Assembly: GCA_963785985.1 (NCBI GenBank)
Contig: CAWAXD010000024.1
Coordinates: 68,885 to 132,884 of the forward strand
DNA length: 64,000 bases
DNA from: an uncultured delta proteobacterium
GTDB taxonomy: Bacteria; Myxococcota_A; UBA9160; SMWR01
Direction of reading: 5' to 3'
Shown here: positions 1-64,000 of the stretch, in pieces
How positions within the stretch are numbered: the first letter of the stretch is position 1
Layout: each line of letters starts with the position of its first letter
Position numbers and translations under genes: made by a program
The notes under the pieces: model-generated
What the model was told of the DNA's origin: nothing
Seen by the model: only the letters and a program-made list of their open reading frames with translations
The model's database searches: none

Positions 1-569
1 AGAATCAACACGGCGTCCACGCCGACGGCGGCGCGATGCAGCCAGGTGTCGCGCGGGCTGTGGAACGGCAGGAAGCGGATCTGGATCCACAGCAGGAGCG
101 CCAGTGGGATCATGACCGCCGTCATCCAGGTGATGAAGGCGGAGAGCAGGTGCAGGATGCGCGAGGGCGCCCCGCCGGTCAGATAGAGCACGTAGTAGAA
201 GTTCGCGACGCGCTGGCGCAGCAGCGTCCGCTGCGGCTCCCCGACCCGGTCCACCTCCTGGTCGAAGCGCGCGAGCTCGTTGCCGAGGATCGAGAGCTGC
301 AAGAGCAGGTCCGAGTGCAGCAGCACGATCAGCCAGGGTGCAATCGTGTAGAAGCCGAACGGCCCGATGATCGGGATCTGGGCGTTGAGCAGCGGAAGCG
401 TCACCAGATTCGAGGCCCGCAGCAGCATCTCATGGGTCGTCGACGCGACCGTCACCGCGACGTACGCGCCGACGCTGACGAACGTGACGAAGCGCGTGCT
501 GACGGCGTTGGCTGCGTCGTTCACCGAGCCGAGCAACTTCTCGGCGATCTGCTCCCGTCCCTCTGCCAT
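1..569 (-). CDS. hypothetical polytopic membrane protein, N-terminal part only (gene continues past the left edge)
   Basis: From my own reverse-strand translation. ATG at 569-567 with the frame open to position 3: MAEGREQIAEKLLGSVNDAANAVSTRFVTFVSVGAYVAVTVASTTHEMLL... The product has several hydrophobic helices and GC-rich third codon positions. It is absent from the ORF track because no stop lies inside the window. Confidence 0.55.
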   Translation of the reverse strand, partial: MAEGREQIAEKLLGSVNDAANAVSTRFVTFVSVGAYVAVTVASTTHEMLLRASNLVTLPLLNAQIPIIGPFGFYTIAPWLIVLLHSDLLLQLSILGNELARFDQEVDRVGEPQRTLLRQRVANFYYVLYLTGGAPSRILHLLSAFITWMTAVMIPLALLLWIQIRFLPFHSPRDTWLHRAAVGVDAVLI

Positions 570-576
570 GTCGCCC

Positions 577-1335
577 CTACTTCCGCTTCGCGAAGAAGGC
601 GCGGATCGCCTCCAGGTTCTCGGGCGAGCCGATGCGCTCGCGGAAGGCGTCGTCTTCGCGCGCCCGCGCCGCGCGGATCGCTTCCCGCTCGCATTCGCGC
701 ACGAGCCGCTTCGTGTGGCGCAGCGAGCCGATCGGGTGCTGCGCGATGCGCGCCGCGAGCTCATTCATTTCGGGCAGCAGCTGCTCTGGCGCCAGCTCGC
801 GGGCCGCGAGCCCGATCTCGACGGCGCGCGCGGAGCTCACCCAATCCGCCGTGAACAGGATCTCGGCCGCGGCCTGATGGCCCACGCGCAGCGGCAGCAG
901 ATAGCTGCTTGCCGCCTCGGGCACGACGCCGAGCGAGACGAAGGGCACGCGCAGGCGCGCGCCGCGCGCGATGTAGACCACGTCGCAGTGCAGCAGCAAC
1001 GTGAGGCCGAGCCCCACGCCGACGCCGTTGACGGCAGCGAGCAGCGGCTTGTCGAAGCTGACCACGCGGTCGAGGCAGGCGCCGAAGGGGTGCTCTCCGC
1101 CGCTGGCCCCGGCCGCCGGCAGCGCCATCTCGGCGAGATCCTGCCCGGCGGTGAAGGCCTCTCCGGCGCCGGTCAGGATCACCACCTTCACGAGGTCGTC
1201 GTCGAGTGCGCGGTCGAGCGCGTCGCGCAGCAGCCGATATTGCTGCGCATCGAACGCGTTGCGCGCTTCGGGCCGGTCGAAGGTCAGCGTGCGCACGCCA
1301 TTCTCGGTCGCTTCGCGCAGACTCTGCCGTGTCAC
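577..1335 (-). CDS. enoyl-CoA hydratase/isomerase (crotonase) family protein
   Basis: Lies in ORF 577..1404. Crotonase-type segment VRTLTFDRPEARNAF...VVILTGAGEAFTAGQDLAEM. Start set at GTG 1335, just after the upstream stop (1337-1339). The ATG at 1404 would overlap the upstream gene by 68 nt. Confidence 0.85.
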   Translation of the reverse strand: MTRQSLREATENGVRTLTFDRPEARNAFDAQQYRLLRDALDRALDDDLVKVVILTGAGEAFTAGQDLAEMALPAAGASGGEHPFGACLDRVVSFDKPLLAAVNGVGVGLGLTLLLHCDVVYIARGARLRVPFVSLGVVPEAASSYLLPLRVGHQAAAEILFTADWVSSARAVEIGLAARELAPEQLLPEMNELAARIAQHPIGSLRHTKRLVRECEREAIRAARAREDDAFRERIGSPENLEAIRAFFAKRK

Positions 1336-1336
1336 T

Positions 1337-2647
1337 TCAAGCCTCTCTTGCCGCAGCCTCGACGCTCTCGCGCGTGATGGCGAGCAGCTGGTCGAGATCC
1401 GCATCGGGAATGTTCAGGGAGGGCGTCACGTAGACGACGTTGCCCAGCGGCCGCAGATAGGCGCCGCGGCGCAGCGCCTCCTCGTAGACGCGCCAACCCG
1501 TGCGCGCGAGATAGCCCGCAGCACCGGCGAGGTCGAGGGCGCCCACCATGCCGAGCGCGCGCGTGCTCGCCACCCCCGGAAGACCGCGCATGCCCTCGAA
1601 GGCGGCGGCGATGCGCGCGGCCTTCGGCGCCGCGCTCGCGAGGATCTTCTCGTCCTCGAACACGCGCAGAACCTCGAGCGCCACCGCGGCGCCGAGCGGG
1701 TGGCCACAGAAAGTGTGGCCATAATAGAACGCGCGCGTGGCGTCGCCGAGGAAGCCGTCGAACACGCGCGGCGTCGCGAGCGTCGCCGCCATCGGAAGCA
1801 GACCCCCCGTGAAGCCCTTCGCCGTGCACAGCAGGTCGGGCGACACGCCCGCGTGCGCGGCCGCCCACATCGGGCCGCTGCGCCCGTAGCCGGTGAAGAC
1901 CTCGTCGAAGATCAGGAACACGTCGTGGCGATCGCACAGCTCGCGGGCGGCGCTCAAGAAGGCGGGATCGTAGGAGCGCATGCCGGCAGCGCCCTGGAGC
2001 ACGGGCTCGACCACCAGCGCGGCGATCGTGCTCGCGTGCTCGGCGAGCGTGCGAGCGAGCGCCTCGACTGCGCGCGGCGTGCTGCCGGGCTCGCGCGGCG
2101 GCGCCACGAAGAAGCACTCGAGCAGCGCCCCCACGAACGGGCGCCGGAACGCCTCGACCCCGCCGATCGCGGTCGCTCCGAGCGTCTCGCCGTGGAAGGC
2201 GTCCTCGAGCGCCACGAAGCGGCGTCGCCCGGGCCGCCCGTTCTGGGCCCAGTACTGGAGCGCGAGCTTGAGCGCGACTTCGACGGCCGTCGAGCCATCG
2301 TCGCTGTAGAAGACGTGCTCGAGGCCCGCCGGCGCGACCCGACACAGCGCCTCGGCGAGCTCGGCGGCGGGCGCGTGCGCGATGCCGGCCAGCGCCGTGT
2401 GGCCGAGCGCATCCGCTTGAAGCCGCAGCGCCGCGAGCAGGCGGGGATGCGCATGCCCCAGCGTCGACGACCACCACGAGGCGTTGCCGTCTAGATAGCC
2501 GCGCCCATCCGCATCGAAGAGGCGCGACCCCTCCGCGCGCACGATCACGAGCGGGTCCGGCCCCTCGCGATAGCGTCCCATTTCGGTGTATGGATGCCAC
2601 ACCCGACGCTTGTCGAGCGCGACGATTCGCGAGCGCGCCGATTCCAC
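1337..2647 (-). CDS. bioA: class-III PLP aminotransferase, adenosylmethionine-8-amino-7-oxononanoate aminotransferase-like
   Basis: 436-aa ORF. BioA-like blocks DKRRVWHPYT, FHGETLGA, FDEVFTGYGRSG and LCTAKGFTGGLLP (PLP lysine). GTG start. Confidence 0.75.
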   Translation of the reverse strand: MESARSRIVALDKRRVWHPYTEMGRYREGPDPLVIVRAEGSRLFDADGRGYLDGNASWWSSTLGHAHPRLLAALRLQADALGHTALAGIAHAPAAELAEALCRVAPAGLEHVFYSDDGSTAVEVALKLALQYWAQNGRPGRRRFVALEDAFHGETLGATAIGGVEAFRRPFVGALLECFFVAPPREPGSTPRAVEALARTLAEHASTIAALVVEPVLQGAAGMRSYDPAFLSAARELCDRHDVFLIFDEVFTGYGRSGPMWAAAHAGVSPDLLCTAKGFTGGLLPMAATLATPRVFDGFLGDATRAFYYGHTFCGHPLGAAVALEVLRVFEDEKILASAAPKAARIAAAFEGMRGLPGVASTRALGMVGALDLAGAAGYLARTGWRVYEEALRRGAYLRPLGNVVYVTPSLNIPDADLDQLLAITRESVEAAAREA

Positions 2648-2657
2648 CGTCGCTGGA

Positions 2658-3686
2658 CTAGAGCACGAGCTCCGCGAGCAGCCGCAGGGCCTCCGGCTGG
2701 CCCGCGCCGATCAGCATCGAGGTCGCGGGCGACCGCTTCCAGGCTGCGACGCGATCGCGGATCCGCTCCTTCGGGCCGACGAGCGCGATCTCGTCCACCA
2801 GCTTGTCGGGCACCGCCGCCATCGCCTCGGCCTTCTTCCCATCCAGGTAGAGATCCTGGATCTTCACCGCAGCCGCTTCGTACCCGAGGCGCTTCGCATA
2901 GTCGTTGTAGAAGTTCTTGCCGCGCGCGCCCATGCCGCCGATGTAGAGCGCGAGCATCCCCTTCACCGGCATGCGGCAGCGATCGAGATCGTCGCCCAGC
3001 ACGCAGGTGATGAAGGGCGCGAGGTCGAAGTCCGCGAGCTTGCGCTTGCCACCGGTCGTCGCGAGGCCCTTCTCGATCGACGGCATCAGCACGTCGCCGC
3101 GCTCGGGGTTCATCCAGACGGGAAACACGCCGTCGGCGACTTCGCCCGCGCACTCGAGTCCGTTCGGGCTGATCGCGGCGGTGTAGATCTTCAGGTCGGC
3201 GCGCCCGTGCAGGATGCTCTTCAGCGGCTTGCCGAGACCGCTGGCGCCCGGGCCCCGGTAGGGAATCTGGTAGTGGTACCCCTTGTGCTCGAGCGGCTCC
3301 TCGCGCGCGAGGATCTTGCGCACGATCGTGATGTATTCGCGCGTGCGCGTCAGCGGCCGGCCATACGCCACGCCGTGCCAGCCCTCGATCACCTGCGGGC
3401 CCGAGGGGCCGAGCCCCAGGATGAACCGGCCGCCCGACAGGGCATCGAGCGTCATCGCCGTCATCGCGGTCATCGCGGGCGTGCGCGCCGGCATCTGCAT
3501 GATCGCCGTGCCTAGCCTGATCTTGCTGGTCTTCGCCGCGATCCAGGTCAGCGGCGTGATGGCGTCGTTGCCGTAGGCCTCGGCCGTCCAGACCGAGTCG
3601 AAGCCGAGCCGCTCGGCTTCGAGGATCAGGTCGATGGGTACGGAAGGCTTGGGACCGAACTGGCCGGCGAGCAGACCGAGACGCAT
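2658..3686 (-). CDS. LLM-class (luciferase-like) F420/flavin-dependent oxidoreductase
   Basis: 342 aa: [38 protein letters not shown]...[27 protein letters not shown] Shine-Dalgarno upstream of ATG 3686. Confidence 0.85.
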
Positions 3687-3749
3687 GGGGGGCTCTCCTT
3701 GCTGCCGGGGGGTCCGGCGCAGGCGCAGAGCATATCGGATCCGGGACGC

Positions 3750-6299
3750 TCAAGTCGCGGCCGGCGTCTCCTCGAGCGGCGTGGCGTCGAGCGGCAGCTC
3801 GATCACGAACGTCGCGCCATGGCCCGGCTCGGACTCGACGCGGATGCGGCCGCGGTGGCGCTCGATGATCCCGTGCGAGAGCGAGAGGCCCAGCCCCGTG
3901 CCGACGCCCACCGGCTTGGTGGTGAAGAACGGATCGAAGATGCGGGTCTGCACCTCGGGCGGGATGCCGGGGCCCGTGTCGTGGAACTCGAGCCGGACGC
4001 CTTCCGGGGTGCGGCGGGTCTTGATGCGGATCTCGCCCTTGCCGTCGATCGCGTCGCAGGCATTCATCAGCAGATTCAGGAAGACCTGGTTCAGCTGGCC
4101 GGGATAGCAGCGCACGCGCGGGAGCTGCCCGTAATCGCGCACCACCGTGATCGCGTTCTTGAAGCGCGGCTCCATCAAGGCCAGCGTGCGATCGATCTCC
4201 TCGTGCAGGTCGGCGTCCTGCACGTCGGCCTGGTCCATGCGCGAGAAGGTTCGCAGGTCCTGCACGATCTTCTTGACGCGCTGGGTGCCCTCGCGGCTGC
4301 GCGCGAGCAGCTTGCTGATGGTCTCCCGAATGCGCTCGGTGTCGGCGTCCGTGCGCTGACCCTCGACGAGCTTCTGGATGTACTCGTCGAGCAACTGGAG
4401 ATTCGCGTGAACGAAGCCGATCGGATTGTTGAGCTCGTGGGCGACGCCCGCGACGAGCTGGCCCAGCGACTTCATCTTCTCCGCCTGCGTGAGCTGCGCC
4501 TGGATGTCGCGCAGCTCGCGCGTGCGCTCCTCGACGCGCGCCTCGAGCGTTTCGTTGAGCTTCGCAATCTCGTCGAAGGCCTTGGCGTTCTCGATCGCGA
4601 TCGAGCTCTGGTTCGCGAGCGTGCGCATCAGCAGGCGATCGTCCGCAGCGAGGCGATCGCCGGAGAGCTTGCGCCCCACGGCGATCACGCCGAGCAGATC
4701 GACGCCGTAGAGGATGGGGACGAGCAGCTCGACCTCGAGCGTGTCGAACACGTCGCGGCAGGCCTCGCGGCTCTCGAGATCGTGCTCGTCGTCGAAATCG
4801 ACGCGCGAGAGGTCCTCCCGCCGCATCCAGAGGTGCTTCCAGATCGGGTGGTCGGAGGGAATCTCGATCTTGAGCGCATCGCCGTCCCAATCGCCCCGCG
4901 AGGCGATCGGCTGCAGCAGCTTGCCCTTGTCGTCGACCAGCAGGACCATCGCGCGCTCGACGCCCATCGTGTCCGTCAGCGCCACGAGGATGCGATCCGC
5001 GATCTCGCCGAGCGACAGCATCGAGACCATCGCCTCGGAGATCTCGCGCACCGCCACCCGGTAGGCGGCGCGGTCGCGATCGAAGAAGCGGTCGACGAGC
5101 GCCTGCAAGCGGGTGCGCGCGGGATTGAAGAGCAGGATCGCGACGAAGAGCAGCGCCACCTGTGCGGGCCGCTCGCTCACGCCGAAGCGCGTAACGAGCG
5201 TGTCCGCGAAGGTGATGGCGAAGGCGAAGGCTCCGGTGATGCCGAGCGTCGCGGCGCCATAGGCGGCCGACGACTTCGCGAGGCTGCGCACCTCGAAGAG
5301 CTGGCGCCTCACGATCCCGTAGCCGACGGCGAGCGGGAACACGAAGACCCAGAGCAGCGGCAGGTAGAACGGGAACGACGTCCGGAACAGGATCTCCGCG
5401 ACGAGCCCCACCACCGCGGGCAGGAAGCTCACCACCGCGCCCAGGAAGACCACGTCGGCGTGATCGCGCAGCGCGCCTTCGCGGTGCCGGTGGCGCTCGA
5501 TGCCGACGATCGCCAGCGACACCACGAAGAGCCCGAGCGTATAGGCGAGCGCGAGGCTCGAGCCGGTCCCCGCGCGCATGCCGAGCATGTGATCCGCGAT
5601 CGCAAACCAGCCGAGCACGACCGCGGCGAGATAGGGCAACACCTGGATGCGGCGGTGCCGCACGATCCAGTCGGGTTCGATCGGGTAGCTGGTGAACAAA
5701 TGGAAGGTGGTCGCGCCGATCAGCGGCAGGTTGACCATCAAGCGCGGGAACGACCACGCGATGTAGTCGGACTGGATCACGGTGGCGAGCTGCACGGACA
5801 TCGTCGAGCAGAAGAGCAGCAGCGCCCACGCGCCGGCGCGGTCCGGTCGCATCCACCACACCGCCCCGCCGGTGACGAGATAGATCATGGCGACGACGAG
5901 CAGGAGCGCGTGAAACAGGGACTCGGTCGGCGCGCGCGTCTCGGCGCAGGGAACCGGCGGAAGCGTGAGCGTGATGAGCCGACCGTCGCGCTTCTCGAGC
6001 AGATAGACGTTGGGCACGCCGGCGCGCAGCCAGTGACTACCCTGGCGCTGCTGATAGAGATAGGGGACGCCGTTGACCTCGAGGATGCTGTCGCCGGGGC
6101 TCGCGCCGGCCTCGGCCGCCGAGGCGGAAACCCTCTCGATCACGGCCCGGCCGCCGAGCCGCGAATCCGAAAAGGGGTGGCTGAGGGCGCCCGGCTGCGA
6201 GCGCAACCCCCCGATCGACAAGAAGATCGCGAGCAGCGCCCAGGCGATCGCAAGAAACGCCGTCCAGCGCCGCATCCGCAGGGTGGAGGTGGGGTTCAT
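3750..6299 (-). CDS. sensor histidine kinase with PDZ-like periplasmic module, polytopic membrane domain, GAF domain, HisKA and HATPase
   Basis: 849 aa. N-terminal signal/TM, then ASPGDSILEVNGVPY (PDZ-like) and about 7 hydrophobic helices. H-box AGVAHELNNPIGFV, N-box NLLMNACDAI, G-boxes DTGPGIPPEV and GTGLGLSLSHGII. Confidence 0.9.
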   Translation of the reverse strand: MNPTSTLRMRRWTAFLAIAWALLAIFLSIGGLRSQPGALSHPFSDSRLGGRAVIERVSASAAEAGASPGDSILEVNGVPYLYQQRQGSHWLRAGVPNVYLLEKRDGRLITLTLPPVPCAETRAPTESLFHALLLVVAMIYLVTGGAVWWMRPDRAGAWALLLFCSTMSVQLATVIQSDYIAWSFPRLMVNLPLIGATTFHLFTSYPIEPDWIVRHRRIQVLPYLAAVVLGWFAIADHMLGMRAGTGSSLALAYTLGLFVVSLAIVGIERHRHREGALRDHADVVFLGAVVSFLPAVVGLVAEILFRTSFPFYLPLLWVFVFPLAVGYGIVRRQLFEVRSLAKSSAAYGAATLGITGAFAFAITFADTLVTRFGVSERPAQVALLFVAILLFNPARTRLQALVDRFFDRDRAAYRVAVREISEAMVSMLSLGEIADRILVALTDTMGVERAMVLLVDDKGKLLQPIASRGDWDGDALKIEIPSDHPIWKHLWMRREDLSRVDFDDEHDLESREACRDVFDTLEVELLVPILYGVDLLGVIAVGRKLSGDRLAADDRLLMRTLANQSSIAIENAKAFDEIAKLNETLEARVEERTRELRDIQAQLTQAEKMKSLGQLVAGVAHELNNPIGFVHANLQLLDEYIQKLVEGQRTDADTERIRETISKLLARSREGTQRVKKIVQDLRTFSRMDQADVQDADLHEEIDRTLALMEPRFKNAITVVRDYGQLPRVRCYPGQLNQVFLNLLMNACDAIDGKGEIRIKTRRTPEGVRLEFHDTGPGIPPEVQTRIFDPFFTTKPVGVGTGLGLSLSHGIIERHRGRIRVESEPGHGATFVIELPLDATPLEETPAAT

Positions 6300-6426
6300 T
6301 GCGCTCCGAGCACCCCCCGCATGCTACCAGAGCGGCGGAACCCGGCGGCAGTGCAGGCAGAGCGCAGCGAGGCGCAGGCGGGCGAAGTCCGGACGGGCGC
6401 GAGCGGCGCCCGCGCCGGGGGCCAGT

Positions 6427-6765
6427 CTACTGCTCGGCGCGCAGGCGCTCGAGATCGATGGTCTCGCGGTCGAGCTGGCTTCCCGTGGCGTAGTTGTAGC
6501 CGCGGTTGTTCAGCACGATGATCCGGCCCGCATCGGCGGGATCCATCTGGGCGGCGATCTGCTTGCGGATCTGCTCGAGGGCCGGACCGGCCTGTGCGAG
6601 ATCGGCCTCCGGGCCCTGCTGGTTACACGTGGGACCGTCGTTGCTCGCGAGCGGCTTATTGGGCTCGTCGGCCCGCACGGCCTTCACGCCGGGGAGGGCG
6701 AGCACGAACGTCGCGAGGAGCGCGAGGCTCCCGACCATCAGCTTCCAGTCGAACAGCGATCGCAT
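6427..6765 (-). CDS. small secreted hypothetical protein
   Basis: Inner ATG (6765) of ORF 6427..7299 gives 112 aa: MRSLFDWKLMVGSLALLATFVLALPGVKAVRA (signal peptide) followed by a hydrophilic domain. The upstream part of the ORF is Arg/Pro-rich shadow. Confidence 0.55.
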   Translation of the reverse strand: MRSLFDWKLMVGSLALLATFVLALPGVKAVRADEPNKPLASNDGPTCNQQGPEADLAQAGPALEQIRKQIAAQMDPADAGRIIVLNNRGYNYATGSQLDRETIDLERLRAEQ

Positions 6766-6988
6766 GACAGCCTCCGTGGTACTCTGGCACCACCCCCTTT
6801 CATCGGCCATTCGCGGGCCGCGCTTGACGGCAGCCGCCGCGATCGGCCACCGTCGCGGGCGGGGATTGCGGGCGGCTTGCCGCCCGGCTGCCGCGTGGCT
6901 GCCGCGAACCTGCCGCAGCGCGGGCAGCGGGAGACCGCGAGGCGCGGAATCCGGGAGCTGGAGGCTCCGGAAGACAGGCGGGAAGTCC

Positions 6989-8089
6989 ATGCAGCTCGTC
7001 AGTTTCGAGCGCCGCACGGGTGACACCGTTTCGGATCGCAGCGAGGCGGGCCGCCGGCCGCCCTCGCTGGCCGATTCCGCGCTCGGCTTCGAGTCCCTGG
7101 ATGCGACGCGGCCGGGTGTGCGCCGGCTCGGCGCCGTGCTCCCCGGCGGGCCCCACGCCGGCTCGATCGTCGATCTCAATCGCGCGCTCGCGATCCGCCT
7201 CGCCGGCGAAGACGTCGGCGCTCCCGAGGCCGAAGCCGATTCGCTGCTGCCCCCCGAGATGCATGCCTTCCTGCGGCGCGGCCCCGCGGCGCTCGCCATG
7301 GCGCGCGCCGCGCTCGAGTTCGCCGCGGACGCCGTCGACCGCTACGACGCCCCCGATCTGCTGCGCGCCGGAGTCGTCGAGGCGCGCCGGCGCGTACACT
7401 TGTGGGCGCCCGTCCCGCGGCCGCGCAAGATCATCGCCGTCGCGCGCAACTACCCCGCGCACGCTCGCGAGCGCGGGAGCGCAGCGCCGCCCTCCGAGCC
7501 GGTGCTCTTCCTCAAGGCGCCGTCCGCGGTGATCGGCCCCGACGACGAGATCCTGCTCCCGGCGGCCAGCTCGCGCGTCGACTGGGAGGGCGAGCTCGCG
7601 GCCGTGATCGGCTCGCGCGCGCGCGACGTCAGCGCGCAGGACGCGCTCGCCTGCGTAGCCGGCTACTGCGTCGCCAACGACGTCTCCGCCCGCGATTTCC
7701 AGAACGAGCGCGGCCAGCACTTCATCGGAAAATCCTGCGACACGTTCGCTCCGCTCGGCCCGGCGCTCGTCACCGCCGACGAGATCCCCGACCCGCAAGA
7801 CCTCGGCATCCGGACGCTCGTGTCGGGCGAGACGATGCAAGCGGCGCGCACCAAGGAGATGATCTTCCCGATCGCCGAGCTCATCGCGTTCATCTCGAAG
7901 CTGATGACGCTCGAGCCGGGCGACGTGCTGCTCACGGGCACGCCGGCGGGAGTCGGCGCCGCACGCACGCCGCCGCGCTGGCTGCGCGATGGCGACGTCG
8001 TCGAAATCGAGATCGAGCGGGTGGGACGGCTGCGAAACTACGTGCGCGCCGCGCCCGTGGCGCCCGCCAGCGGCGCCTCGGGCGCGTAG
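6989..8089 (+). CDS. fumarylacetoacetate hydrolase (FAH) family protein
   Basis: ATG 6989 inside ORF 6506..8089. C-terminal FAH fold: KIIAVARNYPAHARE...VDWEGELAAVIG...GKSCDTFAPLGP...LEPGDVLLTGTPAGVG. Confidence 0.85.
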   Translation: MQLVSFERRTGDTVSDRSEAGRRPPSLADSALGFESLDATRPGVRRLGAVLPGGPHAGSIVDLNRALAIRLAGEDVGAPEAEADSLLPPEMHAFLRRGPAALAMARAALEFAADAVDRYDAPDLLRAGVVEARRRVHLWAPVPRPRKIIAVARNYPAHARERGSAAPPSEPVLFLKAPSAVIGPDDEILLPAASSRVDWEGELAAVIGSRARDVSAQDALACVAGYCVANDVSARDFQNERGQHFIGKSCDTFAPLGPALVTADEIPDPQDLGIRTLVSGETMQAARTKEMIFPIAELIAFISKLMTLEPGDVLLTGTPAGVGAARTPPRWLRDGDVVEIEIERVGRLRNYVRAAPVAPASGASGA

Positions 8090-8595
8090 CGGATCAGCAC
8101 GCGGCTGCCGTCGCGCACCCCGGCGCGCATCTTGTCGCGCCAGGCGCCGATCTCGCTCGGGTACTTCTTCTCGTAGCTGGCGAGCAGTTCGTCCAGCACG
8201 CCGTCGCTTCGAACCAGCGAGGCGCGCGCCACGCAGCTCGGCCCCGCCCGGAAGGCTTGATTGCGGCCGATCATCTGCTTCCAGCGCCCGTAATCCCCCA
8301 CCCACAGGCGGGCGCGCGTGAGGCCGCGCGCCAGGCTGCGCGCCTTCCAGGTCGTGGCCGCCGTGATCACCACGACCGCTCCGTCGATCCACCCGAACCA
8401 CACTTCCGCGTGACAGCTGCTCTCGGCGCCGTCTCGGAGCAGCGGGCTCACGTAGACGTATGGGCTCGACGCGAGCGCGCGCGCGAGGGTCGGATCGAGG
8501 GCGCTGCGGGCGGGCGGTGTCTGCGCGCGCGCCAGCGCGGCCGGAACCAGCGCGATCCCGACCAGAGCCTCGAGCAGCGTCCGGCGATCGATCAA
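8038..8595 (-). CDS. hypothetical exported protein with twin-arginine-type signal
   Basis: Lies in ORF 8038..8664. A TTG at 8595 overlaps the cysH stop (TTGA) and gives LIDRRTLLEALVGIALVPAALARA (Tat-like RR plus h-region plus ARA). I recognise no family. The exact start is uncertain. Confidence 0.55.
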   Translation of the reverse strand: MIDRRTLLEALVGIALVPAALARAQTPPARSALDPTLARALASSPYVYVSPLLRDGAESSCHAEVWFGWIDGAVVVITAATTWKARSLARGLTRARLWVGDYGRWKQMIGRNQAFRAGPSCVARASLVRSDGVLDELLASYEKKYPSEIGAWRDKMRAGVRDGSRVLIRYAPEAPLAGATGAART

Positions 8596-9329
8596 ATGCC
8601 GGACCCCTTCTCCTGCTCGTCCACGTGGATGCCGCACTCGCGCGTCTCGGGGCTCTCCCACCACCAGCGGCCCGCGCGCGGATCGTCACCCGCCGCGATC
8701 GCGCGCGAGCAGGGGTCGCAGCCCACCGACGGATAGCCTTCGGCGTGCAGGCGGTTGATGGGGACGTCGTGCTTGCGCACGTAGGCGAGCACCTGTTCGT
8801 GCGTCCAGTCGGCGATCGGATTCACCTTCACGATGCCGCCGTGCTGGTTGTCGAATTGAACCTTCGCAGTGTCTTCGCGCGTCACGCCCTGGTCGCGGCG
8901 CAAGCCCGCCACCCAGGCGTCGAGCGTGGCGAGGTAGCGATTCAGCGGCTCGACCTTGCGCAGCCGGCAGCAGAGCTGGCGGTTCTCGATCGATTCGTAG
9001 AAGAGATTCATCCCCTTCGCCTGCACCATCGCCTCGACGGCGGCGGCCTCCGGGAAGACGACCTCGACGCGCTTGTCGTAGCGGTCGCGCACGCGATCGA
9101 TCAGGTCGTAGGTGGCTTGCGGCAGGCGGCCCGTATCGAGCACGAAGACCCGCGCAGCCGGGTCGATGCGGTGCATCATGTCGAGCAGCACCAGACCCTC
9201 GGGCGCGCCGAACGAGCAGGAGAGCGCGATCTTCGGGGCGAAGCTCTTGAGCGCCCAGCTCAGCAGCTGCTGCGGATCGAGCGCCTCGCCCTGTCCGGAC
9301 TCGATGAAGCGCCGGATTGCGTCGTGCAT
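8592..9329 (-). CDS. cysH: phosphoadenosine/adenosine 5-phosphosulfate reductase, Fe-S (APS-reductase) type
   Basis: ATG 9329 inside ORF 8592..9944, 245 aa. PAPS_reduct fold. Cys pair QLCCRLRK plus GCDPC (the CC...CxxC cluster ligands of APS reductases) and C-terminal ECGIH. Confidence 0.9.
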   Translation of the reverse strand: MHDAIRRFIESGQGEALDPQQLLSWALKSFAPKIALSCSFGAPEGLVLLDMMHRIDPAARVFVLDTGRLPQATYDLIDRVRDRYDKRVEVVFPEAAAVEAMVQAKGMNLFYESIENRQLCCRLRKVEPLNRYLATLDAWVAGLRRDQGVTREDTAKVQFDNQHGGIVKVNPIADWTHEQVLAYVRKHDVPINRLHAEGYPSVGCDPCSRAIAAGDDPRAGRWWWESPETRECGIHVDEQEKGSGI

Positions 9330-9331
9330 GG

Positions 9332-9898
9332 TCACGGGTCCATCTTCTCGGGTGCGGGCGCGCCCGGGCCGAACCCGAAGGCTACCACCGCCTGCGGATC
9401 GCGCACGCGGCGCGCGAGCTCCTCGATGCGGCTCCCGAGCCGCGGGTGCACGAGCCGCGGCGCCAGCTCGCAGAGCGGCTCGAGCACGAAGGCGCGCTCG
9501 TGCAGCCGGGGATGCGGGATGCACAGCCCGCGCTCGTCGAGCACGAGCGAGCCGTAGAGCAGCAGATCGAGGTCGAGCGTGCGCGCGCTCCAGCGCGGAC
9601 CTCCGCGGCGGCGCCCGGCAGCGACCTCGATCTCGAGCAGTCGCTCGAGCAGCGCGCGCGGCGCGAGGCGCGTACGCAAGCGCGCGACGGCATTCAGATA
9701 GGGCCCCTGCGGCGGGGGACCGACGGGCGCCGTCTCGTACACCGTCGAGAGCGCCTCGACGCGCACGCCGGGATGCGCGCGCAGCGCGGCGATCGCCGCA
9801 GCCAGCTGCGCCGCGCGATCGCCGAGATTCGAGCCGAGCGCCACGTAGGCGTCGACCCTCCGGCCCTGCGGCGGTTGGGAGCGCGGCGCGCGGGTCAT
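9332..9898 (-). CDS. folK: 2-amino-4-hydroxy-6-hydroxymethyldihydropteridine diphosphokinase
   Basis: 188 aa: AYVALGSNLGDR...STVYETAPVG...RWSARTLDLDLLLYG...IPHPRLHERAFVLEPL, classic HPPK blocks. Confidence 0.9.
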   Translation of the reverse strand: MTRAPRSQPPQGRRVDAYVALGSNLGDRAAQLAAAIAALRAHPGVRVEALSTVYETAPVGPPPQGPYLNAVARLRTRLAPRALLERLLEIEVAAGRRRGGPRWSARTLDLDLLLYGSLVLDERGLCIPHPRLHERAFVLEPLCELAPRLVHPRLGSRIEELARRVRDPQAVVAFGFGPGAPAPEKMDP

Positions 9899-9967
9899 GG
9901 CCAGATCCTACCGCTCCCAGCCGGAGCGGCCGCCCCGACCACACAGCATCGGTTCAGAAGCCGTTCG

Positions 9968-10855
9968 TCACGCTGCATCAGCCGGCAGGCGGAGCACTCG
10001 CATCCGCAATTGGTCGAATCGCGCCGCCACGGCTTGCAGCAGGCGGTCGCTCGCGAAGATCGGCGCGATGCTGACGCAGACGAGGAACTCCGGGATGTGC
10101 AGGACCACCGTGTTGATCAGGTGAAAGGACGCGGCGGCGAGCATCGCCCACCATTGCGTGCGGCGGAAGAGAAAGCCGAGGCCGACGAGCAGCTCGAGGG
10201 CGATCGTCGCCCAGGCAAACGACGTCCAGAACTCCCGCCCGAGGTCGAGCCTCGAGATCCAGAACGCCACTGGCGTGGCCCACATGCTCTGGTGGACGGA
10301 CTCCAGGAGCTTGCCGTCGTGCCACAACGGATTCGTGGCCTTCCAGAGCCCAGACCCGAAGTAGAGCATGAAGGCTTGCAGCGTGAGCACGCGTTCTCCC
10401 CAGCCGCACGCCGGATGTGGCGCACTGGATTCGGCCGGGTTCACCGCCCAGACGCGCCCGCCCTCCGCGAACGTCAGAACCACGAGATAGATCACGATCA
10501 AGCGATCGAACGCCGTGTAGGCGACGGCGATCTCGAGAAAGTAGTGGTAGAGAAAGCCGGCGAGAAGCAGCGGCACCGTGATGTGGGTGCGGAATCCGAG
10601 CGTGACCGCCAGCGCGAGCGACAGCGTGATTCCGAACAGGATCCGGGCCACGACGGGCGGCGGCGCATAGTCGGGGACCAGGAGCGGGACGAACACGCCT
10701 TCCGACGAGAAGAGCAGCGTGACGTGCGGCGCCAGGGCGCCGAAGTAGGCGAGCAGGTAGAGCCCGAGCAGGATGCGGAAGCCCGCCATCCGGTAGGGCG
10801 TGCGGGGCGGGAACCAGAACTTCTCCCACCGCCCCCGAGCCGTCCCGGGCGTCAT
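9968..10855 (-). CDS. HTTM-domain (vitamin-K-carboxylase-like / SdpB-type) polytopic membrane protein
   Basis: ATG 10855 inside ORF 9968..11143, 295 aa. N-terminus WEKFWFPPRTPYRMAGFRILLGLYLLAYF followed by about 8 helices, typical of bacterial HTTM proteins. The ATG overlaps the upstream stop (ATGA at 10852-10855). Confidence 0.75.
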   Translation of the reverse strand: MTPGTARGRWEKFWFPPRTPYRMAGFRILLGLYLLAYFGALAPHVTLLFSSEGVFVPLLVPDYAPPPVVARILFGITLSLALAVTLGFRTHITVPLLLAGFLYHYFLEIAVAYTAFDRLIVIYLVVLTFAEGGRVWAVNPAESSAPHPACGWGERVLTLQAFMLYFGSGLWKATNPLWHDGKLLESVHQSMWATPVAFWISRLDLGREFWTSFAWATIALELLVGLGFLFRRTQWWAMLAAASFHLINTVVLHIPEFLVCVSIAPIFASDRLLQAVAARFDQLRMRVLRLPADAA

Positions 10856-11385
10856 TCGGGCGCCTCGATGAACCACATGCGGTTCCGCGTCGTCTCCGGC
10901 AGCATGCCCGCGCGAAAGCCGCGCGGATCCGTGGGCCAATCGACCGCGTCGAGCCGAATGTCTGCGACGGGGAGATCCGGGTACAGCCGGTTGTGGTTCG
11001 CGCGAATCTTCCGTGCGAGCACGGACCAGGCGCGAGTCCGGCCCACGTCGCCGTAGATCGCCGCAGGGAAGGAAACGTAGAGCTGCATCGTCGTGATCGA
11101 GTGTCGGAGGGGAAAATGGTCGGTGAGCGGCAGCTCGATCCAACGCCCCCGATCTTCGGGGCGGCCGACCTGCGTTCGCTTGCCGTAGATCAGGTAGTCC
11201 TCGTTTCTCGGCGAATAGCTGCTGAACATCGACATCAGGTCGAAGGCGTCCCGCACGAACTTCGGATGCGGGATGTAGAGGCCGAGCTCGACCAGCTGGG
11301 GCGGTTGTAACGCGACCATGGCATTGCCGTACAGCAATGCCAGCGCGATGGCGGACATGCTCAGCCGGCGGCCCGCAGACATCGT
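10852..11385 (-). CDS. hypothetical N-terminally anchored protein, translationally coupled partner of the HTTM protein
   Basis: Lies in ORF 10852..11424. ATG 11385 gives MSAGRRLSMSAIALALLYGNAMVAL (positive N-terminus plus one TM) and then about 150 aa of soluble domain. TTG 11424 and ATG 11361 are alternative starts. Confidence 0.6.
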   Translation of the reverse strand, partial: TMSAGRRLSMSAIALALLYGNAMVALQPPQLVELGLYIPHPKFVRDAFDLMSMFSSYSPRNEDYLIYGKRTQVGRPEDRGRWIELPLTDHFPLRHSITTMQLYVSFPAAIYGDVGRTRAWSVLARKIRANHNRLYPDLPVADIRLDAVDWPTDPRGFRAGMLPETTRNRMWFIEAPE

Positions 11386-11763
11386 GGGAGGTGGATTGCT
11401 GGGCTTCGCGAGCGATCCAGGCAACGTGTTACCCGATGATGCATCGACGGTTCGCCGTCGATCCGTCGTCGCACGAGAATACTATGCTCCCGACGCCCTC
11501 GCGTTCGCGAGCGACCCGGCGAACACGCCTGTCCGGGATCGGGCACGCCGGATCCGAGGGGCCAGGCGCTGCGGCGCCGCGCCTGGCCGCCCGACGTCGA
11601 CGCTCCACCCGACCTCGCCGGCGGAGCGCCGCGGCGCGCGAGAGTGCTTCGACCGGCTAATCAGCGCGCAATGAAGAACGCCGAGCGGGAGCAACAGAAT
11701 CGGAGCTGACGCGGCCCGCGATCGCGCACCGCTCGGCGCTCAAGCTGCCGGGGCAGGGCGTCG

Positions 11764-12387
11764 ATGACGCCTGCGATGGATCCCTCGGTCAAAGGCAGTC
11801 TGGTGTTGGGCGCGGTCGTGAGCGTCCGTCGCCATCGCGACCAGGGCCGGATCTCGGCGGACCAGCTCAGCGCGCGCCTCGACGGCGACGCCCTCGAGCT
11901 CATCGATCAGAAGATCGACATCGGCCGCTGGTATCCGATGAAGCAGTTCACCGCCCTGCTCGACCTCGACTGGGACGTCGGCTCCAAGCGCGATCCCGCC
12001 TACATGCGCCGCCAGGGCGAGCAGGCCGCGGACCGCCTCTTCAGCTCCGGCGTCTACCAGCAGCTCAACTACGCCGAGCGCGCCGACCGCGTGGCCACCG
12101 CCAAGGACCTGAAGCGACAGTCGAAGCTGATCACGTCGATCAACGGATCGCTCTACAACTTCCTCAGCTTCGAGGTGCGGATCGGGGGGGAGCGAAGCGA
12201 CCTCCTCGAGATCATCTACTCGAACGCAGCGCCCTTCTCGGAAGCGCTCCGCCACTCGACGGAGGGCTTCATGAACCAGATCAACCAGCGGCAGGGCTCC
12301 TCCCATCGCTGGATGAGCCGGCGCGACCGCGCCGACGTCATCGTCTTCTCGCTGCCGCTCCCGAGCCGCCTCGTCGCCACGGGCTGA
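11764..12387 (+). CDS. hypothetical cytoplasmic protein (possibly DUF2378/TIGR02265-like, tentative)
   Basis: 207-aa ORF with normal composition and GC3 bias. Its overall layout resembles the Myxococcus paralogous family, but I cannot verify that without a profile search. Confidence 0.6.
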   Translation: MTPAMDPSVKGSLVLGAVVSVRRHRDQGRISADQLSARLDGDALELIDQKIDIGRWYPMKQFTALLDLDWDVGSKRDPAYMRRQGEQAADRLFSSGVYQQLNYAERADRVATAKDLKRQSKLITSINGSLYNFLSFEVRIGGERSDLLEIIYSNAAPFSEALRHSTEGFMNQINQRQGSSHRWMSRRDRADVIVFSLPLPSRLVATG

Positions 12388-12425
12388 GCGCCCCATCCCG
12401 CTCCCTGCCGGCGTCGGAGTCGGGG

Positions 12426-13673
12426 CTAGTTCCCGAAGTCCCAGCTCTCGCCCGCGTGGTGCCGGCCGAGCACGTTCTTTGCGATCAGGATCTTGTGTAC
12501 CTCGTCGGGACCGTCGGCGATGCGCAGCGTGCGCGCGCCCTGGTACATGGCGGCCAGCGGCAGGTCGCCGGACACGCCCGCCGCGCCCCAGACCTGGATC
12601 GCGCGGTCCACCACGCGGTGATAGGCCTCGGGCACGAAGATCTTGATCGCGGAGATCTCCGTGCGCGCGTCGAGGCCGCTGTCCATGCGCTCGGCGCAGT
12701 GGATCGTCATCAGCCGCGCGGCCTGGATATCGATGTACGAGTCCGCGATGAAGCCCTGCACGAACTGCTTGGTCTCGAGCTTGCCGCCGTGGACCTCGCG
12801 CTCGGCGGCGCGCTGCACCATCAGGTCGAAGGCGCGCCACATCTGCCCGACGGAGTTCATGCAGTGATAGACGCGCCCGGCGCCGAGGCGATCCTGCGCG
12901 GCGTGATGACCGGAGCCGGTCTTGCCGAGCTGGTTCGCGAGAGGCACGCGCACGTTCTGGTAGAGGATCTCGCAGTGGTCGCTTTCATGGCCCCACACCG
13001 AGATGCCGCGCACGATCGTGAGGCCGGGCGCGTCCGACGGCACGATGATCTGCGTCATCTTGCCGTTCTGCTCCGCCGGCCCCTTCGGATCTTCCGTGCG
13101 GCACATGACGATGAAGAAGTCCGCGCGCTTGCCGTTCGAGGTGAACCACTTATGGCCGTTGATCACCCACTCGTTTCCCTCGCGGCGCGCCGTGGTCTTG
13201 ATCGAGCGCGGATCGGACCCGGCCGAGTCGGGCTCTGTCATCGAGAAGCCCGACTCGAGCTTCCCCTCGGTGAGCGGAATCAGCCACTTCTGGATCTGCT
13301 CGGGCGTCCCGTACTTCGCGAGGATCTTCTGGTTGCCGGAGTTCGGCGCGACGACACCGAAGAGCGCGGCAGCGCCCATCGTGTAGGCGAGCACTTCGTT
13401 CATGTACGCGTGCTCGAGGAAGCTGAGCCCGCAGCCCCCGTACTCCTCGGGCAGATGCGGCGCCCACAGCCCCGCCTGCTTGACCTTGTCCTTGATCGCG
13501 CCGCGCAGCTCCTTCGCGCGCTGCTTCGCTGACTCGGGTGCATTGTCGCTGCGCGCCACCCACAGCTCGTTCTCGTGGGGAAGGATCTCCTTGTTCACGA
13601 TCTCGGCGGTCATCAGGCGGATCTGGTTGATGCGCTCGCTGACGCCTGCAATCGGCTGAACGTTCATGGGCAC
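12426..13673 (-). CDS. acyl-CoA dehydrogenase family protein
   Basis: 415 aa: GLWAPHLPEEYGGCGLS...GFSMTEPDSAGSDPRSIKTTA...WVINGHKWFTSNG. GAGGAG lies 7 nt upstream of GTG 13673. Confidence 0.9.
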   Translation of the reverse strand: MPMNVQPIAGVSERINQIRLMTAEIVNKEILPHENELWVARSDNAPESAKQRAKELRGAIKDKVKQAGLWAPHLPEEYGGCGLSFLEHAYMNEVLAYTMGAAALFGVVAPNSGNQKILAKYGTPEQIQKWLIPLTEGKLESGFSMTEPDSAGSDPRSIKTTARREGNEWVINGHKWFTSNGKRADFFIVMCRTEDPKGPAEQNGKMTQIIVPSDAPGLTIVRGISVWGHESDHCEILYQNVRVPLANQLGKTGSGHHAAQDRLGAGRVYHCMNSVGQMWRAFDLMVQRAAEREVHGGKLETKQFVQGFIADSYIDIQAARLMTIHCAERMDSGLDARTEISAIKIFVPEAYHRVVDRAIQVWGAAGVSGDLPLAAMYQGARTLRIADGPDEVHKILIAKNVLGRHHAGESWDFGN

Positions 13674-13748
13674 GACGGTTCTCCTCGGGGTTTCGCTGCA
13701 TGCTAAACCACCGCGGCGATCGCTGGCACCGGCGCTTTGCGACGCGCG

Positions 13749-14078
13749 TCAGCGTTGCTTGCGGAACATCCCGTCGAGACGGACCGGCTTGATCTGCTGG
13801 CGCCACTCGGGCGGCTGCTCGCGCGGGGTCTGGGCGCGGACGTAGGCCGCCCATTCCGCGGCCGCGGCATCGCGCGCCGCATCGGCTCGCGGCGCAGACG
13901 GCGCGGTAGTGCTGCCCGCGAAGACCACGACCGCACACAAAACCGCGAGTGCGCCGGCCGCGAAGCTGGTCGCCAGCGACTTCCAGCTCGTTCGCGCCGG
14001 CGGCGGCGTCTGCCCTCGGCAAACCCCCGCGGGGCATCCCAACACTGTGAACGGTACGCTCTGACTCAGCATTGCCAT
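13749..14078 (-). CDS. small single-pass membrane protein, hypothetical
   Basis: ATG 14078 is preceded by AGGAGAGAG. 109 aa with one TM (FAAGALAVLCAVVVFAG) and an Ala/Pro-rich tail. No family recognised. Confidence 0.45.
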   Translation of the reverse strand: MAMLSQSVPFTVLGCPAGVCRGQTPPPARTSWKSLATSFAAGALAVLCAVVVFAGSTTAPSAPRADAARDAAAAEWAAYVRAQTPREQPPEWRQQIKPVRLDGMFRKQR

Positions 14079-14127
14079 CGTCTCTCTCCTTCTGGCGCGC
14101 CCGGCACAGGCGGGAGGATCGGTCATC

Positions 14128-14204
14128 CATTATGAATATCCAGGCCTCTTTATTTCTATTCTGCTATGCAAATATGAATTGGCAAAACTCGAGAGGGTCC
14201 CCCG
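14128..14204. promoter_or_regulatory. AT-rich divergent promoter/operator region upstream of the LysR gene
   Basis: The only strongly AT-rich patch nearby: ttatgaatatccaggcctctttatttctattctgctatgcaaatatgaattgg. It contains ATTC-N14-GAAT dyad symmetry and a repeated ATGAAT, compatible with a LysR T-N11-A type site. Confidence 0.35.
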
Positions 14205-15152
14205 ATGGCCGTCAGTTCCCAACCCGAAACCTCCGCAACCGCCATCCCGCTCGACTGGACGGCGCTGCGCGACTTCCTGGCGGTCGCCGACACCGGGAGC
14301 CTCTCCCGGGCGGCCCGCCGGCTCGCGGTCAGCCAGCCGACACTCACGCGCCGCATGGCGACGCTCGAGAAGCACCTGCGCACGGAGCTCTTCCGGCGCA
14401 CGCCGCGCGGGGTCGAGCTGACGGAGGCGGGCGAGTCGATCCTGCCCGCGGCGCGGCAGATGGAGCAGGAGGCGCACGCGGTCGAGCTCGCGATCTCCGG
14501 GCGCGACACGGCCCTCGCCGGGCTCGTGCGCATCACGGCGACCGAGGGCATCGGCATCCACTGGCTGACGCCCGCGCTCGCGGAGTTCCAGCTCGCGCAC
14601 CCGGCGATCGAGATCCAGCTGATGCTCCAGACGCAGGTCCTGAACCTGCTGCAGCGCGAGGCCGACATCGCGGTGCGTCTCTCGCGGCCGGTCCAGTCGG
14701 ACCTGGTGGCTCGCAAGGTGGGCGATCTCGCGTTCGGGCTCTACGCCTCCCGGGCCTACCTCGAGCGCCGCGGGCGCCCGGCGAAGCTGGAAGACCTGGC
14801 GCGACACAGCTGCGTGGCGTACGACGAGTCGGCGCGCTGGCTGAGCGGACCTGGCGCCGCGATCGAACGCGCGCTCTCCGCGGGTTCCGTCGCCTTCCGC
14901 GCCAACAGCGGACAGGCGCAGCTCGCGGCGATCCGGGCCGGACTCGGGGTCGGCACGGCGGTCCGCTTCCTCGCCGAGCGGCACGCCGAGCTCGAGCAGG
15001 TCTTGCCCGAGACGGAGATCGCATTCGAGCTGTGGCTGATCACCCACCCGGGCCTGCGCCGCAGCGCCCGCATGCGCGCGGTGTTCGACTTCCTGGTGGA
15101 GCGCTTCGCGGATGCCCGCGACGTGTTCAGGGGCCCGGGGCGGGACACCTAG
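14205..15152 (+). CDS. LysR-family transcriptional regulator
   Basis: 315 aa. N-terminal wHTH LRDFLAVADTGSLSRAARRLAVSQPTLTRRMATLE plus a substrate-binding domain. Confidence 0.9.
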   Translation: MAVSSQPETSATAIPLDWTALRDFLAVADTGSLSRAARRLAVSQPTLTRRMATLEKHLRTELFRRTPRGVELTEAGESILPAARQMEQEAHAVELAISGRDTALAGLVRITATEGIGIHWLTPALAEFQLAHPAIEIQLMLQTQVLNLLQREADIAVRLSRPVQSDLVARKVGDLAFGLYASRAYLERRGRPAKLEDLARHSCVAYDESARWLSGPGAAIERALSAGSVAFRANSGQAQLAAIRAGLGVGTAVRFLAERHAELEQVLPETEIAFELWLITHPGLRRSARMRAVFDFLVERFADARDVFRGPGRDT

Positions 15153-15211
15153 CGCGAGAGGCACGCACAGGTTGCAGCGCCCGCTGGTCGATACGGCTGG
15201 AAGGAGGCCCG

Positions 15212-16471
15212 ATGAGCGTCGCGTACGACCCCCTCTCGCCCGAATACCAGGACGACCCCTATCCCGTCTATCGCCGCCTGCGCGACGCGGCCCCCGTTCA
15301 CTACGCGCCCGAGGCGAAGATGTTCTGCGTCTCGCGCCACGCGGACGTCGGCTGCGTGCTGAAGCGCACGGATCTCTACTCGTCGGCCGCGATGACCAGC
15401 GTTCTCTCCGGCGGCTCCCTCTGGGAGCTGGGTCCCGGCTTCGTGCTCGGGTTGCTGCGTTTCATGCTCAAGACGCGGATCAATCCATTCGAGGTGCGCA
15501 AGCGCAAGGCGATGATCAGCGTCGACGGGGAACGTCACGACTCGCTGCGCGGCATCGTGAACCGCGGCTTCACGCCGAGCCGCATCGCGGCCTGGGAGCC
15601 GCGCGCGCGTGCGATCGTGGGAGCGCAGCTCCGCAAGCTCGTCGCAGGCGAGCCGTTCGACGTGATCGAGGACCTCGCCGTTCCGCTACCGATGACGATC
15701 ATTGCGGAGATGCTCGGAGTCGACGCCGCGCGCCGGGCCGCTTTCAAGCGCGGGAGCAACGCTCTCGTTTCCGTCATGTCGGGCGCGGCGAGGAGAGGCT
15801 CGCCCGCAGCCAGCGCGCTCGAGGACGTCTCCGAGCTGTTCTTGTTCCTGCGCGACACCGTACGCGAGAGGCGCCGCCAGCCGGGAGACGATCTGGTGAG
15901 CGTGCTGGTCGATCCCGCGCGCGACGGCGTGCTCGACGAGCTCGACATGGTGCAGTTCGTCGTGCTGCTGCTCGTCGCGGGCAACGAGACCACGACGAAC
16001 CTGATCGGAAACGCGGCCCTCGCGCTGCTCGAGCATCCCGACGCCCTCGAACGCGTCGCGCGCGAGCCCGAGCGCGTGCCCGCGCTCGTGGAAGAGGCGC
16101 TGCGCTACGACGCGCCGGTCCAGGTGGTCTTTCGCACCGTCGTCGAAGACACCGAGCTCGCCGGCACGCGCATCCCGCGCGGCGCCATCGTGGCGGCGCT
16201 GCTCGGCTCCGCCAACCGCGACGAGCGCGCCTTCCCAGACCCCGACCGCTTCGACGTCGAGCGCGAGCCGCGCGGCCACTTCGCCTTCGGCTTCGGTCCC
16301 CACTTCTGTCTGGGCGCGGCGCTTGCGCGCCTCGAAGCGCGCGTCGCGCTCGAAGCGCTGGTGCCGGAGCTCGTGCGCTGCAAGCGGGTCGGGGAGCGCA
16401 ACGCGCGCATCGATTCCTTCCTGGTGCGCGGTCGCGCGCATCTCGACGTCGTCGCGGAGCGCGACGTCTGA
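15212..16471 (+). CDS. cytochrome P450
   Basis: ATG 15212 follows AAGGAGG (15201-15207), inside ORF 14072..16471. I-helix LLVAGNETT, EALRY (ExxR), and heme loop FGFGPHFCLGAALAR. Confidence 0.92.
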   Translation: MSVAYDPLSPEYQDDPYPVYRRLRDAAPVHYAPEAKMFCVSRHADVGCVLKRTDLYSSAAMTSVLSGGSLWELGPGFVLGLLRFMLKTRINPFEVRKRKAMISVDGERHDSLRGIVNRGFTPSRIAAWEPRARAIVGAQLRKLVAGEPFDVIEDLAVPLPMTIIAEMLGVDAARRAAFKRGSNALVSVMSGAARRGSPAASALEDVSELFLFLRDTVRERRRQPGDDLVSVLVDPARDGVLDELDMVQFVVLLLVAGNETTTNLIGNAALALLEHPDALERVAREPERVPALVEEALRYDAPVQVVFRTVVEDTELAGTRIPRGAIVAALLGSANRDERAFPDPDRFDVEREPRGHFAFGFGPHFCLGAALARLEARVALEALVPELVRCKRVGERNARIDSFLVRGRAHLDVVAERDV

Positions 16472-16481
16472 AGCCTCCGGC

Positions 16482-17420
16482 CTATCTCGCTCGGAACCGC
16501 CCGAGATACGTCGTCGCCTCGACGGGCTCCTTCTGGATGGTCTCGAGCAGGCCGCTCAAGATGTCGTGGCAATCGAGCATCACCTTGCGCTTTTGATTGA
16601 GCGAGATGGATAGCGATCGGACATTGGTGTTCTCGCGCGAGAGCGCGAGGATCTGGGACTTGATCCCGGCGAACCGGGCATAGCTCGAAGCGGCCAGCGC
16701 GAGGTCGGCGCCGCCGGCCAGCTTCGCGAGCTTGCCCAGGCCCTCCAGGTCGCTGCGGACCCGTTCGTCTTCCTGGGCCATTCGGGCTTCCAGCTCGTCC
16801 ATCCGCGGGTCGCCAGCCTCTGCGATGTGCGGCGGAAGCAGGCTCTGGATGCGCAGCGCGGCGACCTGGGCGCCGAGCGCAAGCGCCATCACCTGCTTCG
16901 CGTCCCGTGTCGCGGCATTCGCGGTCACGAGGCGCGAGAGCGCGGCGCTCATCTCGTCGAGCGCGCCCGCGGCCGGGCCGAATGCCAGGGCAGCCGCCTT
17001 GAGATTGGTGTTCTCGACCGCCAATTTCAGCAGCTCGTCGTCGATCCGCTGGAACTCGGCGAAGCGCTCTGAGAATTCCGCGAGCAGCTCCTTCTCCGCC
17101 TGGGTTCCGCCTTTGTCGAGGAGCTCCGCCAACTCCCGCCGCTCACGCTCCACGTCCGCCGTGCTTGCGCGCGCCTGGTCCGCGAACGCCTGCGACTCCG
17201 GATCGGTGATCGAGAGCACGGCGCTCTTCTCCGCTTCCGAGGCCGCCACCAGACCCAGTTGCATCCGAGCCACCAGGTCCGTCCGCTGCGCCTTGGAGAC
17301 GAGCTGAGGGTCCGGTTTCGGTGGTCCACCGAAGAGCAGCACCAGCAGGATCAACAGCAACAAGATCGCCGCGCCAGCGGCCATCCAGAGGATGTCGCGG
17401 GTGCCGGGTCTGATCTTCAT
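16482..17420 (-). CDS. membrane-anchored MCP four-helix-bundle (ligand-binding type) domain protein without signalling domain
   Basis: ATG 17420 inside ORF 16482..17501. One TM (ILWMAAGAAILLLLILLVLLF) followed by long helical repeats (..AVENTNLKAAALAF.., ..SRENTNVRSLSISLNQKR..). No HAMP domain or methyl-accepting region. Confidence 0.6.
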   Translation of the reverse strand: MKIRPGTRDILWMAAGAAILLLLILLVLLFGGPPKPDPQLVSKAQRTDLVARMQLGLVAASEAEKSAVLSITDPESQAFADQARASTADVERERRELAELLDKGGTQAEKELLAEFSERFAEFQRIDDELLKLAVENTNLKAAALAFGPAAGALDEMSAALSRLVTANAATRDAKQVMALALGAQVAALRIQSLLPPHIAEAGDPRMDELEARMAQEDERVRSDLEGLGKLAKLAGGADLALAASSYARFAGIKSQILALSRENTNVRSLSISLNQKRKVMLDCHDILSGLLETIQKEPVEATTYLGRFRAR

Positions 17421-17546
17421 GCTGCGGGCTCGCAGGTCGTGCAATCGTGAATTCGAGAAGTCTGGCGTCCCGAACGATATCGGGCGTCTCTCGTACGGCA
17501 ACGGGCTCGCAGGCCGACGTCAGAGCGCGCGTTCGGTTCGCGGGTG

Positions 17547-17909
17547 CTACCTGCCGAGCGGAACCACGACCTCGCGCCCACCGTACCCGTGCACCGAGTC
17601 GCGAGCACGGATACAGACGCTCGTGACGTTCGGCGGCACCTTCACGCCGCTCAGCTCCCGCGTGAACGGCTGCTCCTCGACGTGCGGGTGCTCGAGCACG
17701 CGGGTCGCGAGCACGCTGCCATCCGGGAGCAGAACCTCCCAGGCATTGGCGTAGTGGTCCCAGCCTGCGTCAGCATGCCGGACCGTGACCCGGAACGTGC
17801 ACACGGAAGCCGCGCAGCTCGCGGACGCCGAGAGCACGTCCGCGAGGCCGGCCTGGCTCACGCCAGCGACCGCTACGAGGAGCAGTGGAGAGAGAGGAAG
17901 CCAGCGCAT
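17547..17909 (-). CDS. small secreted hypothetical protein
   Basis: 120 aa. Signal peptide MRWLPLSPLLLVAVAGVSQA, then a His-containing domain (WDHYANAWEV...LEHPHVEEQPFTR...DSVHGYGG). Confidence 0.6.
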   Translation of the reverse strand: MRWLPLSPLLLVAVAGVSQAGLADVLSASASCAASVCTFRVTVRHADAGWDHYANAWEVLLPDGSVLATRVLEHPHVEEQPFTRELSGVKVPPNVTSVCIRARDSVHGYGGREVVVPLGR

Positions 17910-18106
17910 GGCGCGTTCACGCGACCACCCCGAGCGCGACCCTACCCGCGCTCATGATACCCCCGCTCGAAAGGACCCTCCGTTGCCCTTGATGGCGAAC
18001 GAGACGATCCCGCAGCAGAGTCGGGAGCCTGCGGAGGCCGCCGGCGGCGCCGCAGGAGAGGCGTAGGACGTCGATCGGGGTCGCGAGACCCGGGAGCAGC
18101 CGCGCC

Positions 18107-19897
18107 ATGCAGCGTCCGATCCTCGAGCGGGTGTTCCGGTTTCTCCCGGCCGTCGGCTCCTTGCGCGGCTACGGCGCCTTCGACGCGCGCGCCGACGCGC
18201 TGGCGGGGATCACCGTGGCGGCGGTCGCCGTGCCCCAGGCGATGGCGTACGCGATGGTGGCCGGGCTCCCCGCACAGTACGGCCTCTACACCGCGATCGT
18301 GATGACGGCCGTCGGCGCCATCTCCACGTCGTCGCGACAGCTCATCAATGGCCCCACCAACGCGATCTCGATCGCACTGCTCTCCGCGCTCGCCCTGGTC
18401 GAAGGCCAGGACCAGAAGGTCCAGGCCGCCGTGCTGCTGGCCTTCATGGTGGGAGCCATCCAGCTCGGCATCACGCTGCTGCGGCTCGGCGATCTCACCC
18501 GCTACATCTCGCACTCGGTCATCGTGGGCTTCACGCTGGGCGCGAGCGGACTGCTCGTGCTCGATCAGCTGAAGAACCTGTTCGGCCTGCGCGGGGCGAG
18601 CGACGCGCACGCGCATTTCCTGGTGCGCTTCTGGCGCAACCTGAGCGAGGGCGGCGGCATCCATGCGGAAACCGCCGCCATCGGGCTCGGCACGATCGCG
18701 CTGGTGCTCGCGCTGCGCTGGCTGAAGGAGAGGCTCGGCTATCGGCTGCTGCCCGATCTGCTGATCGCGGTGGGCGCGATGGCGACGCTCGTCGCATGGC
18801 TCGGGCTCGAGACGCGCGGCGTCGCGGTGGTCGGCGAGATCCCCGCTCGGCTCCCGGGCTTCGCCACACCCGTTCTCGACGCGGCCGCGATCCGCGAGTT
18901 CTCCACCGCCGCGCTCGCGATCGCGCTGCTGGGCCTGCTCGAGGCGATCGCGATGTCGAAGGCGCTGGCGGCGCAAACGAAACAGCGCGTCGACATGAAC
19001 CAGCAGTGCCTGAGCGAAGGGCTCGCGAACCTCGCCGGGAGCTTCTTCCAGTGCGTGCCGGGCTCGGGGTCGCTCACGCGCTCGGCGATCAACCAACAGG
19101 CCGGCGCGTCGACGCAGTGGGCGGGCGTCGTCTCGGCGGCCGTCGTGGCGCTCACCATGTTCATGTTCGCGCCCTATGCGCGCTTCATCCCGCGCGCAGC
19201 GCTCGCGGGCATCCTGATGCTGACCGCGTGGCGGATGATCGATCGTCACGCGCTGCTCTATCACCTGCGGGCCACGCGTTTCGATGCCGCGATCGTCGCG
19301 ACGACCGCCTTCGCGGCGATCGCCGTCTCGGTCGAGTTCTGCGTCCTGATCGGCGTCTTCATGTCCTTCCTGCTCGCGGTGCCGCGCGCCGGGCGCATGC
19401 TGCTGACCGAGTTCGTGCTGACGCCGGATGGCGGCATCCACGAGCGGCTGCCGGAGGACGAGCCCTGCTCGCGCATGCTGATCTTCGGGCTCGAGGGCGA
19501 GCTTTTCTTCGGAGCGACGGGCAACCTCGAGCAGCACTTCCAGGCCATCGAACAACGCATCACCGAGACCACGCGCGTCCTCGTGCTGCGCATGAAGCGC
19601 GTGCGCAATCCGGACGCCGTCGGCCTCACGCTGCTCGAGGCCTTCGTGCACCGCATCAAGGCGAAGGGCGTACACATCGTGCTGTGCGGCGTCCGCTCCC
19701 AGCTCTACGAGACCATGCAGAAGACGGGACTCGCCGCGCAGCTCGGCGAGAAGGAGGTCTTCCTCGAGCGGCCGGTGCGGCTCACGAGCACGCTGCTGGC
19801 GATCCGCCACGCCTACGAGCTGATCCCGGATCGCTGCCCGACCTGCCCGCGCCGCGACGTCACGGTCGACGAGCGGAGCCTCTACTACAGCATCTGA
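18107..19897 (+). CDS. SulP-family anion (sulfate) permease with C-terminal STAS domain
   Basis: 596 aa: AGITVAAVAVPQAMAYAMVAGLPAQYGLYTAIV... plus a STAS-like tail. Confidence 0.9.
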   Translation: MQRPILERVFRFLPAVGSLRGYGAFDARADALAGITVAAVAVPQAMAYAMVAGLPAQYGLYTAIVMTAVGAISTSSRQLINGPTNAISIALLSALALVEGQDQKVQAAVLLAFMVGAIQLGITLLRLGDLTRYISHSVIVGFTLGASGLLVLDQLKNLFGLRGASDAHAHFLVRFWRNLSEGGGIHAETAAIGLGTIALVLALRWLKERLGYRLLPDLLIAVGAMATLVAWLGLETRGVAVVGEIPARLPGFATPVLDAAAIREFSTAALAIALLGLLEAIAMSKALAAQTKQRVDMNQQCLSEGLANLAGSFFQCVPGSGSLTRSAINQQAGASTQWAGVVSAAVVALTMFMFAPYARFIPRAALAGILMLTAWRMIDRHALLYHLRATRFDAAIVATTAFAAIAVSVEFCVLIGVFMSFLLAVPRAGRMLLTEFVLTPDGGIHERLPEDEPCSRMLIFGLEGELFFGATGNLEQHFQAIEQRITETTRVLVLRMKRVRNPDAVGLTLLEAFVHRIKAKGVHIVLCGVRSQLYETMQKTGLAAQLGEKEVFLERPVRLTSTLLAIRHAYELIPDRCPTCPRRDVTVDERSLYYSI

Positions 19898-19923
19898 AGC
19901 AGCGGTTCCGTAGAATCCCACGC

Positions 19924-20610
19924 ATGAGTCCGCTCCCGGATCCGCGTCTCTCCGCGCTGCTCGAACGTCTGCACGCGCGCAGCGCGGGCGAGAGCCGGGA
20001 GCTCGCGGCTTACTTCGGCGAGCGCGCGCGGGAAGGCTCGCTCGACTGGAACGCCTTCGATGACCGCACCCACGAGTTCCTGAGTGACAAGCTCGTTGCG
20101 CTCGATCGCGACAAGGCGGAGCTCTGCTACGAGCTCTGCCGTTCGCTGCGCGCGAAGCGCGTCGTGGAGGCGGGGACTTCGTACGGAGTCTCGACGCTCT
20201 ATCTCGCCGCCGCCGTGCGCGAGAACGTGAGGCAGGACGGCGGCCAGGGGATCGTGATCGGCACGGAGTACGAGCCGACGAAGGCGCGCGCCGCGCGCGC
20301 CCACTTCGCCGAAGCGGGCCTCTCCGGGTTCATCGATCTGCGCGAGGGCGACCTGCGCGAGACGCTCGCCAGCATCGGCGGGCCCGTCGATTTCGCGTTG
20401 ATCGACATCTGGACGCCGATGGCGCGGCCCGCGCTGGAAAAGATCGCGCCGCACCTGCGCCTCGGCGCGATCGTGATCGCGGACAACACCACGCAGTTTC
20501 GCGAAGCCTATCGCGACTACTTCGCGTTCGTGAACGACCCGGCGAACGGCCTGCGCACGCTCACGCTCCCGTTCGAGGGCGGCCTCGAGCTCACGACGAA
20601 GCACGCGTAG
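19924..20610 (+). CDS. class I SAM-dependent O-methyltransferase
   Basis: ATG 19924 inside ORF 18796..20610, 228 aa. Motif I VVEAGTSYGVSTLYLA and catechol-O-MT-like layout (FALIDIW, IVIADN). Confidence 0.8.
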   Translation: MSPLPDPRLSALLERLHARSAGESRELAAYFGERAREGSLDWNAFDDRTHEFLSDKLVALDRDKAELCYELCRSLRAKRVVEAGTSYGVSTLYLAAAVRENVRQDGGQGIVIGTEYEPTKARAARAHFAEAGLSGFIDLREGDLRETLASIGGPVDFALIDIWTPMARPALEKIAPHLRLGAIVIADNTTQFREAYRDYFAFVNDPANGLRTLTLPFEGGLELTTKHA

Positions 20611-20627
20611 CAGGCGCGAGGCGAAGC

Positions 20628-21521
20628 ATGCGGGATCTCTCGGGCAGAACGGCCGTCGTCACCGGCGCCGGCAGCGGCATCGGCCGCGCGCTGTCCCGGG
20701 CGCTCGCGGCCGAGGGCTGCCGGCTGGCGCTGGTGGACATCGATCCTGCGGGCCTCGACGAGACGCGGCGCCTGCTCGCCGATGTTCCGGTCAGCACGCA
20801 CCTGGCGAACGTCGCCGATCGCGAGCGCATGGCGGCGCTTCCCGCCGAGATCCAGGCCGAGCACGGCGCCATCCACCTGCTCTTCAACAACGCCGGCGTC
20901 ACCATCAGCGAGTCGTTCGAAGACAGCTCGCTCGCGAGGCTCGAGCTCGTGATCGGCGTCAATCTCTGGGGAGTCCTCTACGGCTGCCACTACTTCCTCC
21001 CGTACCTGAAGCAGGCCGGCGAAGCCCAGATCGTGAACACCTCGAGCATGGCCGGCTTCCTGGGCCTGCCCAATCAGGCCAGCTACTCGCTCACCAAGGC
21101 GGCCGTCAAGTCCTTGAGCGAGACGCTGCGCGTGGAGCTGGCCGGACACGGCATTGGCGTCACCAGCCTGCATCCCGGTGCGATCAAGACCAACATCATG
21201 AAGGCGGCCGCGGGCTACGGCGGCGATGCCGAAGAGACGGCGCGGCTGGAAAAGCTGGTCATGCGCTTCGGCATGGCGCCCGAGAAGCTGGCAGCCAGGG
21301 CGATCCGTGCGGTGAAGCGCAACCGCATGCGCCAGCGGATCGGATTCGATGCCTATCTGGTGGATTGGCTGAAGCGGCTGCTGCCGGTGGCGATCCATGC
21401 GCCGTTTCGCTGGGCGTTCACGCGCGCGGCGAGCGTCCGGGCGGAAAACGTCAGGGCGCAGCCTGGTGGTGGCGCTGCCACGTCTGGAAGCTCTGACCCG
21501 AGGCCGGATCGCGGCCGCTGA
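20628..21521 (+). CDS. SDR-family oxidoreductase
   Basis: 297 aa: TGAGSGIGRA (TGxxxGxG), NNAG, and catalytic YSLTKAAV (YxxxK). Confidence 0.9.
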   Translation: MRDLSGRTAVVTGAGSGIGRALSRALAAEGCRLALVDIDPAGLDETRRLLADVPVSTHLANVADRERMAALPAEIQAEHGAIHLLFNNAGVTISESFEDSSLARLELVIGVNLWGVLYGCHYFLPYLKQAGEAQIVNTSSMAGFLGLPNQASYSLTKAAVKSLSETLRVELAGHGIGVTSLHPGAIKTNIMKAAAGYGGDAEETARLEKLVMRFGMAPEKLAARAIRAVKRNRMRQRIGFDAYLVDWLKRLLPVAIHAPFRWAFTRAASVRAENVRAQPGGGAATSGSSDPRPDRGR

Positions 21522-21533
21522 GCGCGGCGCGCC

Positions 21534-21887
21534 CTACGGCGCCGGCGCCTCACCCGGCTCCACCTCGATCTTCACCTCGGGCTGCATCTCGACGAACGTC
21601 ACCCGGGAGCAGAGGTCAGCGGGGTCGAGCACGCTCTTGCCGTCCTGCTCGCGGCTCTCGAACACCAGCATCTGCGACTGGTACCCGCCTCCCTTCAGGA
21701 AGACCGTGTGCGGCTGGTCTTTCGCCAGCTTCATCGTCTTGGGTGAGCCTTCGAGCAGGCGCCCGTCGACGTAGACCATCACGTTTTTCGGCACGCACTC
21801 GAGCGAGACGCGCTGGCCGGTGGCGCAGCCGAAGGCTGCCGCGACGGCGGTGGCGACGAGCGCGGCGCGGATCAGAGGGCGAGGCAT
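21534..21887 (-). CDS. PEGA-like domain lipoprotein
   Basis: ATG 21887 inside ORF 21534..22250, 117 aa. Lipobox AAAFGC, then VMVYVDGRLLEGSPKTMKL...HTVFLKGGGYQSQ (PEGA-type beta-sandwich pattern). Confidence 0.6.
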   Translation of the reverse strand: MPRPLIRAALVATAVAAAFGCATGQRVSLECVPKNVMVYVDGRLLEGSPKTMKLAKDQPHTVFLKGGGYQSQMLVFESREQDGKSVLDPADLCSRVTFVEMQPEVKIEVEPGEAPAP

Positions 21888-22011
21888 GGCGCGAAGCGTA
21901 GCGGAGTCCGCGCGGGCGCTCGTCGCCGGAGCGAGCCGGCGCAACGCCCCTCCCCTGACGGCCGACGCGCGCCCGAACGGACCCTGCGTTCGTCGCCTAC
22001 ACTCCCGCGTC

Positions 22012-23286
22012 GTGTCGGCCCTCCGGACCCTACCCCCCGAGCTCCTGACGCACGTGCCCGGCCCGCGCTCGCTCGCGCTCGCCAGCCGCCTCGCCGCGTG
22101 CGAGAGCCGCAACGTCACGGCGCTGACACCCACTCCCATCTTCTGGGAGCGCGCGCAGGGCGCCAACGTCTGGGATGCCGACGGCAATCGCTTCATCGAT
22201 CTGACGGCCGGCTTCGGCGTCGCGAACGTGGGGCACGCCCACCCTCGCATCGTCGCGGCCGTGCGCGAGCAAGCCGAGCGGCTGCTGCACGGACTCGGCG
22301 ACGTGCATCCGCCCGCCGTGAAGGTCGAGCTGCTCGAAGCCCTCGTGCGCCGCTATCCGGGCGGCGTTCCCGCGCGCGGCGTGCTCGGCTCCTCCGGCTC
22401 GGACGCGGTCGAGGCGGCGCTCAAGACCGCGCTGCTCGCGAGCGGGCGGGCGGGCGTGGTGGCGTTCGAGGGCGCGTATCACGGCCTCACGCTGGGCGCG
22501 CTCGACGCCACCTGGCGCCAGGACTTCCGCGCCCCGTTCGCGGCGCGGCTGCCGGGCGCGACGGTCTTCGCGCGCTTTGGCGACGCCGCGGACGTCCGGC
22601 GCGCGGCGAGCACGTGCCGCGTCCCGGTCGGCGCGCTGCTCGTCGAGCCCATCCAGGGACGCGGCGGTGAGCGCATTCCGCCGCGCGGCTTCCTGGCCGC
22701 GCTGCGCGACTTGTGCGACGCGGAGGGCTGGCTGCTGATCGCGGACGAGGTCTACACCGGATTCGGTCGCACGGGGCGCTGGTTCGCGTGCGAGCACGAG
22801 GGCGTGATTCCCGATCTGCTGTGCGTGGGGAAGGGCCTCGCCTCCGGCATGCCGATCTCGGCGTGCCTCGGACGGCTCGCGGTGATGGAGGCCTGGCCGG
22901 CGTCGCACGGCGAGGCGCTGCACACGCAGACCTTCCTCGGTCATCCGCCCGGCTGCGCGGCGGCGCTCGCCTCGCTCGCCGTGATCGAGGAGGAGAAGCT
23001 CGTCGAACGCGCGGCCGAGACCGGCGCGCGCGCGCTCGCCCATCTGACCCGGCGCTGCGCCGGTCGCACCGGTTGCGCCGACGTGCGCGGCCTCGGGCTC
23101 CTGCTCGCGATCGAGTGCGACACGCCCGAGCGCGCCGCGCGCGCCTGCGCCGAGGCGCTGGCCCGCGGCGTGATCGTGCTGCCGTCGGGCGACGACGGGC
23201 GCGTGCTCTCGATCACCCCGCCGCTCGCGATCGAGCCGGAGCTGCTCGAGCTCGCGCTCGACCGGCTCGTGGAAACGCTCGCATGA
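22012..23286 (+). CDS. class-III (omega-type) PLP aminotransferase
   Basis: Lies in ORF 21820..23286. ANVWDADGNRFIDLTAGFGVANVGH, SGSDAVEAALK, LLIADEVYTGFGRTGRWFA, GKGLASGMP (PLP lysine). Start provisionally GTG 22012. ATG 21886 would collide with the divergent lipoprotein start. Confidence 0.85.
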   Translation: MSALRTLPPELLTHVPGPRSLALASRLAACESRNVTALTPTPIFWERAQGANVWDADGNRFIDLTAGFGVANVGHAHPRIVAAVREQAERLLHGLGDVHPPAVKVELLEALVRRYPGGVPARGVLGSSGSDAVEAALKTALLASGRAGVVAFEGAYHGLTLGALDATWRQDFRAPFAARLPGATVFARFGDAADVRRAASTCRVPVGALLVEPIQGRGGERIPPRGFLAALRDLCDAEGWLLIADEVYTGFGRTGRWFACEHEGVIPDLLCVGKGLASGMPISACLGRLAVMEAWPASHGEALHTQTFLGHPPGCAAALASLAVIEEEKLVERAAETGARALAHLTRRCAGRTGCADVRGLGLLLAIECDTPERAARACAEALARGVIVLPSGDDGRVLSITPPLAIEPELLELALDRLVETLA

Positions 23287-24399
23287 TGCGCGGCCCCGAC
23301 CCGGCGCGCAGGGATCTCGACGCGCGCGTGCTCGCGTGGATGCGAGAGCCTGTCTGGCGCTCGGACGACGCGCGCTTCGAGGCGCTCGCGCTCGAGCTCT
23401 TCGCGTTCCAATGGGAACGCTGTCTGCCCTATCGGCGCTTCTGCGAAGGCCGCGGCGTGCATCCGTCGCGGGTCTCGCGCTGGCAGGAGATCCCCGCCGT
23501 GCCGACGGGAGCCTTCAAGGAGCTCGAGCTGCGCAGCTTCCCGGCGCAGCTCTCGAGCCACGTGTTCCGCACGAGCGGCACCGCGACCTCCGCGCGCGGC
23601 GCCCTGCACCTCGACACGCTCGAGCTCTACGAGGCGTCGCTGCTGCCGAGCTTCGCGCGTTTCGTGCTGCCCGATCTCGCGCAGGGCGAACGCCTGCCGA
23701 TCCTCGTGCTCGCGCCGTCCCCGCGCGAGGCCCCGGACTCCTCGCTCTCGCACATGTTCGGCGTGCTGCTGCGGGAGCTCGGAACGCCGGAGAGCGGATT
23801 CTTCCTGCGCGAGGGAGTCCTGCGCAGCGACGAGCTGCTCGCCGCGCTCGCGCGAGCTGGAGAACAGGGCGGCCGCGTCGCCATGTGCGGCACCGCGTTC
23901 GCGTTCGTCTTCCTGCTCGACGAGCTCGCGCGCCGCGGACGCGCGCTCGCGCTTCCGCCCGGCGCGCGCATCATGGAGACCGGGGGCTTCAAGGGCCGCT
24001 CGCGCGAGCTCGGCCGCGACTTCGCTCTACGCCGAGATCGAGGCGCGCCTCGGCGTGCCCGCCGCGCGCATCGTGAATCAATATGGAATGACGGAGCTCG
24101 GCAGCCAGTTCCACGATTCGCAGCTGCGTCTGCCGTACGAGCCGCGCCGCAAGCTCGGCCCGCCCTGGGCGCGCGTGAAGCTCGTCGAGCCCGTGGGCGG
24201 CGGCCCGGCGCCCGAGAACGAGCTGGGCGCAATCGCCGTCGTCGATCTCGCCAATACCGGCAGCGTGCTCGCGCTGCAAACGGCCGATCTCGGTCGCCGG
24301 ATCGGCGACGGCTTCGACGTGCTCGGACGCGAGCCGGGCGCCGAGGCGCGCGGCTGCTCGATCGCAGCCGAGGAGCTGCTCGGCCAGGCGGGCACATGA
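23283..24399 (+). CDS. LuxE-like acyl-protein synthetase (fatty-acid activating), reading frame interrupted by an apparent +1 shift near 24018-24027
   Basis: First frame (23283 to about 24023): ...LELFAFQWERCLPYRRFCEGRGV...IPAVPTGAFK...FRTSGTATSARG...IMETGGFKGRSRE. It continues in the next frame (24025-24399): LYAEIEARLGVPAARIVNQYGMTELGSQF...ARGCSIAAEELL. The two parts are colinear with Vibrio LuxE. The ATG overlaps the upstream stop (ATGA 23283-23286). Confidence 0.75.
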
Positions 24400-25677
24400 C
24401 ACGAGAGGACGTCATGAATCGGCTCGCGGAGCTGCGCGAGGCGGGCGTCAAGCTGCGGCGCCGCCCGGCGCGCGACACGCTCGCGTCGCTCGCGCGGGTC
24501 CTCGAGGCTGTGGCGCGATCCGGGCTCGCCGTGGCGGCGACGGCTCGCGGCGGAGCTGCCGGGCGTCACGGGCTTTTCGGCCGAGAACGTGTGCGAGGGT
24601 CTCGCGCGCGGGCTGGCGTCGTGGAACGGCGAGGCCCTGCTCGCGCTCGCCCGAGCCGAGCTGGGGGATCCCGCGCGCGCCGATGCCGCGGGCAGCAGCA
24701 TGCTGTCGGGCTTCGACGTGACGGCCGTCGTGCTGGCGGGCTCGATCCCGCAGCCGACGCTCGTCGCGCTCCTCGCCCCGCTGGTGCTGCGCTCGCCGGT
24801 GCTTGCGAAGCCGGCGTCGCGCGATCCGGTGACGCCCGGGCTGGTGGCCGAGTCGATCGCGGCCGTCGACGCGGAGCTCGGCCGCTGCATCGCCATCGCC
24901 ACTTTCGGATCGCACGACGAAGCCGGCCTCGGCGCGCTGCTCGAGGCGGATTGCGTCGCCGCGACGGGCGCGGACGCGAGCATCGCCGCGCTCGCCGCGC
25001 GCGTGCGGCCGCCGCGCCGCTTCATCCCGTCCGGTCATCGCCTGTCGGTCGCGGCGCTGGGTCCGGAGGCGCTCGCGGGCGATGCGCTCGCAGCCGCGGC
25101 CGAAGCCATCGCGCTCGACGTAGCGCTGTGGGATCAGCTGGGCTGCCTGTCGCCGCTCTCGGTCTACGCGGTCGGCGGCTCCGACACGGCGCCGGATCGG
25201 CTGGCCGAGCGACTCGCGCAAGCCCTCGAGGCGCTCGAGCGCCGCTTGCCGCGCGGCAAGCCCGAGGCCGCCGCCGCGGCTGCGTTCCGGGTCGAGTGCG
25301 ATGCCGCCGAGCTGCGGGCGGCCGCGGGAGAACGCGTGCGGCTATTCGGCGGTGCGCCGCAGCGCTTCGCCGTGGTGCGCGAGTCGGATGCCGGCCTGCG
25401 CCCGGCCCCGCTCCACCGCTTCGTCCGCGTGCACCCTGTAGCTGACTTGCCGGCGCTGCTCGCGGCGCTGCGGCCGCTCGCGCCGCATCTGGCGGGCGTC
25501 GCGCTGGCTGGCTTCGGCGCCGGCGCCGACGCCGTCGCGCGCGGCCTCGCCGACCTCGGCGCCTCGCGCCTGTGCCGGCCCGGGGAGCTCCAGGCGCCGC
25601 CGCTCGCCTGGCGCCACGAAAATCGCCCGGTGTTGCTGCCCTTCGCGCGCTTTACGGATCGCGAAGCCTGGGAGTAG
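24396..25677 (+). CDS. LuxC-like acyl-CoA/acyl-protein reductase (aldehyde-forming), reading frame interrupted by an apparent +1 shift near 24510
   Basis: ATG 24396 overlaps the luxE-like stop (ATGA). N-terminus MTREDVMNRLAELREAGVKLRRRPARDTLASLARVLEA is in one frame. It continues in the next frame as WRDPGSPWRRRLAAELPGVTGFSAENVCEGL... (ORF 24589..25677), with the candidate catalytic Cys in WDQLGCLSP. Confidence 0.75.
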
Positions 25678-25678
25678 A

Positions 25679-27226
25679 GTGGGACCCTTGAAGATCTACC
25701 TCGTCACGCCTCGGAATCCCACGAGCTTCTGGACCTACGACGAGATCCTTCCGGTCCTCGGCAAGCGCTGCATCTTCCCGAATCTCTCGATGCCGACGAT
25801 CGCCGGGCTCACGCCGCCGCCGCACGAAGTCGTGCTGTGCGACGAGAACGTCGAAGACATCAACTTCGATTTCGACACCGACATCGTCGGCGTCACGGGC
25901 TACATCGTCCACCGCGAGCGCATGTTCGAGATCATCGACGAGTTCCGGCGCCGCGGCCGCTTCGTCGTGGTGGGTGGGCCCTTCGCGAGCTTGTGTCCCG
26001 AGCAGCTGCGCGACCGCTGCGATGCGCTGTTCGTCGAGGAGGCCGAGGAGACCTGGAGCGCCTTCCTCGCCGATTTCGAGGCGGGCGCTCCGAAGCGCGA
26101 GTACCGGCCGGACGAGAAGCCGGACATGACGCGCTCGCCGACGCCACGCTTTGATTTGCTGCGCGTCGATCGCTACCACGCGCTCACCATCCAGTTCGCG
26201 CGCGGCTGCCCCTTCAATTGCGAGTTCTGCGACATCATCGTCGTCTACGGACGCCGCCCGCGCGCAAAGAGCGTCGATCAGGTGATGCGCGAGGTGCGCG
26301 AGTGTCACCGCCTCGGCGCGCGGCAGGTCTTCATCGTCGATGACAACTTCATCGGGAACAAGAAGCTCGCGAAGGAGCTGTTGCGCGAGCTCGCGCGCTT
26401 CGGGAGCGAGCACGGCTATCCGCTCGATTTCCAGACCGAGGCGTCGCTCAACGTCGCGCAGGACGACGAGCTGCTCGCGCTCCTGCGCGCCGCGAACTTC
26501 ACGACGATCTTCATCGGGATCGAGAGCCCGCGCAAAGCCTCGCTCGCGGAATCGAAGAAGACGCAGAACCTGCGCGGAGATCTGGTCGAGAACGTGCGCC
26601 GGGTCCAGTCCTACGGCATCCAGGTGCAGGCCGGCATGATCGTCGGCTTCGATCACGACGACACCGGCATCTTCGAGGAGCAGCTGCGCTTCATCCAGGA
26701 AGCCCGGATTCCCGTCTCGATGACCGGGATGCTGCAAGCGATGCCGAAGACGCCGCTCTACGACCGCATCGAGCGCGAAGGACGCCTGCTCACGGAATCG
26801 ACGGGGGATCAGTTCGTGCTCTCGAACGTCCTCCCCAGCCAGATGAGCCGGCGCGCGCTCTACGAGGGCTATCGCTGGCTGGCCGAGCAGCTCTACGACT
26901 TCCGCAACTACCGCGAGCGCACGCTGGCGTTCCTGATGAACCGCGGCACGCAGATCCACGGCGGCCGGAACCTGCGCCCGGGCGATCTGAAGCGGCTCGC
27001 GAGCGTGCTGCGCGACACCGTCCTGCTCGGAGGTCCGCGGCGCGCCTGGTTCACGCTCTCGCTGCTCGGGGCGACGCTCCTGCGCCGGCCGTCCGTGCTC
27101 AAGGAGGCGGTTTCCTTCGCCATCGTCCACAAGGCGTTCTACGCGTACATGCGCCAGCTGCAGACGGTCCTCGACGCGGCGCTGCGCGAGTTCGAGCCCG
27201 CCGCCGAGCCCGATCCGATCCCGTAA
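25679..27226 (+). CDS. B12-binding-domain radical SAM protein with DUF4070-type C-terminal extension
   Basis: 515 aa. N-terminal cobalamin-binding Rossmann-like region, CPFNCEFCD (CxxxCxxC), and a long helical tail. GTG 25679 lies 1 nt after the luxC-like stop. Confidence 0.88.
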   Translation: MGPLKIYLVTPRNPTSFWTYDEILPVLGKRCIFPNLSMPTIAGLTPPPHEVVLCDENVEDINFDFDTDIVGVTGYIVHRERMFEIIDEFRRRGRFVVVGGPFASLCPEQLRDRCDALFVEEAEETWSAFLADFEAGAPKREYRPDEKPDMTRSPTPRFDLLRVDRYHALTIQFARGCPFNCEFCDIIVVYGRRPRAKSVDQVMREVRECHRLGARQVFIVDDNFIGNKKLAKELLRELARFGSEHGYPLDFQTEASLNVAQDDELLALLRAANFTTIFIGIESPRKASLAESKKTQNLRGDLVENVRRVQSYGIQVQAGMIVGFDHDDTGIFEEQLRFIQEARIPVSMTGMLQAMPKTPLYDRIEREGRLLTESTGDQFVLSNVLPSQMSRRALYEGYRWLAEQLYDFRNYRERTLAFLMNRGTQIHGGRNLRPGDLKRLASVLRDTVLLGGPRRAWFTLSLLGATLLRRPSVLKEAVSFAIVHKAFYAYMRQLQTVLDAALREFEPAAEPDPIP

Positions 27227-27240
27227 CCATATGGATATGA

Positions 27241-27318
27241 TTGCTTTATTGGCTTTTCTCCGGGAGAATCCAGATCTGGGACCGATCCGGTCCCCCATTT
27301 ACAGGACCAATCTGGTCC
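27241..27318 (+). promoter_or_regulatory. putative sigma70-type promoter plus tandem palindromic operators upstream of the Rrf2 suf regulator
   Basis: TTGCTT(27241)-N17-GAGAAT(27264). This is followed by CCAGATCTGG (27270-27279), GGGACCG-ATC-CGGTCCC (27278-27294) and GGACCA-ATC-TGGTCC (27304-27318). The start codon is 39 nt further on. Confidence 0.6.
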
Positions 27319-27356
27319 GATAAGCTTCTGGCTGGTTTCAGGTCGAGGACCCCCGC

Positions 27357-27770
27357 GTGATCCGCCTCTCCCGCCTGTCCGACTACGGCATCGTGCTGAT
27401 GGCGTTCCTCGCCGAGCAGCCGGCCGAGTCCCAGCACAGCGCGCGCGACATCGCGCAGGGCACGCGGCTGCCGCTGCCGGTCGTGAGCAAGATCCTGAAG
27501 GCGCTCGCGCGCGAAGGGCTGCTGCACTCGCAGCGCGGGCCGCGCGGTGGTTACACGTTGGCGCGTCGGCCTGAAGAGATCTCGGTGGCGGAGATGATCA
27601 CGGCGCTCGAAGGTCCGATCGGTCTCACGGAGTGCACGATGCATCCGGGGCAGTGCGTGCAGGAAGCCCGCTGTCACGTGCGCAAGCCCTGGCAGCAGAT
27701 CAACCACATCGTCCGCAGCGCGCTCGCGGGCGTGACGCTCGCGCAGCTGGCGGCGTCCGACGGCCGCTAG
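27357..27770 (+). CDS. Rrf2-family transcriptional regulator (SUF system Fe-S assembly regulator type)
   Basis: 137 aa: [19 protein letters not shown]..., wHTH, and three clustered Cys ([16 protein letters not shown]). Located directly upstream of sufB. Confidence 0.88.
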
Positions 27771-27783
27771 AAGGACCCGGGGC

Positions 27784-29244
<1,461 letters not shown>

Positions 29245-29278
29245 CCCGCGTGCGGGAAGGCCTCGAGCGAGGAATCCG

Positions 29279-30027
<749 letters not shown>

Positions 30028-30031
<4 letters not shown>

Positions 30032-31371
30032 GCGACCTCGACGCCGCGCGCGATCATTACGCGGAGCGCGCGGGCGCCTTCGCGGCGTCCGCCGGTCTTC
30101 ACGATCCGGAATGGCTGCGCGGGCTGCGCGCGCAAGCCACGGCCCACTTCGCCGAGCAGGGCCTTCCGAGCACGAAGCTCGAAGAATGGCGCTACACGAA
30201 CGTGATGCCGCTCGCCCGGGTACCATTCGAGCTGCCCGGCTCCGAGCCGGCGCCCATCACCCGCGCCGCGGTCGAGTCGCTCTGCTTCCCCGTGTTCGCG
30301 TGCAGCGTCTTCGTCTTCGTGGACGGCCGCTTCCGGCCCGAGCTCTCGTCGCCCCGCGCGCTCTCCGGGAGCCTGCGCGTCGAGAGCCTCGCGGAGCTGC
30401 GGGCGCGCGCGCCCGGGCGGCTCGCGGGCCGGCTGGGCCGCATTGCCGACACGAAGCGCCAGCCCTTCGTGGCGCTGGGCAGCGCATTTCTCGACGATGG
30501 CGCCTGCCTCTTCGTTCCGCGCGGGACGCGCGTGGAGCAGCCCGTCCACGTGGTGCAGCTGGCGAGCGGCGCGGCGCCCGATCGCGTCTGCCACCCCCGC
30601 CTGCTGATCGTCGCGGAGCCCGGCAGCCACGTCACGCTGATCCAGGATTTCGTGTCGCTGTCGGAAGCGCGCGGCTTCACCAACGCGGTGGCCGAGGTCA
30701 CGCTCGAGCCGGGCGCAGCCGTGGATCTGGTGCTGCTGCAGCGCGAGAACGCGGATAGCTTCCACGTCTCGAACCTCGAAGTGCGGATCGCGCGCGACGC
30801 ACGTTTCGCTGCCCATACCCTGACGCTCGGCGGCGGCTTCGTGCGCAACGACCTGAACGCCGTGCTCGAGGACGAAGGCGCCTCGCTGCGGCTCGACGGG
30901 CTCACGGTCGCGGGCGGCAAACAGCTGGTCGACAACCACACCGTCGTCGATCACGCGCTGCCGCACGGCGAGAGCCGCCAGCGCTACAAGAGCGTGCTCG
31001 GCGGCGAGGCGCGCGGCATCTTCCGTGGCCGCGTGATCGTGCGGCCGGACGCGCAGAAGACCGTGGCCTCGCAATCGAGCGCGAACATCCTGCTCAGCGA
31101 AGGCGCCGAGATCGACGCGAAGCCGCAGCTCGAGATCTGGGCCGACGACGTGAAGTGCAGCCATGGCGCGTCGATCGGCCGCCTCGATGAAGACGCGCTC
31201 TTCTACCTGCGCTCGCGCGGCATCGCCGTAGCCAGGGCGCGCGATCTGCTCGTGCAGGGCTTCGCCTCCGAGGTGCTCGCGAGCCTGCCGTCGCCGGCGC
31301 TGGCCGAAGGCCTGACGGAGCTGCTGCGCGAGCAGATGCGCGGCGCGGGGGCGGGGGAGGGCGCGCCGTGA
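30028..31371 (+). CDS. sufD: Fe-S cluster assembly protein SufD
   Basis: GTG 30028 overlaps the sufC stop (GTGA), inside ORF 29479..31371. EEWRYTN motif and a SufB/D beta-helix C-terminus (..KCSHGASIGRLDEDALFYLRSRGI..). Confidence 0.9.
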
Positions 31372-32588
31372 AGCTCGACGCCGAGCGCGCGCGCGCGGAC
31401 TTCCCGATCCTGCGCACGACCGCGCGCGGGAAGCCCCTCGTGTTCCTCGACAGCGCCGCGAGCGCGCAGAAGCCGCGCGCGGTGCTCGACGCGATGCAGA
31501 GCTTCTACGAGACCAGCTACGCGAACGTGCACCGCGGCGTCTACGAGCTCTCGGAGCGCGCCACGCAGGCGTTCGAAGGCGTGCGCGGAAAGGTCGCGCG
31601 TTTCATCGGCGCCGCCGAAGCCCGCGAGATCGTCTTCGTGCGCGGCACCACGGAGGCCATCAATCTCGTCGCGCACGGGATCGCGCGCAGCGCGCTCGGC
31701 CCCGGAGACGAAGTGCTGATCACGGAGCTCGAACATCACTCGAACATCGTCCCCTGGCAGATCGCATGCGCCGAGCGCGGCGCGAAGCTGCGGGTGGTCG
31801 GGATCGACGATCGCGGGGATCTGAGACTCGACGAGCTCGACAAGCTGCTCGGACCGCGCACGAAGCTGCTCGCGCTAGCTCACGTCTCGAATGCGCTCGG
31901 CACCATCAATCCAGTGCGCGAGATCGTGAAGCTCGCGCACGAGCGCGGTGTGCCCGTGCTGCTCGACGGCGCGCAGGCGGTGCCGCATCAGGCGGTCGAC
32001 GTGCAGGAGCTCGCTTGCGATTTCTACGCCTTCTCGGCGCACAAGCTGTTCGGCCCCACGGGCGTGGGCGTGCTCTACGGCCGCGCGGACCGGCTCGAGG
32101 CGCTTCCGCCCTACCAGGGCGGCGGCGACATGATCCTCTCGGTCCGCTTCGAGGCATCGACGTATCAGGGCATCCCCTACAAGTTCGAAGCGGGGACTCC
32201 CGACATCGCCGGCGTCGTCGGACTCGGTGCTGCGATCGATTACGTGAGCCGCCTCGGTCTCGACGCCATCGCGGCCCACGAGCACGAGCTGCTGCGCTAC
32301 GCGAGCGAATCCCTGGCCCGCGTGCCCGGCGTGCGCCTGATCGGAACGGCGCGCGAGAAGGCGGCCGTGATCTCGTTCGTGCTGGAGGGAATCCACGCGC
32401 ACGACGTCGGGACGATCCTCGACCAACATGGAATCGCGGTTCGCACGGGTCACCACTGCGCGCAGCCCGTGATGCAGCGCTACGGCATCCCCGCCACCGT
32501 GCGCGCCTCGTTCGCGCTCTACAACACCCGCGCCGACGTCGATGCCCTGGTGGCCGGACTCCTGAAGGTGCGCGAGGTCTTCGCCTGA
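31368..32588 (+). CDS. sufS: cysteine desulfurase SufS
   Basis: 406 aa: HHSNIVPW, SAHKLFGPTG (PLP lysine), RTGHHCAQP (catalytic Cys). The start overlaps the sufD stop. Confidence 0.95.
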   Translation: MKLDAERARADFPILRTTARGKPLVFLDSAASAQKPRAVLDAMQSFYETSYANVHRGVYELSERATQAFEGVRGKVARFIGAAEAREIVFVRGTTEAINLVAHGIARSALGPGDEVLITELEHHSNIVPWQIACAERGAKLRVVGIDDRGDLRLDELDKLLGPRTKLLALAHVSNALGTINPVREIVKLAHERGVPVLLDGAQAVPHQAVDVQELACDFYAFSAHKLFGPTGVGVLYGRADRLEALPPYQGGGDMILSVRFEASTYQGIPYKFEAGTPDIAGVVGLGAAIDYVSRLGLDAIAAHEHELLRYASESLARVPGVRLIGTAREKAAVISFVLEGIHAHDVGTILDQHGIAVRTGHHCAQPVMQRYGIPATVRASFALYNTRADVDALVAGLLKVREVFA

Positions 32589-33040
32589 TGTCCGACCTGC
32601 GCGAGCTCTACCAGTCCGTGATCCTCGATCACAACAAGACGCCGCGGAACTTCCGCCATCCGGCGGACGCGAACCGCTCCGCCGAGGGATACAATCCCTT
32701 GTGTGGCGATCAGCTCACGGTGTTCCTGACCGTCGAGGACGGCGTCGTGAAGGACGCCGCCTTCGAAGGCTCCGGCTGCGCGATCTCGACGGCCTCGGCG
32801 TCGCTGATGACCGAGAGCGTGCGGGGCCGGCGCGACGACGAGGTCGAGAAGATGTTCGAGAGCTTCCATCAGCTCGTGACCTCCGATCCGGCCGCGCCGG
32901 CGCCGGACGAGGGGCTCGGCAAGCTGGCGGTCTTCGGCGGCGTCCGGGAGTTCCCCGTGCGCGTGAAGTGTGCGACGCTGGCCTGGCACACGCTGCGCGC
33001 GGCGCTGCACGGCAGCCGCGCGCCGGCGACGACGGAATGA
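32588..33040 (+). CDS. sufU: SufU/IscU-like Fe-S sulfur-transfer (scaffold) protein
   Basis: ATG 32588 overlaps the sufS stop. 150 aa: LYQSVILDHNKTPRN, NPLCGD, GSGCAIS, VKCATLAW. Confidence 0.88.
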   Translation: MSDLRELYQSVILDHNKTPRNFRHPADANRSAEGYNPLCGDQLTVFLTVEDGVVKDAAFEGSGCAISTASASLMTESVRGRRDDEVEKMFESFHQLVTSDPAAPAPDEGLGKLAVFGGVREFPVRVKCATLAWHTLRAALHGSRAPATTE

Positions 33041-33432
33041 GCGACATGAGCGAGATGAACGGGGCGAGCGGCACGAGCGAGGGCGACGGCGCTCGCGTGG
33101 AGGCGGGAGCCAGCGCGGCGAGCAGCCCCGACGCGATCCGCGAGCGCGTGATCGAACAGCTGCGGACGGTCTTCGACCCGGAGATCCCCGTCAACATCTA
33201 CGAGCTCGGCCTGATCTACGAGGTGAAGGTCGACGGCGCGGGGCAGGTCGGCATCCGCATGACGCTCACCTCGCCGATGTGCCCGGCCGCCGAGCAGCTG
33301 CCGCCCGAGGTCGAGAGCAAGGCGCGCAGCGTGGCCGGCGTCAGCTCGGTGCAGCTCGATCTCGTCTGGGATCCCCCGTGGAACCCGAGCATGATGTCCG
33401 AGGCCGCGCGGCTCGATCTCGGCATGGTCTGA
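33037..33432 (+). CDS. DUF59 (SufT/PaaD-like) Fe-S assembly protein
   Basis: ATG 33037 overlaps the sufU stop (ATGA). Low-complexity N-terminus, then VFDPEIPVNIYELGLIYEV...MTLTSPMCPA. Confidence 0.85.
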   Translation: MSDMSEMNGASGTSEGDGARVEAGASAASSPDAIRERVIEQLRTVFDPEIPVNIYELGLIYEVKVDGAGQVGIRMTLTSPMCPAAEQLPPEVESKARSVAGVSSVQLDLVWDPPWNPSMMSEAARLDLGMV

Positions 33433-33441
33433 CGCGAGCGC

Positions 33442-34551
33442 GTGCTTCCGCTCGGCTTTGCGGCCTTCCTCGCATTCGGCAGCGTGCTCGTGCTCGTCGG
33501 CTCCAACCAGGCGGCGCTCGCGCGCGATCTCTCGCTCGATCTCTCGCGCACGGGATTGCTCGGCTCGACGCTCGTGCTCGGCATCGGCATCGGCGTGGTC
33601 GGCGCGGGGCCGCTCGTCGATCGCCATCCCCGCCGTCCCTTGTGGGTCGCGTCGATGGGACTCGCGGCCGCCGCCCTGCTCGGCGTGGGCCCGCGCATGC
33701 CATACGCGCGCCTGCTCGCTCAGCTGCTGGTCGTGGGCATCGGCATCGGCCTCTACGACACGCTGATCAGCACCGTCGTGGTCGAGCGTTTCCGCGAGCG
33801 CGCCGCGCGCCCGATGTCGGCCGTACACTCGGCTGCGACGCTCGGCGCCATGCTCGGCTCCCCGCTCGCCGCCTGGCTCGCGGCGAGCCACGGCTGGGCG
33901 GCGAGCTTCCACGCCGCCGGGATCGCACACGCAGCGCTCGCTGTCGCAGGGCTCGTCGTGACGCTGCCGTCTCCCGCGCGTCCGGCGCGGCGCGCCGGCA
34001 CGCGCGCCCTGCCGGCGCTGCTCACTCCCGCGTTCGCGCCTTTCGCGCTCGCGGCATTCGCGTATGTCGGAATCGAGTCCGCCATCACCGTCTTCGCCGT
34101 CCCCTACGCGACGCAGGCACACGGCGTCGACGCCGCGCGCGGCCTCGCCTCGATCAGCGTCTTCTGGCTCGGCCTGTTCGCCGGCCGGCTCGCGCCCGCT
34201 GCGCTCCCGTTCGCTCCAGACGCCCGCTGGATCGCCGTGGGGGGCGCCGCCAGCGCAGTCGTCCTCGCGCTCGGGGGCGGCGTGCTCTCCCCGGAGCTGG
34301 TGTTCGGGGCGACGGGGCTCGCGCTCGGCTGCGTCTATCCGCTCGCGGTCGCGATCGTCGGCCAGCGCTTTCCCGACGCGCGTGGAACCGCGGCGGGGCT
34401 CACGGCCGGCGCCGGTGCGCTCGGCGGCTTCGTCGTACCGTGGCTGCACGGCGCGATCGGCGATCGCTTCGGCGTGAGCGCGGCGGTGGCCTCGCTCGCG
34501 CTGTGGTCGCTCGCGGTCGGGGGCGCGGCGTTGCTAGTGAGGCGTCGCTAA
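33442..34551 (+). CDS. MFS transporter
   Basis: 369 aa with about 12 hydrophobic helices and an MFS-like loop GPLVDRHPRRP. Confidence 0.8.
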   Translation: MLPLGFAAFLAFGSVLVLVGSNQAALARDLSLDLSRTGLLGSTLVLGIGIGVVGAGPLVDRHPRRPLWVASMGLAAAALLGVGPRMPYARLLAQLLVVGIGIGLYDTLISTVVVERFRERAARPMSAVHSAATLGAMLGSPLAAWLAASHGWAASFHAAGIAHAALAVAGLVVTLPSPARPARRAGTRALPALLTPAFAPFALAAFAYVGIESAITVFAVPYATQAHGVDAARGLASISVFWLGLFAGRLAPAALPFAPDARWIAVGGAASAVVLALGGGVLSPELVFGATGLALGCVYPLAVAIVGQRFPDARGTAAGLTAGAGALGGFVVPWLHGAIGDRFGVSAAVASLALWSLAVGGAALLVRRR

Positions 34552-34583
34552 CGTCCGCCGGCTTCGACAAGGGAGAACATCAC

Positions 34584-35645
34584 ATGCGTGAGCCGATCGG
34601 CTCCGTTCTCGTCATCCTCGCCCTGCTGGTCCCCGCTGCCGCGCACGCGGATCGCGTGACGGTGAAGGGCACCGTGCTCGAAGGCAAGGTCAAGTCGATC
34701 ACCAAGACGTCGGTCGTGCTCGAGACCGTGTACGGCAAGGGCGACCTCGTGATCGCGACGAAGGACATCGAGGCGATCGAGACGGACGCCAATTTCCACG
34801 TCTACCACGGCGACGACGTCGACAGCCTGGGACCGGTGGTGGGCGTGACACCCGATCAGGTCACCGTGAAGCCCGCAGCCGGCGAGCCCGAGTCGATTCC
34901 GTTCGCCGACGTCTACGTCGCTCGCCGCGATCCCGGTCCCGACGCGAGCTTTCTCGAGCGCCTCGGCGTGGAGCTCGCGTATTGGGAAGGCAATGCCGAC
35001 TTCGGCTTCAGCTACATCAACGCCACGGACGATTCGAGCGCGCTGGCGGCTGGCATCGGTCTGAAGCGGGAGCGCGGGCCGAGCCGCCTGAAGCTCGAGG
35101 CCGCCTATCACCGCAGCGCCGAGAAGAGCCACGGCCAGAACACCAACGTCACGACCGACGAGCTCTACGGGCAGATCCGCCAGGAGTACGACGTCTCGCC
35201 GCGCGTCTTCGCGTTCGGCTCCCAGTATGCGGAGAACGACGGCGTCGAGAGCCTCAGCATCCGCTCGGTCTCGCGCGTCGGATTCGGCTACAAGCTCTTC
35301 ACGAGCGAGAACGCCTGGATCACGGTCGACGGCGGCCCGGGCTACGTCTACGAGCGCTACTACGGGGGTGACGACAACCAGTACCCCACGATCGGCCTGG
35401 GCGCCGAATCGAACTGGAAGCTGCCGGTGTTGGGCTCGAGCTGGCACACGCGGCTCGACTGGGCGCCGTCGCTGCTGAGCCCCTTCAGCGATTTCCTGCT
35501 GCGCGGCGAGACGTCCCTGCTCGTGCCGCTCATCTCGAAGCTCTCGTTCAAGGTCTCCCTCATCGACCTCTACAACAACCAGCCGGCGAACGACACGGAG
35601 AAGAACAGCCTGGCGGCGTTGGTGGGGCTGTCGCTCGGTTTCTGA
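34584..35645 (+). CDS. DUF481-type outer-membrane beta-barrel protein
   Basis: ATG 34584 after GGGAGA, inside ORF 32970..35645. Signal peptide ...LLVPAAAHA, alternating beta-strand pattern, and C-terminal ...LAALVGLSLGF (terminal Phe). Confidence 0.75.
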   Translation: MREPIGSVLVILALLVPAAAHADRVTVKGTVLEGKVKSITKTSVVLETVYGKGDLVIATKDIEAIETDANFHVYHGDDVDSLGPVVGVTPDQVTVKPAAGEPESIPFADVYVARRDPGPDASFLERLGVELAYWEGNADFGFSYINATDDSSALAAGIGLKRERGPSRLKLEAAYHRSAEKSHGQNTNVTTDELYGQIRQEYDVSPRVFAFGSQYAENDGVESLSIRSVSRVGFGYKLFTSENAWITVDGGPGYVYERYYGGDDNQYPTIGLGAESNWKLPVLGSSWHTRLDWAPSLLSPFSDFLLRGETSLLVPLISKLSFKVSLIDLYNNQPANDTEKNSLAALVGLSLGF

Positions 35646-35692
35646 GCGAAGCGCTGGCGCGGCTCGCGCTTCGGCGCCGCTGCACGTGCGCC

Positions 35693-36670
35693 TCAGCTCA
35701 CCGTGCGCGGCACCCGGAGCCAGGCGTTGGCGAGCCGCACCGCCAGCGGATGCGTGAAGACCCGGCGCAGCCTCCACAAGGGCGAGTGCCACTGCGCCTC
35801 CGGGAGCTCGCCGTCGAGCAGCTCGCTCACGAGCCTTCCCGCGTGACCCGCCAGCGTGTCGAGAATGCGCTCGCCGAGCTCCGCCGACGCCTTCGCCGGC
35901 ATGCCGCTGTAGGTTTCTTCCGAGAAGAAGCGGATCCCCGCGCGGAACGAGACCAGCATGGCGCCGAATGCAGCGAGCTTGCCCCGCTCCGCCTTCGGAC
36001 GCTCTTCGCCTCGCTCCTGCAACCAGAGATCGACGTTGCGCCGCGGCAGGGCCTTGTACTGCGGATCCACCCAGTCCGGATGCAATGCCAGCAGCTGCGA
36101 GGTCTCGACGAGCCCGCCGTGGGTGTCGCCGTCGAAATCCGCCTTCTCGACACCGTCGAGATGCCCGAGCACGTCCCCCAGCTCCGAGCCTCCGCCGTTC
36201 AGGCGCGAGAGCAACGCGGAGAAGATGCACAGCATCGAGATCCCGCGCTCGCGGGAAACGCGATCGCACGCCACCTCGATCGCGAGGAAGTGGCGCGGGC
36301 TACCGTGGAAGTTCGAGACGAAGACGTGCTTGAAGCCCTGGGCCGCGAGCGAGCGTCCGAGATCCTCGATCACGGCGATCGTGGTCGAGGGCCGAAACGA
36401 GAGCGAGCCTGCCTGCGGTACGGGATCCGACGCGGCATAGATGCACGGGAGCTTCAGGAACGTGCGCTCCCGATGCCGCTCGGGCAGGAAGCGCAGCATG
36501 CGCTCGGCCAGTCCTTCCCCCTCGAGCACGTCCGCGCCGAGCGGCAGATGGGGGCCATGCACCTCGAGGGGCGAGCACGTGACGAGCACGATGGCGCGCT
36601 CGCGATCGATCGCGTCGAACTGGTCCTTCGTGAGCGTCTCCCAACGCAGCAACTTCGGCTCGTCATCCAT
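35693..36670 (-). CDS. creatininase-family amidohydrolase
   Basis: ATG 36670 inside ORF 35693..38209, 325 aa: VLVTCSPLEVHGPHLPLGADVL, FVSNFHGSPRH, DTHGG. Confidence 0.8.
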   Translation of the reverse strand: MDDEPKLLRWETLTKDQFDAIDRERAIVLVTCSPLEVHGPHLPLGADVLEGEGLAERMLRFLPERHRERTFLKLPCIYAASDPVPQAGSLSFRPSTTIAVIEDLGRSLAAQGFKHVFVSNFHGSPRHFLAIEVACDRVSRERGISMLCIFSALLSRLNGGGSELGDVLGHLDGVEKADFDGDTHGGLVETSQLLALHPDWVDPQYKALPRRNVDLWLQERGEERPKAERGKLAAFGAMLVSFRAGIRFFSEETYSGMPAKASAELGERILDTLAGHAGRLVSELLDGELPEAQWHSPLWRLRRVFTHPLAVRLANAWLRVPRTVS

Positions 36671-36696
36671 CCTGGGTCCCTCTCGTGGCCTCGATC

Positions 36697-38289
36697 TCAG
36701 AACCGCATCGGCATGATGGCGGCGACGATCAGCGCGATCCAGGCGGCGTCGAGCGCCGCGATCGCGAGCAGGTTGCGCGAAACCAGGTAGATCGACGCGT
36801 CCAGCACCTCGATCAACACGAACACGATCGCGAGCGCCGGCAACATCAGCATCACCACGTGCGGCAGCACGCCCGCGGCGACGCCGGCGATCAACACGAG
36901 CAGCATGAGCGCACGCCCGCCGGCGGCGTAGAGGGCGGCGGAAAGCGGCCGCCCGCGGCGCAGCAGGGTCTGCGTCGCGAGCTCGAGCGGCAGGAAGGCC
37001 AGGCCGACGAGCACGAACACGCCCATGCGTTCCGGCGTGAGGCCGAGCCGGTGGAAGTACGTGCCGAAGGGCTGAAGCAGCACGTAGATCCCGATCATCC
37101 CGAGCGCCGCACCGAGCAGGCTGCGCCCCGCTGCCGCGAACAGCGACGCGAACTGCATGCGATCGCGCAGGTACAACGCCACCAGCAGGACGATCCCGGC
37201 GAGCGCAAAGTGGTAGGCGACGACGTCCCCGACCTCGATCGACAAGATCGCTCCGGGATTGCCGGACGCAGCGAGCGGCATCGTCGCGAACAGCGCGCCG
37301 GCGAGCAGCGCGAGGCCGAGAGGCCGCCGCGACACCGGCAGGTGCTCGGTCGTGGGCGTCAGGCGCCCGATCAGCAGCCCGAAGCCCGGCAGCACGAGCA
37401 GCAGCAGCACGCCGAGCAGCGCCACGACGGGGCCACGCGGATCCGGATTCACCGGCGCGGCGCGTTGCTCGCGTCCGAACGCCGCGTCGAGCCAGGCGAC
37501 GATCTCCGAGAGCGCGAAGTCCGACCACAGGATGGTCAGGTGATCGGCGCCAGGAACCTCGACGCGGCGCACGGCCGTGCCCTGGCGGAAGTCTCCGTAG
37601 GTCTCCGCGAGAGCGGGCTGCGCGATGCCGGCGAGTCGCGCGGCCAGCTCGCCGGTGCGCGTGCGGATGCGCTCGGGATCGCCGGCCGCGTAGAGGAAGA
37701 GCGCGTTCCCCGCGCGCTGCGGCCCGAGCATGCTCCAGCCGCCCGAGATCAACACGACCGCGTCGATGCCGGCGTCTCGCGTCGCAAAATCGAGCGCGGC
37801 GCCGGCGCCCATCGAGTGCCCCAGCAGGGCGATGTGCGAGGCATCGACCAGCGGCGAGGTGCGCAGGAAGTCGACCGCCGCGGCGAGATCGCGCGCCAGG
37901 AAATCGGCGCGCCCCCGGCCACCCGGGAAGCGGTTGCGGTTCTCCCCGTGGCCGCGCAGGTCGATCGAGAGCACCGCGAAGCCTGCGCCCGCCAGCCCTC
38001 GCGCCAGGCGGCTCAGGCTCGCGCGGTCTGAGCTGAAGCCGTGCGCGAGCACGACCACGGGCGGGCGCGCGTCGGGAGACGGCGCATCGAGGAAGCGCGA
38101 GCTCCCGTCGCCTGCCGCCGACCCGGGCAGGAAAAGCGTTGCGGGAATCTCGCCATCGAGGCTGAGATCCATGTGGGGAGCGCCCCCCCTCTCGAGGCGT
38201 CCGAGCCACACGCTCGCGACGAGATACGCCCCGAAGGCGACGAGCGAGACGATCGACAGCAGGGTGGCGGACGAGCGAAAGCGCGGCAC
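36697..38289 (-). CDS. alpha/beta-hydrolase fused to a C-terminal polytopic membrane domain
   Basis: 530 aa. N-terminal TM, hydrolase core VVVLAHGFSSDR...LLGHSMGAGAA (GxSxG), then about 8 hydrophobic helices over the last 250 aa or so. Confidence 0.8.
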   Translation of the reverse strand: MPRFRSSATLLSIVSLVAFGAYLVASVWLGRLERGGAPHMDLSLDGEIPATLFLPGSAAGDGSSRFLDAPSPDARPPVVVLAHGFSSDRASLSRLARGLAGAGFAVLSIDLRGHGENRNRFPGGRGRADFLARDLAAAVDFLRTSPLVDASHIALLGHSMGAGAALDFATRDAGIDAVVLISGGWSMLGPQRAGNALFLYAAGDPERIRTRTGELAARLAGIAQPALAETYGDFRQGTAVRRVEVPGADHLTILWSDFALSEIVAWLDAAFGREQRAAPVNPDPRGPVVALLGVLLLLVLPGFGLLIGRLTPTTEHLPVSRRPLGLALLAGALFATMPLAASGNPGAILSIEVGDVVAYHFALAGIVLLVALYLRDRMQFASLFAAAGRSLLGAALGMIGIYVLLQPFGTYFHRLGLTPERMGVFVLVGLAFLPLELATQTLLRRGRPLSAALYAAGGRALMLLVLIAGVAAGVLPHVVMLMLPALAIVFVLIEVLDASIYLVSRNLLAIAALDAAWIALIVAAIMPMRF

Positions 38290-38354
38290 CGCGCCATGAA
38301 ACCCAGCGCCGCGCCCGAAGTCAACGCATTCGAGCGCGTGGTATCCTGAGGCGC

Positions 38355-39311
38355 TTGCCGAATCCGCCCGCAGCCAGGCCGCCTTCCGAGCGCATCCTAG
38401 TCACGGGAGCCAACGGCCACCTGGGGCGCCGTTTGCTCGAGCGGCTCGCGCAAAGGCCCGGCGGGAACGGGCGTGTGCGCGCGCTGGTGCGCTCGCGCGC
38501 CGCCGCGGCGGTGCTCGAGCGGCTTCCGGAAGGCGTGCGTCCCGAGATCGTGATCGTCGACTACACCGATAGCGAGACGCTCGCGCGCGCGGCCGCAGGC
38601 TGCGCCGCCGCCGTTCATCTGGTGGGCATCCTGCGCGAGACGCGCAGCAGCCGGTATGCGGACGCGCACGAGGCTACGACGCAGGCGCTCGCGCAAGCGG
38701 CGCCGCGCGCCGGGCTGCGCCGGATCGTCTACTTGAGCATTCTCGGCTCGCACGCGAAGGCGGCGAACGCCTGCCTCGCCTCGAAGGGCCGCGCCGAGGA
38801 CATCCTGCTCGCGGGCGCGACACCCGCGCTCGTGTTGCGCGTGCCGATGGTGATCGGGGCGGGCGACTTCGTCTCGCGGACGCTGCGCCAGCAGGCCCGC
38901 GCGCGCGTGGTGCCGCTGCTGCGCGGCGGCAGCGGGCGCGAGCAGCCGATCGACGCCGACGACGTCGTCACCGCGATCCTCGCCGGGCTCGAGCGTCCCG
39001 GCCTCGGCCGCGAAGCGCTCGACCTGGCGGGCCCCGAGTCGCTCAGCCGCCGGGATCTGCTCGCGCGCACGGCGCGTCTGTGGGGTACGCATCCGAGCGT
39101 GATCCCGCTGCCCTTTGCCCTCGAGTACGCCTTCGCCTTCGCGGCCGAGAAGCTGCTCGCGAATCCGCCGCTCACGCGCGCCATGCTCGGCGTGCTCGAC
39201 CACGACGACGACATCGACGTGAAGCCCGCCTGCGAGCGGCTGGGCCTGAAGCTCACCCCGCTCGACGAGACGCTGCGTCGCTGCGTAGGTCCCGGATCGG
39301 AGGGCGCATGA
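38355..39311 (+). CDS. NAD(P)-binding NmrA/atypical-SDR (epimerase-like) protein
   Basis: 318 aa: ILVTGANGHLGRRLL (GxxGxxG). The TTG start from the ORF track is uncertain. Confidence 0.75.
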   Translation: MPNPPAARPPSERILVTGANGHLGRRLLERLAQRPGGNGRVRALVRSRAAAAVLERLPEGVRPEIVIVDYTDSETLARAAAGCAAAVHLVGILRETRSSRYADAHEATTQALAQAAPRAGLRRIVYLSILGSHAKAANACLASKGRAEDILLAGATPALVLRVPMVIGAGDFVSRTLRQQARARVVPLLRGGSGREQPIDADDVVTAILAGLERPGLGREALDLAGPESLSRRDLLARTARLWGTHPSVIPLPFALEYAFAFAAEKLLANPPLTRAMLGVLDHDDDIDVKPACERLGLKLTPLDETLRRCVGPGSEGA

Positions 39312-40285
39312 GCGCGAATCCCGCACCGGCAGCGCGCGCGAGCAGCGCCTGGCTGCGGCGCGGCCTGCCCTGGCTGCTCACGCTGCTGTGTTTCGCCTAC
39401 CTCTACTGGAAGATCCACGGCCAGGCGGCGCGCGCGGGCGAGACGACGCTGCACTTCATCGCCGGCGTCTTCAGCGGCGTGAGCTGGACGCGCTGGCTCG
39501 CGCTGATGATTCCCTACTCGGCCTTCTTCCTGCTGATCGATTCTCTCGTCCTGTGGCGCGTCATCAACTGGTTCAACACCCGGGTGCGTTATCTCGACAT
39601 CCTGCCGATCCGGGCGAGCGCCTACATCATCTCGATTCTCGACGAGCGCATCGGCAAGGGCGCGATCGGCTACTACCTGCACCGCCGCGACGGCGTGCCC
39701 GGCTGGCAGGTGGGCTCGTCCATGCTCTTCATCATGTTCTGCGAGATCTACTACCTGCTGTCCTGGGCAACGCTCGGCGTCGCGCTGCGCGGCAGCCAGC
39801 TGCCGCCGGTCTTCCACGTGATTCCGTGGGTCGCGCTCGCAGCCGCCGCCGTGCTGGCCGTGTTCGTGCTCTACTTCCGCGGCGTGATCGCGCCCGCTTC
39901 GACGCTGCGCGACCGCCAGATCTTTCACGCCTTCCGACGGGCGGGCTTCTGGCACTACGCGGCCTTCATCGTGTTGCGTTCCCCCGCGATGATCGTGGGC
40001 GTCGTGGTCTATACGCTCGCGCTGCGGCTGTTCGGCGTCCGCGCGGAGTTTCTCGACATGCTCGGCTACCTCCCCGTGATCTTCTTCGGCGCGGCCGTGC
40101 CCGGGCCCTTCCGCGCCGTCGCGATCACGTTGTGGACGCAGCTCTTCCCCGACAGCCCCGGCCAGATGGCGGCGTTCGGCTTCGTGCAGCACAACTTCTT
40201 CGTGCTCTTCAATGCGGCGATCGGACTGCTCTTCCTGCGCCGCACCAACCGCGAGCTCGCGCAAACCGGAGCAACCGGTCGCTGA
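39308..40285 (+). CDS. flippase-like (lysyl-phosphatidylglycerol-synthase TM-region type) integral membrane protein
   Basis: ATG 39308 overlaps the upstream stop (ATGA), inside ORF 39080..40285. 325 aa with about 8 helices and an arrangement like UPF0104/LPG_synthase_TM. The family call is tentative. Confidence 0.6.
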   Translation: MSANPAPAARASSAWLRRGLPWLLTLLCFAYLYWKIHGQAARAGETTLHFIAGVFSGVSWTRWLALMIPYSAFFLLIDSLVLWRVINWFNTRVRYLDILPIRASAYIISILDERIGKGAIGYYLHRRDGVPGWQVGSSMLFIMFCEIYYLLSWATLGVALRGSQLPPVFHVIPWVALAAAAVLAVFVLYFRGVIAPASTLRDRQIFHAFRRAGFWHYAAFIVLRSPAMIVGVVVYTLALRLFGVRAEFLDMLGYLPVIFFGAAVPGPFRAVAITLWTQLFPDSPGQMAAFGFVQHNFFVLFNAAIGLLFLRRTNRELAQTGATGR

Positions 40286-40787
40286 TCGAGAGCAGGGTCG
40301 AGACGACGAGCGCCCAGCCGAGCGCGCGCACGAGCGCCGCACCCGGCCAACCGAGCCCGAGGGCATCGCGCACCACGGGCACCGCGACGATCACGTAGTA
40401 CGCGATGCCGTTCCAGCGGCCGAGCGCGCTCCCGCGCAGGCCACTCGAACGCATCAGCTTCGAGTCGAGCGCGTACTGCGCGAAGGCGACGGCGATCAGC
40501 GGCGCGAGCGCGTCGGGCAGCGCGCCGACGCTCGCGAGCGCCGCCGCCCCGAGGCTGACGAACGCCGCGTCGACCGCATGATCGAGAAGGCCTCCGAACG
40601 CCGAGATCTCGCCCCGCCGGCGGGCGATGCGGCCATCCGCGAAATCGCTCGCCGCCGCGCACGCGAAGACCAGACTCGCCGCGAACGGCGACCCGGCGCG
40701 CACCGCGAGCACGAACGGGAGCGCGAGCAGCAGCCGCGTCAGCGTGAGCGCGTTGGCCGGCGTCAGCCAGCGGGGTGCCGGATCCAT
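40209..40787 (-). CDS. CDP-alcohol phosphatidyltransferase family protein
   Basis: Lies in ORF 40209..40805. Signature D-G-x2-A-R-x8-G-x3-D-x3-D is present as DFADGRIARRRGEISAFGGLLDHAVD. ATG 40787 preferred (GTG 40805 is possible). Confidence 0.85.
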   Translation of the reverse strand: MDPAPRWLTPANALTLTRLLLALPFVLAVRAGSPFAASLVFACAAASDFADGRIARRRGEISAFGGLLDHAVDAAFVSLGAAALASVGALPDALAPLIAVAFAQYALDSKLMRSSGLRGSALGRWNGIAYYVIVAVPVVRDALGLGWPGAALVRALGWALVVSTLLSISDRLLRFARARGWCGAGRAVRSPH

Positions 40788-40798
40788 CGCAGGCGACT

Positions 40799-41791
40799 CT
40801 ACCACCCGTTCTCCCGGCTCCGGCGCGCGAGCGCGAACAGGACGGTCGTGACGGCCGCGAGCACGAGCGTCACGCGGTCGCCCGTTTTCAGCGACTCCGC
40901 GATGGCGCCGTCGGCGAGCCGCTCGAGCGGCCGGCGGCCGGTCGCCGGCGTGGTCATCACGGCCTCGATCCTCGGCGGATCCGTGAGGGTGATCCGCACG
41001 TAATGGAACGAGTTGCCCGGCTCGACGTCCTTGCCGCCGCCGCCCGAGACGACCAGCGGCACTCCGGCCTCGTCGCCGCGCAGAAAGGCGTGGAGATGGC
41101 CCGTACAGAGAAGAGTCACGTGCGCCTCGCGCAGGCGCTCGAGCAGCCGAGCCGCAACGTTTGCGTCGTGGATGGTATGGCCTTCCCCGAGCCGCTTCGG
41201 CCCCGGCGCACCCGGATTGTAGGGAGGGCAGTGCGTCAGGACGACGAGCCAGCGCAGGTCCGGCGCGGGCGGTGGGGGCCTCCGCAGCGCTTCATCGAGG
41301 AACCGGAACGACGCCTCCGACACCGTGTCTTCGGCGCTGTCGAGCAACACGATGCGCAGGCCGTCCTTCTCGACCACGCGGTTCCGGCCACCGAACGAGG
41401 CGTCCCACGTCGCGTAGCCGCGCCCGGCTTCGCGATCGTGATCGCCGGGGACGGCGAAGATCGGCAATGGAAGCGCCTCGGCGGCCGAGAGGAAGCGCCC
41501 GTACTCGCGCGGACCGCGATAGCCGATGTCGCCCGCGTGGAGCACGAGCAGCGCCGGCTCGCGCGCCATCGCTGCGAAGTTCGCGCGCAGCTCCGGTGAA
41601 GCGGCTCCGGTATCGCCGATCAGGAGCAGCACGGGCGCGTCCGGCACGTCCCGCTTCGCGAGCCGCGCCTCGGATCGCGCGAAGAGCGTGCCCTCTACTC
41701 TATATTGCGTAGAAATGCGCGCCGCGACGTGGAAGCCTCCGACCAGAACGGTCAGCGCAGCGGCGAGGCGGGCCAGACGTGCGAGGAGCAT
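40799..41791 (-). CDS. metallophosphoesterase with N- and C-terminal membrane anchors
   Basis: ATG 41791 inside ORF 40799..41995. Calcineurin-like motifs LLIGDTG, HAGDIGY, VPGDHD, GHLH. Hydrophobic segments at both ends. Confidence 0.8.
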   Translation of the reverse strand: MLLARLARLAAALTVLVGGFHVAARISTQYRVEGTLFARSEARLAKRDVPDAPVLLLIGDTGAASPELRANFAAMAREPALLVLHAGDIGYRGPREYGRFLSAAEALPLPIFAVPGDHDREAGRGYATWDASFGGRNRVVEKDGLRIVLLDSAEDTVSEASFRFLDEALRRPPPPAPDLRWLVVLTHCPPYNPGAPGPKRLGEGHTIHDANVAARLLERLREAHVTLLCTGHLHAFLRGDEAGVPLVVSGGGGKDVEPGNSFHYVRITLTDPPRIEAVMTTPATGRRPLERLADGAIAESLKTGDRVTLVLAAVTTVLFALARRSRENGW

Positions 41792-41867
41792 GCGGCGATT
41801 CCAACGGGATGGACGGGCCCGACTGTATCGGCGCGTGCTACGTTGCGCCTCCAGCGTGAGGGCCCGG

Positions 41868-42263
41868 GTGAGACGCGAGCGCGCGAGCGATGGGGGACGG
41901 GCGCTTCGCGCCGTGGCGCATGGACTGCTCGCGGTGGCGCTGTTCGGCCTGGCGTGCTCGGAGCGCTCGAGCACCTCCGCGGGCAGCGATGCCAAGCTCG
42001 ATCCGGGCCGGGCTGCCGCCAGGGAGCGCGGCCGGAAGATCTACGAGAACGTCTGCATCGCCTGCCACAATGGCGATCCGACCCAGCCGGGCTCGCTCGG
42101 CCCCCAGGTCGCCGGCGCCTCGCTCGAGCTGCTCGAGGCGAGGGTGCTGCGCGCCGAGTACCCGCTCGGCTACACGCCCTTGCGTCCTTCCCACGCGATG
42201 CCGAAGTACGAGTACCTGAAGGACAGGCTCGGCGATCTCGCGGCCTACCTACAGCAGGATTGA
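41868..42263 (+). CDS. c-type cytochrome, probable lipoprotein
   Basis: Lies in ORF 41526..42263. Lipobox-like LFGLAC and heme motif CIACH. Start GTG 41868 (or 41913) is uncertain. Confidence 0.7.
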   Translation: MRRERASDGGRALRAVAHGLLAVALFGLACSERSSTSAGSDAKLDPGRAAARERGRKIYENVCIACHNGDPTQPGSLGPQVAGASLELLEARVLRAEYPLGYTPLRPSHAMPKYEYLKDRLGDLAAYLQQD

Positions 42264-42968
42264 CTGCGCCAGGTAGAGCAGCAGGGTGACCCCGAGGCCG
42301 AAATGCAGCGTGCCGCGCACCGTCGCGAGCGGCTTCTGTAGCGGCCGCCCGGAGCCCGACAGCCCGTTCCATTCCAGCACGGCCGCCAGCACGAAGAACA
42401 CGATCCAGTAGAGACCGAGGTGGCCTTCGCCCAGCTCGAGGCCCGCCGTCAGCGACGGAAAATGGCTCGCGGCCGCCATGAAGAACAGCATCGGGATCGA
42501 GAAGAGCGTGTTCGTTCGCGAGGCGAGCCCGGCGCGCGCGCCGCGGCCCGCCGCTGCGGGATCGGCCTGACCGCCGCCGGCGACGGCGGTCGCCGAGGCG
42601 ATCACCACCTGCTGCGCGGGCCAGATCACGAACCACACGTTGTACCACATCAGTGTACCCAGCAGGCCGCCGGTCAGGATGCGCGTGCTGTAGCCGCTGG
42701 CGAGCGGCACGCCGTCGTGTCCGAGCTTGGTGAGCAGGATCAGCCAGCCGGTGAGAAACGTGAACATCGCGCCCCAGCGGAACCACCACAGCGCGTTCGG
42801 GACCAGCCCGCGCACCATCGCGCTGCGCGCCTGGCCGCCGAGCTCGCTGCCGAAGAAGGGGGTCTGGACCAGATTGAAGTAGTAGAGCATGCCGATCCAG
42901 GTGATCCCGGCCAAGAAATGGAACCAGCGGAGCAGGAAGTACCAACCTTCCATGCTGAAGATCTCCAT
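42249..42968 (-). CDS. integral membrane protein resembling the membrane domain of PuuD-type urate hydroxylases (tentative)
   Basis: ATG 42968 after AGGAGGA, inside ORF 42249..43646. 239 aa: LLRWFHFLAGITWIGMLYYFNLVQ, about 6 helices. Confidence 0.65.
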   Translation of the reverse strand: MEIFSMEGWYFLLRWFHFLAGITWIGMLYYFNLVQTPFFGSELGGQARSAMVRGLVPNALWWFRWGAMFTFLTGWLILLTKLGHDGVPLASGYSTRILTGGLLGTLMWYNVWFVIWPAQQVVIASATAVAGGGQADPAAAGRGARAGLASRTNTLFSIPMLFFMAAASHFPSLTAGLELGEGHLGLYWIVFFVLAAVLEWNGLSGSGRPLQKPLATVRGTLHFGLGVTLLLYLAQSILL

Positions 42969-43099
42969 GTCCGTCCTCCTTCTTGTTCTAGATGGCCTTG
43001 CGGTGGCGCTTTCGGGGCCAGAGTCTACCCGGAATTCACGGGCTTTCCGTACGGAAATGGCGCCCTGAGCGAACGGCGCGTGGCGATCTTCCCCCAGTG

Positions 43100-44831
43100 T
43101 CAGCGCTGCGGGGCGAAGCTGCGCTCCTCGAGCACGGATTCGGTGACGCTGGCGGCCGCCTTGTGCAGATCCACGCTGCGCGCGACGCGCGTCTGCCGAC
43201 GCGTGATCTCGATCTTGCCTTCCTTCAGACCCTTCGGGCCCACGGTCATCCGATAGGGAATCCCGATCAGGTCGGCATCGTTGAACTTGACGCCCGGACG
43301 CTCGTCGCGGTCGTCGAGCAGGACTTCGATGCCCGCGCCCCGCAATGCGTCGTAGAGCGCTCCAGCGGCGTCGCTCGTCGCGGCGTCCTTCGGGTTCACG
43401 ACCGTGATCAGCACCTCGTAGGGCGCGATCGCGATCGGCCAGACGATGCCCGCGGCATCGTGAGAGCGTTCGACCACGGCAGCGAGCATGCGCTCGATTC
43501 CGATGCCATAGGAGCCCATCACGATCGGCCGCGCGGCGCCCGCCTCGTCGAGGAAGACCGCGCCGAGCTTCTCCGAGTAGCGCGTGCCGAGCTTGAAGAT
43601 GTGGCCGACCTCGATCGTCTTGTCCACGCGCAACGGCGCTTCGCACATCGGGCAGGCCTCGCCCGCCCGCGCCTGGCGCAGATCGATCCAGCCCGAGACG
43701 GCGATGTCGCGTTCGACTTCGATGCCTTTCAGATGGAAGCCGTCCTGGTTCGCGCCCGTCACCATTGCGCGGCGCCCGCGCAACGCCTCGTCGGCGAGCA
43801 CGCGCCGGCCGCTCACGCCGACGGCGCCGAGGCTGCCTGCGGACGCGGACAGCGCCGCGCGAATCTCCGAGTCCTGCGCCGGCCGGGCCTCGACGGCTCC
43901 CGTTCCGTCGCGCAGCTTGGCCTCGACCAGCTGATCGTCGCCGCGCAGCAGCACGAGCACCGTCTCACCGTCGAGCACGTAGACGAGCGTCTTGATCTGG
44001 GAAGCGGCGGGCGTCGGGCTGCTCGCGAAGCCCACCAGGTCTTCGATCGTGCGCACCCCCGGCGTCGCGAAGCGTTCCGGCGCGGCGAGCCCGGGCCCGT
44101 CCTGCGCCGCCGGCAGGAGCGAGCGCGCCTTCTCCACGTTGGCCGCGTAGCCGCAGGCGGCGCACGAGGCGACCCAGTCCTCGCCGGCGTCGCTCGCCAC
44201 CATGAACTCGACCGATTCGCTGCCGCCCATCGCACCCGACGAGGCCTCGACGGCCAGGGTCTCGAGACCGCAACGCGAGAAGATCCGGCGATACGCCTGA
44301 AAGTGACGCTTGAAGGCCTCGTCGAGACCGGCCGCATCGACGTCGAACGAGTACGAATCCTTCATCGTGAACTCGCGCACGCGCAGCAGGCCCGACTTCG
44401 GGCGGGGCTCGTCGCGGAACTTCGTCTGGAGCTGGAACCAGATCTGCGGCAGCTGTCGATAGCTGCGCAGCTCGACGGCCAGCGTCGTGAACACCTCTTC
44501 GTGCGTCATGCCGAGCGCGGTGTCTGCGCCGCGCCGGTCCTTCAGCCGGAACATCTCCTCGCCCACCAGCTCCCAGCGCCCCGAGCGCTGCCAGAGCTCG
44601 GCCGGATGCAGGGCAGGCAGGTGGAACTCCTGCGCCGCCGATCGCGTTCATCTCCGCGCGCACGACGGCAGTGATCTTGCGGCTCACGGCGAAGCCGAGC
44701 GGCAGCAGCGAGTAGACGCCGGACATGAGCTGACGGATGCAACCCGCGCGCACCAGCAGCTTGTGGCTGATCGCTTCCGCGTCGGCGGGATCGTCGCGAA
44801 GTGTCGGGATGAAGCTCTGGGACCAGCGCAT
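43100..44831 (-). CDS. proS: proline--tRNA ligase, reading frame interrupted by one extra base near 44634-44642
   Basis: N-terminus [65 protein letters not shown] lies in the frame of ORF 43965..45146. It continues as [36 protein letters not shown]...GMTHEEV... in the frame of ORF 43100..44566. Total length is 1732 nt, which is 577 codons plus 1. Confidence 0.9.
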
Positions 44832-44886
44832 CGTGGACTCCGGGGGCGCGAGGAGCCTACCGGAGGCGTGCGGCGCCCGCCCCCGC

Positions 44887-45762
44887 CTAGACCGGGACTC
44901 CGAGCGGACCCGTCGCGTCGGCGTAGGCCGCGCGCAGCTTCGCGCAGATGGGCCCCGGCCGTCCGCTCCCGATCCTGCGGCCATCGAGGCTGCGCACCGG
45001 CACGATGCCGGCGCCGGTGCCGGTGATGAAGGCCTCCTCCGCCGCGAACAGATCGAAGCGGCCCAGCGTCTGCTCGCGCGCGGGAATTCCCAGCGCGCCG
45101 GCGAGCTCGAAGACGGTCTGCCGGGTGATGCCCTCGAGCGCGCCATCGGTCGCGGGCGGCGTGCGCAGCTCGCCGCCGCGCACGACGAACACGTTCGCGA
45201 CGCTCGCCTCGGCGATCTGCCCGGCGAGGTTGAGGATCAGCGCCTCGTCGGCGCCGCGCTGGCGCGCTTCGAGCTTCGCGAGCGCGCTGTTCAGGTAGTT
45301 CAGGCTCTTCACGCGCGGGTCGAGCACGTCCGGCGGCGGGCGCCGCAGGCTCACGGTCACGAGATCGAGCCCGCTCGCGAGCTTCTCCGGCGGGAAGAGC
45401 GCAATCCGGTCCACGATGCACAGCACCCGGGGTTGCGGACAGGTGGTGGGATCGACCCCGAGCGCGCCGTCGCCCCGCGTCAAGATCAGCCGGACGTAGG
45501 CGTCGGGCGTGCCGTGAGCCCGCACCGTGTCGCGCACGACGTTGCGCATCGCATCGATCCCGCCCGGGATCTCGAGCGCGACCGCGCGCGCCGAAGCAGC
45601 GAAGCGCGCCAGGTGGAGCTCGAGGCGGAAGACCCGCCCGCCGAACACGCGGATTCCCTCGAAGATGCCATCGCCGTACAGCAGGCCATGGTCGGTGATC
45701 GGGATGCGCGCCTGCGACAGCTCGACGATCTCGCCGTCGATCCAGGCCCTGGCCGTAGTCAT
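44887..45762 (-). CDS. ilvE: class-IV aminotransferase (branched-chain amino acid / D-amino acid type)
   Basis: ATG 45762 inside ORF 44887..45945, 291 aa: [43 protein letters not shown]. Confidence 0.8.
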
Positions 45763-46511
45763 GTCGTCCTCCCCTCGAGGCGCGCCGCGATGCGCGCCGC
45801 GGCGGCGAGCGTGCGCCTGGCCACTTCGGATTCGCCGAGGCTGCGCATGCGGGGTGCTGGCGCGGCGACGGCGACGATTGCCGCGAGCCGCGCCGCCGCC
45901 GTCATCCAGACGGGCGCCGCCAGCACGGCGAGGCCCGGAATCCACTCCTCGCGGTTCGCGGCCCAGCCGCGCTTGCGCGCGAGCGCCACCTCGCGCTCGA
46001 GCGCGCCGGCAGCGGCGGCCGTGCGCGGCGTGAAACGCTCGAGCGGCGCATCGCTGCTCGCGAGCGACCCGGGCGAAAATGCGAGGAAGAGCTTCCCCGA
46101 GGCGGTTGCGTGGATGGGGACGCTCGAGCCGACGCGCGGCGCAGCCCGCAGGAAGCCGTTGCCCTCGGCCTTGTCGAGCACCACGAGGCGCCCCGCCCGC
46201 GCTCCCACCAGGAAGAAGGTCTCGCCGAGAGCCTCGGCCTCCTCCTCGAGCACGGGCCGCGCGGCGGCCACCACCGGCTCGCGCTCGAGGGCGCCGAGGC
46301 CGAGGGCGACGAGCCCGATGCCCGGGCCGTAGCGCCCGCGTCCGTCCTGCTCGACGAGCCCACGCCGGGAGAGCGCCGTCAGCAGCCGGTGGGCGCTCGA
46401 CTTCGGCACCCCCAAGGCGCGCCCGATGGCGGTGACGCCCTGAGGCGCCGAGCTCTCGTGCAGGTGGTAGAGCAGCTCGACGGCCTTCTCGACCGTGGAC
46501 AGGGATTCCAC
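45759..46511 (-). CDS. IclR-family transcriptional regulator
   Basis: 250 aa: STVEKAVELLYHL...GVTAIGRALGVPKSSAHRLLTALSRRGLV plus an effector domain. Its stop overlaps the downstream aminotransferase start. Confidence 0.88.
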   Translation of the reverse strand: MESLSTVEKAVELLYHLHESSAPQGVTAIGRALGVPKSSAHRLLTALSRRGLVEQDGRGRYGPGIGLVALGLGALEREPVVAAARPVLEEEAEALGETFFLVGARAGRLVVLDKAEGNGFLRAAPRVGSSVPIHATASGKLFLAFSPGSLASSDAPLERFTPRTAAAAGALEREVALARKRGWAANREEWIPGLAVLAAPVWMTAAARLAAIVAVAAPAPRMRSLGESEVARRTLAAAARIAARLEGRTT

Positions 46512-46544
46512 CGCGACCGGGCCTCGCTCCGGGAGGTTTCTAGT

Positions 46545-46583
46545 CGTTCCGTATATCGGAACGTAATATCGATAACCGGAACG
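46545..46583. promoter_or_regulatory. palindromic operator candidate in the AT-rich leader of the IclR gene
   Basis: CGTTCCG-TATAT-CGGAACG (46545-46563, perfect 7-nt arms) plus a third CGGAACG copy at 46577-46583, with TATCGATA in between. Confidence 0.5.
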
Positions 46584-46602
46584 CAGGCTAGCGCGGGGGA
46601 AA

Positions 46603-47751
46603 TCAGCCGTCGAGCAGGGCGAGCACGCCGGTGTAGGTCAGCAGCTCCGAGCGGGCTGCGATCGGGCCTATCTCGCAGGAGCCGTAGACGCCGAGCACGG
46701 GCGCCGGAGCGAGGGCCTGCTCCAGGTACGCCGCCTCCAGATCCTGCGCTCCCAGGAAGCCAGCGCCGCGGGCGCAACAGTCGAAATACAGACCGCAGGC
46801 GGGTGAGCCTCCGGCGAGCCCCGCGAGCATTGCCTTCAGGTCGTCGCGGGCGGCCTCGGGATCGCGGTGGGCAAACGCGATGCGGCGGCCCGGGGCCAGC
46901 CGTTCCGGAATTGCGAACGCGTTCTCGGATGGCGCGAAGCCCGCGAGATTGCGCACCAAATACGTTCCGGGCGCGAGGCTCTCCCGGGCATCGTTTGGCA
47001 GCGCCAGCAGCAGGTGGGCGGCCGCGCGGCGCAGGTCCGCCGCCAGCGGCTCGCGCGCAGCTTCCCGATAGACGTCGAGGGCGGGCCGGCCGTCGAGCTC
47101 GAGGATCCAGTTGCCGCGCACGCGGGTCACGCTGAACAGCTCCGTCGCCGGGCGACACGCCTGCGTGACGCCGATGCGCGGAGGCCTGGATCCGCGCAAC
47201 ACCAGACCCGCGAGCGCCCCGCTCTCGATCTCGAGGCCGCACCACTGCAGCGGCGAATCCGAGAGGGCGTCCATCGCGCCGGCCCCCGCCACCACCGCCC
47301 CCGCCAGCGCCCCCCGCAGGCCTTCGAGGAGCGGCTCGGGGCGCAGCGCCCGGGGGTCCGGGAGCACGATCACGAGGTCCTCGGCCCGCGGCGCACCGTC
47401 CAGCAGGGCGGCGATCTGCTCGCCCGCGCCCGCCTCCTCCCCTTGGAGGTCCCGCAGCAGGAAAGGCACGGCGACGATGTCGGCCAGCGCCATCACCGCG
47501 AGCACGGGTCCGCCCTCGTACTCGTGCCCCGCATGGATCACGCCATGGATGGAAGCCCCGACGATGGCCCGGGTGCCCATGACCTCGGCTGAGGCCGCCA
47601 GCAGCGCCGGGAGCTCGGCGGCGTAGCCCGGTGTCGCGAACAGGAGCGCCGCGTCAGGACGCCCGCTACCCGCGATGGCCGCTTCGGCGGCCTCCACGGC
47701 GGCGGCCCTGGCGTCGGCTCGCGTCGAAAGGCCGATCCCGGCTCGGAGCAT
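46603..47751 (-). CDS. FIST-domain (FIST_N/FIST_C) sensory protein
   Basis: Lies in ORF 46603..47805. Start ATG 47751 (MLRAGIGLS...). Typical FIST layout ...ALLFATPGY...GCEIGP-like end YGSCEIGPI. Confidence 0.75.
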   Translation of the reverse strand: MLRAGIGLSTRADARAAAVEAAEAAIAGSGRPDAALLFATPGYAAELPALLAASAEVMGTRAIVGASIHGVIHAGHEYEGGPVLAVMALADIVAVPFLLRDLQGEEAGAGEQIAALLDGAPRAEDLVIVLPDPRALRPEPLLEGLRGALAGAVVAGAGAMDALSDSPLQWCGLEIESGALAGLVLRGSRPPRIGVTQACRPATELFSVTRVRGNWILELDGRPALDVYREAAREPLAADLRRAAAHLLLALPNDARESLAPGTYLVRNLAGFAPSENAFAIPERLAPGRRIAFAHRDPEAARDDLKAMLAGLAGGSPACGLYFDCCARGAGFLGAQDLEAAYLEQALAPAPVLGVYGSCEIGPIAARSELLTYTGVLALLDG

Positions 47752-47904
47752 GCGGCGAGTATAGAAGCGGGGCCCCGGCGGGGCGGGTTTCCAGCCTCTT
47801 GCCACTCGGCTAGGCTTGCCCGCGGCGCTCGGCGCTTACCCTCCTGGCACCGCGCAACCTCCCAGAAAGCGGCGGGAATCTCCCCGGCGCAGCGTCTGGA
47901 AGTG

Positions 47905-49086
47905 ATGAATACGGCTCAGACGCAGAGGGTGGGCTTGTCGGACTTCGAGCTGATCGAAAGCCGCAGCGATCTCGACGCGCTGGCGCAGGATCTCCTCGCC
48001 GAGAAGGTCCTCGCCTTCGATACCGAAGCGGACAGCTTCTACCACTACTTCGACAAGACCTGTCTCGTGCAGGTCGCGACGCCGCGCCAGATCTATCTGA
48101 TCGATCCGCTCGCGCTCGGCGGCCCCGAAGAGCTGTCGCCGCTCGGACCCGTGTTCGCATCGCCGAACATCCAGAAGATCTTCCACGCCGCCGAGTACGA
48201 CATCTACGTGCTCAAGCGCGACTGCTCCTTCCAGTTCGCGAACCTGTTCGACACGATGATCAGCGCCCAGCTGCTCGGTTACCCGTCGGTGGGACTCTCG
48301 AGCCTCACCGAGCGTCACTTCGGAGTGAAGCTCCCGAAGGACGAGCAGCGCTCGGACTGGTCGGCTCGCCCGCTCTCGAGCCGCCAGCAGAGCTATGCGG
48401 CGTCGGACGTGCTCCACCTGATGGCGCTCGCCGAGAACCTCGGCAAGGAGCTGCGCAAGGCGAAGCGCATGCGCTGGGCCGAAGAGGAGTTCCAGACGCT
48501 CACGCGCCGCGAGTGGCCGGGACGCCAGTTCGACGAGCACGGCTATCTGCGCATCAAGGGCGCTCGTCAGCTCGATCCCGAAGCGCTCTCGAATCTGCGC
48601 GCGCTCTACTTGATGCGAGACGCGCGCGCCCGCGAGATGGATCGCCCGCCGTTCAAGGTGATCGGCAACGGAACGCTGCTCGACATCGCAGAGCGCAAGC
48701 CGCGCAAGGCTTCCGACCTGCTCGAGATCAAGGGCATCACCGACCTGCTCGTGCGCCGGATCGGGCGCGAGATCATCGCCGCCGTCAAAGAGGGCGCCCG
48801 CGAGCACCACGGCCCGATCCCGAAGCTGGCTGGCAATGGCAGGCGGCGCATGGATCGCCAGGCCGAGCGCCGACTCGGGGCGCTCAAGCAGTGGCGCTCG
48901 AAGCGCGCGACCGAGCTCGCGCTCGACCCGGGGGTCCTGTGCCCCAACTCGGCGCTCGAGGCGATCGCCTGGCGCGCCCCGGAATCCGCGGCCGATCTCG
49001 AGTCGCTGAACGAGCTCAAGGGCTGGTTCGTGCGCGAGTTCGGCGCCGAAGTCACCGAAATCAGCCGCCGCTGCGAGACTGATTGA
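47905..49086 (+). CDS. rnd: ribonuclease D with HRDC domains
   Basis: DEDD exonuclease motifs LAFDTEAD, IFHAAEYD, YAASDVLHL. Two HRDC-like regions follow. ATG 47905 (GTG 47902 also possible). Confidence 0.9.
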   Translation: MNTAQTQRVGLSDFELIESRSDLDALAQDLLAEKVLAFDTEADSFYHYFDKTCLVQVATPRQIYLIDPLALGGPEELSPLGPVFASPNIQKIFHAAEYDIYVLKRDCSFQFANLFDTMISAQLLGYPSVGLSSLTERHFGVKLPKDEQRSDWSARPLSSRQQSYAASDVLHLMALAENLGKELRKAKRMRWAEEEFQTLTRREWPGRQFDEHGYLRIKGARQLDPEALSNLRALYLMRDARAREMDRPPFKVIGNGTLLDIAERKPRKASDLLEIKGITDLLVRRIGREIIAAVKEGAREHHGPIPKLAGNGRRRMDRQAERRLGALKQWRSKRATELALDPGVLCPNSALEAIAWRAPESAADLESLNELKGWFVREFGAEVTEISRRCETD

Positions 49087-49194
49087 CTTCGCTCGCCTTC
49101 GGCTCGCTGCGCGGCCGCTTCGCGGCCTTGCGGGGGCGGCGAAGTCCTGGAACCCGCAAGCGAAGCGCGCAGCGAGCCGAAGGCGAGCGAAGTC
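49085..49194. repeat. 110-bp palindromic element with perfect 29-nt arms plus nested stem
   Basis: GACTTCGCTCGCCTTCGGCTCGCTGCGCG (49085-49113) is the exact reverse complement of 49166-49194. Inner pairs are CTTCGC/GCGAAG and TTGCGGG/CCCGCAA. The element starts inside the rnd stop codon. Confidence 0.9.
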
Positions 49195-49195
49195 A

Positions 49196-49245
49196 CAAAA
49201 ACACGACCCCCCGGCGCGGAACTTCCGGCCGGGGGGTGTTTGATC
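49196..49245. terminator. intrinsic-terminator-like hairpin flanked by an A-run (left) and a weak T-run (right)
   Basis: caaaaacacga-CCCCCCGG-cgcggaacttccgg-CCGGGGGG-tgtttg. On the minus strand the stem is followed by GTGTTTTTG, which is a better U-tract than on the plus strand. Confidence 0.6.
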
Positions 49246-49570
49246 TGGTCCCGCGAACCTGCGAGAAGGCGGGGTGCCGTTCTTGGGGAAAAGCGCCTTT
49301 GAGACCTCGCTGCTCCGTGAGACTCGAATCGAACGGCCGTGCGCGCCCGCTAACGATCGCCCGATCCATCAGACCAGATTGCATCCACCGATAGAGCACG
49401 ATGCGTGCCAAAACGCATGCGCAGGCGCGGTCCCCACAAGCCATTGAAATCGAAGCAAGTTCGTCCTGAGCGCGGGCGCGGCACGGATGCAGCCGGCGTT
49501 GGCACTGCCGCCTGTGGCGGCGCACTGCTCGCCGCCCCGGGAGCGCTGCCGCGTGAGCTAAGATGCGCGC

Positions 49571-50866
49571 GTGTTCGCCGACCGGCGCAGAAGGTTCCTC
49601 GCAGCGATGGGGCCCGACGCGGTCGCCATCTTTCAGGGCGCCGGTCTCGCTACCCGCTCGCGCGACACCCAGTTCCCGTTCCGCCAGGACAGCGACTTCC
49701 TCTACCTCACGGGCTTCGACCACCCGAACGCGATCGCGGTGCTCCGCACCACCGGCGGACCCGCCTACACGCTCTACGTCGAGCCGCGGGATCGGGAGAT
49801 GGAGACCTGGAACGGCTACCGGCCGGGTGTCGACGGCGCGCTACGCGATCATGCGGCGGACGAAGCGCATCCGAACGACGCTTTCAGGGGTCACATCCCC
49901 GAGCTCCTGCGCAAGGCGCGCCGCATCTATCACGTGCTCGGCCGCGACGCGGCCGTCGATGCGCTGCTGATCGCGACGCTCGACGGCCTGCGCCTGCGCT
50001 CGCGTCAGGGACTCGACCCGGCCGACGCCATCGTGGATCCGCGCACGCTCGTGCACGGCATGCGCCTGTTCAAGGAGCCGGCGGAGCTCGACATCCTGCG
50101 CCGCGCCGCCGCGATCAGCGCCGAAGCGCACGCGGCCGCGGCGCGCCTCGCGCATCCGGGCGCATTCGAGTACGAGCTCGAAGCCGCGCTGCTGCACGCT
50201 TTTCGGCGTCGCGGCGCGAGCGGTCCCGCCTATACGCCGATCGTCGGCAGCGGCAGCAACGCCACGGTGCTGCACTACGTCCGCAATGATCAGAAGCTGG
50301 CGGACGGCGAGCTCGTGTTGATCGACGCCGGCTGCGAGCTCGAGAACTACGCCTCCGACGTGACACGCACCTATCCCGTCGGCGGTCGCTTCAGCGGCCC
50401 GGGGCGCGCGCTCTACGAGGTCGTGCTCGCGTCCCAGACGGCGGCGCTCGAGCACTGCCGCCCGGGCGCGACGCTGCCCGAGATCCACGACATCAGCGTG
50501 CGCAAGCTCGTCGAGGGCCTGCTCGCTCTCGGCCTGCTGCAAGGCGACGCGGCGGAGCTGATCGCGCGCGAGGCGTACCGCGCTTATTACATGCACTCGA
50601 CCAGCCATTGGCTCGGTCTCGACGTGCACGACGTGGGCAGCTACCGCGTCGACGGAGAGCCGCGCCGGCTCGAGCCGGGACAGGTCTTCACCGTCGAGCC
50701 GGGGCTCTACGTCCCGAAGGACGACGAGAAGGGCGATCCGCGCTTCCGCGGCATCGGCGTCCGCATTGAAGACGACGTCGTGATCACGGAAACCGGACAC
50801 GAGAACCTGACCGCGGCGATCCCCAAGGCGACCGACGACCTCGAGGCCCTGATCACCGAGCGTTAG
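49571..50866 (+). CDS. pepP: Xaa-Pro aminopeptidase
   Basis: 431 aa: [66 protein letters not shown] start. Confidence 0.92.
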
Positions 50867-50900
50867 CCGGCGATCGCGCGCGGCCCCACACCGGAGAGTC

Positions 50901-52859
50901 ATGCCCGACATCGAATCACTGCTGAAGGAGAAGCGCGTCTTCGCGCCGAGCGGCAGCTTCGCGAAGCAGGCGAACTGGTCGAAGAAGACCGTGAACGCCC
51001 ACCGCAAGCTCGGCGCGCGCGATCCGGAGCGCTTCTGGGCGAAGATGGCGAAGGAGCACGTCAGCTGGTTCGCGCCGTGGAAGAAGGTGCTGGATTGGAA
51101 GCCGCCCCACGCCCGCTGGTTCGTCGGAGGCAAGCTCAACGTCTCCTACAACTGCCTCGACCGGCACCTCACGGGCAAACACGCCTGGCGCCGCAACAAG
51201 GCTGCGATCCTGTGGGAGGGCGAGCCCGGCGACACGCGCGTGCTCACCTACGGCGAGCTGCACCGCGAGGTCTGCCGCTTCGCGAACGTGCTCAAGGCGA
51301 GCGGCGTCGCGAAGGGCGACCGCGTCGCGATCTACATGCCGATGATTCCCGAGCTCGCGATCGCAATCCTGGCGTGCGCGCGGATCGGCGCGCCCCACAG
51401 CGTGGTCTTCGGCGGCTTCTCCGCCGAAGCGCTGCGCGACCGCATCAATGACGCCGGCGCGAAGCTGGTCGTCACGGCCGACGGCGGCTACCGGCGCGGC
51501 GCAGCGAACGCGCTAAAGCCCGCCGTCGACGAAGCCCTCGAAGGCGCGCCGTGCGTGGAGAAGGTGATCTGCGTGCGGCGCACGGGCGCGGACGTCGCGA
51601 TGCGCGAGGGGCGCGACGTCTGGTGGCACGACGCGATGCAGGACGCGAGCGCCGACTGCCCTCCCGAGAAGCTCGATTCCGAGCACCCGCTCTTCATCCT
51701 CTACACCAGCGGAACCACCGGCAAGCCCAAGGGCGTGCTGCACACGACCGGCGGCTATCTCACGCACGTCGCGACGACGGCGAAGGCGATCTTCGATCTG
51801 AAGGACGAAGACACCTATTGGTGCACGGCGGATCTCGGCTGGGTCACCGGTCATTCCTACGTGGTGTATGGGATCCTCGCGAATGGCGCGACCACGCTGA
51901 TGTACGAAGGCGTGCCGACGCATCCTCGCCCCGACCGCTTCTGGGAGATGATCGAACGGCACCGTGTGAGCATCTTCTACACCGCGCCGACGGCGATCCG
52001 CACCTTCATCCGCCTGGGCGATGAGCACCCGAAGAGACACGATCTCTCGTCGCTGCGTCTGCTCGGCACCGTGGGCGAGCCGATCAACCCCGAAGCTTGG
52101 ATGTGGTATCACCGCGTGATCGGAGGCAAGCGCTGCCCGATCGTCGATACCTGGTGGCAGACGGAAACCGGCGGGATCATGATCACGCCGCTTCCCGCCA
52201 GCGTTCCGACCAAGCCAGGCTCGGCAACGCTCCCGTTCCCAGGGATCGACGCCGCCATCTACACCGACGATGGCAAGAGCGCCGCGCGCGCCCACGGCGG
52301 CTTCCTGGTGATACGCCGCCCGTGGCCGGGCATGCTGCGCGGCATCTGGGCCGACCCCGAGCGCTACGCGCAGCAGTATTGGAGCCGATTCGAGGACACC
52401 TACTTCGCAGGAGACGGCGCGCATCGGGACAAGGACGGCTACTTCTGGATCATGGGACGCATCGACGACGTGATGAACGTCTCCGGCCACCGCATCGGCT
52501 CGATGGAGGTCGAGAGCGCGCTCGTGGCCCACGTGCAGGTCGCGGAGGCCGCGGTCGTCGGCCGGCCCGACGATCTCACCGGAACGGCCATCGTCGCTTT
52601 CGTCACCCCGAAGCGCGGCACGCCCATCGGGCGCGCGTTCGCGGAGGACCTACGCAAACACGTGGTGCACCAGATCGGCGGCATCGCGAAGCCCGCGGAC
52701 ATCCGCTTCACCGACGCGCTGCCCAAGACCCGCTCGGGCAAGATCATGCGCCGCTTGTTGCGCGACATCGCGTCGGGCAGCAAGACCGTGGGCGATACGA
52801 CCACGCTCGAGGATTTCAGCGTGATCGCGAAGCTTCAGGAGCAGAGAGAGGAAGTTTGA
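50901..52859 (+). CDS. acs: acetyl-CoA synthetase
   Basis: 652 aa: [36 protein letters not shown], and C-terminal [14 protein letters not shown]. Confidence 0.95.
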
Positions 52860-52868
52860 AGCGCGGGA

Positions 52869-52896
52869 GCGTCCGGCCTGTTGCCAGGCCGGACGC
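52869..52896. terminator. perfect 12-bp hairpin between convergent acs and the porin-like gene
   Basis: GCGTCCGGCCTG-ttgc-CAGGCCGGACGC. The U-tract is weak. Confidence 0.55.
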
Positions 52897-52916
52897 CGTT
52901 CCATCGCGCTAGCGGA

Positions 52917-53495
52917 TCAGAAGCGGTACTGCAGCGCGCCGCCGACCGTGATCCGCTCCAGACTCTTGCTGTCGCCCTGGGGCAGGAGGTACGCCGCATC
53001 CGTGGTGACGATGAAGTGCTCGGTCAGGAACCAATCGATTCCGGCACCGAAGCGTCCTGCCCAGACGTTGGCCTTGTGATCCGTGGGAGGCGCCCCATCG
53101 ATGTTCGCCCACTGATAGCCTCCGCCCGCGAGCGCATACGGCTGGATGAAGCCCGTCAAGCGTCCGAGCGGATACACCTTCGCGTTCAGCCAGCCCGACC
53201 AGATGTACGTCTTCTTCCCCGCAAATTGGCCGGATTTCCCGGAGTAGTCCCGCTCGTGCACACCCTCGCCCTCGACCGCGAAGTAGTCGAGGAATCGATA
53301 GCCCACGCGCGCGTTGACGTCCCAGCCGTTTCCCGAGCCGCCGTTGGGGAATTCCTCGAAGTCGTAGGCGCCCCCGACGCCTGCGTAGAATCCGTTGTAC
53401 TCGCAGCAATCGGGCGTCGTGTCCTGGGCCCGTGCTTCCGGCACCGCGAGCCAGGCGAGCGAAAGGGCGAGCACGGCCGTGAGCTTCCAAAGCAT
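52917..53495 (-). CDS. small outer-membrane beta-barrel (OmpW/OmpA-N-like) protein
   Basis: ATG 53495 after GGAGGA, inside ORF 52917..53576. Signal peptide MLWKLTAVLALSLAWLAVPEARA, alternating strands, and C-terminal GGALQYRF. Confidence 0.75.
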   Translation of the reverse strand: MLWKLTAVLALSLAWLAVPEARAQDTTPDCCEYNGFYAGVGGAYDFEEFPNGGSGNGWDVNARVGYRFLDYFAVEGEGVHERDYSGKSGQFAGKKTYIWSGWLNAKVYPLGRLTGFIQPYALAGGGYQWANIDGAPPTDHKANVWAGRFGAGIDWFLTEHFIVTTDAAYLLPQGDSKSLERITVGGALQYRF

Positions 53496-53547
53496 CGATC
53501 GATCCTCCAAGCCCGGCCGGGGAACCCGGGGGGCAGTTGACGGAAGG

Positions 53548-53576
53548 GGTATAGGCTTGCCCAATGAGGCCGTCAA
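53548..53576 (-). promoter_or_regulatory. sigma70-like promoter of the first beta-barrel gene
   Basis: On the minus strand: TTGACG (53576-53571)-N17-TATACC (53553-48), then CCCTTC. This lies about 50 nt upstream of the start codon. Confidence 0.45.
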
Positions 53577-53652
53577 GTGGAAATGGAGGCCCAGCGAAAC
53601 GTGCTGTGACGAGCCCCTGGAAGCCGTTTCGCGCCGAAAGACCCCAATCGGG

Positions 53653-54303
53653 TCAGGGTCCGAAACGGTATTGCAGGGCCCCGACGATCTGGACCTGCTT
53701 CAGGTCATCGATTCTCCCGGTGGGAAGCACCCACGCGCTCTCGGCCGTCACCACGATGTTCTTCGTGATGTAGAGGTCGATGCCGCCGCCGAAGCGCGAC
53801 ACGAAGTCGCCGTGTTCTTCCACGCCCGAGACGTTCCTACCCGATACGCGTTCCCACCACCAGCCGACACCGGTCATCAGATAGGGCTGGAAGCGACCGG
53901 TCCACGGCGCCGTCGGATACCCCTTGAAGTTCGCCCAGACGCCGAAGGTCTGCGTGTCGACGCCCTTGAACTCGCCCGAGTGGCCGTTGAACTCGGGCGT
54001 GAACTCGAGCTCCGGCTCGATCGCCGCGAAGCGCAGGAAGCGGTAGCCCGCGCGGATCTGCGCGATGCCGCTGTTGCTCGCCGACCCATTGTTGAATTGC
54101 TCGAGAGCGCCGCCGCCACCGATGCCGGTGTACCAGCCGTCGCGGTCGTAGCCAGCGGCGTCAGCGTCGCCCGCGTCGTCGGAGTCCGCGGCCTCGTCGC
54201 TCGCCTGCTTGGCGCCGTCGTCGTCGGGCGGCTTCGCTCGCGCGTGGGGGCTCACGAGCCAGACGAGCGCGAAGACGAGCACGGCCGAGAGCTTGCGCAG
54301 CAT
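53653..54303 (-). CDS. small outer-membrane beta-barrel protein, paralog of 52917..53495, with acidic linker
   Basis: 216 aa. Signal peptide MLRKLSAVLVFALVWLVSPHARA, Asp-rich stretch PPDDDGAKQASDEAADSDDAGDADAAGYDRDG, and C-terminal GALQYRFGP. Confidence 0.75.
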   Translation of the reverse strand: MLRKLSAVLVFALVWLVSPHARAKPPDDDGAKQASDEAADSDDAGDADAAGYDRDGWYTGIGGGGALEQFNNGSASNSGIAQIRAGYRFLRFAAIEPELEFTPEFNGHSGEFKGVDTQTFGVWANFKGYPTAPWTGRFQPYLMTGVGWWWERVSGRNVSGVEEHGDFVSRFGGGIDLYITKNIVVTAESAWVLPTGRIDDLKQVQIVGALQYRFGP

Positions 54304-54355
54304 GGATCCAACCTCCTGGCCTGCCCGCGCTGCCGCGGAACGTCGACCAGAAGGG

Positions 54356-54385
54356 GCTATACGCTCGCGCGCGCCGGAGCGTCAA
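54356..54385 (-). promoter_or_regulatory. sigma70-like promoter of the second beta-barrel gene (inside the 3' end of the upstream gene)
   Basis: On the minus strand: TTGACG (54385-54380)-N18-TATAGC (54361-56), then CCCTTC. It has the same architecture as the promoter at 53548-53576. Confidence 0.4.
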
Positions 54386-54992
54386 GCGGAAACTGGAGGG
54401 CCGCCGGATTGCTGCTTTGGCGTCCGATCGACCAGGCGCCGTCCGCCGCGCGCGAGAAGCCGACGACCTCGGCGAGGCCCGGCGTGGCATCCGTGAGCGG
54501 GTGCCCGAGCAGCTGCTCGCCGATCGCGCGGATCACGCCGCGATGCACGACCACGAGCGCTGCATCGGCGCCGCTCGCCTGCAAGCGCTCGAGCCCGCGC
54601 AACACGCGGGCCCGGAATTCCGCGCGCGCCTCGCCGCCGGGGTACTCGAAGCCCGCGGACTTTTTCTGCCAATCGCTGAAGAGGACGGGGTTCGAGGCTT
54701 CGATCTCGCTCTTCGTCATGCCTTCCCAGCGGCCGAAGTGGATCTCGCGGAAGTCGTGCTCGAGGCGGATCGGCGCGCCGCCGGCGACGATCTGCGCGGC
54801 TTCCCAGGAACGCCGCATGGGGCTCGCGACCACGAGCTCGAAGACTTCCGTTCGCAGCGACGCCGCCGCGCACTTCATCTGCGCGCGCCCGGCCTCCGAG
54901 AGCGCGAGATCCGCACTGCCGTGCAGGCGCTCGTGCGAATTGCCGACCGTCTCTCCATGGCGGATCAGCACGATGCGGCGAAGCGGTGACAT
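54357..54992 (-). CDS. histidine phosphatase (phosphoglycerate-mutase-like) family protein
   Basis: 211 aa: VLIRHGETVGN (RHG motif), HFGRWEG, VVVHRGVIRA. Confidence 0.88.
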   Translation of the reverse strand: MSPLRRIVLIRHGETVGNSHERLHGSADLALSEAGRAQMKCAAASLRTEVFELVVASPMRRSWEAAQIVAGGAPIRLEHDFREIHFGRWEGMTKSEIEASNPVLFSDWQKKSAGFEYPGGEARAEFRARVLRGLERLQASGADAALVVVHRGVIRAIGEQLLGHPLTDATPGLAEVVGFSRAADGAWSIGRQSSNPAALQFPLDAPARASV

Positions 54993-55095
54993 GGCGGCTC
55001 CCGGTCGTCTGCGTGGGGATCGCGAGGATCGCGTCCCGGAAACACTCCGTCAATTCGCACGCTAGACTGCGCGCGTCCATGAATCGGGGGGTGGG

Positions 55096-56448
55096 GTGAG
55101 CGCACGCGGCTGGTTGGGCGTCTTGTTCTTGCTGGTCGCGGTGGGCGGCGGGGGACTGGCCTTCTTCCGCGCCGAGGGCACACCGCCGGTGGTGGTCGCG
55201 CCAACGTCGCTCAGCATCGGAAAGGCCGGCCTCGACGTCGAGATCGCTGCGTCCGACGCGGGCTCGGGAATCCGCGAGCTGAGCGCGGTGCTCTCGCACG
55301 CGGGCGGCGATCAGGAAGTCGCTCTCCAGCTCTATCCCGGCAGCTGGCTGCGCGGCGGTGAAGCCGGCACGGACCGCAGCCTGAGCCTGCACCTCGATCC
55401 CAAGCAGCTCGGCGCGGTCGAGGGCAGCGGCTTCCTGCGCATCACGGCGCGCGATTGGTCGTGGCGCGGCGCCTTCTCCGGCAATCAGACCCGGCTCGAA
55501 GTTCCGGTGACGATCGATCTCTCGCCGCCGCGCGTGTCGGTCGCGAGCGGCCTCACCTACGTCGGTCGCGGCGGCTCGGGCGCGGTGGTGTATTCGGTTT
55601 CCGAGCCCACCGCGCGCGATGGCGTGCAGGTCGCCGATCGCTTCTATCGCGGCGTGCCGCTCCCGGGCGCCTCGGACCCGCATGCGCGCATCGCCATCTT
55701 CGCGGTCGCGACCGACGCGCCGCCCGCGCCTCCGATTCGCGTGATCGCGGAAGACGCTGCGGGCAACACCGGCTCGGCGAGCTGGTCGGTGGTCCTGAAG
55801 GAGCGCGCGTTCCAGCGCGCGAACATCACGCTGCCGCCGAGCTTCCTGATCTCGAAGGTGCCGGAGCTCGCGGAGCAGGAGAAGATCGCGGGCGCGACGC
55901 CGATCGAAACCTTCCAGACGATCAACTCGAAGCTGCGCGCCCAAAACGAGGCGCGCATCCGCGAGCTGGTGGCGGGCGGCAGCCCGGAGAAGCGCTGGCA
56001 GGGCGCCTTCGCACAGCTCGACAACTCGAAGGTGACCAGCGTGTTCGCCGAGCGCCGCAGCTACTTCGTCGACGGCACGCAGGTGTCCGAAGCGACGCAC
56101 TACGGCTACGACCTCGCCGCCACCGCGAATACCCCGATCACCGCCAGCAACACCGGCCGCGTCCTCTACGCGGCGCCGCTCGGGATCTACGGCAACTGCG
56201 TCCTGATCGACCACGGCATGGGCATCACCTCGCTCTACGGCCACCTGTCGCGCATCGACGTACACGAGGGTGACTCCGTGACGAAGGGCCAGACGCTCGG
56301 GCTGTCGGGCCAGACGGGGCTCGCCGGGGGCGATCATCTGCATTTTGCGATCCTCGTCGGCGACACCTACGTCGACCCCGTCGAGTGGTGGGATCCGAAA
56401 TGGGTGGCGACGCACGTCGAAGCGCAGCTCGCTCCGCCCGCGTCCTAG
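55096..56448 (+). CDS. M23-family metallopeptidase with N-terminal anchor
   Basis: 450 aa. TM at the N-terminus. HYGYDLAA, GNCVLIDHGMGITSLYGHLS, GDHLHFAI. Confidence 0.9.
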   Translation: MSARGWLGVLFLLVAVGGGGLAFFRAEGTPPVVVAPTSLSIGKAGLDVEIAASDAGSGIRELSAVLSHAGGDQEVALQLYPGSWLRGGEAGTDRSLSLHLDPKQLGAVEGSGFLRITARDWSWRGAFSGNQTRLEVPVTIDLSPPRVSVASGLTYVGRGGSGAVVYSVSEPTARDGVQVADRFYRGVPLPGASDPHARIAIFAVATDAPPAPPIRVIAEDAAGNTGSASWSVVLKERAFQRANITLPPSFLISKVPELAEQEKIAGATPIETFQTINSKLRAQNEARIRELVAGGSPEKRWQGAFAQLDNSKVTSVFAERRSYFVDGTQVSEATHYGYDLAATANTPITASNTGRVLYAAPLGIYGNCVLIDHGMGITSLYGHLSRIDVHEGDSVTKGQTLGLSGQTGLAGGDHLHFAILVGDTYVDPVEWWDPKWVATHVEAQLAPPAS

Positions 56449-56471
56449 CCGGCGCGCGCGGCGGCCCGGCG

Positions 56472-57539
56472 GTGAAGACCACCCGCCAGCTCCTGCTCGC
56501 CTGGTACCGAGCGAACCGCCGCGATCTGCCCTGGCGCCGTAACCGCGATCCGTACGCGGTGTGGATCTCCGAGGCGATGCTCCAGCAGACGCGCGTCGAG
56601 ACGGTGATCCCATACTGGAAGCGCTTCCTCGCGCTGTTTCCGGACATCCCCCGGCTCGCCGCGGCCGACCCGGACGCGGTGCTCGGCGCGTGGGCGGGCC
56701 TCGGCTACTACTCGCGCGCGCGCAATCTGCAGCGCGCCGCGCAGCGGGTGGTCGCAGAGCACGCCGGGCGGCTGCCCGACACTGTGGAGGGTCTGCGGGC
56801 GCTTCCGGGCATCGGCCGCTACACGGCGGGCGCCGTGGCCTCGATCGCGTTCGACCGACCCGAACCCGTGGTCGACGGCAACGTCGCGCGCGTGCTCGTG
56901 CGCCTGCACGGGATCCGCGAGAACCCGAAGGCGCCGGCCGTCGCGGCGCGACTCTGGGAGCTGGCTGCGGACCTCGCGCGCGGCCCGAGCCCCGGCGATC
57001 TGAACCAGGCGTTGATGGAGCTCGGCGCGCTCGTCTGCACGCCGCGCGCGCCGCGCTGCCCGGCCTGTCCCCTGCGCCGCCGCTGCGCCGCCCGCCGGGA
57101 CGGCGATGCCGAGGCGTTGCCGGTGCGCGTGCGCAAGCCGGCGCCGCGTGCGGTCGAGGCCGTGGCCGCCCTGATCCTGCGTCGCGGCCGTGTGCTCGCG
57201 GTGCGGCGCCCACCGCGGGGGCTGCTCGGCGGGCTGTGGGAGCTGCCCGGCGGCGAGCTCGCGCCGCGCGAGCGCCCGGAAGCAGGTCTGCGCCGGGCGC
57301 TGCGCGAGCGCACCGGCCTCGCCGTCGCAAACGCTTCGCTTCGCGGCGAGGTCGAGCACGCATTCACGCACCGGAGCCTGCGGCTCCACGTCTTTCGTTG
57401 CGACACGCCGGTGGGTCGGGTGCGGCTCGCCGAATTCGACGCCCACCGCTGGGTCGCTCCACGCGCGCTGCGCGAGCTCCCACAGGCCAGCGTCACCCGC
57501 AAGGTGCTCGCGCTCGCGCTATCTTCGCGGCCCGTATGA
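56472..57539 (+). CDS. mutY: A/G-specific adenine DNA glycosylase
   Basis: GTG 56472 inside ORF 56385..57539. [22 protein letters not shown], Hh[13 protein letters not shown], Fe-S loop [17 protein letters not shown], and a NUDIX-like C-terminus. Confidence 0.9.
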
Positions 57540-58633
57540 GCAGCCGCTTCGGGCGCCAGTTCCAGATCACCAGCTTCGGCGAGAGCCACGGCGGCGGTGT
57601 CGGCGTGGTGGTCGACGGCTGCCCTCCGCGCCTCGCGATCGCGAGCGAGGAGATCCAGCGCGATCTCGATCGGCGCCGCCCCGGACAGAGCGCCCTCACG
57701 ACGCCGCGCGACGAGCCCGACCGTGTCGAGATCCTCTCGGGCGTCTTCGAGGGGCATACGCTCGGCTCGCCGATCGCGCTGCTCGTGCGCAATCAGGACG
57801 CGAGGCCCGAGGCCTACGCGGCGATGAAGGACGTCTACCGTCCCTCGCACGCGGACTTCACGACCGAGGCCAAGTACGGCATCCGCAACTGGCAGGGCGG
57901 CGGGCGCGCGAGCGCGCGCGAGACGATCGGGCGGGTCGCCGCCGGCGCGATCGCGCGCAAGCTGCTGCGTGTCGCGGCGGGCATCGAGGTGCTCGCCTGG
58001 GTGCAGCGCGTGCACCAGATCGAAGCGAAGATCGACGCCGCGAGCGTGACACTGGCTGCTGTCGAAGCCAACCCCGTGCGCTGCCCGGATGCGTCCGCCG
58101 CCGCCGAGATGGCCGCGCGCATCGACGCAGCGCGACGCCGCGGCGATTCACTCGGCGGCGTGGTCGAATGCGTGGCCCGCTGCGTGCCCGCCGGGCTCGG
58201 CGAGCCGGTCTTCGACAAGCTCGAGGCCGATCTCGCGCGCGCGCTGATGTCGCTGCCCGCCTCGAAGGGCTTCGAGATCGGCAGCGGCTTCGAGGGCACG
58301 CGCATGACCGGGATCGAGCACAACGATCCCTTCGTGCCGGGGCCGGATGGCCGGCCGCGCACCACTTCGAACCGCTCGGGCGGCGTGCAGGGCGGCATCA
58401 GCAACGGCGAGCCGATCGTGGTGCGCGTCGCCTTCAAGCCGACTGCGACGATCTCGCAGCCGCAGCAGACGGTCGATCGCCGCGGCGCGGCGACGCAGCT
58501 CGAGGCGCAGGGACGCCACGATCCGTGCGTGCTGCCGCGCGCCGTGCCGATGGTCGAAGCGATGGTGTGTCTCGTGCTCGCCGACCATTGGCTGCTGCAG
58601 CGCGGCGTCGACGTACTGCCGAAGCTCGGGTAG
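57536..58633 (+). CDS. aroC: chorismate synthase
   Basis: ATG 57536 overlaps the mutY stop (ATGA), inside ORF 56561..58633. [39 protein letters not shown]. Confidence 0.95.
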
Positions 58634-58639
58634 CCGCGC

Positions 58640-59035
58640 TCAGGGCAGCAGCACCAATCCCGCCACGGCCGCGAGCGCGGCGCCGAGCACCGCGAGCGCG
58701 CCGAGCCAGGCATGCGCCTCGCGGGCGCGCGAGCGGCCCTGCTCGAGACGCCGACCCAGCACGGCGGCGGCTGCGAATAGCGCCACGACCACGAGCGCGA
58801 GCAGGCCATGGAAGCTCGCGAACACCCGCCAGCCCCGCAGCGCGACGGCCGAGAGCGGCCCGAGCACGAAGCCCACCCCCACGAGCGCGACGGCGGGCTT
58901 CGCGAGCCGCAGGTGGCGGCGGCGCGCGAGCGGATCGCGCGCGGCGCGGCCGAGCCGCGCGCGCCGCAAGGCGAGCCCGGCGCGCAGCGTGAGCCCGGCG
59001 AGCGCGAGCGACACGACCATCCACGCGGGATGCAC
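58640..59035 (-). CDS. small 4-TM membrane protein (DUF4079-like, tentative)
   Basis: 131 aa with four hydrophobic segments. GTG start. Confidence 0.5.
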   Translation of the reverse strand: MHPAWMVVSLALAGLTLRAGLALRRARLGRAARDPLARRRHLRLAKPAVALVGVGFVLGPLSAVALRGWRVFASFHGLLALVVVALFAAAAVLGRRLEQGRSRAREAHAWLGALAVLGAALAAVAGLVLLP

Positions 59036-59080
59036 GTAGGCGAGAGCGCGCGCGAACGGATCGTTGGCGGTCGGGTCCAG

Positions 59081-59806
59081 CTATTCGACCTTGTGGATCG
59101 AATCGCCGGGCAGCCGCGCGAGCAGCGCATCGAGCGCCCGCTGCACGTAGTGCGCATCGCGCGATTCGAGCGTCAACAAGGTCTGGAAGGCCTTGTCTTC
59201 GAAGCGCGGATACGAGCCGAGCATCAGCTCGGGAAACTCCGCGACCAGCTCGTTCAACGACGGCACGATGTCGCTCTCGCGCCGCGACACGAAGACGCGT
59301 CGCAGCACGAAAGGCACGCCCCGGAAGCGCTCGCGGATCGACTCGAACTTCTTGCGCAACAGCTGCGGCACGCCCGGGAAGATGTGGACGTTGGCGACGA
59401 TCACGGCCGGAAACCACAGGTCGCCCGCGTCGACGAGCGTTGCGCCGGCGGGAATCATCGCCATCTTGAGCTGGCTCTCGGTCGCGGGCGTGCCCTGCGC
59501 GCGTCCGATCCGCGCGACGATCGACTCGCTGCAGATCGTCTGCACGCCGAACGCCGCCGCGATCGCGTCCATCGTGAGATCGTCGTGCGTCGGGCCGATG
59601 CCGCCCGACGTGAACACCCAGTCGAAGGCCGCGCTCATGGCCTTGACCTCGGCCGTGATCGTCTCGCTCACGTCGGGAATCGTGACGATCCGCTCGACGT
59701 CGACGCCGAGCGCGCGCAGCTCCGCGCACAGGTACGGCGAATTGGTGTCGACGACCTTGCCCGAGAGGATCTCGTTTCCGATGATCAGGATGCCGGCGGT
59801 CGGCAT
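59081..59806 (-). CDS. molybdopterin-binding (MoCF_biosynth / CinA-N-terminal-like) domain protein
   Basis: 241 aa: GILIIGNEILSGKVVDTNSPYL, VFTSGGIGPTHDDLT, IFPGVPQ. Confidence 0.8.
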   Translation of the reverse strand: MPTAGILIIGNEILSGKVVDTNSPYLCAELRALGVDVERIVTIPDVSETITAEVKAMSAAFDWVFTSGGIGPTHDDLTMDAIAAAFGVQTICSESIVARIGRAQGTPATESQLKMAMIPAGATLVDAGDLWFPAVIVANVHIFPGVPQLLRKKFESIRERFRGVPFVLRRVFVSRRESDIVPSLNELVAEFPELMLGSYPRFEDKAFQTLLTLESRDAHYVQRALDALLARLPGDSIHKVE

Positions 59807-59888
59807 GAGGGCTCAGGATATCGAAGCGCGCGCGGCGCTCCAATGGCGGGCGCTTCCCGCACGCCGGCGCCTCGCGTAGAATGCGCCC

Positions 59889-60179
59889 GTGGACGTTCGC
59901 GTGCGCTTCCAGCCCTCCGGTCGCTGCGTCGTCGTCGCAGCCGGCTCGACGCTGATCGCAGCGGCGCGCCGGGTCGGCCTGCCGCTCGCGGGGGCCTGCG
60001 GCGGGGACGCGCTGTGCGGCGGCTGCGGTGTGACGCTGCTCTCGGGCGCAGGCGCCGTCTCGCCCGAGGACGCGGCGGAGGCGAAGGCGAAAGGCCGGAA
60101 CCGCGTTGCTCCAGGGCAGCGCCTCGCGTGCCGCGCCAGGCTGCTCGGCGATCTCGAGGTGACGGCCAGCTACTGGTGA
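59889..60179 (+). CDS. 2Fe-2S ferredoxin-like protein
   Basis: 96 aa. Cys cluster GACGGDALCGGCGV plus a distal LACRA. GTG start. Confidence 0.7.
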   Translation: MDVRVRFQPSGRCVVVAAGSTLIAAARRVGLPLAGACGGDALCGGCGVTLLSGAGAVSPEDAAEAKAKGRNRVAPGQRLACRARLLGDLEVTASYW

Positions 60180-60218
60180 AGGGAACGCGGCGCGACGTCG
60201 CGCAAGACGGGAGACGGC

Positions 60219-61151
60219 ATGCAGGGCATCCGGATCGGACTCGGGATGGGAGACGGCAGCGGCGCGAGCGTCGACGAGATCATCGCGCGCTGCCAGCGCG
60301 CCGAGAGCGACGGCTTCGCGACGCTCTGGTTCGCCAACATCTTCGGCTTCGACGCCATGACGCTGGCCGCCCTCGTCGGGCGCGAGACCCGGACGGTCGA
60401 GATCGGCACGGCCGTCGCCCCCACCCACTCGCGGCATCCCGTCTACATGGCGCAACAGGCGCTCTCGACGCAGGCGGCCGCGCGCGGACGCTTCGTGTTG
60501 GGCCTCGGCCCCAGCCACCAGCTCGTGATCGAGAACCTGCTCGGGCTCTCCTACGCGCACCCGGCGCGACACATGCGAGAGTACGTCACCGTGGTGAAGC
60601 AGCTGCTCGACACCGGGAAGACGAGCTTCCAGGGCACCCAGTATCGCGTGAACGCCTCGCTCTCGGTGAAGGTCGACGCGCCCTGCCCGGTGCTGATCGG
60701 TGGCCTCGGCCCGCTGATGCGCCGCATCGCCGGCGAGCTCGCGGATGGCACGCTGACCTGGATGACCGGTCCGCGCGCGCTCGCCGGCACGTTGGTTCCC
60801 GAGATCCGCGCCGCCGCGAGCCGCGCCGGACGGCCGGCGCCGCGCATCGTCGCGGGCCTGCCGATCGCGCTCACGAAAGATCCCGCGGCGGCGCGCGAAG
60901 CGGCAGCGAAGATGTTCGCGCTCTACGGAACGCTCCCGTCCTACCGCGCCATGCTCGATCTCGAAGGCGCCGCCACGCCGGGCGACATCGTGATCGCCGG
61001 CGACGAACGCGTGATCGAGAGCGCGATCCGCTCGCTGGCGTCCGCGGGCGTGACCGATCTCTCGGCGGCGCCCTTCCCGGTTGGAAGCGACGGCGCCGAA
61101 GGCGTGCGGCGCACCACGGCATTGCTCGCCGATCTCGCGAAACGCTCGTGA
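60219..61151 (+). CDS. LLM-class F420/flavin-dependent oxidoreductase
   Basis: 310 aa: GFATLWFANIFGFDAMT, RFVLGLGPSH, GTLTWMTGP. Confidence 0.85.
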   Translation: MQGIRIGLGMGDGSGASVDEIIARCQRAESDGFATLWFANIFGFDAMTLAALVGRETRTVEIGTAVAPTHSRHPVYMAQQALSTQAAARGRFVLGLGPSHQLVIENLLGLSYAHPARHMREYVTVVKQLLDTGKTSFQGTQYRVNASLSVKVDAPCPVLIGGLGPLMRRIAGELADGTLTWMTGPRALAGTLVPEIRAAASRAGRPAPRIVAGLPIALTKDPAAAREAAAKMFALYGTLPSYRAMLDLEGAATPGDIVIAGDERVIESAIRSLASAGVTDLSAAPFPVGSDGAEGVRRTTALLADLAKRS

Positions 61152-62317
61152 CGTCGCGCGAGCTGCGCTTCGAGACACGCGCGATCCACGCCGGACAGGA
61201 GCCCGACGAGGCGACCGGCGCGACGATCGTGCCCGTCTACCAGACCGTCACCTTCACGCAGGATGCGATCGGGAATCACCGCGGCTTCGAGTACTCGCGC
61301 AGCGACAACCCGACGCGCGCCGCGCTCGAAGCCTGCCTCGCCTCGCTCGAAGGCGGGCGCTTCGGCTTCGCCTACGCCTCGGGGATGGCGGCCATCAGCG
61401 GCGTCATGCAGCTGCTCTCGGCCGGCGATCACGTCGTCGTCGCGGACGATCTCTATGGCGGAAGCTACCGGCTCTTCACGCAGGTGATGCCGCGCTTCGG
61501 CGTCAGGTTTTCCTTCGTCGACGCGACGCGACCCGAGGAGATCGACAAGGCGTTCGAGCCCGCGACGCGGGTGCTCTGGATCGAGAGCCCGACCAATCCG
61601 CTCTTGCGGCTCGTCGACATCGCCGCCTGCGGCGAGATCGCGCGCCGCCGCGGAGCGCAGCTCGTCGTCGATAACACCTTCGCGACGCCCTTCCTCCAGA
61701 ATCCGCTCGCTCTCGGCGCGCACGTCGCGCTGCACTCCACCACCAAATACATCGGCGGCCACTCGGACGTGATCGGCGGCGCCGTCGTCGTCGACGACGA
61801 GGAGCTCGCGAAGCGGCTCCAGTTCACCCGCAACGCGACCGGCGGCGTCCCGGGCCCGTGGGACGCCTGGCTCACGCTGCGCGGCGCGAAGACGCTCGCG
61901 CTGCGCATGCGCGAGCACGAGCGCAATGCCAAGCTGATCGCGGAGTTCCTCGTGGGTCGCCGCGAGATCGCGCGGGTCCACTATCCCGGGCTGCCGGAGC
62001 ATCCGGGGCACGATCTCGCGCGCCGCCAGATGCGCGGCTTCGGCGGCATGCTCGCGATCGAGCTGCGCGGCGGCGCGGCGGCCGCGCGCAAGCTCTGCGA
62101 ATCGACACGCTTGTTCTCGCTCGGCGAGAGCCTCGGCGGCGTCGAGTCCCTGATCGGCTACCCGTGGTCGATGAGCCACGGCGCCTTCCCGCCCGAGGAG
62201 AAGCGCCGCAAGGGCGTCACCGAAGCCGTCGTGCGCCTCTCGATCGGGATCGAGCACGCCGACGACCTCTGCGCCGATCTCGCCCAGGCGCTCGAGCAGG
62301 CCGCGCGCGCGGGATGA
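61148..62317 (+). CDS. Cys/Met-metabolism PLP enzyme (cystathionine gamma-lyase/synthase/beta-lyase family)
   Basis: GTG 61148 overlaps the upstream stop (GTGA), inside ORF 58808..62317. ETRAIHAGQ, YSRSDNPTR, HSTTKYIGGHSD (PLP lysine), RLSIGIE. Confidence 0.9.
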   Translation: MTSRELRFETRAIHAGQEPDEATGATIVPVYQTVTFTQDAIGNHRGFEYSRSDNPTRAALEACLASLEGGRFGFAYASGMAAISGVMQLLSAGDHVVVADDLYGGSYRLFTQVMPRFGVRFSFVDATRPEEIDKAFEPATRVLWIESPTNPLLRLVDIAACGEIARRRGAQLVVDNTFATPFLQNPLALGAHVALHSTTKYIGGHSDVIGGAVVVDDEELAKRLQFTRNATGGVPGPWDAWLTLRGAKTLALRMREHERNAKLIAEFLVGRREIARVHYPGLPEHPGHDLARRQMRGFGGMLAIELRGGAAAARKLCESTRLFSLGESLGGVESLIGYPWSMSHGAFPPEEKRRKGVTEAVVRLSIGIEHADDLCADLAQALEQAARAG

Positions 62318-62679
62318 CGCGCGCGATCCTGCTCGTCGATCACGGCAGCCGCGTGGCGGACGCGAACGCGGCGCTCGACGAGGTCGCGGCGCAGCTCCGG
62401 CTGCGGCTCCCGGATCGGCTCGTGCGCGTCGCCCACCTCGAGATCGCGCCGCCCGGCATCGGCGAGGGCATCGACGCCTGCGTGGCGGCGGGCGCGACCG
62501 AGATCGTCGTGCATCCCTATTTCCTGTCGCCCGGCCGCCACACCAGCCACGACATCCCGCGCCAGGTCGAACAGGCCGCCGCGCGCCACCCGGGCGTGCG
62601 CGTGCGCCTCACGCCCGCGCTGGGTCCGCACGCGAAGCTACTCGACGTGATCGTCGAGCGGGTCAGCGATCCGCCCTAG
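62314..62679 (+). CDS. cbiX: sirohydrochlorin chelatase, short CbiX type
   Basis: ATG 62314 overlaps the upstream stop (ATGA). 121 aa: ILLVDHGSR, VVHPYFLSPGRH. Confidence 0.8.
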   Translation: MTRAILLVDHGSRVADANAALDEVAAQLRLRLPDRLVRVAHLEIAPPGIGEGIDACVAAGATEIVVHPYFLSPGRHTSHDIPRQVEQAAARHPGVRVRLTPALGPHAKLLDVIVERVSDPP

Positions 62680-62681
62680 CC

Positions 62682-63911
62682 ATGTCCGGCCGCTTCGCCA
62701 TGTCCTGCGTCTGGTTCTTCTGCCTCGGCGGCCTCGGCCTCTTCTTTCCCTATTTCAGTCTCTACCTGCGCGAGAACGCCGGCCTCTCCGGCTCGCAGGT
62801 GGGCGTCGTGCTCGCCATGGTTCCGCTCGTCGGAACGCTCGCGCAGCCGCTGTGGGGCCAGCTCGCCGATCGGACGGGGGCGCGCTCGCGCGTGCTCGTG
62901 CTGCTCGGACTCGGCGCCGCGACGGGCTATCTCGCGCTCGGTCTCGCGCAGGGCTTCGCAGCCCTGGTGCTCGCGACGCTGTGGCTCGCGCTCTTCTCGA
63001 CGGCGCTGGTGCCGGCAGCCACCTCCGTGACGTTCGCGCTCGCGCGCGGCGATCGCGTCCACGCGTTCGGGCGCATGCGCGTCTGGGGAACCATCGGCTT
63101 CCTCGCGCTGGTGGTCGGCTTCCCGCGCTTCCTCCACCACCTGCAGGCGGCGCGCGGTCTCGCAGCCGGGACCTTGGGCCCATCGGAGCCTGGACTCGAC
63201 GTGATGTTTCCGATCACCGCGGGCTTGATCGCGGCCGGGGCGCTGTTTGCGCTGGTGCTGCCGGGCGGCGGTGAAATGCACGTGCGCGCGCCGCGCGGCG
63301 ACTGGCGCCGCCTGCTGCGCCACCGCCCGTTCGTGCGGGTGCTCGCCTTCACGCTGATCGCCTACCTGTTCCTGCAAGGGCCGATGACGATCTTCCCGAT
63401 CTACGTGCGCTCGCTCGGCGGCACGCTCGATTCCGTTTCGAACATGTGGATCCTGATGCTCTCGCTCGAGATTCCGCTAATCGCCCTCTCGGGAAGCTCG
63501 CTCGCGCGTTTTGGACCGCGGGGTCTGCTCGCCATCGGCACGCTCGCGGGCGGCGTGCGCTGGACCGCCTGCGGCCTCATCGGCGATCTCTCGATCGTCT
63601 TCCCGTTCCAGATCCTACACGGCGTGGTGGTGGCCGGGCTGGTGGTGGGCGCGCCTCTCTACGTCGAGGCGATCGTCCCTGAGCGCCTGCGCTCGACCGG
63701 GCAGGGCGTGCTCGCGATGGTCGGCGTGAGCCTCGGCGCCGTGGCTTCGCACCTCGGGTCGGGCTGGCTGCTCGAGCACGCGGGACCGCGCGCGCCCTAT
63801 CTCGTCGGCGGGATCGGCAGCCTCGTGCTCGCCGCCCTCATCCCCTGGGTGCTGCCGCCGGCCGTGCGGGCCGCTCCCGCCGCGGACGAGGCGCAGGCCA
63901 GCGCGGGCTAG
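62682..63911 (+). CDS. MFS transporter (MFS_1-like / nucleoside-H+ symporter-like)
   Basis: 409 aa with 12 predicted helices. FFPYFSLYLRENAGLSGSQVG, GQLADRTGAR. Confidence 0.85.
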   Translation: MSGRFAMSCVWFFCLGGLGLFFPYFSLYLRENAGLSGSQVGVVLAMVPLVGTLAQPLWGQLADRTGARSRVLVLLGLGAATGYLALGLAQGFAALVLATLWLALFSTALVPAATSVTFALARGDRVHAFGRMRVWGTIGFLALVVGFPRFLHHLQAARGLAAGTLGPSEPGLDVMFPITAGLIAAGALFALVLPGGGEMHVRAPRGDWRRLLRHRPFVRVLAFTLIAYLFLQGPMTIFPIYVRSLGGTLDSVSNMWILMLSLEIPLIALSGSSLARFGPRGLLAIGTLAGGVRWTACGLIGDLSIVFPFQILHGVVVAGLVVGAPLYVEAIVPERLRSTGQGVLAMVGVSLGAVASHLGSGWLLEHAGPRAPYLVGGIGSLVLAALIPWVLPPAVRAAPAADEAQASAG

Positions 63912-64000
63912 CGTCGCAGCGCCAGCGCGAGCATCTCGCCGGTCGGAACGCGCAGCGTGCGCCGCCCGAGCCAACCCAGACCGGGCGGGAGCCAGGCGCC
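63908..64000 (-). CDS. 3' end of an unidentified gene entering from the right edge
   Basis: The reverse frame is open from 64000 to stop TAG (63910-63908): ...GAWLPPGLGWLGRRTLRVPTGEMLALALRR*. Only 30 codons are visible. Confidence 0.3.
   Translation of the reverse strand, partial: GAWLPPGLGWLGRRTLRVPTGEMLALALRR

Follow-up and report, generated by a model that had tools for sequence, protein, structure and literature searches.

An aminotransferase gene, a luxE-like gene and a luxC-like gene form a translationally coupled trio, and it is this trio, not the quartet it forms with a following B12-binding radical-SAM gene, that is the conserved functional unit of the locus. The trio probably constitutes a module that converts a carboxylic acid via an aldehyde into an amine. 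It lies in a 64,000-nucleotide stretch of DNA (the window), the relevant features of which are collected in Table 1.

Table 1. Features of the module and its surroundings in the window.
Feature	Position	Strand	Basis or remark
Class-III (fold-type I) aminotransferase, first gene of the trio	22012..23286	+	Pfam Aminotran_3
LuxE-like acyl-protein synthetase	23283..24399	+	Pfam LuxE after correction; 371 aa corrected
Frameshift 1, extra T (GAC-T-TCG)	24021..24022	+	Alignment with three relatives
LuxC-like acyl-thioester reductase (ALDH superfamily)	24396..25677	+	Pfam LuxC after correction; 426 aa corrected
Frameshift 2, extra base (GAG-G-CTG)	24506..24508	+	Alignment; split-frame tblastn signal
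B12-binding radical-SAM with DUF4070 tail (class B radical-SAM), intact	25679..27226	+	Pfam
Rrf2-type SUF regulator	27357-27770	+	TIGR02944
sufB	27784-29244	+	Downstream neighbour, outside module
sufC	29279-30031	+	Downstream neighbour, outside module
sufD	to 31371	+	Downstream neighbour, outside module
sufS	31368-32588	+	Downstream neighbour, outside module
HPPK (folK)	9386..9850	-	Pfam HPPK, 134.8 bits
Divergent lipoprotein	21534-21887	-	Labelled 'PEGA' in the earlier note

Re-reading of the sequence reproduced the gene order, strand and junctions exactly as the earlier note had given them. The aminotransferase stop codon TGA (23284–23286) overlaps the ATG of luxE (23283–23285) in an ATGA at 23283–23286, the TGA of luxE (24397–24399) overlaps the ATG of luxC (24396–24398) in an ATGA at 24396–24399, and the GTG of the radical-SAM gene (25679–25681) follows the TAG of luxC (25675–25677). 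In related uncultured Myxococcota, luxE is immediately preceded by the aminotransferase gene (73/73 loci) and immediately followed by luxC (70/70 loci), such that LuxE/LuxC pairs recur beside a class-III aminotransferase in all related loci examined. The coupling is more than chance, because the 4-nt start/stop overlap is kept at 75 of 82 aminotransferase/LuxE junctions and at 68 of 78 LuxE/LuxC junctions in these relatives. The composition including the radical-SAM gene was said to match no characterized pathway and, in agreement with this, a literature search found no paper describing it.

The radical-SAM gene does not hold as a fixed fourth member. It follows luxC in 22 of 57 related loci and is missing from 35; in a close relative (L002, 83% nucleotide identity) luxC leads straight to the Rrf2-suf genes. 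The spacer between luxC and the radical-SAM gene in relatives is 0–212 nt, the orthologues are 72–95% identical and all three that were looked up sit between luxC and Rrf2-suf. As an accessory, the gene is dispensable: about 40% of lineages retain it, always in the same position. Its product scores above the Pfam cut-offs for Radical_SAM (68.7 bits), DUF4070 (67.4 bits) and B12-binding (35.2 bits) and carries the CxxxCxxC motif as GCPFNCEFC, as in the class B enzymes with DUF4070 (the HpnP/HpnR, BchE and PhpK families). Unlike those families, it had a single location in the loci examined, between LuxC and the suf regulator. It reaches no NCBIfam family cut-off (best PhpK, 81 bits versus 600) and therefore falls within no named family.

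LuxE and LuxC are the only relatives of the two central proteins with solved structures in the PDB. The profile of the LuxE-like family matches LuxE (7xc6_E) over its full length (E = 2e-19) and the LuxC-like protein matches 7xc6_A (E = 1e-6). The catalytic residues Lys238, Arg355 and Cys364 of LuxE in the solved LuxC–LuxE fatty-acid reductase (PMC9157457) align with the invariant Lys237, Arg349 and Cys358 of the family, while the catalytic Cys296 of 7xc6_A (chain index 285, DQQAC) aligns with the cysteine of WDQLGCLSP. The corrected proteins are both full length and, by these alignments, retain the key residues: Lys, Arg and the C-terminal Cys in LuxE, and the catalytic Cys in LuxC. As in the reductase of the luminous bacterium Photobacterium phosphoreum (PDB entry 7XC6; PMC9157457), two proteins are encoded by adjacent, overlapping genes, and LuxE is without the C-terminal subdomain of ANL enzymes and has a [KR]GC motif at its end. 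In contrast to that system, the window pair is coupled to an aminotransferase, its LuxC is about 55–65 residues shorter and its substrate is likely not a long-chain fatty acid. Identity to true LuxE and LuxC is only 21–24% (21% for canonical LuxE), and the scores fall far below the NCBIfam equivalog cut-offs (26 versus 550 bits for LuxE, 47 versus 750 bits for LuxC). The lack of luxA, luxB and luxD stated in the earlier note was borne out: tblastn found no luxD homologue, and the luciferase family is represented only by two F420-type LLM oxidoreductase genes, at distances of 19 and 33 kb.

Among 50%-identity representatives, some related LuxE proteins form a single chain with LuxC and others with a Zn-alcohol dehydrogenase, which suggests that the aldehyde has a dedicated consumer whose identity varies. 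Conversion of a carboxylate to an aldehyde and then to an amine is the natural reading given these fusions, the retained catalytic residues and the invariable coupling to a class-III aminotransferase.

The reading frames of luxE and luxC are broken as they stand, both starting in frame 0 and ending in frame 1. Alignment with three relatives (L004, L001 and L002, with nucleotide identities of 95, 89 and 83%) places one extra T in luxE (near 24021) and one extra G/C in luxC (near 24507), where the relatives have GAGCTG or GAGGTG. All 80 LuxE-matching ORFs from the loci are split over two frames near the first site in tblastn. Before profile scoring one base was taken out of each gene. The corrected LuxE reaches 32.2 bits on Pfam LuxE (cut-off 24.9), while the uncorrected N-terminal fragment stays below it at 18.5 bits, and the corrected LuxC reaches 143.5 bits on Pfam LuxC (cut-off 21). 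The corrected LuxE is 96% identical over its full length to an intact 371-residue protein (P0001).

With a single-nucleotide insertion in each gene, the module in this window is either very recently inactivated or mis-assembled. That luxE and luxC have truly become pseudogenes, very recently, so that the window holds an operon in decay instead of a functioning pathway, has in our estimate slightly less than an even chance. The two insertions are independent, missing from all three relatives and only 485 nt apart in adjacent genes. They are also the sole consistent frameshift signals in the approximately 25 kb of the window that can be tested against proteins of relatives, and two random errors in those 25 kb would both strike luxE–luxC about 1% of the time. 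Against decay, both lesions are single-base insertions, the type made by consensus errors, and the second falls where the relatives vary, as expected with collapsed strains. The aminotransferase and radical-SAM genes are both intact, and pN/pS (0.26–0.30) is near that of these two genes (0.23 and 0.18, respectively). No surplus of amino-acid changes is seen on the window branch for LuxE (13 versus 13, and 2 versus 6 against L004), and the difference for LuxC (30 versus 19) is not significant.

The aminotransferase scores 326 bits on Pfam Aminotran_3, above the cut-off. Its best sequence matches lie in the GabT, ArgD and putrescine aminotransferase subgroup, the nearest PDB entry being mycobacterial GabT (4ffc, E = 2e-71), and the family keeps the PLP Lys, Asp and Thr. 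Unlike this subgroup, no NCBIfam equivalog cut-off is reached (best GabT subfamily, 306 versus 639 bits), and in an alignment of the window protein with 44 orthologues GabT Arg141 is replaced by Leu, Glu211 by Arg, Gln242 by Tyr/Phe and Arg398 by Ser/Ala/Gly in all 45 sequences. A standard GabT-type enzyme is ruled out, since both carboxylate-binding arginines are replaced throughout; their loss would fit an acceptor without a carboxylate. The start codon is uncertain: the GTG at 22012 is plausible, an ATG at 21886 is preceded by a better ribosome-binding site, and no stop codon interrupts the frame from 21820 onwards.

In the annotated records searched, the closest LuxE relatives outside the clade are 35–44% identical (43% in Pantoea, 42% in Azospirillum and 35% in L. 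plantarum). The closest relatives of both LuxE and LuxC in these collections belong to cassettes in five cultured genera (Azospirillum, Pantoea, Lactiplantibacillus, Niallia and, with P. silvicola, Pseudomonas), in which LuxE and LuxC are accompanied by an importer (an ABC transporter with an NMT1/THI5-type, ThiY-like binding protein, or an NCS2 nucleobase permease) and an SDR. At the Rfam gathering level, Pantoea, Azospirillum and P. silvicola have a TPP riboswitch directly ahead of the cassette, L. plantarum has one upstream of the permease heading the cassette, and Niallia has a tandem pair about 1.9 kb upstream. A strict TPP core motif is present 140–210 nt upstream of LuxE in 52 of 80 metagenome loci of the cassette type, and five of ten motif-negative loci still score as TPP riboswitches. 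These riboswitches ahead of the closest relatives point to vitamin salvage and not to lipid or light production.

The window LuxE is 35–43% identical to the TPP-type LuxE proteins, which are themselves 40–42% identical to each other across phyla. Across 26 LuxE sequences of the Myxococcota type, among them the corrected window protein, 106 positions are invariant; all five TPP-type proteins share the residue at 46 of these, and canonical LuxE shares it at 24. The cassettes share with the trio the order of LuxE and LuxC and a dedicated aldehyde-consuming enzyme in the operon. They differ in that this enzyme is an SDR with an alcohol product instead of an aminotransferase, and in having importer genes and a TPP riboswitch; both the riboswitch and its core motif were missing from the window and from every Myxococcota locus examined. 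TPP-type LuxC is only 27–31% identical to the window protein and about 55–65 residues longer, and the substrate could therefore have changed. The three cassette SDRs scanned all have NCBIfam NF006393 as their best match; judged by its published description, they may correspond to OarX (PMC11223231). For this TPP-riboswitch SDR, Oliveira-Filho, Rodionov and Hanson (2024) independently proposed activation and reduction of the carboxyl group of PCA, MTA or thiamin acetic acid, with comparative genomics favouring thiazole or thiamin derivatives over the pyrimidine; PCA was not used by C. glutamicum carrying oarX-fmnO, but its operon as described is without LuxE/LuxC-type genes (PMC11223231).

The locus is housekeeping in character, core-genome-like and vertically inherited, with genes for HPPK, a thiamine-binding protein, APS reductase, the SUF regulator and sufBCDS. 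In relatives HPPK is the divergent neighbour of the aminotransferase, across an intergenic region of only about 57 nt; in 66 related loci its distance upstream of LuxE is 1.7–7.7 kb, with a median of 2.35 kb. The window HPPK, 66% identical to that of a relative (L088) in tblastn, is displaced by about 12 kb by a lineage-specific insertion. The 'PEGA' label of the divergent lipoprotein finds no backing in Pfam at E ≤ 0.01, and a homologue was found in none of the 84 loci of relatives searched. In 31 Myxococcota loci HPPK has beside it a gene for an MTH1187-family thiamine-binding protein (TIGR00106, 95 bits), 2–5 kb upstream of LuxE. A gap of 130 nt follows the radical-SAM gene. The Rrf2 protein scores 138 bits on the 'SUF system regulator' model (cut-off 110.65), and Rrf2 and SufB lie downstream in 31 of 42 related loci. 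Identities among relatives are 62–90% for the aminotransferase (mostly 70–79%), 60–90% for LuxE (mostly 60–69%) and 76–93% for SufB. The window ORFs scanned gave no ACP, thioesterase (luxD), FAS or PKS gene nearby, and a scan of about 30 of them revealed no thiC, thiD, thiE or tenA.

As an explanation of the whole, we tentatively favour synthesis by the trio of an amine from a small heteroaromatic acid of cofactor metabolism. A thiamin-related substrate is possible, although we would not expect it at even odds, and PCA specifically is doubtful. The thiamin link is supported by the riboswitches of the sister cassettes, the sharing of invariant LuxE positions, the MTH1187-family neighbour, the OarX proposal and the arginine loss in the aminotransferase. 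Against it stand the lack of a TPP riboswitch in the window and the Myxococcota loci and of the four thiamin genes among the window ORFs scanned. We know of no transaminase in thiamin metabolism, which also counts against the link, and an SDR would give HMP in one step. The near-universal neighbour is HPPK, a folate and not a thiamin gene, and conservation at the level of core genes is unusual for a salvage function. The thiazole/thiamin preference and the C. glutamicum result (PMC11223231) likewise count against the favoured explanation.

The same chemistry may instead serve a different small polar acid with no relation to thiamin, in a clade-specific housekeeping route of amino-acid, polyamine or pterin/folate-related metabolism analogous to ArgB/C/D, LysZ/Y/J or ProB/A with OAT, the thiamin link of the sister cassettes not being carried over. 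We consider this rather unlikely. It would agree with the core-gene-like conservation and fixed position beside HPPK, APS reductase and suf, the missing riboswitch, the divergence of LuxC and the GabT, ArgD and putrescine aminotransferase kinship. However, the arginines that hold GABA, ornithine-type substrates and 2-oxoglutarate by their carboxylates are missing from the aminotransferase, LuxE is as near to the TPP-type proteins as these are to each other across phyla, and no neighbour singles out a candidate substrate.

The logic of carboxylate, aldehyde and amine in the earlier note is kept, but not its lipid or signalling amine with obligatory radical tailoring. In that proposal, a LuxCDE-type reductase supplies a long-chain aldehyde, an omega-transaminase makes the fatty amine and the radical-SAM enzyme methylates or rearranges the chain, for a membrane lipid or a signal. 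Beyond the structural kinship with LuxE and LuxC, precedents exist in the biosynthesis of alkaloids and alkylamines: TabE, which falls in a sequence-similarity cluster containing LuxC, and the class-III transaminase TabA act in the tambjamine BE-18591 pathway (bioRxiv 10.1101/2025.08.11.669332), PigE and TamH fuse reductase and transaminase (the window aminotransferase scores 260 bits on the PigE model) and hopanoid methylases are found among class B radical-SAM enzymes with DUF4070. These systems likewise take an activated carboxyl to a primary amine by a class-III aminotransferase, but act on ACP- or CoA-bound chains in secondary-metabolite clusters, whereas here LuxE would activate a free acid without a carrier protein in a conserved housekeeping locus. 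The distance from true LuxE and LuxC compared with the TPP-regulated cassettes and their nucleobase/HMP-type transporters, the absence of ACP, thioesterase, FAS and PKS genes nearby, the vertical inheritance and the 35 loci without the radical-SAM gene make a fatty amine improbable.

ALDH-superfamily enzymes usually oxidize aldehydes and GabT-type transaminases usually partner a dehydrogenase in amine catabolism (E. coli gabT adjoins gabD), which would suit deamination of an amine followed by oxidation of the aldehyde by LuxC. This direction is very improbable: the Glu/Asn that thioester hydrolysis requires is gone from LuxC-type enzymes, which act as reductases (PMC12041015), an ATP-consuming LuxE with a conserved acyl-Cys has no role in oxidation and the sister cassettes couple the reductase to an alcohol-forming SDR or ADH, plus importers.

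For the favoured acid-to-amine route, the catalytic residues identified here are combined with the established LuxC–LuxE mechanism, and we infer the amination step. LuxE would adenylate a free carboxylic acid with ATP and load the acyl group onto its C-terminal Cys358. The acyl group would then move to the catalytic Cys of LuxC and be reduced by NAD(P)H to the aldehyde, which the aminotransferase would at once turn from a reactive species into a primary amine. A fatty acid is most likely not the substrate, and we suspect a small heteroaromatic acid of cofactor metabolism in its place. With a thiamin-related acid, reduction would give the 5-formyl pyrimidine and amination 4-amino-5-aminomethyl-2-methylpyrimidine, the known substrate of TenA, which would return HMP to thiamin synthesis. 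Elsewhere, in other phyla, this reductase pair is joined to an OarX-like SDR or a Zn-ADH, which would make the alcohol directly, and is switched off by TPP. Salvage of a thiamin-related heteroaromatic acid is thus our best guess for what the trio may do.

Four genes lie on the plus strand between 21.8 and 27.3 kb of the window, which has a GC content of about 70%: a class-III aminotransferase (AT; Pfam Aminotran_3, 326 bits), a LuxE-like gene, a LuxC-like gene and a B12-binding radical-SAM gene. The stop codon of the AT (see table) overlaps the LuxE-like ATG at 23283, the LuxE-like TGA (24397–24399) overlaps the LuxC-like ATG at 24396, and the LuxC-like TAG (25675–25677) is followed by the radical-SAM GTG at 25679. 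Strand, order and junctions agree with the layout described in the earlier note. At so high a GC content (70%), scans for sigma-70 promoters and terminators were uninformative.

Coordinates of features in the window and of related cassettes elsewhere
Feature	Position	Strand	Remark
F420-type LLM oxidoreductase	2658–3749	-	above NCBIfam threshold; not a luciferase
HPPK	9386–9850	-	divergent neighbour of the AT in relatives
Acyl-CoA dehydrogenase	12426–13748	-	in the ∼12 kb insertion (window 9900–21900)
LysR regulator	14178–15152		in the ∼12 kb insertion
4HB_MCP sensor protein (MCP-like)	16482–17519	-	in the ∼12 kb insertion
SulP/STAS transporter	18107–19897		in the ∼12 kb insertion
Methyltransferase	19900–20610		in the ∼12 kb insertion
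SDR	20628–21521		in the ∼12 kb insertion
Small lipoprotein	21534–21887	-	in the ∼12 kb insertion
AT ORF	open from 21820; stop TGA 23284–23286	+	plausible starts GTG 22012 or ATG 21886
F420-type LLM oxidoreductase	60180–61151	+	above NCBIfam threshold; not a luciferase
TPP-type cassettes	L086 8731–14857; L087 8674–12219; L090 1390–6321; L092 4784–8116; L094 6743–7612; L095–L174		LuxE-LuxC-SDR cassettes outside the window

Both luxE and luxC are divided between frame 0 and frame 1. Alignment of the DNA with three related loci (L004, L001 and L002, which are 95, 89 and 83% identical to the window) locates one extra base in the window near 24021 in luxE (GAC-T-TCG) and another near 24507 in luxC (GAG-G-CTG). 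With one base removed, LuxE has 371 residues and is 96% identical from end to end to an intact 371-residue metagenome protein. Its score on the Pfam LuxE model (PF04443) is then 32.2 bits, above the gathering threshold of 24.9; the uncorrected N-terminal fragment stays below this threshold with 18.5 bits. LuxC corrected in the same way has 426 residues and scores 143.5 bits on Pfam LuxC (PF05893; threshold 21). The family assignments that had been proposed from the sequence thus hold for both frame-corrected proteins.

To locate other frameshifts, tblastn of every ORF from 84 related loci against the window took the place of a GC3 frame plot, which was too noisy. Within the ∼25 kb that is testable in this way, the only consistent split-frame signals are the luxE and luxC sites, and their clustering argues against random error. 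Frameshift-like signals at 8.5–8.6 kb were rejected as gene boundaries and antisense shadow ORFs. The window branch carries no excess of amino-acid changes (13 versus 13 for LuxE against L001 and 2 versus 6 against L004; 30 versus 19 for LuxC; pN/pS of 0.26–0.30 in luxE and luxC versus 0.18–0.23 in the intact AT and radical-SAM genes), which counts against pseudogene decay. The site near 24507 falls where the relatives differ from one another, a position at which a mixed-strain consensus could go wrong. The two genes are either very recently inactivated or mis-assembled. A 910-residue frame-0 ORF (22713–25445, plus strand) extends from the 3′ end of the AT gene across luxE and covers most of luxC. 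This ORF, an artefact produced by the high GC content together with the two frameshifts, could be listed as a protein by automatic gene calling.

The chemistry of the LuxC–LuxE pair is already known, the family itself being known almost only from bioluminescence. The profile of the LuxE family matches P. phosphoreum LuxE (7xc6 chain E) over its full length (E = 2e-19). In that enzyme Lys238 and Arg355 are the adenylation pair and Cys364 of the TRxxKGCxLS motif accepts the acyl group (PMC9157457). The corresponding residues, Lys237, Arg349 and Cys358 (RGC), do not vary among 26 family members, and the 371-residue protein lacks the ANL C-terminal subdomain. Similarly, the cysteine of WDQLGCLSP in the LuxC-like protein aligns with the catalytic Cys296 of LuxC (YDQQACFS, 7xc6 chain A). 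As judged from these aligned catalytic residues, the assignment of the pair as an ATP-dependent reductase leading from a free acid via acyl-Cys to the aldehyde is well supported.

The pair is distant from the enzymes of luminous bacteria. The window LuxE is 21% identical to a canonical LuxE, and LuxC is 24% identical over 242 residues. The fragments scored fall far short of the corresponding NCBIfam equivalogs: 26.4 bits against a cut-off of 550 for LuxE (NF052244; N-terminal fragment, residues 1–266) and 46.9 bits against 750 for LuxC (NF052251; 362-residue C-terminal fragment). Nor is a luxCDABE set present, as tblastn against the window gave no match for LuxD and its only Bac_luciferase-family genes are two LLM oxidoreductases. 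These score on F420-dependent families (TIGR03559, 395 bits; TIGR03564, 326 bits), which suggests that the organism uses coenzyme F420.

The LuxE family comprises 830 clusters at E ≤ 1e-30, with LuxE–LuxC and Zn-alcohol-dehydrogenase–LuxE fusions among its members; these fusions imply that the aldehyde has a dedicated consumer, the type of which varies. The ∼410-residue N-terminal extensions of the long LuxE representatives were considered as AT–LuxE fusions, but are Zn-alcohol-dehydrogenase–LuxE fusions. In the window the consumer is the AT. An alignment with 44 orthologues (45 members) shows that it keeps the PLP lysine Lys268 together with Asp239 and Thr297, and that in 45 of 45 sequences it differs from GabT at all substrate-binding positions: Arg141 is Leu, Glu211 is Arg, Arg398 is Ser, Ala or Gly, and Gln242 is Tyr or Phe. 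The GabT/ArgD-type carboxylate arginines (Arg141 and Arg398) and gate Glu211 are therefore absent. The whole pattern, which amounts to a swap of charge at positions 211 and 398 plus the changes at 141 and 242, varies little or not at all within the clade. The protein reaches no NCBIfam equivalog threshold, and from its sequence we assign the family to a distinct, unnamed class-III subfamily. A role like that of glutamate-1-semialdehyde aminomutase or of ArgD/LysJ was considered, and no evidence favours either.

A search of the LuxE alignment against one genome per species returned 246 genomes with a relative, and the best 80 of these are all MAGs of uncultured Myxococcota ('Deltaproteobacteria'), a few of them mislabelled. 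Counted over these 80 loci and L001, wherever the flank is long enough, the AT lies directly upstream of LuxE in 73 of 73 and LuxC directly downstream in 70 of 70, and the recurrence of this arrangement, which the earlier note had proposed to check, is borne out for the trio. The 4 nt start/stop overlap is found at 75 of 82 AT/LuxE and 68 of 78 LuxE/LuxC junctions. Identities to the window proteins are 62–90% for the AT (mostly 70–79%), 60–90% for LuxE (mostly 60–69%) and 43–83% for LuxC (mostly 47–63%); set against 76–93% for SufB in the same loci, these ranges indicate a constraint like that on core genes.

The surroundings of the locus are housekeeping. An Rrf2-family SUF regulator (TIGR02944, 138 bits) and sufBCDS-sufU-sufT follow downstream. 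Upstream, in divergent orientation, HPPK is found in 66 related loci and an MTH1187-family thiamine-binding protein in 31, and this flank also has an APS/PAPS reductase and a gene of the fumarylacetoacetase family. The HPPK, reductase and fumarylacetoacetase-family genes of the window are found at 6.9–9.9 kb, so that ∼12 kb (9.9–21.9 kb) separates HPPK from the AT, in what appears to be an insertion specific to this lineage.

Several side observations concern these flanks. Relatives have separate sufU (NifU_N) and sufT (FeS_assembly_P) genes after sufS. In the window (32585–33432) the FeS_assembly_P domain occupies the 3′ half of a 243-residue ORF (32701–33432), the 5′ half of which seems to be out of frame; the 3′ end of the ORF at 31766–33040 is presumably sufU. 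In L001, the closest long relative, the region upstream of the operon contains group II intron RNA domains (RF00029 and RF02003; 3405–3465 and 5140–5281, minus strand) with a maturase-like ORF, which the window lacks. HPPK adjoining the AT is fused in some relatives to an MFS transporter (586 residues; JGI 3300047160, 209–1969) or to an alpha/beta-hydrolase (∼470 residues; cluster c25, for example the minus-strand ORF 2834–1419 nt upstream of LuxE in L050), and these unusual fusions suggest pterin salvage.

The fourth gene has a different standing. With Pfam scores of 35.2 (B12-binding), 68.7 (Radical_SAM) and 67.4 bits (DUF4070), all past their cut-offs, and an intact CxxxCxxC motif (GCPFNCEFC), it is predicted to encode a class B radical-SAM protein with a DUF4070 tail, and it belongs to no named NCBIfam family (best score 81 bits, cut-off 600). 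The four-gene unit that had been proposed does not hold up, since the gene follows LuxC in only 22 of 57 loci, with a spacer of 0–212 nt; in the close relative L002 LuxC is followed directly by Rrf2-sufBCDS. The orthologues are 72–95% identical, and the three that were looked up occupy exactly the position seen in the window. The gene is inherited vertically and has been lost repeatedly. As it does not overlap LuxC and is absent from a close relative, we regard it as accessory rather than as a defining part of the module. Either it serves the trio or it merely sits between the trio and the Fe–S assembly operon.

By far the closest LuxE relatives in annotated records are those of Pantoea (43% identity), Azospirillum (42%) and Lactiplantibacillus (35%), with others in Pseudomonas silvicola, Priestia and Niallia. 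Their genes form LuxE-LuxC-SDR cassettes with an importer, either an ABC system with an NMT1/THI5-like (ThiY-type) binding protein or an NCS2 nucleobase-type permease. These transporters prompted the guess of a thiamin precursor, after which the upstream regions were searched with Rfam. A TPP riboswitch (RF00059) above the gathering score adjoins LuxE in Pantoea, Azospirillum and P. silvicola; in L. plantarum it lies ahead of the permease gene, and in Niallia a tandem pair is found ∼1.9 kb upstream. A metagenome scan with LuxE of this TPP type gave 80 loci. Wherever the flank is long enough, LuxC comes next, and after it either the SDR or an ABC transporter plus the SDR. A strict TPP core motif lies 140–210 nt upstream of LuxE in 52 of the 80, and five of ten loci without the motif nonetheless score as TPP riboswitches. 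None of the 80 is a 'bridge' cassette that is TPP-regulated and contains an AT. The TPP-type cassette occurs widely among Alpha- and Gammaproteobacteria and among Bacilli.

The FabG-like SDR of these cassettes fits the description of the thiamin-salvage gene oarX. OarX is a FabG-like SDR behind TPP riboswitches, the function of which has been unexplained for over 20 years (PMC11223231). Oliveira-Filho, Rodionov and Hanson (2024) noted that oarX is occasionally clustered with an 'acyl-CoA synthetase' and proposed activation and reduction of the oxidized thiamin fragments PCA, MTA and thiamin acetic acid; their paper makes no mention of a LuxC-type reductase, and the negative growth tests used Corynebacterium glutamicum, which has oarX-fmnO and, by description, no such synthetase or reductase (PMC11223231). 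The absence of LuxE and LuxC may explain why C. glutamicum, with oarX-fmnO only, fails on these fragments. An arrangement that recalls the oarX-fmnO pairing is seen in Myxococcota, where a TIGR03560-family F420-dependent luciferase-like oxidoreductase (291 residues) occurs in nine related loci. In the three that were examined (L007 10426–11301, L031 10409–11284 and L015 6051–6926) it comes directly after LuxC; the window lacks this gene. In Azospirillum two genes, for an Rrf2-family regulator (L086 7753–8199, minus strand) and an NADPH-dependent F420 reductase, are transcribed divergently from the TPP-regulated cassette. The SUF regulator downstream of the Myxococcota module is likewise of the Rrf2 family, and the presence of this family at both is probably a coincidence.

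In pairwise comparisons the window LuxE is 35–43% identical to the TPP-type proteins, which across phyla are 40–42% identical among themselves, and 46 of 106 invariant positions of the Myxococcota LuxE are common to TPP-type LuxE. In the Myxococcota trio the AT takes the place of the SDR: neither in the window nor in its relatives does a homologue of the Azospirillum SDR (≥50% query coverage, E ≤ 1e-8) or a transporter lie next to the trio. About half of the Myxococcota loci with enough upstream flank have a thiamine-binding-protein gene nearby.

The trio is probably a module that converts an acid via the aldehyde to an amine, and this part of the interpretation in the earlier note stands. That the substrate is related to thiamin is a tentative proposal. 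With an AT as consumer, PCA is the one thiamin-related acid that, as we infer, would give a known salvage intermediate: LuxE/LuxC and the AT would convert it to 4-amino-5-aminomethyl-2-methylpyrimidine, the substrate of TenA in established thiamin salvage chemistry. Several points speak against this reading. No RF00059 match above the Rfam gathering threshold was obtained in the window or five Myxococcota loci, and no Myxococcota locus contains the TPP core motif; a scan of ∼30 window ORFs revealed no thiamin gene; LuxC has diverged further, with pairwise identities of 27–31% to the TPP-type proteins versus 38–42% among the latter; the most constant neighbour is HPPK; and we know of no transaminase in thiamin metabolism. 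On balance we give little weight to a fatty amine. Such a product would fit the lipid or signalling amine previously proposed, which we consider improbable, and the obligatory radical tailoring proposed with it does not stand.

In a wider scenario, doubtful when taken as a whole, two-protein carboxylate reductases of the LuxE/LuxC type would supply the activation and reduction that are missing from a so far unrecognized B1 salvage route for oxidized thiamin fragments such as PCA. In Proteobacteria and Bacilli the pair would hand the aldehyde to the TPP-riboswitch SDR OarX. In the Myxococcota clade the divergent class-III AT would replace the SDR and give the aminomethylpyrimidine for TenA, the module would be a constitutive core function, and the optional B12 radical-SAM enzyme would widen the substrate range.

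Conversion of an activated carboxyl group to an aldehyde and then, by a class-III transaminase, to an amine is known from TabE/TabA, TamH and PigE; ArgBCD and LysZYJ follow the same logic but activate the carboxyl group with phosphate. Our literature search found no published description of this cluster and no account of the AT subfamily, the housekeeping setting or the link to the thiamin regulon. The novelty lies in a three-gene composition that is conserved, an AT subfamily that has diverged, a locus of housekeeping character within a large clade of uncultured organisms, and a LuxE/LuxC subfamily linked to the thiamin regulon.

If the pathway is only one to a fatty amine or a generic one, the trio would add only modestly to a logic that is already known. 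If the proposed reading is true, it would be an undescribed conserved three-enzyme module leading from a free acid to an amine, shared by no fewer than 80 and probably some 250 species-level genomes of uncultured Myxococcota. Two-protein ATP-dependent carboxylate reductases that channel the aldehyde to a transaminase would be useful acid-to-amine biocatalysts. The TPP-type cassettes would make the 20-year-old question of OarX function directly testable, and the LuxE/LuxC family would be tied to cofactor metabolism.

Follow-up and report, generated by a model that had tools for sequence, protein, structure and literature searches.

Do the six genes at positions 35,693–41,791 of the window (the whole stretch of DNA analysed, 64,000 nucleotides) form one pathway for making and remodelling an unusual phospholipid head group, as originally predicted, or is the unit smaller? 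The conserved unit consists of three of the six genes, coding for an SDR, a flippase-like membrane protein and a CDP-alcohol transferase, and the other three are local additions. We consider this trio to be a membrane-lipid module, probably one that makes and flips a non-canonical phospholipid, with the peripheral genes being lineage-specific. All six open reading frames were found where they had been placed, and their domains and junctions agree with the earlier description (Table 1).

Table 1. Features of the locus and their relation to the three-gene core
Feature	Position	Strand	Domain match	Place
Creatininase-family amidohydrolase	35693..36670	-	Creatininase PF02633, 127 bits	Neighbour specific to the window's genus, outside the module
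Alpha/beta-hydrolase–polytopic fusion	36697..38289	-	Hydrolase_4 / Abhydrolase matches, residues ~72-230	Optional accessory
NDUFA9-like atypical SDR	38355..39311	+	Pfam Epimerase / NAD_binding_10 / NmrA	Core gene 1
MprF-flippase-domain-like polytopic membrane protein (PplT / UPF0104 / PF03706 superfamily)	39308..40285	+		Core gene 2
Small six-helix CDP-alcohol phosphotransferase	40209..40787	-	CDP-OH_P_transf PF01066, 64.7 bits	Core gene 3
Metallophosphoesterase	40799..41791	-	Metallophos PF00149	Genus-specific insertion
PuuD-N-like membrane protein	42249..42968	-	PF06181	Context gene
Small cytochrome c	about 41868-42263	+		Context gene

Within the locus, the SDR and flippase-like genes are joined by an ATGA stop/start overlap (39308–39311), and a spacer of 65 nt separates the SDR gene from the divergent hydrolase fusion gene, both as previously described. 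The flippase-like and transferase genes are convergent, and their 3′ ends overlap by 77 nt. There are two start candidates for the transferase, an ATG at 40787 and a GTG at 40805, of which the ATG is likelier, since the resulting 192 aa is the length of most called homologues. The metallophosphoesterase gene lies directly upstream of the transferase gene on the same strand, with either an 11 nt gap or an overlap, depending on the start chosen.

When related genomes, those of uncultured Myxococcota from the same order, were compared, the six genes did not prove to be a syntenic unit; the trio alone is co-conserved, and the metallophosphoesterase, the creatininase and the hydrolase fusion fall outside it. 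The convergent SDR-flippase/transferase arrangement is present in about 28 of 36 relatives from the order, and in most of the remaining ones the SDR-flippase pair is still in place and the transferase gene has been relocated (seven loci fetched). Among 80 further loci, the flippase-like gene is adjoined by the SDR gene in 60 of the 72 assessable cases and by the transferase gene in 47 of 76, with the latter nearby in 10 more. The identical layout, with unrelated flanks, recurs in metagenome-assembled genomes (MAGs, GC 56–62%) labelled Acidobacteriota; in those labelled Gammaproteobacteria (both lineage names are the submitters' labels), the flippase-like gene stands alone, and the transferase and SDR genes form a divergent pair elsewhere in four of the six loci examined. 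The trio is found in three different pairwise arrangements across lineages, and the SDR and transferase genes are the only ones of the 52 window genes to recur beside the flippase-like gene in the lineages carrying these two labels.

Could this adjacency simply be conserved synteny of unrelated genes? The entire SufS-MFS-...-ProRS region keeps its collinearity throughout the order, and linkage within Myxococcota alone is weak evidence, since the whole SufS-to-ProRS region is syntenic there. However, all three pairwise linkages recur in the other lineages amid unrelated flanks, and a full-length SDR-flippase fusion protein exists (P0121). Presence and absence are also almost perfectly concordant: in 201 Myxococcota genomes, the flippase-like and transferase genes are both present in 34 and both missing in 166, with a single discordant genome that carries the transferase without the flippase-like gene, and within the order the absences of the trio genes coincide (G012, G032 and G040). 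A meaningless adjacency is thus highly improbable.

The label "flippase-like" turned out to be correct for the second core protein. It has no direct match in Pfam or NCBIfam (PF03706 falls short of threshold at E=4.5), but its distant full-length relatives reach PF03706 at or near the cut-off, indicating homology in a transitive manner, and the top five PDB fold matches of its AlphaFold (AF2) model (pLDDT 89.4) are all MprF (TMq 0.60–0.66). It is better conserved than the other two members of the trio, being 57–66% identical to the copies from lineages in which ProRS identity reaches only 43–54%; this high conservation could stem from functional constraint or instead from a recent horizontal transfer of the whole module.

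The transferase contains the full D-x2-DG-x2-AR-x8-G-x3-D-x3-D motif, yet scores only 27–39 bits against the NCBIfam equivalog models, below every one of their cut-offs (109–240). The nearest folds to its AF2 model (pLDDT 92.6) are S. aureus PgsA and the PIP synthases. Like PgsA, a CDP-diacylglycerol-glycerol-3-phosphate 3-phosphatidyltransferase (structure 7DRJ/7DRK, PMC8640168), it has a six-helix fold (TM 0.62–0.68), the metal-binding motif and a similar size, and PgsA is its nearest paralogue family. In the phylogenetic tree, whose reference set is without cardiolipin, PC and Kennedy-type synthases, it did not cluster tightly with ordinary PgsA; instead it falls into a clade to itself (97/92), and a long branch lies between this clade and PgsA. 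Also unlike PgsA, in which the basic residues Lys83, Arg110 and Lys137 bind the phosphate of the acceptor (PMC8640168), the transferase has Ala in place of Lys83, Asn in place of Lys137 and no equivalent of Arg110. Moreover, the genome encodes a genuine PgsA elsewhere (149.6 bits, cut-off 109.1) and has its own PssA (124.1 bits, cut-off 107), together with a separate PIP-synthase-like gene and PLD-type (PF13091) proteins that are possible cardiolipin synthases. With separate genomic copies, sub-cut-off scores and a clade of its own, the transferase was rejected as a PgsA, PssA or PIP synthase, and the predicted pairing of a non-housekeeping CDP-alcohol transferase with a flippase-like protein in a lipid head-group module is borne out and co-conserved.

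A further distinguishing feature is the His directly after the motif Asp3, which is invariant in the transferase family; where PgsA and Cls have the signature DPxxDK, this family has an equally invariant DHxxD[A/F]. Among the eukaryotic choline/ethanolamine phosphotransferases CHPT1/CEPT1 (PDB 8ERO, 8GYW), CHPT1 is the best sequence match of the transferase in the PDB (E 2.9e-4) and has this D3-H-x-x-D4 arrangement in common with it. For CHPT1, activation of the lipid hydroxyl has been proposed as the role of the His, which most family members in bacteria are said to lack (PMC10182977). Nonetheless, the transferase family has no conserved partner Glu following G2, the number of helices is six rather than ten, and there is no cytidylyltransferase gene beside the trio in the contexts examined.

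For the SDR, an NAD(P)-binding protein, the nearest solved structures are the NDUFA9 subunits of complex I (E 2e-17). NDUFA9 (the 39-kDa subunit) and the bacterial ceramide reductase CerR are membrane-peripheral, NAD(P)H-binding, lipid-facing proteins. The TGxNGxxG motif is invariant in its orthologues, but the classical Tyr of YxxxK is changed to Cys in the window's clade (NACLASK), while it is Tyr in the Acidobacteriota-labelled orthologues. In two orthologues the Lys is also changed to Arg, so the SDR is perhaps not an oxidoreductase of the conventional kind. It carries no signal peptide, which together with the fusion to the flippase-like protein suggests a cytoplasmic location; CerR, in contrast, is reported to be periplasmic (PMC11087976).

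Taken together, these features lead us to propose that the most likely product of the transferase is a non-canonical phospholipid made on the cytoplasmic face, with CDP-diacylglycerol as the likelier donor, since the contexts examined contain no cytidylyltransferase dedicated to the module. The SDR, which would sit on the cytoplasmic side of the MprF-like protein, may carry out a redox modification of this lipid or gate its handling, and the MprF-like protein would then flip it. The co-conservation of the trio, the families or folds of its members and the distinctness of the transferase from the housekeeping enzymes are shown by the comparisons above, whereas the donor, the flipping, the sequence of steps and the ability of the SDR to catalyse are inferred. 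As a working analogy, a synthase-modifier-flippase operon of the GpgSDF kind, or MprF, comes closest. GpgSDF of Pseudomonas aeruginosa makes GlcN-PG by means of a synthase, a deacetylase and a UPF0104 flippase (PMC12713373), to which HexSDF of C. difficile, as cited in that paper, is analogous. The trio similarly comprises a head-group synthase, a head-group modifier and a stand-alone UPF0104/PplT membrane protein; however, its synthase is a CDP-alcohol phosphotransferase rather than a glycosyltransferase, its modifier is an SDR rather than a deacetylase, and its transferase gene is convergent, or even placed at a different locus, instead of sharing a single operon with the others. In MprF, an aminoacyl-phosphatidylglycerol synthase is fused to a flippase/scramblase domain (PDB 7F47, 7DUW, 6LVF, 9J8S). 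Besides the shared fold of the membrane domain and the PF03706 matches of remote relatives, the two systems resemble each other in having a cytoplasmic lipid-modifying partner fused to, or encoded with, the translocator. They differ in that the partner here is an NDUFA9-like SDR and not an aminoacyl-tRNA-dependent synthase, that it is N-terminal in the fusion instead of C-terminal, that the window protein itself stays under the PF03706 threshold, and that a dedicated CDP-alcohol phosphotransferase belongs to the trio. PplT-domain proteins, paired with lipid enzymes, have been proposed to be general lipid translocators (bioRxiv 10.1101/2022.03.11.483950).

The original six-gene pathway would have the transferase make a PGP- or PIP-like phosphorylated intermediate, to be dephosphorylated by the phosphoesterase and exported by the flippase-like protein, with the hydrolase fusion and the creatininase remodelling the product. 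In the window's genus, the closeness of the phosphoesterase and transferase genes on the same strand fits such a scheme, as do the two hydrophobic segments (residues 2–20 and 304–322) that would anchor the phosphoesterase in the membrane. PGP phosphatases are known not to be orthologous from one organism to another, a point also in its favour. Distant relatives of the phosphoesterase include one fusion with a PEMT-like lipid methyltransferase domain and one protein coupled to an ArnT/PMT-type glycosyltransferase, making it plausible that the family is envelope-lipid related. However, the metallophosphoesterase is found in 3 of 41 genomes, all of the window's genus, and an orthologue (E≤1e-8) is absent from 38 of the 40 relatives that keep the transferase; the family numbers only 29 clusters, and its more distant relatives occur in unrelated contexts, none of them adjoining a CDP-alcohol transferase. 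As a conserved feature, a synthase/phosphatase pair is thus not supported. The creatininase is likewise linked to the trio in the window's genus only, its clear orthologues in about 17 other relatives all being on other contigs or about 40 kb off, and neither gene adjoins the trio in the other lineages. With the residues that hold the acceptor phosphate in PgsA also lacking equivalents in the transferase, we consider the six-gene pathway quite unlikely; the phosphoesterase and creatininase genes count as additions made within the window's genus.

Ordinary lipids might also suffice: the transferase could be a second, diverged synthase of the PGP type or of the CMP-forming cardiolipin type, and the SDR-flippase pair a general, perhaps redox-gated translocator. 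PgsA is the nearest paralogue family and best fold match of the transferase, JGI pipelines call members of the transferase family "phosphatidylglycerophosphate synthase" or "cardiolipin synthase", and the SDR of the window's clade is without the catalytic Tyr. In E. coli, pplT/ybhN shares an operon with clsB, next to which YbhN was proposed to act as a general phospholipid translocator (bioRxiv 10.1101/2022.03.11.483950). Yet the scores on the pgsA (38.7 bits against 109.1) and ClsA (34.4 against 240) models are far under the cut-offs, the DPxxDK signature is replaced, the long branch parts the clade from PgsA, and a true PgsA and candidate cardiolipin synthases are already in the genome, rendering this explanation unlikely. 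As for a sphingolipid module, in which the SDR would be a CerR-like ceramide reductase, the His-bearing transferase would add a phospho-head group to ceramide and the flippase-like protein would export the product, Caulobacter CerR is homologous to NDUFA9, the best solved relative of the SDR, and no sphingolipid flippase is known (PMC11087976). The His after Asp3 also resembles that of transferases with a lipid-alcohol acceptor (PMC10182977), and an Spt-like alpha-oxoamine synthase gene adjoins MlaA/MlaC in the genome. But the occurrence of this candidate serine palmitoyltransferase gene does not coincide with that of the trio: the gene is present in G012 (76% identity), where the trio is missing, three genomes with the trio (G025, G031, G035) have only about 42% paralogues, and five trio-bearing genomes of other lineages gave zero alpha-oxoamine-synthase matches at E≤1e-40. 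The sphingolipid reading is accordingly very improbable.

Next to the module that probably makes and flips a non-canonical phospholipid, the hydrolase fusion is an optional neighbour with a possible remodelling role. The protein carries a single hydrophobic segment at its N-terminus and about seven to eight towards its C-terminus, and its C-terminal half has no Pfam match. Of 40 relatives, 16 have an orthologue, which adjoins the SDR gene in every case that could be judged (two are on separate short contigs), and in the Acidobacteriota- or Gammaproteobacteria-labelled lineages the gene does not adjoin the trio. The synteny tables also reveal that where the transferase gene is not beside the flippase-like gene, it is accompanied by the PuuD-N-like and small cytochrome c genes.

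All six ORFs of the original prediction were found at the positions it had assigned to them, in a window of about 70% G+C, and the ATGA overlap between the SDR and flippase-like genes and the 65-nt divergent spacer were verified as well. The flippase-like and transferase genes are convergent, with a 3′ overlap of 77 nt. For the transferase, the ATG at 40787 is favoured as the start, since most of its called homologues are 192 aa long. By hydropathy scan, the hydrolase fusion has one N-terminal and approximately seven to eight C-terminal hydrophobic segments, and the metallophosphoesterase a single such segment at each end. The polytopic C-terminal half of the fusion (36697-37500, about 240 residues) is a membrane domain of unknown family, for which no Pfam match was obtained even at E=10.

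Coordinates, strands and domain assignments of the six ORFs in the window
Feature	Position	Strand	Assignment
Creatininase gene	35693-36670	-	Pfam Creatininase, 127 bits
Alpha/beta-hydrolase fusion	36697-38289	-	Several alpha/beta-hydrolase Pfam families, residues 72-230
SDR gene	38355-39311	+	Pfam Epimerase / NAD_binding_10 / NmrA
Flippase-like gene	39308-40285	+	MprF-like fold; PF03706 via remote relatives
Transferase gene	40209-40805	-	Pfam CDP-OH_P_transf (PF01066), 64.7 bits (gathering threshold 22)
Metallophosphoesterase gene	40799-41791	-	Pfam Metallophos

The six genes had been proposed to form one head-group pathway. Synteny and presence/absence across relatives and other lineages speak against such a unit and rule it out, leaving the SDR, flippase-like and transferase genes as the conserved trio. 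When the region around the transferase orthologue was compared in 36 same-order relatives, the SDR-flippase operon was convergent with the transferase in about 28. The adjacency of the metallophosphoesterase and creatininase genes, on the other hand, was seen solely in two genomes of the window's genus. Clear creatininase orthologues occur in about 17 further relatives, every one at another locus. Orthologues of the hydrolase fusion are present in 16 of 40 relatives and lie beside the SDR gene wherever this could be judged, two being on separate short contigs. In the seven loci fetched where the transferase lies away from the flippase-like gene, the usual layout is SufS-MFS-(hydrolase)-SDR-flippase-ProRS. 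A small plus-strand cytochrome c gene and a PuuD-N-like membrane protein gene (window 41868-42968) stay with the relocated transferase (loci L041, L045, L047, L059 and L060).

The transferase and metallophosphoesterase had further been read as a synthase/phosphatase pair of the PGP or PIP type. The two genes do adjoin in the window, but the metallophosphoesterase was found in only 3 of 41 genomes, versus 37 of 41 for the transferase, the remaining 38 relatives of the order having no orthologue at all, and it was not found beside the trio in MAGs labelled Acidobacteriota or Gammaproteobacteria. This distribution, together with the contexts of its relatives, rules out a conserved pairing; it is confined to the window's genus. 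The metallophosphoesterase and creatininase should not be annotated as pathway parts. Relatives of the metallophosphoesterase are few and stand in other contexts. One distant relative (P0416) is fused to a PEMT-like (PF04191) domain, and another, on a metagenome contig (L166 4652-7077), overlaps by 4 nt, and is translationally coupled to, an ArnT/PMT-type glycosyltransferase gene in a cluster that also contains GT2 and LAB_N genes, so that an envelope-lipid role for this family is plausible. A link between the trio and the LuxC/LuxE/aminotransferase operon about 11 kb upstream was also considered; genes of this kind were not found next to the trio in the other lineages, and their proximity is therefore order-level synteny only.

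Of 201 evenly chosen Myxococcota genomes, 34 have both the flippase-like gene and the transferase orthologue and 166 have neither, among them every one of the 163 from other classes; the single discordant genome has the transferase without the flippase-like gene. Within the order, the absences coincide (genomes G012, G032 and G040).

Because the whole SufS-to-ProRS region is collinear within the order, the search was widened to all loci encoding the flippase-like protein (469, at one genome per species), of which the best 80 were examined. Among these 80, the SDR gene adjoins the flippase-like gene in 60 of 72 assessable loci, and the transferase does so in 47 of 76, lying nearby in a further 10. 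Every carrier seen is a metagenome-assembled genome with a taxon label given by its submitter. Two groups of loci are without any Myxococcota flank. In MAGs labelled Acidobacteriota / Terriglobia / Bryobacteraceae (GC 56-62%), the SDR and flippase-like genes are joined or overlapping, and the transferase is kept convergent, usually with overlapping 3′ ends, among quite different flanking genes. The overlapping convergent arrangement of the flippase-like and transferase genes is therefore itself conserved across lineages. The tail-to-tail overlap is about 39 nt in these acido-labelled loci (L122, L141 and L147, around 8904-8954) versus the 77 nt of the window. In MAGs labelled Gammaproteobacteria / Pseudomonadales, the flippase-like gene is solitary and the orthologous transferase is elsewhere in the genome; in four of six such loci that were examined, it and the SDR orthologue form a divergent pair. 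Every one of the three pairwise linkages in the trio thus occurs. As a control, 52 window genes from a crude gene caller were each searched against both groups of loci, and just the SDR (12 of 14 acido-labelled and 4 of 13 gamma-labelled loci) and the transferase (14 of 14 and 6 of 13) recurred. One protein, P0121, is a fusion of 626 aa in which a full-length SDR is followed by a linker of about 25 residues and a full-length flippase-like domain. One or two radical-SAM genes of CofH/MqnC/MqnE type (futalosine menaquinone or FO synthase type) adjoin the trio in acido-labelled loci (L108 9640-11061; L141 9516-11950; L122 12426-14920).

Judged by ProRS, whose identity to that of the window is 54% in the acido-labelled and 43-46% in the gamma-labelled lineages versus 67-68% within the order, these lineages are truly distant from the window's own. 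The flippase-like protein is nevertheless 57-66% identical across lineages with a ProRS identity of just 43-54% (window versus L108, L141, L147, L145 and L149). Such a high identity suggests either that the protein was acquired by recent horizontal transfer or that it is unusually constrained. No relatives of the transferase or the flippase-like protein were found in a plasmid collection. Under constraint, the flippase-like protein could do more than translocate passively and might, for instance, be the half of an enzyme complex that lies in the membrane and binds the substrate. In the acido-labelled group, identity to the window is about 31% for the SDR and about 44% for the transferase.

The transferase carries the complete D1xxD2GxxAR...GxxxD3xxxD4 motif with x8 spacing, and its AF2 model (pLDDT 92.6) has the six-helix core of the family, matching PgsA, PIP synthases and AF2299 with probability 1.00 and TM 0.45-0.68. 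The model is about equally near S. aureus PgsA (TM 0.62-0.68) and PIP synthases (TM about 0.6). Its own genome has five PF01066 genes. By curated NCBIfam models, these include a true PgsA (149.6 bits versus a cut-off of 109.1), a true PssA (124.1 versus 107) and a separate PIP/AIP-synthase-like paralogue (128 and 147 bits with NF045883 and NF040950; cut-offs 170 and 180). The transferase itself reached only 38.7 bits with TIGR00560 (pgsA; cut-off 109.1), 27.2 and 38.3 bits with NF045883 (170) and NF040950 (180), and 34.4 bits with NF053678 (ClsA type; 240). In a maximum-likelihood tree with limited references (19 Myxococcota PgsA, the own-genome paralogues and 2 annotated pgsA, without Cls, Pcs or Kennedy-type enzymes), all 27 orthologues, drawn from the three lineages, fall into a clade of their own (97/92), and branches of 2.9 and 1.2 changes per site lie between it and PgsA. 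The cut-offs, the paralogue inventory and the tree rule out an ordinary PgsA, PssA or PIP synthase, and the tight clustering with ordinary PgsA that would have spoken against the original prediction is not seen: the transferase scores below the PgsA cut-off, its own genome has a separate PgsA, and it does not group with PgsA in the tree. A CMP-forming cardiolipin synthase acting as the sole Cls is biochemically conceivable, but these genomes encode PLD-type (PF13091) proteins, some with the two-domain Cls layout, and so have no need of one. The transferase should not be named PgsA or cardiolipin synthase, though some pipelines do so. The fifth PF01066 paralogue (C16:416436-416792, outside the window) is about 400 aa long, with a soluble N-terminal extension of about 190 residues and a DHxxD motif variant, and falls under every curated NCBIfam cut-off.

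The transferase also has two conspicuous sequence features. The His after the third motif Asp (DHxxD) is invariant in the 27-orthologue alignment; this position reads DPxxDK in PgsA and Cls and DSxxD in PssA and PIP synthases, versus DHxxD[A/F] here. The top PDB sequence match is Xenopus CHPT1, whose corresponding His133 has been proposed to activate the lipid hydroxyl and is said to be missing from most bacterial members (PMC10182977). In Kennedy-type enzymes the motif is extended to G2-E-x-x-D3-H-x-x-D4 and provides a catalytic Glu/His pair (PMC10182977). The transferase has their His, but its Glu position is variable (G/S/R/A) and it lacks their ten-helix architecture. In S. aureus PgsA, Lys83, Arg110 and Lys137 hold the 3′-phosphate of PGP (PMC8640168). 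When the sequences were aligned, Lys83 was replaced by Ala, Arg110 had no equivalent and Lys137 was replaced by an invariant Asn. Nothing in these residues therefore points to a phosphorylated acceptor, which would call for a phosphatase. An anionic acceptor is possible, since Arg118 in the helix 4-5 loop is nearly invariant. As for the donor, none of the contexts examined has a cytidylyltransferase gene alongside the module, which mildly favours CDP-diacylglycerol, made by the ubiquitous CdsA.

The flippase-like protein itself had no significant sequence match in Pfam, NCBIfam or the PDB (PF03706, E=4.5), and an exhaustive phmmer search retrieved just 478 related clusters, including full-length relatives at 27-38% identity. 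When ten remote proteins were scanned, PF03706 (LPG_synthase_TM) was matched by all eight that are full-length relatives (E 1e-18 to 1e-49 to the query), with 30.7-62.2 bits versus a cut-off of 33.4, two of them falling just under it. For the AlphaFold model (pLDDT 89.4), the top five PDB matches were all MprF (TMq 0.60-0.66, probability 1.00, about 340 aligned columns), and the next matches had TM below 0.3. The remote PF03706 homology and the MprF-only fold matches together show that the 'flippase-like' label was correct; by analogy, the protein would translocate a lipid.

The closest solved structures to the SDR are NDUFA9 subunits of complex I (E 2e-17). Its TGANGxxG motif, Ser128 and Asn138 are invariant, and Lys144 is nearly so, being Arg in two orthologues. 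The Tyr of the YxxxK motif is Cys (NACLASK) in the Myxococcota and gamma-labelled clades and is kept in the acido-labelled clade and the P0121 fusion. Several atypical SDRs have non-classical catalysis. With Tyr replaced by Cys, and Lys by Arg in two cases, catalysis by this SDR may likewise be non-classical, or the protein may serve as an NAD(P)H-binding subunit. A signal peptide is lacking, and in P0121 the SDR lies ahead of helix 1 of the flippase-like domain; a location on the cytoplasmic face is suggested.

The bacterial ceramide reductase CerR has been reported to be of the NDUFA9 kind too (PMC11087976), which raises a sphingolipid reading of the trio. The window's own genome does encode an Spt-like alpha-oxoamine synthase ('GSRLLNGT' region; C7:91288-92475, outside the window) that adjoins MlaA- and MlaC-like lipid-transport genes, possibly a serine palmitoyltransferase unrelated to the trio. 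Its close orthologues are found in just some relatives (G001, 95%; G012, 76%; G046, 64%). These orthologues do not track the trio: G012 has the Spt-like gene without the trio, and the trio-bearing G042, G043, G045, G048 and G241 gave no alpha-oxoamine synthase match at all. The sphingolipid reading was therefore set aside.

The reading that fits the trio best, by analogy with MprF and gpgSDF, is that the transferase would synthesise a specialised phospholipid, the SDR would modify it or gate its handling, and the flippase-like protein would translocate it. The data establish that the three genes are co-conserved, to which families and folds they belong, and that the transferase is distinct from the housekeeping enzymes; substrates, step order, flipping and redox chemistry are inferred. 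In P. aeruginosa, gpgSDF is an operon for a GlcN-PG synthase, a deacetylase and a UPF0104 flippase (PMC12713373), and PplT-domain proteins have been proposed to be lipid translocators paired with lipid enzymes (bioRxiv 10.1101/2022.03.11.483950). As in GpgSDF and HexSDF, a putative synthase and modifier are co-conserved with a UPF0104-type protein; the likeness is in logic only, and the enzyme families differ (PMC12713373). The trio would thus be a synthase-modifier-flippase lipid module built of enzyme families other than the known ones, and our literature search found no publication describing this combination. We tentatively suggest, as a possibility somewhat short of even, that it specifies an undescribed phospholipid class, in which the head group or its handling would depend on an NDUFA9-like protein that binds NAD(P)(H) and is firmly tied to an MprF-type membrane protein. 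If so, the lipid would be present in one class of uncultured Myxococcota and in the acido- and gamma-labelled environmental bacteria, and the orphan CDP-alcohol phosphotransferase clade and the bacterial NDUFA9-like protein would be given a function. Stand-alone MprF-like (PplT/UPF0104) proteins are widespread, with a known lipid cargo for few, and each solved case (Lys-PG, GlcN-PG and the C. difficile HexSDF glycolipid) has brought a new membrane lipid. Compact at three genes and testable heterologously, the trio is a candidate for a further lipid of this kind; its carriers are abundant yet uncultured soil and aquatic bacteria.

Hydrolases of differing families adjoin the module according to lineage, namely the alpha/beta-hydrolase fusion (40% of the order), PF00756 and PF00144 proteins (two gamma-labelled loci) and the metallophosphoesterase (the window's genus). 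They may be optional trimming enzymes or chance neighbours. In the two gamma-labelled loci (L158 6838-10674; L161 6074-11316), the genes for the PF00144 beta-lactamase-family hydrolase and the PF00756 esterase flank the divergent transferase/SDR pair.
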